Shown one piece after another: positions 1-28,433 of a stretch of 28,433 bases of DNA. Position 1 is the stretch's first letter. The number at the start of each line of letters is the position of its first letter. This stretch comes from a virus (Duplodnaviria > Caudoviricetes), in the IMG/VR virus record IMGVR_UViG_3300044513_002415, positions 1-28,433 of that record; one strand, given 5' to 3'. The notes beneath the pieces were generated by a model. That model was not told the origin of the DNA. It saw nothing but the letters and a program-made list of their open reading frames with translations, and did no database searches. The translations under genes and the position numbers were made by a program.

Positions 1-2
1 CT

Positions 3-461
3 TGGGCTGCCAATGTATTTACAGAGCAATCAGCTAAAGGAACTTTTATACGTAAAAATCCTACGTTATTAAAATTATTAAGAAAACTTAAAATTAACAC
101 AAATGAAACTTGGGATAAAATACTCGCAGATGGTGGTAGCGTTCAAGGTTTATCTGAGCTTGATGGGGTTGTTATTGGCCCACACGAAATCCCTGCGAAA
201 GAAGTATTTAAGACGTTTAAGGAGATTAATCAACTAGAGTTAGTTAATCAAGCTGGTATACGACAGCAATATATTGATCAAGCAGTTAGTTTGAATCTAG
301 CTTTTCCTAGTGTAGCAACACCTAAATGGATTAATCAAGTCCATATGCAGGCTTGGAAAAATGGTATTAAAACTTTATATTATACGAGGACAGAATCAGT
401 GCTTCGTGGAGATATAGCACAACAAGCAATGAGTGAAGATTGTTTAGCTTGTGATGGATAA
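3..461 (+). CDS. nrdA: Ribonucleotide reductase class I alpha subunit, C-terminal part (5'-truncated by the window)
   Basis: Not in the ORF track. Frame 3 translated by hand: WAANVFTEQSAKGTFIRKNP...FKTFKEINQ...RQQYIDQAVSLNL...AWKNGIKTLYYTRT...EDCLACDG, stop TAA at 459-461. It has the IDQ..S.N motif, the G.KTLYY radical-relay tyrosines and the terminal CxxC. Confidence 0.95.
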   Translation, partial: WAANVFTEQSAKGTFIRKNPTLLKLLRKLKINTNETWDKILADGGSVQGLSELDGVVIGPHEIPAKEVFKTFKEINQLELVNQAGIRQQYIDQAVSLNLAFPSVATPKWINQVHMQAWKNGIKTLYYTRTESVLRGDIAQQAMSEDCLACDG

Positions 462-463
462 TT

Positions 464-498
464 AAAAAAGGGGAGGTCTTACGACTTCCCCCTTTCTT
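464..498. terminator. Bidirectional intrinsic terminator between convergent nrdA and the virion operon
   Basis: AAAAAA-GGGGAGGTC-TTAC-GACTTCCCC-CTTTCTT: 9-bp GC-rich stem, with an A-tract on the left and a T-rich tract on the right, between convergent genes. Confidence 0.85.
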
Positions 499-549
499 GG
501 TTACAGGAACTTTTGGGTATGGTACGCCCATTTATTTTTGTTCCTTATT

Positions 550-801
550 TTAATTTCTACTACTAGTAGATTTTCTTAACCCACCTTTACGAGTGTTTTC
601 ACTAGTTTCTTTAACATCTACCCAAGTCTCTCCATCGGCAGCAAGCTTTTGACGACCTCCTATAGGTTTTGTTTTTCTAGTTACTTTTAATTTTCCCGAA
701 GCTATGTCTCTTTTTCTTTTAGCTTCTTGTCGCTCAGCTTCCATAGATTTTCTTATATCCAAAGGACTTTTAGCCATAAATGGACTTGAAAAATTACTCA
801 T
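550..801 (-). CDS. Small basic hypothetical protein (83 aa) with N-terminal SPF/SPL motifs
   Basis: ATG ORF packed 4 nt after the upstream gene with an A-rich start context; begins MSNFSSPFMAKSPL. Confidence 0.75.
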   Translation of the reverse strand: MSNFSSPFMAKSPLDIRKSMEAERQEAKRKRDIASGKLKVTRKTKPIGGRQKLAADGETWVDVKETSENTRKGGLRKSTSSRN

Positions 802-805
802 AATT

Positions 806-1135
806 TTATTTTTTATACTTAGTAGAACTCATTATCTTTAAAGTTGCTTCATCAGCTTCAGATCCTTTCTTAAATCCAACTTTTGCACCTGCTTTTAAAC
901 CAGCAACCGCGGCCTTAGCTAATTTATCTTCTTTATATCTTCTAGAATATCCAGCTGGAGCAGAAGTAGTATTAGTTGCTTTTTCTTTTTTTGGCCCAAT
1001 TAAGCCAGCTTCTCTAGCGCTTTTCACCCCTCTAGCAACATCTTCTTGAGTTTGACCAGGTAGTATTAACCCTTGATTTAAAGGTGATGATTTTGTCAAG
1101 TATTGTGTACAGTGTTTTGATGTAAATGGTTTCAT
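806..1135 (-). CDS. Small basic hypothetical protein (109 aa)
   Basis: Start overlaps the upstream stop (TAATG at 1133-1137); N-terminus MKPFTSKHC...SSPLNQ resembles that of the 104-aa neighbour. Confidence 0.8.
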   Translation of the reverse strand: MKPFTSKHCTQYLTKSSPLNQGLILPGQTQEDVARGVKSAREAGLIGPKKEKATNTTSAPAGYSRRYKEDKLAKAAVAGLKAGAKVGFKKGSEADEATLKIMSSTKYKK

Positions 1136-1245
1136 TATTTTTCTTTTTTAAACATTAATTTATATAGTAACGAGTTCCATTTACCTTTTAAATATTCGTT
1201 AAATGCAACTAACTTATTTCCGATTTTTATTAAAAACTTTCCCAT
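1135..1245 (-). CDS. Unannotated 36-aa cationic amphipathic peptide
   Basis: MGKFLIKIGNKLVAFNEYLKGKWNSLLYKLMFKKEK*. It fills the gap between neighbours exactly: it starts 1 nt after the upstream stop, and its TAA overlaps the next ATG (TAATG). Confidence 0.75.
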   Translation of the reverse strand: MGKFLIKIGNKLVAFNEYLKGKWNSLLYKLMFKKEK

Positions 1246-1246
1246 A

Positions 1247-1561
1247 TTAATAGTCGTCTCTTGATTTTTCTTCTTTAGTCATTTTAGCTTCAGCTTCAAT
1301 TTGCTTTTTCTTCATAGCTTCAATACTACCGTGTTTAGCTATAGCCATTGAATCTCTTCTTTTGATACGATCCATTATATTCTTTTTTGTCTGAGGATTT
1401 AAAGACTCAAGTCTTTTCATAAAGTTAGGATCTTTAAATTCTGCTGGTACGTGCTCTTTTTTTTCTTGATTTAATGGAGTACCATAATTAGCACAGCTTT
1501 TCTTTTCTAGTGGTGTACCGTAGCTCATCGGACTACAGTGTTTTGACATAAATGTTCCCAT
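1247..1561 (-). CDS. Small charged hypothetical protein (104 aa) with duplicated YGTPL motif
   Basis: ATG preceded by TAAAAATAAAC; begins MGTFMSKHCSPMSYGTPLEKKSCANYGTPLNQ. Confidence 0.8.
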   Translation of the reverse strand: MGTFMSKHCSPMSYGTPLEKKSCANYGTPLNQEKKEHVPAEFKDPNFMKRLESLNPQTKKNIMDRIKRRDSMAIAKHGSIEAMKKKQIEAEAKMTKEEKSRDDY

Positions 1562-1569
1562 GTTTATTT

Positions 1570-1851
1570 TTATTTTTTAGATTTATTTTTTTGACAAAAG
1601 TTTCTAGCAGCTTCTACACTACCAAATCCCCATTTTTTTAAAGCCATTGCTTTTTTAGTTGGTTCTCCTTTAGCATCTTTCATTGCGCCTGCCATACCAG
1701 CAAATCTACAAGCAAATGATACTCTTCTTTTACTAACACCTTTAGTTAGTCTTTTTCCCAATGACTTACCTGTTTCAGATTTATACTCTTTACGCATTTT
1801 TCTGTTTTGCTTCTCGTAAGCCTCTTCTTTTATGTTAAATGGTGTATTCAT
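1570..1851 (-). CDS. Small basic phage protein with RRxSFxxR...GM...AL.KW motif (DUF6321-like)
   Basis: RRVSFACRFAGMAGAMKDAKGEPTKKAMALKKWG resembles a widespread phage family that I recall as DUF6321; the family name is unverified. Confidence 0.65.
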   Translation of the reverse strand: MNTPFNIKEEAYEKQNRKMRKEYKSETGKSLGKRLTKGVSKRRVSFACRFAGMAGAMKDAKGEPTKKAMALKKWGFGSVEAARNFCQKNKSKK

Positions 1852-1852
1852 A

Positions 1853-2206
1853 TTAATATGTCCAAATTACGTTTTGTGATTTATCTTTATCGATGTCTAC
1901 ATGTATAAACGTACTTGCAACACCTATTCTATTGAAACCTACTTCTAACAATGCAGTTAACATTTCAAATCTATCATCAGATTTTACGCATGCTACATCA
2001 ATTGCTAAACCTTTTAAATGCGAAGATGAACTAACCCCACCAACCTTACGGTTATGAGACTCTGTTCTATATCCACTAGTTACACGTATTGGCTTACCGT
2101 AGATCTCTCTAGCTTCATCTATCATTTCAAGAAGCTTTGGATCCATAAGTTGACCACTACCTTGTATATCAGGCGAATCAAATTCTTCGTAGTTAAAATA
2201 TTTCAT
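1853..2206 (-). CDS. Endolysin, peptidase M15 family (Peptidase_M15_3-like Zn peptidase)
   Basis: YFxxxEF start, SGYR...HN..VGG...SSHLKGLAID (His/Asp zinc ligands) and FIHVD (third ligand). Confidence 0.9.
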   Translation of the reverse strand: MKYFNYEEFDSPDIQGSGQLMDPKLLEMIDEAREIYGKPIRVTSGYRTESHNRKVGGVSSSSHLKGLAIDVACVKSDDRFEMLTALLEVGFNRIGVASTFIHVDIDKDKSQNVIWTY

Positions 2207-2364
2207 TAGTCGTTATCTCTTTTTATGTGTATCCACTTGGATACAGTATACCCAATTGTAATTACAAGTAACAATATTTTCAAACCGTCTTCTATTTGTG
2301 TAAATGTTGTTACGCCGAGAGTCCCAGCGTTCATTGCGTATAATCTAATATCTGCTATATTCAT
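2206..2364 (-). CDS. Putative holin / small membrane protein (52 aa)
   Basis: Start re-called at ATG 2364 (preceded by AATAAAAATAAA): MNIADIRLYAMNAGTLGVTTFTQIEDGLKILLLVITIGYTVSKWIHIKRDND. It has a hydrophobic helix and a charged tail, and is TAATG-coupled to the endolysin. Confidence 0.65.
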   Translation of the reverse strand: MNIADIRLYAMNAGTLGVTTFTQIEDGLKILLLVITIGYTVSKWIHIKRDND

Positions 2365-2371
2365 TTTATTT

Positions 2372-2647
2372 TTATTCGCCGCAAGGCTCTCCTGTTTTAA
2401 CGTTAATCCAATTTTCTTTTTCAAACCAGTCACGTAATGTAGCACCTTTTTTACGAGCACCTTTAACTTCCGATTTAGTTGATCTTTCTCTTTTACCTTG
2501 TGCAGCCGCAGATTCTTTAGCACGGATAACTTTTTCTTTAGCTTCTTTGCTCATTGATCTTACTTTTGCAGCAGGTAAACATACTTTACGTGTACCACCA
2601 CCTTTAGCTTTATGTAGTGGTGTATTTCCTGGTTGTATATAAGCCAT
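2372..2647 (-). CDS. Small basic phage protein with CLP...MS..EK and LRDWF.KE.W..VKTG.PCG motifs (DUF5872-like)
   Basis: Motifs recognised from widespread small phage and giant-virus proteins; family label from memory. TAATG-coupled to the upstream gene. Confidence 0.65.
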   Translation of the reverse strand: MAYIQPGNTPLHKAKGGGTRKVCLPAAKVRSMSKEAKEKVIRAKESAAAQGKRERSTKSEVKGARKKGATLRDWFEKENWINVKTGEPCGE

Positions 2648-2892
2648 TATTTTTTTCCTTTATCTAATTTCCGCATTGCTGCGTTTCTAGCACACTTCAT
2701 TTTAGCAGCGTAGCTAGGATTCTTTTTTCTATTAAATACTATTTGTTGGTTTAGACTACCAACAATAGCTTTTTTATTTCTGTTTCTAGATCTGATTAGC
2801 CAATTAGCTAAAGCATCACATCCAAGTTCTTTAAACTTACCTTCTGCATCTTCGTATTTAGAGTCTTTCCACTCAGGTCTTTTACTTGCCAT
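2647..2892 (-). CDS. Small basic hypothetical protein (81 aa)
   Basis: ATG ORF with an 11-nt overlap upstream and a TAATG overlap downstream. Confidence 0.75.
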   Translation of the reverse strand: MASKRPEWKDSKYEDAEGKFKELGCDALANWLIRSRNRNKKAIVGSLNQQIVFNRKKNPSYAAKMKCARNAAMRKLDKGKK

Positions 2893-3055
2893 TTCTTCTA
2901 CAATTTTGCATGTTAATAAACCAGTTAGCTAATTGCACATCACGTTTAGTAGCTTCTCTTCTAGCTTTCAATTTGTTTACTTTAGTACAAGTAACATCAC
3001 CTCCGTATAGTTTATTAATACGAGCTTTTAAAACTCCGCGATATGCTTTTGCCAT
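2882..3055 (-). CDS. Unannotated 57-aa basic protein
   Basis: MAKAYRGVFKARINKLYGGDVTCTKVNKLKARREATKRDVQLANWFINMQNCRRNGK*. TAATG-coupled upstream, 11-nt overlap with the next gene. Confidence 0.8.
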   Translation of the reverse strand: MAKAYRGVLKARINKLYGGDVTCTKVNKLKARREATKRDVQLANWFINMQNCRRNGK

Positions 3056-3210
3056 TACTTCTTTTTATTACCGTAGTTTTGTGGTCCACCAGCTTTAGTA
3101 CATCTTACACCCCAACCTGAAGCATAAGCGCTAGGCCAAACCTTAAATTTTCTTTTAGCAGCAGCTTTGCAAGCTGAACTAATTTTACCGTATAAAGGAC
3201 TATTTGCCAT
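3055..3210 (-). CDS. Unannotated 51-aa basic protein with K.KFKVWPSAYA.GW motif
   Basis: MANSPLYGKISSACKAAAKRKFKVWPSAYASGWGVRCTKAGGPQNYGNKKK*. 11-nt overlap with the stop of the giant gene; the PSAYA motif is familiar from small phage proteins. Confidence 0.85.
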   Translation of the reverse strand: MANSPLYGKISSACKAAAKRKFKVWPSAYASGWGVRCTKAGGPQNYGNKKK

Positions 3211-6200
3211 CTTTATTTTTGTTTTGTAATTTTATAATTTCTTTGACTCTATCATCTTCTTTAGTTAAAGCTCTAATTTCTTTTTTAGTTAATCCTAAAT
3301 CTAAAAGCATCTTAACTTGATCTGACTTGTTAAGATTAAATAATTTTTTAACTTGTTTCTGTGTTTCAGTTAATACTGGTTCTGCTTCAGCTAAACCAAA
3401 ATATGGTAGTCCAACATCCCAACCTGACCAACCTAAAGCTAATGCAACTTTTTGCCAGTTTTCAGTAGCAGGATTTAATATATTACGCATGTTATTCATT
3501 TTCATAACAGCTCTATCTAATGGTATATTAAATATAGCTGATATTGTTTGCGCTCCTGCTAAATAAGCTGGATTGTCCATGCTGAAACCTTTTTCTTTTA
3601 TTTCTTTACCATTCCAAGAAACAGTTCTAGCAGCTGATTTTAATTTTCTAATTTTAGATCCAAGAGCTGGAGCTATAGAAAGTAAATCATCAAGAGCTTC
3701 CTCAAACTTAGGCGATTTTTTATCTGCCTGTTCGGCTATTGTCATTAAAGAATTTTTAACACCAGCTATAACAGCACCTTGAATACCAAGACCTTTTAAC
3801 TGCGAATCAATAGCGCCGTTTAAAGCTCTTTCTAGTTTTTGCTCTTTGTTAGCTTCTGTTAACTCTTCATCATCTTCATCATCATCAAACAATGCCCAAG
3901 CTAATCCACTTTGCAGTGCGTTAAACATTATGTTTTGTATTGCACCGTAATATACTATTTTAGATATATTAGCTCTCCAATCACCTCTTTTATTAACTAG
4001 ATCTTGAACAGCTCTCTTTTGTATACGTACATACTGAAGCTGAGTGTTACCAAACTGAAGTATAATACGTCCAATCAAAGATCTTTGTTGCTGACTAATA
4101 CGCATTGGACTACTAGACTGCTGATTTTCTTCAGCTATTAACCTAAAGTCTTCAAAAGCTTGTTGCTCTGCTAACTTTCTGTCCATACCTTGTTCAACCA
4201 AAGATTCTATTCTATTTCTATAAAATGTAGCACCACCAGAAGCAATAGCAAAACTATCTGCATATCTAGTAAATACAAAACCTTTGTTAAGTAAGTATGA
4301 TATAGCAGCGTTAACTTTATTTTTGCTACCTTCAACAGCATCAGCTATTTCAGATTCACTTACATTGATTTTAAGACCATCTCGTCTTTCAAGCAAGTAA
4401 TCAGAGTTCATAAGAGTTAAGAAGTCACCCCAAAATTGTTTTTGGTTAGCAAACGCTTTACCCGCCTTTAATATATTATTATCACCCCAATTTATAAAGT
4501 TTACCGCAGATATAGTCTGTAATACAGCAGATCTTGTGTTTAAGAACATTATAGCACCAACAGAGTTGTTTAACCAGTCTAGTATTTGATTAGAAACTCT
4601 ATCACCACCTAATGGTCTGTTACTACCACTTTTCATTGCTCGAAGCGAGTCTTTCAATGCTTCTACATACTTAACACCAAAAGCAGCTTCAAGTTTATTC
4701 ATATTCTTTTCAGAGAATATAATGTCTACATTTTCTTGCCACTCTTGTAAGTACTCTGCTCTATTGACTTTATTGATACCCGATATAACATCTGTTGTAA
4801 TGTTACCTGCTGTCCAGTCTTTATCTGGCTTTGGATATGGTTTGCCTTTTTGTATATTAACAAGTTGATCAGCAAAAGCCTGTAGCTCTGGATCAGCTTT
4901 AATAAAATCTGTTAATCTTTTTTGATCACGCTTAGAAAGCCCTGGAACTTCTATTCCTTGAGCATCCCATATATAAGTTCTAATAGCGTGCTGATATGAA
5001 TATTTAGAAATACCAGTTTCTTTTTCTAAAGTTTTTGGTACACCTTTAAATTGTTTCTTTAAAGCTTTGTAATCTCTACCAGCTGCAACCTTAGCTTGTG
5101 ATATAGCCATTTCAGCTCTGTTAAAAGGATCTAATAGATTTTCCTTATAAAAAGCCATTTGAGCATCACCAACTTTTCCTTTGCCTAAAGTCTTATAAAG
5201 CAAACCTAAAAAGTCTTCAGCTGATGGCGTTGTAAAGAAAGTAAACTTACCTTTGTTTGCGCCTACTGTTTTAGCTTTAGCAGCAGAATAATCTTTGTAA
5301 GATTCGATACCTGTTTTTTGTTCTATAATATCGTTGAATACTTTATCAAAAGTTTTACGTTTACTAGCTTTAGCTTGCTGTACTTTTGATTTAACATCAA
5401 CTTGACTAAGTACATCTTTAACAGCTTGAACATTTTTAACAGCGTCATCAGCAAAGTAAAAGTCGTTATAACCTTCAGCAGCTTTATCAGCTATCCATCT
5501 ACCTTTTGCTTCAGCAGTTCCATCACCAAGACCTGTTATGTTTTTTAAAGGTATATCAATACCATTAACTTTCATAAATTCTTGTATAGGTTTAGCAGCA
5601 TCAGCAGGTCTTGCTGTTAATATAAATATATCTTCAGTACCTCTTACTTTAGCTATTTTTTGAGCTACGCTGAATAATGGTCCTTTTTCACCTTCAATAA
5701 CTTTGCTAAACTCTCTAAAATCAAACTTTGCGCCTTGACTTTCTAGAACATTATATTCAGTGGCAAAGTCACTTGCATCAACTTTACCAACTTTGTTTGC
5801 GTTTATGCCAGCATAAACCTTTTGTAAAAAGTCATTAGGTAATGGTTTACCATATTCTATAGTTTCTGTGTTAATTTCGTATAAACGATCACCAAAGTCT
5901 TCTCTATATTTTTTTAAGCTCTCTTGAACACTTTCGTAAGTTTTCTTTACGACAAAATCAGGTAATGATCTTTCTGCTCTAGCTTTATTTCTTTCAATAG
6001 CTGTCTCAAGTGGTGTAGTAGCTACAACCATGTGTACTTCATAACCAGCATCTTGTAAAGCTTTTATTTTCTTAGTAGTAGCATTGTAAGAAGCGCCTGT
6101 ACCATCTATTACCATACCATTACCTGCAGCGGCGTATTTATCAAACTTAGCTACAGCGGCTTTTCTAGCAGCGGCACCAAGCTTAGATCTTAGTGATCTT

Positions 6201-9200
6201 TGCTCCGCTGTATAATCAGATTCTTTAGCTGGTAATTTAGACTCAGCTTTCATTGCTTCTAATGCTATATCTTGATTAACTACTTTATAACCACGTCTAC
6301 CAAGCTGTAATCCTTTGCCGACATTTGTTTTACCAGCACCAGGGCCACCAACCATAAATATAGCTTTTAAGTTTGTAGCACCTTCGCTAAATCCACCTTC
6401 TACATTTGGAACAGTATATAATACTTGACTTTTAGATCTAGCCAATGTATCGTCAAAGTCGAACACTCTAATCTTTTTAACTGGAGCATCAGGACGTCTA
6501 GCTTTGTTTAAAGCTTCATCTAAAATACTTTGATTATAAATATTTTGTTGAGCAGATATCTTCTTTTTGCTCTCCATAGATTTAGGAAGAACAGTATTTA
6601 AAGCGTTTTCAACTTTAGGAACATCTTTAACGCCTTGTTCATTAAGTTTTAAACCACTTGGTGTTATGCTAAATGTTTCAAAAACTGTTTTACCTGTAGA
6701 CAAAACTATATTACTAGGATCTATACCACCTCTAGTATTTGCAACATTTATATTAAAGTATCTAGCCCAAATATTGTCAGTTACTTTCCAACCTTCAGGA
6801 GTCATAGCTATATAATTAAAAGGTTCGCCATTTGGCTTTTTACCTTTTAATTTTTTATCATCAGCCAAAGCTAAAGCACCTTGAAAATAATTTTTTTCAA
6901 TATTTTTAAAATCTTTATTTATTGTTCCTGCAAACGCAGAGTTAAATAAATATTTAGCAACTAGACTTGCCGGCATTGTATGTTCTTCTACTATACCGCT
7001 AGAAACATCTTTAGAATAAAACTTAATAGGTGCAGATGTTCTAACAAAGTGGTTCATTCCTTGACTAGTGCTAGAAAGCAAGGCTATTATAAATGAAGTA
7101 TTGTTTTTATTTTCTTTCATTAAAGTTTCAAAAACTTTAAATAAATCTTTAAGTCCTTGAAGCTTAGCTTGTTGTTCTTTTTTAAACTGCTCGCTGTTAA
7201 ATTTATTTATAAATCTTTCACTTACTTTACCTTGTCTGCCTCCAGTTACATATGTGTCTCTAAATACCGCTTTGCTTATATTGTCATTTTCTTTAGCAAA
7301 AACCGCGTCTTGCAGTAAAATACCTAATTCACCTAAAGTGCCATCTTGTTTTAATAATCCAGATGTAAAAAAGAAATTTCTTTTAGCCGCACTCATTCCA
7401 GCATTAGCAAAAGTTCCATTTGTAAAAAAAGATTTTGGAACTCTAGGCGCTAACACGTTAACAACCCAGTCTTGCATTTTTTTAACATCTTCAGAGTTTT
7501 TAGAGCTTATAAAATCGACATCAGCTTTCTTAGCAATATAACTCCATCTTTTGTTTTCAGCAGCTAATTCGTCAGAAACTTTTTCAAAAGCTTGGTTTTC
7601 TATAAACATGTTTATATCTTCAACAGCTTTTCTTTTGCTAAATTTAGCTCCACCAACAGCTCTTTCAGCAGTTGTAGATACTAGACTTTCAAACATACGG
7701 TTTCTAATATGCAGGTTTAATAAACCTCGTATTGTTTGACCAACAGCGTCTCTATATATTGGCTTAACAGGCTTTTGTCTAATAAGATCCATATAATCTT
7801 TTAAAGTACCAGTTAACTTACCATTTGTATACAATGCGTTCATTACGTTTCTAGGTAAGAAAGTACCTTTACCAAAACCATCTTTAGTTTCTGGTAATCT
7901 AGCAAAATCATTATTAGCGTTTTTAAGTAAAAACTGTTTAGCTGTTGTTAAACCTTCAGAATCTGTTTTCTGATAGTTTCTAGTTTTATCAGTTATAGTT
8001 TGAGGATTCAAACCAAACATACCAGCATATATATCTGCTACAGTTTTAGGTACATTTCTAGTCTGACCAAAAGTTTTTATATCTTGACCTTTAAAAGCTT
8101 CTTTTGTAGCTTCTGTTATTCTAGTTTCAACTTCAGCTTTATCTTTAGCGCCTACTTTTTCTACTTGCGCTTGCGAAAACTCAACTGTTTCAGTAGGTTT
8201 TTTGGCTATTGGTTTTTCTTTCGTAACGGTTTCATCAACTTCTTCAGCTACAACTCCTTTAGCTTCTGTTACATCAGTTGTAAATTCTTCACCTAAAACT
8301 CTACGTGAAGCTTCAATAGCTCTAGATGGTAAAAACTTATTAATATAAGCAGCTAATGGCACGCCTGATTCTGGTTTGTATTCCATTATTAAATCAAGTA
8401 TACCTCTTGGTCCTGTTTCTATTTCATCTGTAAGTAGTTGACGATCAAAATTAGGCGCTTGACTTCTAGACTCTACTATTCTATTTGTGATAGGTTTAAA
8501 CTTGTTTATAATGTCCATAGCTGCAGAAACACCTTGGTCATCATATAGTCTTTGAACTTCTTGAGAATCTTCTACTCTTTTACTTTCTTTAGCTATTGAT
8601 TGTTTTAAGTCTGTTATTTCTTGAGGAGCTATATCAACTTCAACACCTTCTACAGCGGCTTTTTTTAACCCTCTAGAAAGACCTTGTTGTCTATGAACAC
8701 TTCTGTTGTAATCTTTTATAAAGTTTAATACGTCTTTACCGTTTTTAAACTTGACTTTCATACCCATAGCACTCAATGCTCTACGTATAAAACCACCTAT
8801 TTTATCACCTATAGTTTCATTTATCTCAATAGTACCTTCTGTTAAAGCTTCACTAGCAAGAGTTAAAACCTCTTCCATAGTATCAGCTTCTGATATATTA
8901 GCGTCTTCTACATATTGATCTAGTCTAGCTTTAAACTCAGGTTTTATTGTAATGTTTTCGTTTGTTTGTAGTTCATTTAATAATGACTTACCTAAAGCTA
9001 CGGCTGCTTCTGGTTTATTTTTAACAGTTTCATAAAGCACAGCATGTCCTGTTTCGTGCTGACCTTCTGTAAACGTTCTATCTTCCGTAGCAACTTCTTT
9101 GTTTAAAACTATAATTCTACGACCATCAGGTAGAACAACGAATGTTCCATAGTTATCAGAGTTTTTAGTATCTATTTCACTACCTTCTTCTTTCAATGTT

Positions 9201-10864
9201 TCAATAGCTGAATCAACATCTTCTTGAGTTTCAAAAGACTCAAAGCCTACACCTATTTCTTCCGCTATTTTTTTAGCACCAATATCTATTTTTTCAGATT
9301 TATCTTTTGTAATTAAATCACCTAATTGTTTGTCTATTTCAGATAATCTTTCTGATTGTTCTTTAGTTAAACTTGGGTTATCTATTGACTTTATTTCTTG
9401 CTTAAGCTTTTTTTGCTCTACAACTAAGTTAACTATAGGAGCTTTATTTTTAGTGCTAATACCTAAAGGTTTAATAGTATTTAAAGCGCCTTGTATTTCT
9501 CTGAAATTATTTTTAATTTCGTTAGATTTTTCTACAGTAAAAACTCCTTGTCCAACTTTTTCATTTAATTCAGCATCTAATTTTTTCTGTGTAAATCTAT
9601 TTTCAGTTAACTCTGAAAGTCCTTCTGTTAGATCTGGAGATTCATAAGCGTCAGTTAGATTTTTATATTCAGTTTTATTTAGATCGTTTTTAACGCTATT
9701 ATCTTCTAAAGTATTTCTAATTATTTTACCACCTACTCCAGTCGTACTCATACCACCGCCCATAGCTCCACCTACTAGAAAAACATCTATTACCTCTTTA
9801 AAGTAATTATCAAAAGCATCTTTTTTACCCAATATAACAGCATCAGCCATTCTATTTATTGTTTCTGTAGCTGATTCAGATAAACCTTCAGCGCCATAGT
9901 CTTTGCCTATACCCAACATTACTTGAGTTAAAGATTTCTTAACTTCATTTGCACCTTTACCTGAAAGATTTTTAAACATCTGACCGCCAATCTTTTTGGT
10001 AGTTACTTCAAGCAGAGCTTCTGAAGCACCTTTAACCGTAGAATAACCAATAGTTTTTAAACTTAGTTCTTCACCTTCTTTTTGAGCTTCAGCAGAAGCA
10101 CCTGCCGCTTCTCCTGCAAATATAGATGCTATACCGACATATGGTATCATAGACTGAACAACTGATGGTAAAGATCCTAAAGCGTCTGAAGCTGTTCTAA
10201 CTGTAGCTTCTACAAAATTACCCTTAGCATATTCTTCACCTATAGTTGTTTCAAATTGAGTTAAATCTTCTCTTATTTTTTCAGCTTTTTTAACTGACTC
10301 TTCGTAGTTTTGTAAACCAGTGTTCGCTAAATCTGTTAGACCAGGTTGAGGAGATATATTAGCTAAAACTTGCTTAGTTAAAGGATCTAAAGCGTCATAT
10401 CTAGCTTTTTCTTCGTCGGTCATAAACTCTCTAGAAATAGCGGCTTGAATTTCATTTAAAAATGTAGGTACTCTTGATAATTTACCTAAAGCATCTACTG
10501 TTGCTGCTTTTATTTTAGTACCTGTTTCTTGCCAAAAATCCCAATCACCATCTTTTTTTTCTTCAACGGTGTCAGATGTTACATCTTGATCAACTTGTGG
10601 TGATACCGAAAAAGTATCTTCCAAGCCAAATTCCGTAGCGGGTTGTGGTGCTTCTTGAGGTCCCATTGACGGAGCAACTGCACCCGGTACACCGTCTTTT
10701 TTCTTTACTGTACCAAGATCTACTTTATCAAGCTCTACAGTTTCTGAAATTAAAACTTCATCTTCTTCTTTATTTTTGTTTTTCCAATCTTTAGTTTTAG
10801 AGAGGATTTCATCTTGAGACAAACCTTGATCTTGTAAAGATGCTACATATTCTAGTAATGTCAT
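3200..10864 (-). CDS. Giant polyvalent internal virion (ejection) protein, 2554 aa
   Basis: Located after the tail genes; I see no Cys; Gly/Ala-rich hydrophobic segments near both ends. Motifs: HETGH (aa 603-607), sigma-region-2-like segment (~aa 770-855), EEHTMP (~aa 1293), HAD DFDDT (aa 1469), LTAR (aa 1749) and ADD (aa 1805), Walker A GGPGAGKT (aa 1506). Confidence 0.8.
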   Translation of the reverse strand: MTLLEYVASLQDQGLSQDEILSKTKDWKNKNKEEDEVLISETVELDKVDLGTVKKKDGVPGAVAPSMGPQEAPQPATEFGLEDTFSVSPQVDQDVTSDTVEEKKDGDWDFWQETGTKIKAATVDALGKLSRVPTFLNEIQAAISREFMTDEEKARYDALDPLTKQVLANISPQPGLTDLANTGLQNYEESVKKAEKIREDLTQFETTIGEEYAKGNFVEATVRTASDALGSLPSVVQSMIPYVGIASIFAGEAAGASAEAQKEGEELSLKTIGYSTVKGASEALLEVTTKKIGGQMFKNLSGKGANEVKKSLTQVMLGIGKDYGAEGLSESATETINRMADAVILGKKDAFDNYFKEVIDVFLVGGAMGGGMSTTGVGGKIIRNTLEDNSVKNDLNKTEYKNLTDAYESPDLTEGLSELTENRFTQKKLDAELNEKVGQGVFTVEKSNEIKNNFREIQGALNTIKPLGISTKNKAPIVNLVVEQKKLKQEIKSIDNPSLTKEQSERLSEIDKQLGDLITKDKSEKIDIGAKKIAEEIGVGFESFETQEDVDSAIETLKEEGSEIDTKNSDNYGTFVVLPDGRRIIVLNKEVATEDRTFTEGQHETGHAVLYETVKNKPEAAVALGKSLLNELQTNENITIKPEFKARLDQYVEDANISEADTMEEVLTLASEALTEGTIEINETIGDKIGGFIRRALSAMGMKVKFKNGKDVLNFIKDYNRSVHRQQGLSRGLKKAAVEGVEVDIAPQEITDLKQSIAKESKRVEDSQEVQRLYDDQGVSAAMDIINKFKPITNRIVESRSQAPNFDRQLLTDEIETGPRGILDLIMEYKPESGVPLAAYINKFLPSRAIEASRRVLGEEFTTDVTEAKGVVAEEVDETVTKEKPIAKKPTETVEFSQAQVEKVGAKDKAEVETRITEATKEAFKGQDIKTFGQTRNVPKTVADIYAGMFGLNPQTITDKTRNYQKTDSEGLTTAKQFLLKNANNDFARLPETKDGFGKGTFLPRNVMNALYTNGKLTGTLKDYMDLIRQKPVKPIYRDAVGQTIRGLLNLHIRNRMFESLVSTTAERAVGGAKFSKRKAVEDINMFIENQAFEKVSDELAAENKRWSYIAKKADVDFISSKNSEDVKKMQDWVVNVLAPRVPKSFFTNGTFANAGMSAAKRNFFFTSGLLKQDGTLGELGILLQDAVFAKENDNISKAVFRDTYVTGGRQGKVSERFINKFNSEQFKKEQQAKLQGLKDLFKVFETLMKENKNNTSFIIALLSSTSQGMNHFVRTSAPIKFYSKDVSSGIVEEHTMPASLVAKYLFNSAFAGTINKDFKNIEKNYFQGALALADDKKLKGKKPNGEPFNYIAMTPEGWKVTDNIWARYFNINVANTRGGIDPSNIVLSTGKTVFETFSITPSGLKLNEQGVKDVPKVENALNTVLPKSMESKKKISAQQNIYNQSILDEALNKARRPDAPVKKIRVFDFDDTLARSKSQVLYTVPNVEGGFSEGATNLKAIFMVGGPGAGKTNVGKGLQLGRRGYKVVNQDIALEAMKAESKLPAKESDYTAEQRSLRSKLGAAARKAAVAKFDKYAAAGNGMVIDGTGASYNATTKKIKALQDAGYEVHMVVATTPLETAIERNKARAERSLPDFVVKKTYESVQESLKKYREDFGDRLYEINTETIEYGKPLPNDFLQKVYAGINANKVGKVDASDFATEYNVLESQGAKFDFREFSKVIEGEKGPLFSVAQKIAKVRGTEDIFILTARPADAAKPIQEFMKVNGIDIPLKNITGLGDGTAEAKGRWIADKAAEGYNDFYFADDAVKNVQAVKDVLSQVDVKSKVQQAKASKRKTFDKVFNDIIEQKTGIESYKDYSAAKAKTVGANKGKFTFFTTPSAEDFLGLLYKTLGKGKVGDAQMAFYKENLLDPFNRAEMAISQAKVAAGRDYKALKKQFKGVPKTLEKETGISKYSYQHAIRTYIWDAQGIEVPGLSKRDQKRLTDFIKADPELQAFADQLVNIQKGKPYPKPDKDWTAGNITTDVISGINKVNRAEYLQEWQENVDIIFSEKNMNKLEAAFGVKYVEALKDSLRAMKSGSNRPLGGDRVSNQILDWLNNSVGAIMFLNTRSAVLQTISAVNFINWGDNNILKAGKAFANQKQFWGDFLTLMNSDYLLERRDGLKINVSESEIADAVEGSKNKVNAAISYLLNKGFVFTRYADSFAIASGGATFYRNRIESLVEQGMDRKLAEQQAFEDFRLIAEENQQSSSPMRISQQQRSLIGRIILQFGNTQLQYVRIQKRAVQDLVNKRGDWRANISKIVYYGAIQNIMFNALQSGLAWALFDDDEDDEELTEANKEQKLERALNGAIDSQLKGLGIQGAVIAGVKNSLMTIAEQADKKSPKFEEALDDLLSIAPALGSKIRKLKSAARTVSWNGKEIKEKGFSMDNPAYLAGAQTISAIFNIPLDRAVMKMNNMRNILNPATENWQKVALALGWSGWDVGLPYFGLAEAEPVLTETQKQVKKLFNLNKSDQVKMLLDLGLTKKEIRALTKEDDRVKEIIKLQNKNKDGK

Positions 10865-10876
10865 TTAATTAAATTT

Positions 10877-11923
10877 TTATAGGTTATTAGCTTCGATGAA
10901 TGCTTGTGCTTTAGCTATTTTAGCTTCTTGTAAATCAAAAATAGCAGCGTCTTCTGGAATTGTAGGTAACTGATTTTTAGTAAACTGAAGTAAATAATTA
11001 TTAATAAAGTAATCTTTATATTTTTTAGAGAACTCATCTTTTTTACTTTGATCTAATGGTAAATCTTCTGTATAAGACCAGTATTTACCTTCAGACAAGT
11101 AAACGTTCCAAGCAGCTATAGTTTCTTCCTCAGAAGACATTACAGCAGCTATCTCAGCGTCTATAAAGGGTTTTGAAACTCTTTGTATTTTATCTATATC
11201 GTATTTTAATACATTTCTACCTTTACCATTACCTATTTCTATAATTTCATAATCAAAGCTACCATCTGCGTTTTTTAGCACAAACTCTTCTTTTATTTTA
11301 GCGTTAGGTTTTAATTGGTCATTCTCACCAATATCTGATGTTGGAAACACATTGATTTCAGTTAAGAGCTTTTGCATATCCTTACTTAACTCAGGTGTCG
11401 ATGCAACTATTGTAGTATCAGATTCATTAAGAGAACTTAAAGCAGAACTATTTATTACTAATGGCTTTTCAAAAGCAGGTCCTGTAAAAACAATATCTTG
11501 ACTTCCATCTTCTAATAAATGTAAAGCAATATCATAGCCATCAGTTTTAGAAAAACCTGGTCTTCTTTGTAATATACAATTAACAACAGTATACTCGTAG
11601 TTGTTGTTTGGGTCAAAGTTTGCGTCTTCTGTTATTTCTACATTAGATAAAATCATAGCCAAAAAATCTAAAGCAGCTTGAGGCGCTTGCTCTAGTTGCT
11701 TTATTTTATTTAGTTCATACTCACAATTATCAGACAAGCAATTATTAGTTTCTACAGCTATTTTAAGCTTAGCATATACTTTACCAGTGTCTCTAAAAGC
11801 TTTACCTAGTATATCAAAATTAACATCAGATGATCTAGCTATATACTCTTTATTAAAGCCCATGGCGCTGCTTTCGACCATTTGCTTTATAGTAAGATTT
11901 GTAATTACATTTTTATTACTCAT
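10877..11923 (-). CDS. Hypothetical acidic protein (348 aa), possibly internal virion protein
   Basis: Long ORF in the operon between two ejection-type proteins; no motif recognised. Confidence 0.5.
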   Translation of the reverse strand: MSNKNVITNLTIKQMVESSAMGFNKEYIARSSDVNFDILGKAFRDTGKVYAKLKIAVETNNCLSDNCEYELNKIKQLEQAPQAALDFLAMILSNVEITEDANFDPNNNYEYTVVNCILQRRPGFSKTDGYDIALHLLEDGSQDIVFTGPAFEKPLVINSSALSSLNESDTTIVASTPELSKDMQKLLTEINVFPTSDIGENDQLKPNAKIKEEFVLKNADGSFDYEIIEIGNGKGRNVLKYDIDKIQRVSKPFIDAEIAAVMSSEEETIAAWNVYLSEGKYWSYTEDLPLDQSKKDEFSKKYKDYFINNYLLQFTKNQLPTIPEDAAIFDLQEAKIAKAQAFIEANNL

Positions 11924-11935
11924 TTCTTTTTATTA

Positions 11936-12607
11936 TTAACCAGCTGATGGTGAGTTAAACGCTCCAGATAATCCTGCCTGAGCCAAACTACCAAACATAC
12001 CTGTTATAGCCGATGTTTCGTCTGCTCTAGCTTGAGCTTCAGCACCTTTTGCTGCACCCATTAAAGAAGCTGTCCTGTCTATTTCTTGTTGCTGTCTTCT
12101 TTCTGTTTGAGAGAAAACAAATTCTTTACCAGCAGCTTCAACGCCTTGCATTCTAACTTCTTCTGCTAGTTTTTGTTGTTGCGTTTGTTGTTCGCCTTGA
12201 GCTCTTAGTTTTTCATTTTGAGCTTCTTGAGATTCTATACTAGCCGCAACACCTCTTTTACTTCTTAAAGCTGCATTGGCTAAAGCAGTAGCTCCACCAG
12301 CAGAAGCTCCAGTAGCTCTTAAAGTGTCTAATGTATTTGCCAAAGATAAATCAGCTTCTTCTATTTGTATTTCAGCCGCTTTAGTAGCTACGCTTAAACT
12401 AGAAAAAGGATTAGAAATCATACTACTTAAGCTTTCAGCACCTTCGTAAGGATTTATAATTTCTTGTCTATTAGCTTCTAAGTTATTTAGTTTTGCTTGA
12501 AGTCTTCTAGCTTCTCTAGCAGCTCTTCTTTTGGCTTTTCTAGCTTTGCTAGAACCAAAGAGACCACCAGCGATGCTAGCTACTCCACCTATTATTGCTC
12601 CAACCAT
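11936..12607 (-). CDS. Putative ejection / DNA-pilot-type internal virion protein (223 aa)
   Basis: Gly-rich hydrophobic N-terminus (MVGAIIGGVASIAGGLFG) followed by a basic patch, an Ala/Gln-rich coiled coil and a Gly-rich hydrophobic C-terminus; no Cys. This layout is typical of small podovirus ejection proteins. Confidence 0.7.
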   Translation of the reverse strand: MVGAIIGGVASIAGGLFGSSKARKAKRRAAREARRLQAKLNNLEANRQEIINPYEGAESLSSMISNPFSSLSVATKAAEIQIEEADLSLANTLDTLRATGASAGGATALANAALRSKRGVAASIESQEAQNEKLRAQGEQQTQQQKLAEEVRMQGVEAAGKEFVFSQTERRQQQEIDRTASLMGAAKGAEAQARADETSAITGMFGSLAQAGLSGAFNSPSAG

Positions 12608-12625
12608 TATTTTATATTTTTACTA

Positions 12626-14341
12626 TTAATATCCATTGTTAAGAATATAAGTTGATCCAACTGAGAAAAGTTGTTTTTCTCCACCGGGATCAGTTGATGA
12701 ATCTGTTGAAAAAGTTACGTCAGCGTAAAAACCTTTTACACCAGATATTTTATTGCCAAAATTAATTTCTCTCTCTGATACTACAGAGTCGTTTGTTAAG
12801 CTTGCAACGTATTTATTTTCTTTTAAATTAAAACCAGCTTGATATTTATCCAAAGGAGGCGTTGATGTTCCGTAAGCTGTTAAGTAATCATTTCTGTTAA
12901 CAACTAAGGATATATTTAAATGATCATACTGCTGCACGTTTATATCTTGATTTACAGTTACTGTATTTGTTGCGCTTTCAAAGCTAACAACAGTTGTATT
13001 ATCTGGAACACCATCACCAGTAACTACACCTCCTATAGGTATTAAAAATACTTGACCATATGTTTGACTAGGGTTTATTTGAAACGTAGTTAACGTTGAA
13101 GGCGTAGAAGCTACTAACACGTCTAGGTTTGTAACTACGTATTCTCCTTCGTAATAACTTTTTATTCCAGAAGCTTCATCAAATGTAATAGGACTTGTTT
13201 CGTTTGTCCAGCCTTGTGGTGTATATAACTCCCCTGTTCTATCTGACGTGAGATTATTCATTTGCCAACCGCTAGTACCTTCGTAACTTATGGTTTGAAA
13301 AGTCTTAGAATTTGCTGGACTTTGATTTAACACAAAACTTATAGAACTTTGACTTGTAACACCATAAAAACTACCTCTTGAAACATTTGCACCAGTCGCG
13401 GTGGTTGTAGCATAATGCTTAAATAAACCTCCGTTTTTAGCGCTATAAAAAACATTTCTTAAGCTAAATATTTGCTCTGGCTTATAAGTAAAAAAGCTAA
13501 CCCAACCTTTAGCTTTTTCGTCAAATGATAAAGTATTCCATTTATTAGAATTTGGATCAGCCACAATGTTTGGCTGCATTGAAACTACGTATTGCGAGTT
13601 ATGAACATCATACCCACCTATAACGTATCCTTGTGTATTGTTTCTATCAATAGACGTTAAAGTATCTCTAAAGAAATCAACCATTCCATATTCTGACACT
13701 TCAGTTATACCATCTCCACTTAACCTAAGAATAGCGTTGTTATTTTTATCAGAAAAATACTTTCTATAACCATAAACAGCAAAACTTTCAGGGTTTTTGC
13801 TTATACCGTATTCACCAGGATAAGGCTGTATTGTTCCTATAACTAAATTAGATGTAGTTACAGAGCCACCGCCTTCAGCCGAATAAATAGCGTCTTTGTC
13901 TATTAAAGCTCTTGATACTTTGTTTTCTTGAAATATAACAAGATTTGTATCTTCTGCATAAAGTTTTTGTATTGACCCATTTGAAGGGTCTGCACTTTTA
14001 GTAATATCTTCAGCAACAGAAAAAACATTAGACTCGTTAACTCCTGTTCTAGAATTAAATATACCAGAATATATTAAAGAATTTACTCTAAACGAAGCTG
14101 ATTCATCTTCTTCAACTAAATAAGCTTTAGCGCCAAAATCAACAGATGTATTATTATATCCGCCTCTAATTCTAGATTCTTCTATAGCCCAGTTTTGAGG
14201 TTCTAAAACATCATTAACAACTTTGTATCCACCTAGATCACTAGGTATACCTAAAGATCCATTCCAAATAGGTTCGTCCGATGAATTTGTCTTCTTTAAT
14301 ACAAAAGAGTTAAAATACTTAACCTCTATTACTGCTCCCAT
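12626..14341 (-). CDS. Tail protein, C-terminal part of a muzzle/stabilisation (P22 gp10-like) beta-propeller protein
   Basis: Beta-rich; GSIQKL...LVIFQENKVS, YGISKNPESFA.YG...YF.D, GGYD and W.SF..Y.P blocks resemble the C-terminal half of crAss-like tail stabilisation proteins. Confidence 0.65.
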   Translation of the reverse strand: MGAVIEVKYFNSFVLKKTNSSDEPIWNGSLGIPSDLGGYKVVNDVLEPQNWAIEESRIRGGYNNTSVDFGAKAYLVEEDESASFRVNSLIYSGIFNSRTGVNESNVFSVAEDITKSADPSNGSIQKLYAEDTNLVIFQENKVSRALIDKDAIYSAEGGGSVTTSNLVIGTIQPYPGEYGISKNPESFAVYGYRKYFSDKNNNAILRLSGDGITEVSEYGMVDFFRDTLTSIDRNNTQGYVIGGYDVHNSQYVVSMQPNIVADPNSNKWNTLSFDEKAKGWVSFFTYKPEQIFSLRNVFYSAKNGGLFKHYATTTATGANVSRGSFYGVTSQSSISFVLNQSPANSKTFQTISYEGTSGWQMNNLTSDRTGELYTPQGWTNETSPITFDEASGIKSYYEGEYVVTNLDVLVASTPSTLTTFQINPSQTYGQVFLIPIGGVVTGDGVPDNTTVVSFESATNTVTVNQDINVQQYDHLNISLVVNRNDYLTAYGTSTPPLDKYQAGFNLKENKYVASLTNDSVVSEREINFGNKISGVKGFYADVTFSTDSSTDPGGEKQLFSVGSTYILNNGY

Positions 14342-14349
14342 ATTGTAAT

Positions 14350-14365
14350 TATCACTTATTTTTAT
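14350..14365 (-). promoter_or_regulatory. Repeated intergenic motif ATAAAAATAAGTGATA (candidate phage promoter or operator), copy 1
   Basis: 15 of 16 nt identical to 21270-21285; same orientation; both upstream of tail genes. Confidence 0.5.
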
Positions 14366-14371
14366 TTTAAA

Positions 14372-17300
14372 TTACAGTTCAACATTCCATCTATACTGAT
14401 CTACTTCTTCTTGAGGTATATTGGTTGTGGCTTGTAGTTCAGCATCATACGTAACAATAGCGTTTGATGGCTGCGTATAAATACCTTTACTTGTTCCTGA
14501 TTCTATTCTTCTAATATACTTGCAATTTGTCCTCCATTGTGAATGTAACTCCGCTTCACCTTGTACGAAAGAAGCTCTTAGCATCCTAGCACCTGTTCTA
14601 CCAAAAGGAAGATTAACGTCACTAGCTCCACCTAAAATAGTTAAATTATTACCAACTCTGTTTATTCCTCCACCTGTAAAACCTGGCCCAAAACCTGTAT
14701 TATTACCACCTTCTATCAAAGAACCTACGTAACACAACTCTGGAAAATTTGGAAATTGCCCTGGGTCATCGCTGTTTGTAAAAGGCTGACCAGCGTATGT
14801 TTGGTTGAGGTCATTAAAACCTTGCTCGCCATTAATAATGCCACCGATATCTGTAGACCAAGGCCCGTTGTACAAGTACCAGCCTTGAGCAGCTACAGGT
14901 CCTTCTGTTACTTTAAAAGTTGTATAGTATTGCCAACACCGTGATGATAAACATGGACCTTTCATAGCCAAATTAGGATTAAAAGGACTATACGCTCTAG
15001 TAAAATACCTATAAGTTTTAACATCTTCAACTCTAACACCAAAATCAACAACAAAATCAACTTCAACTGAATCATTTTCACCTCCAGCGTCAGTAACTCT
15101 TACAGTAAATTCATATCTATCAGCAGGTATAAATATACCTTGTATATTAAAAAGAGTTATTTCAAAGTTACCATTAGGGTTTTGATATGCGTTATTTAAT
15201 TCAAAAAATCCAGATTGAGTAATATTATTTCCTGAAGAGTTAATTATAGATACAATTTCAACACTGTTTTCATTTAATATATTAGATAAATTAACGTTAC
15301 CACTTCCGTTCTGACATACTATAGTAGTAATTTGGTAAGTTGATGGGGTTACTAATATTTCTTCTCCAGGACTTGGGCTAGATATGGTTGGGCTTAAATT
15401 TGCAAGATCTAGCTGTAAAGAAAATGGTGTTACTAGATCGTTTACTGTAGCTTGAAGATTTATAGTAAATTTTCTTAATTCGTCGTTATTATCAAAAAAT
15501 ATATTATTGAAATAATTTGTATTAACTCTTATATTATACTCGTTAGCACCTGGAACAACCTCATAAAGTTCAAAATAATTTACGTCTTCTGGTATAGGTG
15601 TTACATAGTTTTTTTGACTAACTATTTCTAGCGGAGAATTAATACTAGAAACTGGAACTTGAATTCCAAAATTATCAACAATAAAAATACTTGATGAAGA
15701 AACATTATCACCGTCTTGAATGCCTTCATTAAAAGGTGTTGGGTTGAAGCCAAATAGATCAGCTCCACCAGAAGATTCATTTAAAACAGCATTATTCAAA
15801 TCTTCTATCAATCCAGAAGTAGAAGTTTCCCAAAATATATCTAACAAACTCTCTTCAGGTTTTGTCTCATATACAGCTAAGTATTGAATACCTGGTAATT
15901 CTTCACCTGTCACCACTATGTCTTTTCCGCGAGTAACTGAAACGCTTTGGTTAACTTCTATTTTACCCAAAGTAGAAATATCAACGCTAGTTCCAGCGTT
16001 TACATTAACTACATTGTTTAATGTTATGACTTTAGGTGATACCGATGAATTACTAGAAATAATGATTGTTCCATCAGGTATACCAGGTCCTACAACAGAA
16101 CTGTTATTGGCTGGAACTGGATCGTTGGTTGTTATAGTGTTATTCGTAGTAGCAGTTGCAGTTGTAATTGTAACAGGTGACGAAGGTGGTGTCCAAGCTG
16201 ATCCTGAAACTTCTAAATCTTCAGGAAGCCCTTGACCAGAAACTTTACTACCTATGACTATAGTACTGACATCGCCAGAAACGTTCGCTACTTGTATTAT
16301 GTTTGTTGTTGCAGAAACACCAACTGTAGCTGTTACGGGATCATAATTTGTTGTTGAAATTTGCCCTATCTTTTTATTAGTACTTATTTTAGCTATAAGC
16401 GGATTTGAATCTACAGAATAAAATTGAGGAAAATAGTTTGGTCTAGGAGCGGTGTCTCCAATTGTAGTATATTCGAATAAATCAGCAACAGTAGATATAG
16501 TAGAAACAGTATCAGATGATCTTTTCGGATAATATTGAGTGTTTGCAGCGCCTAAATTGCTTGTTGGATCTATGAGTATGTCCGTGTTTTCTACTCTACC
16601 AAAAAGTTGAACAGAACTTCTAAACTGTCTTTGTTGAGGTCCTACCTCGCTTAAATCTCTTGGCACTTTATTTATATTGTCATTTATTAATACAATATGA
16701 GAGGTTTTACCTATTTCCAAAGATTGATCTACAGGATACGATGCCATTATTCCAGGCAAATAAACATTATAATATTCTTGCTCTGTTTGTTTTATTACTA
16801 TCTTATAACTGTACCAACCTAAAGGATTATAATCTAAACTAGTAGGATCTCCATTGTATATCCCAGGAGTTCCTAGTTGGTTGTTTTTGGTGGAAGATAT
16901 AACTTCATTAAATAGAATCTTTAAGGAATCTCCCGCCCAACTACCGGGTATGTAACTAGCAGAGTTATCTTTATACGCTGAATATATTGTATCTCCAGAA
17001 AAACTAAAAAGACCAACTTTAACTGTATCTTTGTTGTTAGATAATAAAACAGTAGATGTTCTACCGTATCTATCAGAGAGAACTATACCAGCTTGATAAT
17101 TTCTATTTGTTTTAACTGTACTATTCGGATATTCTATAATACTTGTTGTTTGCGTAGTATCAGCCCCTGGTTCGAAAAAAACAATACTTGAAGCTGCTAA
17201 ACCAGTGACACTTTCACTTAAAACTATATCATAATTACCTCCGCTAGCGGTTATAGAAACAACCTGAGTGTCTTCTGGTATAACACCTGAGCCAGTTACT

Positions 17301-19195
17301 AAAGTCATAAAGTCGCCAACATTTGGTAAAATTGACCCAGCTTTTACTGTTATAGTGGTTCCTGTATATGGACCACCTTGAACTGACGCTGTAGTTGATT
17401 TTAAATCAAAGTCAGATTTTTCAGACACAGCGACATTGTAATTCAAACTAGGTGGTGGAGTATGCTTATCTTGATAGTTAGCATATATAACTCTATTGCC
17501 AGATACTTCTTGAGCTAAGGCTTTGACAGGTATTTTATCAAAAACTCTCGTTGTAGTTTTTTCTGGTAAAGTTTTAAAAGGATTTTTTGACTGATAATTA
17601 TAAGAAAAATAGTTTGGATTATCAGCGTTTAATATAACATCGTCCAATAATGTTTGAGGTAAATCTACTGTAACTTGGCCACCAGTAGAAGGATTGTTTA
17701 AATCTATTGGATCGTAAGAAACGACTTTAGGTTTCCCTACAATACCAAAACCTGTTATTAAACTTCCAACATTAATACCACCTTGCAGATTATCTATATC
17801 AAAAACAGTTTGATTTGTTACAGCCCCATTAACGTTAAAAGTTCCGGCAGAACTTATAACATCTTCAATAGGAACCGTGTCTACAACTTTTACCGCTACA
17901 GAATTAGACTCTTTGTATAATATATCTATGTTTTTTATTTTTAAACTATTAGCTATATTATAATTTGAAAAAGGAAGAGGTATTTTTAAGTCTATACTAT
18001 TAGCTTTATTTTCAACGAAACTCACTATAGTACTTCTGTACGCATCAGACTGATCATTAACTTCACTTAAGTCATCTTTTTTAACATACATAAAATATCC
18101 ATCTTGCTTTGGTATAAAAGCAATTTGAGTAAAAGGAGCAAACAAAGAATATTCGTTATCTTCAAACTGAAATCGGTAACTAAACCTAGCAAATTTATCT
18201 TCTAAAAAATCAGGATCTCCAGCAAAATCTGGGTCATAGTAAGGATTTGGGTTTAATATTATTTCTGTATTTGCAGTTAAATTTTCAAAAACAGAACTAG
18301 TAGCTGTTATTGTCCAAAAAGGATTGGCAGGATCTGTAGTGTCATTGTAAACAGCTGTATCAACTTCCGAATTTGGTATAGGTATTATTTTGCCACTAAC
18401 ATTATCTACATATGCTAAGCTAGAACCTGAGTCATAAACATCTGCTTGAGTTATTATATCTCCTTCAAAAGATTTTAGTTCTATTGTAGATTGAGGCGTT
18501 GCTCCTATAGCAGTTCTTACATTTCCAGCTCCACCATTTGGATAATACTTGCTAACAACATCTTTTATAGTAGATTCATTCTCTCCATCTACTGTAGATA
18601 AATAGCTTTTTTCGTAAAGTTCTATACAAGAATAAGGGTTATATTTTGCAACTGATATTTGATCTTCAGTAGTATAATAAGTTGGATTAGATAAATTAGA
18701 TGGATTAGCTAGATCTACATTTATTTTTCTTGGCTGATTTCTGTTGTCTGTCCAAAACAACAAGCTTTCTAACATATTTACACCATATATAGGATTTGTT
18801 TTAGAGAAATTTAAAAAGGCTCCTTGGACAAGTAAAGTTAAGCTATTGTTTTGAACATTACAGGCAAATATATAGTTTTTAGCATCTGGACTGTAAGGAG
18901 GATTATTTGAAAATGAATCATTTATGTATGGGTAGTTTGTAAGAAAAACATATACTGTATTTAATTGATCATTTGCTAAATATCCTATGCAGTAAAGATT
19001 AGATACTCCAGTAGCCGCTTCGAAATCAAAAACCTTATTGTTACCTAAAACATTTTCAACCGATCCAACAGAGTCACCTTCTGATCTACTTATTTGTACA
19101 TTTACAGCATTTCTATATTCTCCGCTTGGTATCAAGCGAGCGTCTAAGTCTTTATTCATCTTAGACTTTAAAAAAGTATTTATAGCTTTAGCCAT
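14372..19195 (-). CDS. Large tail protein (muzzle/stabilisation-like N-terminal part) with inserted beta-repeat modules and an Ig/cadherin-like C-terminal extension
   Basis: F...KMNKDLD.RL.P.GEYR.A.N and LLFWTDN.NQPRKIN and RFSYRF...D.EYS..APF blocks are typical of crAss-like tail stabilisation proteins; follows the ring-protein genes. Confidence 0.7.
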   Translation of the reverse strand: MAKAINTFLKSKMNKDLDARLIPSGEYRNAVNVQISRSEGDSVGSVENVLGNNKVFDFEAATGVSNLYCIGYLANDQLNTVYVFLTNYPYINDSFSNNPPYSPDAKNYIFACNVQNNSLTLLVQGAFLNFSKTNPIYGVNMLESLLFWTDNRNQPRKINVDLANPSNLSNPTYYTTEDQISVAKYNPYSCIELYEKSYLSTVDGENESTIKDVVSKYYPNGGAGNVRTAIGATPQSTIELKSFEGDIITQADVYDSGSSLAYVDNVSGKIIPIPNSEVDTAVYNDTTDPANPFWTITATSSVFENLTANTEIILNPNPYYDPDFAGDPDFLEDKFARFSYRFQFEDNEYSLFAPFTQIAFIPKQDGYFMYVKKDDLSEVNDQSDAYRSTIVSFVENKANSIDLKIPLPFSNYNIANSLKIKNIDILYKESNSVAVKVVDTVPIEDVISSAGTFNVNGAVTNQTVFDIDNLQGGINVGSLITGFGIVGKPKVVSYDPIDLNNPSTGGQVTVDLPQTLLDDVILNADNPNYFSYNYQSKNPFKTLPEKTTTRVFDKIPVKALAQEVSGNRVIYANYQDKHTPPPSLNYNVAVSEKSDFDLKSTTASVQGGPYTGTTITVKAGSILPNVGDFMTLVTGSGVIPEDTQVVSITASGGNYDIVLSESVTGLAASSIVFFEPGADTTQTTSIIEYPNSTVKTNRNYQAGIVLSDRYGRTSTVLLSNNKDTVKVGLFSFSGDTIYSAYKDNSASYIPGSWAGDSLKILFNEVISSTKNNQLGTPGIYNGDPTSLDYNPLGWYSYKIVIKQTEQEYYNVYLPGIMASYPVDQSLEIGKTSHIVLINDNINKVPRDLSEVGPQQRQFRSSVQLFGRVENTDILIDPTSNLGAANTQYYPKRSSDTVSTISTVADLFEYTTIGDTAPRPNYFPQFYSVDSNPLIAKISTNKKIGQISTTNYDPVTATVGVSATTNIIQVANVSGDVSTIVIGSKVSGQGLPEDLEVSGSAWTPPSSPVTITTATATTNNTITTNDPVPANNSSVVGPGIPDGTIIISSNSSVSPKVITLNNVVNVNAGTSVDISTLGKIEVNQSVSVTRGKDIVVTGEELPGIQYLAVYETKPEESLLDIFWETSTSGLIEDLNNAVLNESSGGADLFGFNPTPFNEGIQDGDNVSSSSIFIVDNFGIQVPVSSINSPLEIVSQKNYVTPIPEDVNYFELYEVVPGANEYNIRVNTNYFNNIFFDNNDELRKFTINLQATVNDLVTPFSLQLDLANLSPTISSPSPGEEILVTPSTYQITTIVCQNGSGNVNLSNILNENSVEIVSIINSSGNNITQSGFFELNNAYQNPNGNFEITLFNIQGIFIPADRYEFTVRVTDAGGENDSVEVDFVVDFGVRVEDVKTYRYFTRAYSPFNPNLAMKGPCLSSRCWQYYTTFKVTEGPVAAQGWYLYNGPWSTDIGGIINGEQGFNDLNQTYAGQPFTNSDDPGQFPNFPELCYVGSLIEGGNNTGFGPGFTGGGINRVGNNLTILGGASDVNLPFGRTGARMLRASFVQGEAELHSQWRTNCKYIRRIESGTSKGIYTQPSNAIVTYDAELQATTNIPQEEVDQYRWNVEL

Positions 19196-19201
19196 TTAAT
19201 T

Positions 19202-20434
19202 TTAGTGTTTTATCCATTTAGATTTACCTCTCATAACTTGAACTATTTCAGTTAGTTTTATGTTAGATAATCTAATTTTAGCGTTTCTTAATTTAGAGCT
19301 TCTGTCTCTTTTAAGTCTTTGAACTAAATACTCAGGTTGATTAGCTCTAGTAGATACTATGTAGTGTAGTATAGAAGCGTATAAAGCTTCTTCTGCTAGT
19401 TTAGGTATTTTAGTATCTTTGTCGTATGCTAAACCATCAGAGATGTATTCTAAAACAATTAACTTATCAACTAGGTCGCTTGAAAAGGACATCTTGCCTT
19501 CTCTTTCGTCTATTGTAAAATAACCATTTACATTAGCATATTGTGGATCTGTACCATAAAATTGACCTACATTCCAGTTACCGTTATATCCGTAAGCATT
19601 GCTAAAATAAGCCCAATCATCTAAATCAAAATTATTATTTAGAATCTGAGTATTCATGCTATCAAATCTTTCCTTAGTTAAAGAAGTTCCTTCTATGTTT
19701 TCACCAAAGTTGTCTTGAGTAGGAACACCTTTATTATCTTGAATAGGTGTATTATATGGTATTGTAGTCAAGTTATTAGTAGGAAATATAGGTCTTTTTA
19801 CACCATATTTATCTATCCAAGATACTTTAACGTAGCTAACATAGTCTTGAGGAAGAATTATATTTAAGCTAGATGGTATTGTAAGTTCTTGAGAGTGTAT
19901 GCTTTTTAAAGTGTCATAGCTGAACTCTTGTAAGGATCTTTTAGCAAAAAATAATACATCTGATTTTTTAGCTGTTTGAATTATTTTACCATCACCAACA
20001 TAACCAACTATAAAATTATCTATAGCATCGTTTAGTGTTATATAGCTGTAACTACCGTAATTATTTTCAACAGTATCGCCTAAGGCTTCTTCAGATGGAG
20101 AATCAGCATAATTACCACCATCTAATTTTTTCAATTGAACAACTAAAAAAACATCAGTAGGTAGATCACCTACTACTGTTATTGTGTTATCCTTAACAGT
20201 ATATTCTGATGTATATTCTGTCCAGCTACCAGGATTTGGTAAACCTGTGGTGCTTGTGTATATTTTAAAATTATTTAAAGTATAATTTATGTCGCTAGGA
20301 TCATAAGATCCAAAAACTAAATCTGTATCAAATGTAGTTGTGAAAGTTTGATTAGAAAAAGGAGCAACTCCTACACCTCTAAAGCCTTGAGCACCTTGAT
20401 AATACTGTTGGTTTGTTTCTGTTATTAAACTCAT
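19202..20434 (-). CDS. Tail tubular / ring (adaptor) protein
   Basis: Position, plus LPQDYV.YV..SW.D..G, L.YISDGL and .IPKLAEEAL...I motifs of head-tail adaptor (P22 gp4-like) ring proteins. Confidence 0.65.
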   Translation of the reverse strand: MSLITETNQQYYQGAQGFRGVGVAPFSNQTFTTTFDTDLVFGSYDPSDINYTLNNFKIYTSTTGLPNPGSWTEYTSEYTVKDNTITVVGDLPTDVFLVVQLKKLDGGNYADSPSEEALGDTVENNYGSYSYITLNDAIDNFIVGYVGDGKIIQTAKKSDVLFFAKRSLQEFSYDTLKSIHSQELTIPSSLNIILPQDYVSYVKVSWIDKYGVKRPIFPTNNLTTIPYNTPIQDNKGVPTQDNFGENIEGTSLTKERFDSMNTQILNNNFDLDDWAYFSNAYGYNGNWNVGQFYGTDPQYANVNGYFTIDEREGKMSFSSDLVDKLIVLEYISDGLAYDKDTKIPKLAEEALYASILHYIVSTRANQPEYLVQRLKRDRSSKLRNAKIRLSNIKLTEIVQVMRGKSKWIKH

Positions 20435-20438
20435 TTAA

Positions 20439-21212
20439 TTAAGATTTTTCGTTTATTTCAGTTTGTTGAATTTCTTGAGAAGCAACATTTATAACATTTG
20501 GATCGTTTACTATAACGCCACAATATTTTAATATTCTAATTATAATATTAGACTGTTCGGAAATATCTAATTCAAAATCTGTAGAATTAATAGAACTATA
20601 AATATAAGAATTATTAGTACTAATATTGAACCTCCAAAAAGGCGTGGCGGGTTTAAACAAAACATTAACTTTAACGGAGTTAGGTGCTGGATCTATATAT
20701 AAAATAGGGGCAGATGAATTTACTGAAATAGAAGGTTTTGTGTAAAATAATGGATTTTTTTTTGTAGGTGCTGTTAGCTTAGATCTTGTTATCTTATTAT
20801 AATCACTCTTAGTTACAAGCTGCGCGATTGAATTATCATTACTGCTACCCACATAGTATGAAACAACATCACCGATGTTGTATACAATTCTATTAGTCAA
20901 TCCGTTTTCATCAAAAAGTGGATATATAAACTCATTTACATTAGCTCCGTTAGGTTCAAAATCAACCTCATCGATAAAAGGATTTAATTTGTATGATATA
21001 TTTTTAAAAATATTAAAAAACTCAGTATCGTTTTGAGAGTTGTTTTGGTTTAATCTATTAACTTGATTTCCATCTGGAAAATATGATTCAAATATCTCAT
21101 CTTGTACTTGCGCGGCTAAGCTATTAAATTCAGCTGGGGTTACATAGCCTCTTTGTTCTTTGTTTAATATATACAAGACTGTTTGATATACTGTATTTAT
21201 GTTTACCGCCAT
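20439..21212 (-). CDS. Tail tubular / ring (head-tail connector) protein
   Basis: N-terminal LNKEQRGY.TP.EFN..A..Q helix motif and C-terminal DFEL..SE...I..IL.Y.G; position after the capsid genes. Confidence 0.65.
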   Translation of the reverse strand: MAVNINTVYQTVLYILNKEQRGYVTPAEFNSLAAQVQDEIFESYFPDGNQVNRLNQNNSQNDTEFFNIFKNISYKLNPFIDEVDFEPNGANVNEFIYPLFDENGLTNRIVYNIGDVVSYYVGSSNDNSIAQLVTKSDYNKITRSKLTAPTKKNPLFYTKPSISVNSSAPILYIDPAPNSVKVNVLFKPATPFWRFNISTNNSYIYSSINSTDFELDISEQSNIIIRILKYCGVIVNDPNVINVASQEIQQTEINEKS

Positions 21213-21236
21213 TTTTATATTTTTATTATAATATAG

Positions 21237-21260
21237 TGGAGACTACTTTCGTAGTCCCCA
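21237..21260 (-). promoter_or_regulatory. GAAA-tetraloop hairpin upstream of the 257-aa gene (weak terminator or 5' stabiliser)
   Basis: Minus strand TGGGGACTAC-GAAA-GTAGTCTCCA: 10-bp stem with one G-U pair; no clean U-tract follows. Confidence 0.65.
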
Positions 21261-21269
21261 TCATATTAA

Positions 21270-21285
21270 TATCACTTGTTTTTAT
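21270..21285 (-). promoter_or_regulatory. Repeated motif ATAAAAACAAGTGATA (candidate phage promoter or operator), copy 2
   Basis: 15 of 16 nt identical to 14350-14365. Confidence 0.5.
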
Positions 21286-22106
21286 AGTTTTTTCTCTATT
21301 GATCTAAAAACTTCAACACCTTCGTCTGTTTTTAAGAAAGCAGCGAAAGCTGAATATGGATTTTCATCAAACGGAACGTTCATTAATTTTCTACCATTTG
21401 ATCCCCACGTAAATGTTCTTTGATCTCCAGAAAGATTTATGATTCCAGCTTCAGCAGCTCTAATAGCTATATTTCTAAGCTGAACATTATCATCATTAGC
21501 TAAAGCAACAAATCCTGTAGGATTACTTTTAGCAAATAAAAGTAAATCTCTTTTTAGTTCTTTTGAGCTCATTGTAGAAACAGCTGAACCAAGTTCAACT
21601 CTTAGAATAGCTTCTGCTTGATCTATATCTATTTCTCTAGCTAAGTTCATAGCATCTATTTGTGTTTCTAAAGTATCTAATTCGTCTTCAGCTACAGCTA
21701 TAGAGCTATATTCATAATATCTTTTATCTTTATATGGGTGATATAGAGATAATAATTTTTGTAAATTTTGTTTTTCTTTAGGAACATAAAGTAAACCTTC
21801 TTTAAACATAATATGACCTAATGTAACCTCTCCTTTTTGTTCTTGAACAAAACAAGAGTTTTGATTAGTAGCATATCTTAATTCTTTTTGCTCTCCATTT
21901 TTTTCGTCAAACCAAAGAAGTGGATATCTAGAGCCGTGTCTAGAAGGCATTGTATATGTTAAAGGTGTTTTGTTACCTTTTAAAATGTATGTTCTATCTT
22001 TTATTTCCCAACTTGGTTTAGCTGGTTGTTTTGGTTCTACAGGTTTCTGTACAACCGGCTGAGGTGCAACCTCAACAGTTTCTTCTGCTTTAGCCTTTTT
22101 AGCCAT
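21282..22106 (-). CDS. Conserved-looking virion-module protein downstream of the major capsid protein (274 aa)
   Basis: Well-formed ORF with a Pro/Lys-rich N-terminal arm; function not recognised. Confidence 0.6.
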   Translation of the reverse strand: MAKKAKAEETVEVAPQPVVQKPVEPKQPAKPSWEIKDRTYILKGNKTPLTYTMPSRHGSRYPLLWFDEKNGEQKELRYATNQNSCFVQEQKGEVTLGHIMFKEGLLYVPKEKQNLQKLLSLYHPYKDKRYYEYSSIAVAEDELDTLETQIDAMNLAREIDIDQAEAILRVELGSAVSTMSSKELKRDLLLFAKSNPTGFVALANDDNVQLRNIAIRAAEAGIINLSGDQRTFTWGSNGRKLMNVPFDENPYSAFAAFLKTDEGVEVFRSIEKKL

Positions 22107-22134
22107 GATATAATAAAATTAAATAGTTAATAAT

Positions 22135-22172
22135 AAAAATCATGAGGCCGCAAAACGCGACCCCAAGATTTT
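22135..22172 (-). terminator. Intrinsic terminator after the major capsid gene
   Basis: Minus strand AAAATCTT-GGGGTCGC-GTTTT-GCGGCCTC-ATGATTTTT. The stem needs G-U pairs that work only on the minus strand, and a U-tract follows. Confidence 0.8.
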
Positions 22173-22181
22173 AAAGTATAA

Positions 22182-23642
22182 TTAAGCAGTAAACAATACA
22201 AAGTTGTTTGCTCCTTGTACAACCAAACATCTTTCAGAAAGGAAGTGTACTTCCATTGCGTCAAGATCTGAAGTGTAAGCTCCTCCTACAGAACCAGTGA
22301 TCCAGTTTTTCATACGACGATCATCAGCTTGTGAAGCTCGGTAACGAACGTGTAAGAAAGGACGACGGATATTTGTTCCTAAGATTTGATCGTAAACAGT
22401 TGAAGTTCCAGCTGGTACTAATACACCATCAATACTAGAAGTTGTTAAACCTCCACGAGTGGAAGCATCGTTTAAATATTTCCAATCAGTTTTGTAGAAA
22501 TCGTAAGATCCTCTACGGAAACCGCTAAATCCAAGATTTAAAGCCATTTCTTCAGAGTTTTCAAACAATCCATAAGCAGTACCACCTTGAGCACCAGCAG
22601 AAAGACCAGCAAGCATATCATCGAAAGATAAAGCAGTTTCTCTGTTTAAGAAAAGCATGTTTTCTTCGATAGCTCCTTGAGTATCTAGGTTTTTCAAAAT
22701 AGAATCAAAGTCGTTTAATTGACCAGTACCAGTATTGAAAGCAGAAACTACGTTACCTCTTTCGTTAATAGCAGCAAAAAGACCTTGAGTACCTTTTACA
22801 CCTACGGTAGATGTTCCACCTTTTAATTCACCTTCAACTACAGACATTTCTAGATAATCTTCAAAACGTAGTCTTGTTTCAGACTCAGCTTTTAAATACC
22901 ATAAGAAACCACCTGTTCCGTCTTCAGTAGCAACTTCTACCCAACCGATTTGAGCAGTATCAGAACCGTTAACAGCATATTTGTCTTTGATGATAATTGG
23001 AGAGTTAGAATACTGAGTGAAAGAAGGCTCTACAGAGAGTCTGTCAGAATCAGTAGTTCCTTTTCCATATTCAGAACCATATACAAATATTTTCAAAGCA
23101 GGAGAACCTGTTACTAAATCAACTTCGCTAGGACTTAAAGCAGAAACAGCTTCCTGAGTGTAAGGCTTAACAGTTAATTCACCAGCTGCTAAAGAAGAAC
23201 CTGGAGTTGCGCCAGAAGCAACAACATAACATTTAAGCTCGTCTCCATTAGCTCCATTAGTTACAACAATAGTTGAACCAGGAGATACTACATTTTCTAC
23301 TAGAGTAGCTCCAGCTCCACCTACAGGAATAGTTAAAGTAGATACGATATTTGGAGTAGTTCCAGTTGAAGTAGCAACGACACCATTGTAAGATATGTGT
23401 AATCTATTTTGTTCAGACCAAACTACTTGATCAGAAGTCATAGGCATTTCAGCGCCTACCATTCGTAAAAATCCAGATAACGTTCTGTTTCCATAACGCT
23501 CTACCTCAGCTTCGTAGATTTCTGGTAAATATTGCTGAGCGAAATCGCTAGTACCATTTGTAAAGTTCAAATAGTTTGTTTCTAGCGCTTGTTGTGTTTG
23601 CGATGGTTTTATTGTTCCAAACGCAGGTGCTACATTAGCCAT
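22182..23642 (-). CDS. Major capsid protein (HK97-fold, crAss-like size and position)
   Basis: 486 aa, after portal and scaffold; W.EQ.RL E-loop-like motif, G..GL...I..RG motif, C-terminal HFLSERCL.V.GANNF; followed by a terminator. Confidence 0.85.
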   Translation of the reverse strand: MANVAPAFGTIKPSQTQQALETNYLNFTNGTSDFAQQYLPEIYEAEVERYGNRTLSGFLRMVGAEMPMTSDQVVWSEQNRLHISYNGVVATSTGTTPNIVSTLTIPVGGAGATLVENVVSPGSTIVVTNGANGDELKCYVVASGATPGSSLAAGELTVKPYTQEAVSALSPSEVDLVTGSPALKIFVYGSEYGKGTTDSDRLSVEPSFTQYSNSPIIIKDKYAVNGSDTAQIGWVEVATEDGTGGFLWYLKAESETRLRFEDYLEMSVVEGELKGGTSTVGVKGTQGLFAAINERGNVVSAFNTGTGQLNDFDSILKNLDTQGAIEENMLFLNRETALSFDDMLAGLSAGAQGGTAYGLFENSEEMALNLGFSGFRRGSYDFYKTDWKYLNDASTRGGLTTSSIDGVLVPAGTSTVYDQILGTNIRRPFLHVRYRASQADDRRMKNWITGSVGGAYTSDLDAMEVHFLSERCLVVQGANNFVLFTA

Positions 23643-23655
23643 AATTTTTTAATTT

Positions 23656-24843
23656 TTAGTTTTTGAATTTTTTAATTTTAAGTTTTGTAGAATCAGCACC
23701 ACTAATAGCTTTTACTTTAAAACCATTAATAAACACATCACCGTTACTAGTAGGTCTTGCTTTAGTGTCACTAAGATTTTTAGATTTACTAACAACCTCT
23801 TTAACAGCATCAGCTTTACCTTGTTCATAAAAGTGAGATGCGATACGATCTACATTTTCTGCAGCATACATAGCCTTGTGATAGCCAGAATAATCTTTAA
23901 CAGAACCATTTGAATCAAGGAACTTCCCGATTAGGTTGTTAATATTAGACTGTTTCTCAGCGACAACGTCAGTGTTTTGAATTTTATACCTATACTTCTT
24001 TTCACCTACGCTAATATCGAAACCTTCGAAATCTTCAGTAAAAAGTTTTTTAGTATTATTTTTAAACTCTTCGTGCTGTTGTTTAGCTGTTTCCTGCTGC
24101 TTGTTATATCGATTGAAAAAGTCCATAGCTTTCTGAGCGTCAGGGTTTACATTTGATTTCAACTTGATATCAGCGTAATATTTATCCTTAGTCTCGTTTA
24201 AAAAGCGTCTGGCTTTTGCAACTTCTTCTTTAAATGCAAGTTTTTTCTTGCGTATATCTTTATCTTCATCTAAATCTTCATCGTATTGAAAATCTTCTAA
24301 CAATAAATCAATATCTGAATTATCAAGATATGGTTTTTCTTTTTTATAATACTCTTTTAACAATGTGTTATCGTCTATGCTAGAGTAATCAGCATTTAAT
24401 CTAACGTAGTCTTCTACGCTACCACCAGTCTCTTCCATAAAAGAAACTAGCTTTTCTATATTTTCAGGTAATTGCTTACCTAAAACTTTTTCATCTCTAA
24501 TAGCTTCTTTAAGTTCTTGCTTTACTTCAGCTACTTCTTCAATAATTTCTATTGGAGATTCTACTGCTTCTTCGGTGGCCCGTACTTCTTCAACCACTTC
24601 TTCGCTGTCGCTACTGTTTTTGGGCTCTTCGATAATAACATTGCTATCATCTGTCTCTTGTGTTTGAACGGCATCTTCTTTTGGTATTTCGACTTTAACA
24701 ACATCTGGTACAACTTTACCTTGAGCCTCTGGCTTAGTTAAGTCTACTTTAGTTACTTCGTCTTTTTTAACTAGTTTTTTAGGTGTAGTTTTCTTTTTAC
24801 CTTTTAAGGTAAACTTACCTTCTTGTTTTACTTCTGTTGACAT
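23656..24843 (-). CDS. Putative capsid scaffolding protein
   Basis: Acidic, low-complexity and helical; lies between portal and major capsid protein; C-terminal A.HFYEQGKADA motif. Confidence 0.7.
   Translation of the reverse strand: MSTEVKQEGKFTLKGKKKTTPKKLVKKDEVTKVDLTKPEAQGKVVPDVVKVEIPKEDAVQTQETDDSNVIIEEPKNSSDSEEVVEEVRATEEAVESPIEIIEEVAEVKQELKEAIRDEKVLGKQLPENIEKLVSFMEETGGSVEDYVRLNADYSSIDDNTLLKEYYKKEKPYLDNSDIDLLLEDFQYDEDLDEDKDIRKKKLAFKEEVAKARRFLNETKDKYYADIKLKSNVNPDAQKAMDFFNRYNKQQETAKQQHEEFKNNTKKLFTEDFEGFDISVGEKKYRYKIQNTDVVAEKQSNINNLIGKFLDSNGSVKDYSGYHKAMYAAENVDRIASHFYEQGKADAVKEVVSKSKNLSDTKARPTSNGDVFINGFKVKAISGADSTKLKIKKFKN
24561..24674 (-). CDS. Candidate overprinted 37-aa basic ORF (+1 frame) inside the scaffold gene
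   Basis: MPFKHKRQMIAMLLSKSPKTVATAKKWLKKYGPPKKQ*; A-rich upstream sequence with A at -3; locally atypical codons in the host frame. Confidence 0.55.
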   Translation of the reverse strand: MPFKHKRQMIAMLLSKSPKTVATAKKWLKKYGPPKKQ

Positions 24844-24875
24844 AATATAATATAATTTAAAAAAATGTTATAGCA

Positions 24876-27263
24876 TTACATAAATGCTCCTAAACCTTGA
24901 TCTGGTTCGTTTTCAAAGTCTATTGGCAAGCCATCGTTTTTTCTTTGACTTATCATTTCACTTTGTTGTGTCGCTTGTATTTTTGTTCTTTTGTCTTTGC
25001 GATCTTCTATAAACTGCTCTTTGTTTCTTTCAACTTGAATATCCATTTGCTTAAGCTGCATGTCATACTGAAACTGTCTTTCCATTTCAGCTTGCTTTAT
25101 TTGAGCTGCAATTTGCATTTTCTGCATTTCCATTTCTTGCTTAGCTTTTTCAATATCAACTTTAGTTGATGCTATAGCCTCTTGTTTTTGAACTTCAGCC
25201 ATAGCAGTTCTTTCAGCTGTTTGCGCTTGAGCATCTGCTTGAGCAGCGATATTAGCTTGTTGAGCTTTTTGATCACGTTCCATTTTAACCTTACGCTTAA
25301 TCTTTAACATTTGATTAGCTAACTTAAGGTTTTTAATTTGACGTATATCGATAGCGTCTTCTAGGTCTATACCTCCAGATTGTAGAGCGACTTGTATGTT
25401 TTGCTCTAGCTGAGCTCTTTCTTCTTCATCGGGTTCTAGCTCTAAAAATATACCAAAATCATGTAGATTCAAGTTTATAACTTCATCTAGTGATTTTATA
25501 TTGTAGGTTGATATAGAGTTTTGTAACGATGCTCTAGTCAGTGGAAAACGTAGTGCATCAGCTATTTTAAGCGATACATTTTCTGCTAGTTTAAGAGTTA
25601 AATATAAACTAGACTGAACAATATGTCTAGTCGCTACATTCGACGCGTTAGCGGCTAGTTTCTGTAAACCTACAAGCGTAGATTTATCAGGCACGCTACC
25701 GTCTCTAGCTTCGTTTAGTCCTGTCACGTCACGTATCATCTGTAAATAGTATTGATACGTCTGAATAAGACTTTGTATTTTACCACCACCACTAGAGCTG
25801 TTAAGTTCTTGAATAGGTACTTTACCGTGGTTTAATTCACCGTCTTGTGTTAAAGATCTACCTACAATAGAACCAGTTTGAAAATACATATTTAATGCTT
25901 CAGCTGGATTGTAGTTTGTTCCATTACCTAGATCAACCTCTGCTAAACCGTCCATATCAAGATAAACACCATCTGGCACCATTCTTGATAATACTTGTTG
26001 TAGTTTTAAATGCGTAATTTGAATCATATCAGCAAACCCAATACACTTACTAACAATAGATTCTATTCTACCCTTGTACATTCTAGGTGCACATATAGCA
26101 TAATTCATAGCAACCTTAGTTGTGTCAGCATATGGTCTTGACATATTCTCAGCCAGCTCCCACTTAAGCATCGTGTCTGTTCCTAAAACTACAGCGCCAT
26201 TGTAAAGAACCTCTATAGTTCTAGATACTCTTTCAAAGTTATCATTTTCTGGCGGATTAAATGTATCTGGCTTTTCAATAGCCTTCATTAACCCTTGGTC
26301 AGTTTGTTTTATTTTAAATACTTGATTGTGGTATGTTTTGTAATCAAAGTATAAAACTTGAACTGTATTCTCGTCGTATTGTCCCCAACCAGTTATATAT
26401 GATTTATTACCTGGCATATTTTGTATACGCTCTAGTTCTTTTTCAGATATATTAGGAAACTCTTTTTTAAGTTCTGATATTGTTATTGATTTAACTTCAC
26501 CAACATAATATATATCTTCAAAGTTAGGATCTTCTGTATAAGAATAAACCATATAAGAAGGGTCAACGTAATCAACCTTAACGCCTTCAGCTATATTGAA
26601 ATTAGTTTTCGCAGCCGCAATACCTAATACAGTTAAATCCATGTTAAGTCTACGTCTAACTAAGTCGTATTTATTTTGTGCAAATACAGTGTTAATGCTT
26701 TCTTCTTCAGCTATTTCGATTGACTGCTTATAGCTTAATTGCATTTTAAGCTCCAACTCTTCTTTTGATTCAGGTATAACGTCAATGCTAGGTGATTGAT
26801 ATAAATCTATACCTAAAGTTTGCTTTACAGTTTCGATGTAATCTTTAGCTATCATATCCTCGTAAAGCTTAGAAGCATAATCTGTTCTTTTCTTTACTGA
26901 CTGAGGATCTTGAGCATAAGCTTTAATATCGTAAGCTTTTTGAGATATACCGTTTACAACGATATCTACAAACTTAGATAAAATTGGTACTGGTTTCCAG
27001 TCTAAATTAAGATAAGATAAATCACCGTTAATAGATAATTCATCTTTATATTTTTGTATAGATTGCTCGCCTCGAGCATATAGTCTTAAGTTATGGAAAT
27101 TATTCCAGTTAGTTAAATATCTATTACCATTAGTTCTACCTTGTCTAAACCACTCATACTCTATAGCTTGAGCAACTTGCTTTCCATATTCTATAGTGTC
27201 TTTTTCTTCGTTACTTACTACTTGACTAGGAAAAGAACTGTTGTTATTAGTGTAAACGTTCAT
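24876..27263 (-). CDS. Portal protein
   Basis: 795 aa directly after the terminase; P.PI..KFVDIVVNG and IRDVTGLNEARDG blocks; Gln/Ala-rich C-terminal coiled-coil barrel typical of podovirus portals. Confidence 0.85.
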   Translation of the reverse strand: MNVYTNNNSSFPSQVVSNEEKDTIEYGKQVAQAIEYEWFRQGRTNGNRYLTNWNNFHNLRLYARGEQSIQKYKDELSINGDLSYLNLDWKPVPILSKFVDIVVNGISQKAYDIKAYAQDPQSVKKRTDYASKLYEDMIAKDYIETVKQTLGIDLYQSPSIDVIPESKEELELKMQLSYKQSIEIAEEESINTVFAQNKYDLVRRRLNMDLTVLGIAAAKTNFNIAEGVKVDYVDPSYMVYSYTEDPNFEDIYYVGEVKSITISELKKEFPNISEKELERIQNMPGNKSYITGWGQYDENTVQVLYFDYKTYHNQVFKIKQTDQGLMKAIEKPDTFNPPENDNFERVSRTIEVLYNGAVVLGTDTMLKWELAENMSRPYADTTKVAMNYAICAPRMYKGRIESIVSKCIGFADMIQITHLKLQQVLSRMVPDGVYLDMDGLAEVDLGNGTNYNPAEALNMYFQTGSIVGRSLTQDGELNHGKVPIQELNSSSGGGKIQSLIQTYQYYLQMIRDVTGLNEARDGSVPDKSTLVGLQKLAANASNVATRHIVQSSLYLTLKLAENVSLKIADALRFPLTRASLQNSISTYNIKSLDEVINLNLHDFGIFLELEPDEEERAQLEQNIQVALQSGGIDLEDAIDIRQIKNLKLANQMLKIKRKVKMERDQKAQQANIAAQADAQAQTAERTAMAEVQKQEAIASTKVDIEKAKQEMEMQKMQIAAQIKQAEMERQFQYDMQLKQMDIQVERNKEQFIEDRKDKRTKIQATQQSEMISQRKNDGLPIDFENEPDQGLGAFM

Positions 27264-28433
27264 TTAACTTATTATTTTTGATGTGTATCCACTGTTGTCA
27301 TATCTTTTGATGCCTATGTCAACAGGTTCCGTTTTTCTTTTATTTATAGGTGTGTACCTATGTTTGTTACAAGCCATTAAAGCTAAACCTGAGCTAATAG
27401 ATGCATCGTGAGATGTTCTATTATTAATGTTAAACTTAGCCCAGTCTTCAAGCGTTCTTTGAAAGTACATATCACCGTAACCTGTTTCTCTTAGTCCAAC
27501 AAAGTTTTCTATGTAAGATTCTATAGCTGCAGCGTGTGCTTGTTTAATATCTTCACTAGAGTTTGGTATACCACCTATTTCTCTTTCTGTTACTGATAAT
27601 TTATTTCTAGCTCTATCAGGTCTGTTCATTGCGAAACCTCTATAACCTCTTTTTCTAAAATAATATAGTAAACGAGGTTTATTATTTTCAGCTAGTATTG
27701 GCATGCCATAAAAAGCACAAGCCATTAAAACATCTTCAAAAAATATTTCAGCAGTTTGTGGTCTTGCTATATATTCTAAAAAGAAATGGTTTGGTGGTAC
27801 GTCTTCCATTGAAAACTTTGTTAAACCGTGTAGAGAACCATTAGATCCTCTTTTATCAACTGTACCTGATATATCGTAAGGGTCACATCCAAAAGCACCT
27901 AAGTGCTCATTGCCAGGATAATAAACTCCTCCTTTATTTATTTTTCTATTTTGTAAATTAATACTAGGTATCCAACTAATTAAAAATCTACCGCTTTTAT
28001 TTGGAGTAAAAATAACTCTAGTATCTTGCTGTCCGTTTTCCCATTGAAAACTTCCTTTTGTTACATTTATAGAGTTACGCATGTCTTCATTAAAATCTAT
28101 TTGTTCGTATATTTTGGTTAGATTAAATAAAGATTGCTTTGTTTCATCTCTAAACGCGTGCTTTTCAGTGCGTGGAAACTGTCTGTAAAATTCATTTAAA
28201 GCATCTTGATCTTGCTTTAATCCTTCTACTTCGTTATCCCAGTATTCTATTACACCTATTTTTATTTTTTCACCTTGTGGTCCTTCGGCAGGTTTGGATG
28301 GAGTATTGAATACAGGTATTCCATAAGAATCAATGTATCCCTCGTAATTCCATTCCATAGGTATAAACAAAGAATATAATCCCGAACGAGTCTGCCCGTT
28401 GGCGTTTCGCTGAGTGACGTCCGAGTCATCATA
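27264..28433 (-). CDS. terL: Terminase large subunit, C-terminal nuclease region (5'-truncated by the window)
   Basis: The frame stays open to the window edge (YDDSDVTQRNANGQTRSGLYSLFIPMEW...). Motifs: QFP....AF, RNase H-like FGCDPYD, LAENN and HDASISSGLAL. Confidence 0.9.
   Translation of the reverse strand, partial: YDDSDVTQRNANGQTRSGLYSLFIPMEWNYEGYIDSYGIPVFNTPSKPAEGPQGEKIKIGVIEYWDNEVEGLKQDQDALNEFYRQFPRTEKHAFRDETKQSLFNLTKIYEQIDFNEDMRNSINVTKGSFQWENGQQDTRVIFTPNKSGRFLISWIPSINLQNRKINKGGVYYPGNEHLGAFGCDPYDISGTVDKRGSNGSLHGLTKFSMEDVPPNHFFLEYIARPQTAEIFFEDVLMACAFYGMPILAENNKPRLLYYFRKRGYRGFAMNRPDRARNKLSVTEREIGGIPNSSEDIKQAHAAAIESYIENFVGLRETGYGDMYFQRTLEDWAKFNINNRTSHDASISSGLALMACNKHRYTPINKRKTEPVDIGIKRYDNSGYTSKIIS

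Follow-up and report, generated by a model that had tools for sequence, protein, structure and literature searches.

A giant phage protein encoded in the window (the whole 28,433-nt stretch of DNA analysed) is of the phage polyvalent-protein type, and within its 2,554 amino acids one enzyme is nested inside another: a P-loop kinase lies inside a HAD phosphatase. Judged from sequence, both domains carry intact catalytic motifs and are under purifying selection. The loop that holds the kinase looks like an enzyme exchange slot and not half of a fixed RNA-repair enzyme, because in relatives it holds nothing, a predicted ADP-ribosyltransferase (ART) or other pieces; the enzymes traded there probably counter host defences. 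The phage is of marine type, and the protein probably enters the host together with the phage DNA.

A giant protein, probably virion cargo, closes the virion gene block

Like known polyvalent proteins, the giant protein is large and multidomain, includes a zincin metallopeptidase and carries cassettes that vary between relatives (Table 1). The zincin His, Glu, His and distal Glu are invariant across 32 homologues, 6 of which match Peptidase_M78 weakly. The major capsid protein is 41-51% identical to those of elemoviruses, Panino and MW202828, and within a five-protein profile set the N-terminus of the giant protein matches Panino (E 6e-55), elemo gp20 (2e-9) and a domain of phi40:1 gp101 (E 6e-5).

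Synteny and mass spectrometry of relatives bear on where the protein resides. The syntenic phi40:1 gp101, at the same gene position, is annotated as structural by MS/MS in a record note. A homologous kinase is part of Atu_ph07 gp53, for which virions yielded 31 unique peptides; although an 87-kDa protein, gp53 was most abundant in a band of 22-24 kDa proteins. A literature search for elemovirus proteomics found none. By analogy, the giant protein is likely virion cargo. The sequence-only reading had called it a virion ejection protein; its virion location is supported through these relatives, and its injection is putative.

Table 1. Features of the window around the nested enzymes
Feature	Position (nt)	Strand	Remark
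Upstream virion block: terminase, portal, scaffold-like, major capsid, connector/ring proteins; also muzzle split over two ORFs (Pfam crAss_MUZ_C) and two small cargo-like genes	10877..28433	(-)	PHROG and Pfam matches
Modular polyvalent-type cargo/ejection protein, 2554 aa	3200..10864	(-)	Closes virion gene block
Zincin-like metallopeptidase region, HExxH aa 603-607 and downstream Glu	8579..9307	(-)	Candidate self-processing protease
Ser-centred linker motif aa 1430-1434, upstream of HAD-kinase unit	6563..6577	(-)	Possible cleavage site
HAD N-terminal part, aa 1463-1486: strand 1, motif I DxDxT (Asp1469, Asp1471)	6407..6478	(-)	
Inserted P-loop kinase, aa 1487-1692, 206 aa	5789..6406	(-)	Pfam AAA_33/Zeta
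HAD C-terminal part, aa 1693-1831: second hairpin strand, short cap helix	5372..5788	(-)	
Ser-centred linker motif aa 1832-1836, downstream of HAD-kinase unit	5357..5371	(-)	Possible cleavage site
Conserved C-terminal region, aa 1850-2486	3407..5317	(-)	

The kinase replaces a hairpin turn of the phosphatase

All the motifs that the sequence-only reading had placed in this open reading frame were confirmed there. HAD motif I spans aa 1466-1475 (nt 6469-6440, first Asp at aa 1469), the P-loop aa 1501-1513, motif II aa 1746-1753 (Thr1750-x-Arg1752) and motif IV aa 1802-1807 (Asp1806/Asp1807), with the HAD lysine at Lys1787. The kinase was said to be complete, with zeta-toxin/AAA_33 hallmarks, and it matches Pfam AAA_33 (E 3e-15) and Zeta_toxin (E 5e-11), both past the curated cut-off; its proposed length of about 170 aa had to be revised to 206 aa (nt 6406-5789). 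Its residues include Walker A Lys1512, catalytic Asp1532, Glu1536, a DGTG motif and lid Arg1625, Arg1629 and Arg1632.

The kinase stands in for the turn of the beta-hairpin directly after HAD motif I. Uninserted homologues have a strand-Pro-Asp-Gly-x-x-strand hairpin, by which the proposed insertion at the HAD flap/C1 site between VLYTVP and GKVDASDF proved exact; here the first hairpin strand ends in Pro1486. Motifs I and II are 279 residues apart, versus 77 in uninserted homologues, for a net insert length of 202 aa (206 aa inserted). Of the 120 homologue clusters listed, 118 cover 98% or more of the nested region, so the nesting is no assembly artefact, and chance juxtaposition of motifs or a chimeric assembly is rejected.

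HAD motif I DxDxT, the motif II Ser/Thr, the motif III Lys and the motif IV acidic pair are invariant or nearly so in two alignments (A1, 26 rows; A2, 23 rows). Estimates of dN/dS were 0.03-0.14 for the kinase (8 pairs) and 0.08-0.21 for both HAD parts together. A degenerate HAD acting as a mere scaffold is disfavoured by that second range and by the retention of catalytic residues in every insert class.

When aa 1463-1831 were modelled with AlphaFold2 on nested rows alone (26 rows), the mean pLDDT was 86.6 and the pTM 0.74. In this model the flanking halves close into a single HAD Rossmannoid domain, a point that the earlier reading had left to modelling. The best HAD match is 5uj0, the phosphatase of T4 Pnkp, with which model residues 1-369 align as a single domain (Z 11.8, rmsd 2.9, 123/142 residues). 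Structures were compared using VIA-align against representatives. The HAD matches to T4 Pnkp (Z 10.3) and Pnkp1 (9.9) are tied within 1 with unrelated HADs, and Lem4 and MDP-1 are also among the matches. No PDB sequence matched the HAD profile at E 1, and since sequence alignment with the T4 phosphatase is unreliable past motif I, we make no residue-level comparison between the two.

The insertion site as a probable exchange slot

Versions without the insert, which the sequence-only reading had looked ahead to, do exist: 204 of 369 distinct homologous HADs have none, and the others hold a kinase (129), a helical insert of 44-47 aa (20), an ART-like insert (15) or something else (1), all at the same hairpin. 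The wider HAD family comprises 1,902 representatives (50% clustering, E up to 0.001). NxD and lid motifs occur in 129/129 kinase inserts and DGTG in 128/129; Walker A, being the criterion for this class, is present in 129/129 by definition. ART-PolyVal matches 11 of 13 ART-like inserts, with a best E of 4e-5 that falls short of the curated cut-off. A tblastn search with the uninserted HAD found no match in cultured phages, and neither the HAD nor this kinase motif set is present in any of the cultured relatives checked (phi40:1, Panino and elemoC).

HAD cores (153 aa) can be 100% identical between kinase-bearing and kinase-free proteins, and 92% identical between kinase and ART bearers; at the DNA level, the regions flanking the insert in L013 and L070 are 90% and 96% identical on its two sides. 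Because identical cores are found with and without the kinase, the slot appears to be exchanged by recombination. A single ancient insertion passed down vertically is disfavoured, given flanks that are identical across insert classes. Across a 143-tip HAD tree, the kinase state requires 19 parsimony changes for 28 kinase tips. Against this, insert state retains some tree signal (33 changes versus 42.9 shuffled, minimum 35), with many nodes weakly supported.

Whether the two enzymes form one unit draws evidence on both sides. Among sampled kinases, 159 of 173 are nested and the standalone ones branch within nested clades, which favours a kinase-HAD pairing in a sample that was drawn with nested queries. 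On the other side, nesting is absent at 15 of 77 kinase loci (2 of these 15 have a HAD about 1000 aa away), the kinase also occurs alone within the same giant protein, and both domains resemble standalone viral protein clusters of 190-250 aa.

Kinase residues and genome neighbours weigh the possible substrates

The closest fold to the kinase is Clostridium thermocellum Pnk (CthPnk, 4gp6; Z 16.1, rmsd 3.1, 164 aligned, profile E 2e-6), tied with 2rhm (Z 15.5) and followed by PSTK (Z 15.0), zeta (Z 14.1), Kti12 (Z 12.8) and AvrRxo1 (Z 12.4). Several further top matches act on RNA, which counts against a small-nucleotide substrate.

A coupled Pnkp-like end healer, in which the HAD strips 3' or 2',3'-cyclic phosphates, the kinase phosphorylates the 5'-OH of broken RNA or DNA, and a host ligase or phage DNA ligase seals, would explain why Pnkp modules are the top structural matches of both domains and why the P-loop Lys, general-base Asp, strand-3 Thr and lid arginines agree with T4/Cth-type Pnk. 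However, the acceptor Arg three residues past the catalytic Asp, essential in polynucleotide kinases (Arg38 in T4, Arg41 in Clostridium) according to PMC3902929 and PMC2831316, is missing in 173/173 kinases (Leu 164, Ile 9). A Glu occupies Asp+4 in 171/173, and conserved basic residues on the long helix past the catalytic Asp could stand in for the missing Arg.

Gene neighbourhoods likewise point in two directions. The HTVC008M kinase gene lies two genes from DUF6267, a candidate ligase by the look of its motifs, and the Melnitz kinase gene is followed by another HAD-type gene. Yet searches of 18 genomes of relatives (16 with a nested kinase and 2 with a standalone one; 12 of 18 at least 90% complete) recognised no RNA ligase gene; a divergent ligase could escape them, and the window's own contig is partial. 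RtcB and DUF6267 were each found in 0/18, and PF09414 in 2/18, both read as small DNA ligases. The Rnl1 profile (PF09511) matched nowhere, controls included, and so has no positive control; scanning 323 giant proteins for ligase motif I returned 4 unconvincing matches, and DUF6267 gave no match to PDB sequences at E 5. The kinase is moreover absent from most sampled HADs and can be replaced by an ART-like domain. We therefore regard end healing as doubtful, and the dedicated RNA-end-healing kinase-phosphatase of the sequence-only reading as unsupported, for homologues have an ART-like insert, a helical one or none at this site, and the kinase is also found by itself.

Action on a macromolecule other than a broken end is quite improbable; here the kinase would modify a host protein or, in the manner of PSTK, an aminoacyl-tRNA, while the HAD would serve as an open-site protein phosphatase. 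The PSTK, Kti12, Lem4 and MDP-1 matches and the ART-like inserts in the same slot, thought to act on host proteins, fit this idea, but those matches rank below or tie with the Pnk matches and no tRNA-binding or targeting domain is attached.

Least probable is a zeta-type UDP-GlcNAc kinase that weakens wall synthesis or diverts the sugar-nucleotide pool while the HAD reverses or limits it: the Pfam match, an hhalign value of 94.6% over 114 columns with pSM19035 zeta, the zeta fold match, the retained Asp67 and Thr118 equivalents and the zeta-like kinases that Iyer et al. 2017 (PMC5512222, main text) report in polyvalent proteins and MuF fusions are set against a Pnk-like lid lacking zeta's insertion and the loss of contacts to UNAG described in PMC3062530, with Arg120 replaced by Ala, Gly or Asn in 172/172, Thr at the Thr128 position in 0/172 (fixed offset) and Glu100 variable among six aligned sequences. 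The cell-wall precursor option of the earlier reading is weakened by the same Arg120 and Thr128 losses. Nucleotide modification fits best among its three options, with both the acceptor Arg and the zeta contacts missing.

In HTVC008M, a HIGH-type nucleotidyltransferase gene adjoins the kinase gene. This neighbour, the ART swap at the slot and the AvrRxo1 fold match make up the company counted for a small-nucleotide substrate.

Discussion

The reading that we tentatively prefer, at a little under an even chance, is a hairpin-tip slot in a virion-cargo HAD, with kinase and phosphatase as two separate injected enzymes. The kinase would phosphorylate a small nucleotide-type molecule at a hydroxyl of its ribose or sugar and so blunt host defence. 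The pattern of inserts suggests that the two HAD halves would act as homology arms, so that recombination between related phages swaps the loop content. Judging from relatives, the protein would be packaged and would leave the virion before the DNA does, and its own zincin domain may cut the Ser-centred linkers to free a unit of about 44 kDa. In what are the weakest steps of this scheme, the HAD may take an exposed terminal phosphate off a nucleotide or nucleic-acid end, and the kinase substrate may be a diffusible nucleotide, our first guess being an NAD+/ADP-ribose-type molecule. We found no assigned substrate for the HAD family or the kinase.

A broader proposal, which we consider unlikely, is that the HAD flap is a general effector socket with its halves as homology arms, through which an abundant group of Bacteroidetes phages trades kinase, ADP-ribosyltransferase and small helical modules in one crossover pair. 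The kinase would then be the prototype of a virion-delivered family, with members in jumbo and T4-like phages as well, that silences a nucleotide immune signal by phosphorylating it ahead of all phage gene expression.

The natural alleles (empty, kinase, ART-like and helical) with near-identical flanks make the role of each injected enzyme directly testable, and insertion into a tolerant enzyme loop is one route of polyvalent cargo diversification. There is no support for the names 'zeta toxin', 'UDP-N-acetylglucosamine kinase' or 'chloramphenicol phosphotransferase' that automatic annotation gives to such proteins. Among the papers listed by a full-text literature search, none described a P-loop kinase within a HAD; the 2016 RNA-repair survey of Burroughs and Aravind and the Iyer 2017 supplements lie outside that search and may bear on novelty.

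Comparison with known systems

T4 Pnkp (PseT; 1ltq, 5uj0) and Capnocytophaga-type Pnkp1 (4xrp) share both folds with the phage protein, including a minimal-cap HAD with a Ser/Thr-x-Arg motif II and the catalytic Asp, Thr and lid Arg of the kinase. Whereas T4 Pnkp is a tandem of kinase then HAD, here the kinase lies inside the HAD of a 2500-aa cargo protein, without the acceptor Arg38, with no partner RNA ligase recognised and with domains that are found apart. CthPnk comes closest to the kinase in both fold and sequence, but its Arg41 is Leu/Ile here and the Pnkp-Hen1 context is lacking. The zeta/PezT UDP-GlcNAc kinases (1gvn, 2p5t) share the Pfam match, the acidic-Gly-Thr-Gly strand-3 motif and the catalytic Asp; unlike them, the phage kinase lacks the Arg120 and Thr128 contacts, has a Pnk-type lid and has no neighbouring antitoxin that we could see.

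The virion-packaged AAA_33/zeta-like kinases of HTVC008M, Melnitz, Atu_ph07 (gp53) and RsoM2USA, for which the literature searched gave no substrate, are 29-34% identical to the kinase here and come from T4-like and jumbo phages, unrelated to the present one. They have the same Asn-x-Asp-x-x-x-Glu and lid and form the sister group of the 31 polyvalent kinases in the tree, but occur standalone or as serial fusions, never seen inside a HAD. The phage polyvalent proteins (Iyer et al. 2017) resemble the giant protein in size and probable cargo role, zincin HExxH, and variable ART-like and zeta-like kinase cassettes; the main text of PMC5512222 does not use the word 'phosphatase', and term searches of the paper turned up no HAD domain. 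Their cassettes are strung in series, whereas here one is also set inside another enzyme.

Nested architecture and exchangeable slot

The sequence-only reading had placed a complete kinase between the motifs of a HAD phosphatase, and all of its motif positions were borne out. The kinase matched AAA_33 and Zeta_toxin, both with scores exceeding the cut-off. Among relatives from IMG/VR (79 loci), some carried the same HAD without the insert, and the suggested homologue alignment put the insertion point directly following the tip Pro of the hairpin downstream of motif I. In an AlphaFold2 model (26 nested sequences; pLDDT 86.6), hairpin strands flanked the kinase on both sides, and the flanking halves formed one HAD domain, as anticipated, whose alignment to the phosphatase of T4 Pnkp covered 123 residues (Z 11.8, rmsd 2.9). 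A model of a HAD without insert preserved the order of elements and shared the top match, at Z 10.3; Pnkp1 and unrelated HADs scored to within 1 of this value. Purifying selection acted on both HAD and kinase in 8 of 8 close pairs.

The HAD loop is a slot. Pooling 210 locus ORFs with 263 proteins and dropping 11 for an incomplete motif pair left 462 sequences (369 distinct HADs); 3 further sequences without the pair had been dropped at an earlier stage. The slot was empty in 204 and held a kinase in 129, a helical insert (44–47 aa) in 20, an ART-like insert (130–139 aa) in 15 and another insert (69 aa) in 1, counts that are not frequencies, as searches were seeded with particular forms. ART-like inserts matched ART-PolyVal weakly in 11 of 13 cases (best E 4e-5, below the curated cut-off). 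HAD catalytic motifs were retained across all insert classes, in a count whose selection criteria included motifs I and II, though these two were also invariant in alignments A1 and A2. The 153-aa HAD cores of P0064 (with kinase) and P0125/L070 (empty) were identical, and kinase-form and ART-form cores were 92% identical; locus L013 and L070 DNA shared 90% and 96% identity on either side of the insert and little elsewhere. On a FastTree phylogeny of 143 HAD cores with many weak nodes, the kinase state required at least 19 changes for 28 kinase tips, and all insert states 33 changes versus 42.9 in shuffles. We hold the nested architecture and the exchangeability of the slot with high confidence.

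Kinases were non-nested in 15 of 77 kinase loci. Ser-centred linkers flanked 11 and 12 of 14 distinct standalone kinases on the two sides, respectively, by a pattern loosened after inspecting them. Across 118 giant proteins the linker was enriched (133 observed versus 53 expected; maximum 71 over 100 shuffles). The four linkers in the window's giant protein are candidate sites for its own zincin domain. A Phe-Ser dipeptide resembling the linker around standalone kinases occurred in the insert leader of 113 of 129 nested kinases, possibly a relic of kinase capture from a serial form. Two loci, L023 and L024, kept this leader though the HAD is absent.

In loci L031 and L040, the HAD's last strand recurs as a second copy after DUF6934-like cassettes, which looks like a recombination scar. 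Domains resembling these cassettes follow the kinase in Atu_ph07 gp53. Contig IMGVR_UViG_3300025131_000066 (L021, L040) carries a pair of related giant genes, one on each strand and both with a nested kinase, either a duplication or an assembly artefact.

Genomic setting and probable virion delivery

The window is an entire 28,433-nt contig and covers the block of virion genes from a podovirus-type phage. Capsid and portal matches (85–87 records) were chiefly Flavobacterium elemoviruses (capsid 41–42%), Maribacter phage Panino (46%) and Cellulophaga phages including Pervagoviridae, and the host is therefore likely a member of the Bacteroidetes. The genes follow the order found in phi40:1, where the final large gene, gp101, has a structural annotation from MS/MS. 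The giant ORF's N-terminal profile matched same-position genes in Panino (E 6e-55), elemoC (2e-9) and, weakly, phi40:1. In crAss001, genes past the muzzle encode cargo proteins detected in virions, with ejection proposed (excerpts of PMC10172136). The muzzle is one gene in elemoC and phi40:1, versus two ORFs here.

Features of the window and of related loci
Feature	Position	Strand
Giant ORF of 2554 aa, ending the virion block (terminase, portal, capsid, connector proteins, muzzle as two ORFs, two small genes)	3200-10864	(-)
Kinase insert	giant protein aa 1487-1692	
Ser-centred linker motifs at domain borders	8576-8590, 7628-7645, 6563-6577, 5357-5371	(-)
Phe-Ser insert leader	6406-6370	(-)
Region resembling sigma factor region 2	8240-8578 (aa 763-875)	(-)
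Domain reminiscent of HNH nucleases	6605-7222 (aa 1215-1420)	(-)
Muzzle homologue, matching C- and N-terminal parts, respectively, of one 1474-position PHROG	12626-14341, 14372-19195	(-)
Cluster of short, strongly basic ORFs and M15 peptidase (endolysin-like), after giant gene	550-2892	(-)
Ribonucleotide reductase end	3-461	(+)
DUF6934-like cassettes (one or two) past HAD	L031 ORF aa 2370-2780; L040 ORF aa 2365-2560	
DUF6267 protein of HTVC008M, motifs like covalent nucleotidyltransferases (RNA/DNA ligases)	L080 2236-3468	(+)
Atu_ph07 gp53-57, series of virion proteins with ART-like motifs	L084 381-6560	(+)

Elsewhere in the giant protein, a pair of sigma-factor chains were weak matches to the sigma-like region's profile (E 0.07 and 0.08), ranking below an Argonaute-type match (E 0.01), and the HNH-like domain has invariant Glu-His-x-x-Pro and Arg (23 homologues).

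The nearest cultured relatives of the kinase lie in T4-like and jumbo phages (29–34% identity); 31 polyvalent kinases formed a single clade adjoining HTVC008M and Melnitz. Atu_ph07 gp53 includes a homologous kinase. The Atu_ph07 virion proteome includes gp53–56, with gp53 at 31 unique peptides and 45.5% coverage, peaking in band 9, the position of 22–24 kDa proteins (PMC6102473, Table S5). The gp53 kinase piece bounded by two Leu/Val-Thr-Glu sites has a calculated mass of 23.0 kDa. By analogy with the behaviour of the T4 prohead protease, gp53 may be cleaved at these sites. Atu_ph07 gp53–57 share an N-terminal leader terminating in Leu-Thr/Asn-Glu.

Kinase chemistry and function

Because it has the Walker A motif, general-base Asp, strand-3 Thr and lid arginines, the kinase is predicted to work as a P-loop hydroxyl kinase. 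Its modelled fold ranked closest to Clostridium thermocellum (Cth) Pnk (Z 16.1), then 2rhm (15.5), PSTK (15.0), zeta (14.1), T4 Pnk (13.2) and AvrRxo1 (12.4). In T4 and Cth Pnk, however, Arg38 and Arg41 are essential and anchor the polynucleotide (excerpts of PMC3902929 and PMC2831316), whereas all 173 kinases had Leu or Ile at the equivalent position, with Glu one residue further in 171; judged by this residue, the kinase is not a Pnk family member.

We tentatively favour, at somewhat under even odds, HAD and kinase being injected as two enzymes that would act separately, the kinase on a small nucleotide-type molecule. Our guess is an NAD+/ADP-ribose-type substrate, because of the ART swap, the HIGH nucleotidyltransferase neighbour in HTVC008M and the AvrRxo1 fold, and because nucleotide signals are generally proposed as targets of injected polyvalent proteins (excerpts of PMC7824862 and PMC5512222). 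ARTs packaged in phage heads offer context (excerpts of PMC9503650).

Coupled end healing by kinase and HAD, the RNA repair earlier proposed, ranks second; the missing anchoring Arg speaks against it, but part of its case stands: the best structural matches of both domains are Pnkp modules, conserved basic residues on the long helix might replace the Arg, and the nested form is the majority of sampled kinases. Since healing requires sealing, ligases bear on it; across 18 genomes of relatives, of which 12 were ≥90% complete, neither RtcB nor DUF6267 was found in any, and PF09414 had two matches, both reading as small DNA ligases, but sealing could come from a host ligase. In HTVC008M the DUF6267 gene and the kinase gene are two genes apart, and in Melnitz they are separated by ~52 kb; the DUF6267 protein had no match among PDB sequences.

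A tRNA or protein target is improbable. Least probable is the cell-wall precursor UDP-GlcNAc, an option from the sequence-only reading that is now weakened: equivalents of zeta's substrate contacts Arg120 and Thr128 (excerpts of PMC3062530) were missing in 172 of 172 kinases, which by these contacts are not zeta family members.

Comparison with known systems

Among the papers listed by full-text literature searches of incomplete coverage, none described a kinase nested in a HAD or a HAD flap with exchangeable contents. Polyvalent proteins carrying zeta-like kinases and ARTs have already been described (excerpts of PMC5512222).

Follow-up and report, generated by a model that had tools for sequence, protein, structure and literature searches.

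Does a gene standing between the portal and likely capsid genes of a virus of the Caudoviricetes conceal a second gene in its +1 frame and, if so, which of the two is the older? The DNA considered here (the window) is the whole of IMG/VR record IMGVR_UViG_3300044513_002415, 28,433 nucleotides, for which CheckV gives a completeness of 44%. A sequence-only reading, made without database searches, had picked out a short open frame inside what it called the scaffold gene and had proposed that its very basic product, co-expressed with the acidic scaffold, might act as a core or DNA-condensing protein. The open frame is almost certainly a real gene; the role proposed for its product has fared less well.

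The locus and the surrounding gene

On the minus strand the order is terminase, portal, the 395-aa gene, a 486-aa virion protein and more virion genes (Table 1). Size and gene order, rather than a family model naming it, make the 486-aa product likely to be the major capsid protein, and with the 395-aa gene occupying a scaffold's position between portal and likely capsid genes, its product is likely the head scaffolding protein. The term 'scaffold gene' comes from gene order: among PHROG and Pfam profiles no scaffold family matched the protein. Its Elemovirus homologue is annotated 'structural protein'. Cultured homologues are from phages of Flavobacterium, Cellulophaga and Maribacter, and so the host of the present marine phage is likely a flavobacterium. 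The linker stretch that bears the nested gene is acidic, with few hydrophobic residues.

Table 1. Features of the window discussed in the text
Feature	Positions	Strand	Remarks
Terminase large subunit, C-terminal part	27264..28370	-	phrog_6681, E 7e-82
Portal gene, immediately 5' of the 395-aa gene	24876..27263	-	phrog_6547, E 3e-147
395-aa surrounding gene, likely head scaffolding protein	23656..24843	-	assigned by position
Acidic low-complexity linker of the 395-aa protein, bearing the nested gene	24484..24723	-	about residues 41-120
Upstream in-frame ATG (24704) and TTG (24713)	24675..24713	-	ORF of 47 or 50 aa if used as start
A-rich initiation region of the nested gene	24675..24689	-	A at -3, -6, -11, -13 (T at -12)
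Nested 37-aa gene, MPFKS family	24561..24674	-	+1 frame of the 395-aa ORF, ATG to TAG
Virion structural gene, likely major capsid protein, immediately 3' of the 395-aa gene	22182..23642	-	phrog_13704, E 1e-94

The nested frame and its conservation

The nested ORF is there and its translation is exactly as claimed, 37 amino acids and then TAG, with the strand, which the claim had omitted, being minus (24674 to 24561). It begins at host codon 57. The 4.3 kDa peptide has 11 lysines and arginines, a pI of 11.0 and no aspartate or glutamate; the absence of acidic residues to which attention had been drawn is a feature of this copy and not of the family, 70 of 76 members having some. Host codons ending in G or C are, as had been remarked, enriched in the overlap (14 of 37, against 78 of 359 in the rest of the gene; 34% versus 22% over 72 sequences). 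The two starts further upstream have C at -3 and T at -6, and an in-frame ATG upstream of the nested start occurs in only 5 of the 72 sequences. How surprising is such an open frame? On synonymous re-coding of the host segment its 36 open +1 codons were kept in 6% of cases for this sequence and in a median of 13% over homologues, so that a single sequence is not striking and proof has to be comparative.

The comparison was with 80 loci homologous to the 395-aa gene (52-84% identity). At 72 of these an MP-start +1 ORF is at the same site; at a 73rd, L040, the scaffold frame is stopped ahead of an intact nested ORF, which may be a sequencing error. The ORF is 36-52 aa long in 72 of the 73 carriers. 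It stops after 25 aa in the closest scaffold homologue (L001, 84%); when the 80 loci closest in allele to the window were taken instead, this contig was the only one with a truncated copy. The +1 ATG and open frame are thus conserved at 73 of the 80 homologous loci, with one truncated. The scaffold linker itself varies freely, being lost or replaced at 7 of the 80. The nested ORF is absent from 7 loci (5 changes being needed on the scaffold tree), and in the fetched DNA no other copy lies within about 3 kb of them, from which it follows that the gene is dispensable at this site. No second conserved +1 ORF was found downstream of it, the commonest later start being present in 6 of 160 loci.

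The exact window peptide is absent from a collection of 15 billion proteins and yet is encoded at 100% identity on 14 viral contigs: gene callers overlook it. That standard annotation would miss the gene is therefore borne out, the ORF being real and unannotated.

Which frame is under selection?

In four allele groups (57 sequences) that were set by peptide motif, and are to that extent biased towards low peptide change, variants counted against the consensus fall 66/37/21 on host codon positions 1/2/3, position 1 being the wobble position of the +1 frame; the C-terminal control gives 489/331/1061 (Fisher p 3e-16 versus the overlap). In the +1 frame 70 of the 124 variants are silent (25% expected) and in the host frame 13 of 124, with omega-like values of 0.26 and 3.4, respectively. 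As these groups are motif-defined, a check was made without such selection, on contigs of eight sequencing runs aligned to the window. Among the matches listed, the peptide is left unaltered by 15 of 19 variants within the overlap and the host protein by 2 of 19, versus 32 of 50 that are host-silent outside it; the reduced synonymous change that dual coding had been expected to leave in the host frame is present. On the pattern of these variants, purifying selection is protecting the small protein and not the host stretch.

Could the ORF nevertheless be a mere shadow of a conserved host motif (D/N-A-V/I-Q), and no gene at all? The nested ATG results from the host codons in 69% of re-codings, and the Pro2 codon is CCA or CCG in 28 of 28 nested copies and 33 of 52 free ones, which implies either some host-frame constraint or shared ancestry of the nested copies. 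However, peptide residues hold while host residues change, and the same protein exists free-standing, with the shadow frame stop-free in only 10 of those 52 free copies. The direction of selection refutes the shadow reading, to which we attach next to no probability. 'Overprinted', the term used initially, would imply a frame that arose anew on an older gene, but here the constraint lies on the small gene, itself one of a widespread family, and the host linker is free to vary. A de novo overprint was rejected on the lesser constraint of the host frame and on the size and distribution of the family described below (3310 clusters, with 52 of 80 loci not fully nested).

A probable start of its own

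The A-rich region just ahead of the nested ATG reads as Lys/Glu codons in the host frame. Over 72 nested starts A is present at -3/-6/-11/-12/-13 in 0.93/0.90/1.00/0.78/0.90, versus 0.32/0.49/0.33/0.61/0.25 at 1263 other +1 ATGs of the same genes, figures in which the A-richness partly follows from the Lys/Glu codons and the related sequences are not independent. Mean folding energy is -1.0 kcal/mol at the nested starts and -4.1 kcal/mol at the other +1 ATGs. In work on Flavobacterium johnsoniae, the reported initiation determinants are A at -3, -6, -12 and -13 together with weak structure (PMC6847099). The match of adenine pattern and weak folding to these determinants makes it likely that the nested gene initiates independently, with Bacteroidota-type adenines at its start. 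Contigs from RNA runs in two studies cover the nested stretch; these may be DNA and are strandless, and so are not usable as evidence of expression.

A family of free, fused and nested members

The window peptide has the N-terminal MP(F)K, Q8, helix-2 tryptophan and basic tail of the MPFKS family, with His replacing Ser5 and a longer loop. When 40 nested peptides were made into a profile, it drew in 3310 clusters (50% identity), and a broader profile drew in 1837 short proteins; the 120 of these that were listed all lack a Pfam domain and are called nothing more than hypothetical. Stand-alone homologues, which had been described as common, are indeed so: among the 80 viral loci found with the nested peptide, 52 are free or partly overlapping and 28 fully nested, always in the +1 frame. 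Members are free-standing, N-terminally fused, nested or in Acidobacteriota chromosomes, and they range over phages of Flavobacterium, Synechococcus, Streptomyces, Mycobacterium and Pseudomonas as well as bacterial chromosomes. The motif is at residue 1 in 138 of the best 150 matches.

After masking of the shared stretch, the hosts of the 28 nested loci form six clusters without mutual similarity: the scaffold accounts for 9 loci and giant proteins of 1300-2000 aa for three clusters (10, 4 and 3), the other two being singles, L100 and L126, that are high-GC ORFs and may be mis-started or spurious, so that at least four host groups are unrelated. In Elemovirus the nested ORF is missing from the scaffold homologue and present, unannotated, in the +1 frame of a giant structural gene; this copy is Cys-type (L165:30259-30387; NC_055853.1:52379) and 68 records carry it. 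Free copies are found in FlowerPower (gp48), 023Pt_psg01, S-CBS2, C75C1, Barnyard, Patience and 201phi2-1, with the GenBank records of S-CBS2 and C75C1 leaving theirs unannotated (L162:6001, L163:6001). A longer-loop subfamily lies amid housekeeping genes (purH, pfk, recA) in Acidobacteriota assemblies, being present in 8 of 101 genomes of one class. Chromosomal-looking members occur in Acidobacteriota, Elusimicrobia and Lentisphaerae assemblies (L370, L388, L390, L396, L398, L405, L407, L408, L382, L402), several with long Lys/Arg/Ala tails. A further subtype (L051, L053, L055, L056, L058, L064) has two invariant cysteines, at positions 12 and 22 in L051, that could form a disulfide or a metal site. 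One 98-aa singleton, P0111, encoded on a 760-base contig, combines the motif with an RNase P protein domain and is probably an artefact.

What is this family related to? PHROG 1375, of unknown function, is among the closest collections: 13 of the 40 nested peptides match phrog_1375 (best E 2e-5) and its model matches the free copies of S-CBS2 and FlowerPower, though the window allele is without a match. The named relatives in cultured phages are Barnyard gp9, Patience gp10, FlowerPower gp48 and 201phi2-1 gp383, the PHROG match having been checked for FlowerPower. The family profile matches Barnyard gp9 and 201phi2-1 gp383 with E about 1e-9; Patience gp10 is more remote, at E 1e-4 (18.8 bits). 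Unlike the window copy all are free-standing, and those of Barnyard and Patience are without the N-terminal MP, on which account the notion of an N-terminal proline nucleophile was dropped. DUF3008 (PF11450) has a similar N-terminus, MP-x-KS-x-AQ (14 columns, probability 46%, pairwise E 2e-4), and came up twice as an ESM Atlas lead (under 0.9), the leads being otherwise unnamed clusters. The middle of the MPFKS family is, however, longer and unaligned, and no member is above the curated cut-off of the Pfam DUF3008 model. Sequence searches of Pfam, NCBIfam and the PDB gave nothing credible, the PDB matches, at about 2-3 bits per stretch, being to repeat proteins, some of them designed and others natural. 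In literature that was mostly outside subscription papers no description of the family was found, nor any of DUF3008 or of the Elemovirus proteins.

A portable cassette?

The Cys-type allele is distributed over 80 loci as 71 scaffolds and 9 giant proteins, and a scaffold copy has 80% nucleotide identity over 87 bases to the Elemovirus giant-gene copy. Sister scaffolds that are 95% identical in their C-terminal DNA bear different alleles, and the window allele requires 9 changes on the scaffold C-terminus tree (13.9 if shuffled, 1 if clonal). Identical nested peptides occur in scaffolds only 63% identical, the loci having been picked by peptide. The presence of one allele in both scaffolds and giant virion genes suggests that the gene acts as a portable cassette, a reading that we consider probable, and such a cassette would move by recombination. 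Of the two partners the small gene is probably the older; nesting would then have come about when an existing gene was captured and not through the birth of a new one.

How might capture proceed? With so few free copies having a stop-free shadow frame, nesting needs a pre-adapted copy. A stop-free, lysine-rich member read one base back would give an acidic low-complexity stretch of a type that a scaffold or giant virion protein might tolerate as a linker; the A-rich Lys/Glu codons ahead of the nested gene would double as a Bacteroidota start signal, and the stop-free copy could then pass in frame, as a cassette, from one scaffold lineage to another and also enter other late genes. The larger picture, of an MPFKS cassette spreading out of sight, in the +1 frame where unrelated late genes encode their acidic linkers, with the host frame giving the start and the product, among the most common unstudied proteins of phages, being a minimal two-helix binder of a target that differs little from one bacterial phylum to another, is tentative, and we lend it slightly less than even credence. 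If it holds, many 'DAVQ/NAIQ' acidic linkers in annotated phage proteins are shadows of an MPFKS gene.

What does the product do?

The AlphaFold model of one member (L108) has helices at 6-15 and 17-26 (pLDDT 86), that is two short helices and a basic tail, and the median net charge of the family is +11. Fold searches with the 41-residue model against solved structures gave no match (Foldseek best E 7; VIA best Z 2.0), a result as compatible with a known fold as with a new one. There were weak matches, E 1.3 and 3.2, to uncharacterised proteins of Harvfovirus and Terrestrivirus. Our preferred reading, with belief and doubt about equally balanced, is of a conserved 37-residue gene at whose own ATG, within the message for the late head genes, translation likely begins, and whose likely two-helix basic protein would bind nucleic acid inside the infected cell. 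Its least secure step is that the aromatic two-helix core and Lys/Arg tail might bind DNA or RNA late, with minor carry-over into particles at most. Taken separately, binding of nucleic acid in the cell is modestly favoured by charge, fold and context. The best-conserved part is, however, the hydrophobic core and not the basic tail, and a protein partner fits equally well.

The role first proposed, that of an abundant virion core protein neutralising or condensing the packaged DNA, now appears unlikely. Every nested copy with an identifiable host does sit in a head or virion gene, and among 49 free copies whose neighbours were scanned 15 loci adjoin head, portal, terminase or tail genes, but about 12 adjoin DNA-metabolism or other non-virion genes. 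The cultured relatives are instructive. In the mass spectrometry of Patience, gp10, which is in the post-portal block and is listed as a virion protein, is represented by 1 spectrum in particles, versus 5 at 30 min and 2 at 2.5 h in infected cells (1 against 7), while gp111 and gp11, the basic proteins next to it, reach 36 apiece in particles (PMC4324244). The gp383 of 201phi2-1 is without a virion-protein flag while its neighbour gp382 is flagged, though small Lys-rich proteins can escape trypsin mass spectrometry. Chromosomal copies have no capsid to fill. It is the Patience counts, gp383, the mixed neighbours and the chromosomal copies together that favour a nucleic-acid binder in the cell over an abundant core protein.

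Rather improbable too, at a comparable level, is that the N-terminal motif and aromatic core serve to dock the protein on some conserved machinery of the host, be it ribosome, RNA polymerase or protease, or else on a component of its defences. The peptide is conserved more than the phage's own head proteins, being shared by the divergent scaffolds mentioned above, and the breadth of the family, five bacterial genera of phage hosts and chromosomes besides, with its motif so regularly at residue 1, is what such docking would lead one to expect. Yet there is no match to a characterised family or solved structure, the inter-helix loop differs widely in length and sequence, and close relatives swap alleles with different surfaces. 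Much further down the scale is the proposal that the motif is an N-terminal tag bringing cargo to the prohead, or that programmed frameshifting joins the nested ORF to the scaffold C-terminus, for which we see very little chance. Of the best 150 matches 41 are at least 100 aa, nearly all with the motif N-terminal (one with lysozyme and one with DUF6321), and a few database proteins fuse the peptide in frame to scaffold-like sequence. However, each of the six peptide-plus-linker proteins checked is a singleton from one contig, the pattern that sequence errors would give; the nested copies compared, 160 of 160, stop within 52 codons; and the family consists mostly of short free-standing proteins. 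An ArfA-like ribosome rescue factor would also be small and basic, but neither the window nor any of the 116 alignment rows scanned matches PF03889, the profile compared with a real ArfA gives a probability of 0.03% over one aligned column, and the KGKG motif of that ArfA is in 0 of 76 members; the likeness was rejected, and a rescue role is exceedingly improbable.

Other genes within genes

Genes nested within other phage genes are already known. phiX174 E, within the scaffold gene D, is a de novo overprint; it too is out of frame in a scaffold gene, but the MPFKS nested gene has thousands of free relatives. Lambda Rz1, an embedded spanin, is like the present gene small and contained entirely within a larger gene of its own strand, in the +1 frame, with the difference that Rz/Rz1 is a fixed functional pair while members of the MPFKS family are found free, fused or embedded, the last in several hosts unrelated to one another. 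A spanin survey found no family in which some members are embedded and others separated, and it proposes that the embedded kind derive from separated genes (PMC6139136). Patience genes 91 and 20 also contain out-of-frame ORFs, shown by mass spectrometry (PMC4324244), though these are poorly conserved and that of gene 20 is without a match to the MPFKS family.

What the present case offers is a natural series: one family in free, fused and embedded states, with alleles shared by unrelated host genes. With the MPFKS family supplying what the spanin survey did not contain, the route from separate to embedded genes becomes testable, and the gene itself is made testable by a cultured pair, Elemovirus and Flavobacterium sp. 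BAL314, with an unannotated nested copy.

Elsewhere in the window, at least 8 small basic genes are clustered on the minus strand at 550-3210, after a giant gene. Two of them (2882-3055 and 3055-3210) are under 60 aa and below the default cut-off, one is DUF6321, and five have [ST]P[LFM] motifs close to the N-terminus. A tail motif of this type is shared by 18 of 149 nested and 0 of 51 free members of the MPFKS family, and was set aside as too rare for a mechanism. The 2554-aa giant protein (3200-10864, minus strand), in whose gene no nested MPFKS copy was found, has a kinase-like P-loop domain at about residues 1500-1650 (profiles AAA_33, Zeta_toxin and polynucleotide kinase), and it resembles another giant protein that does carry a nested MPFKS copy.
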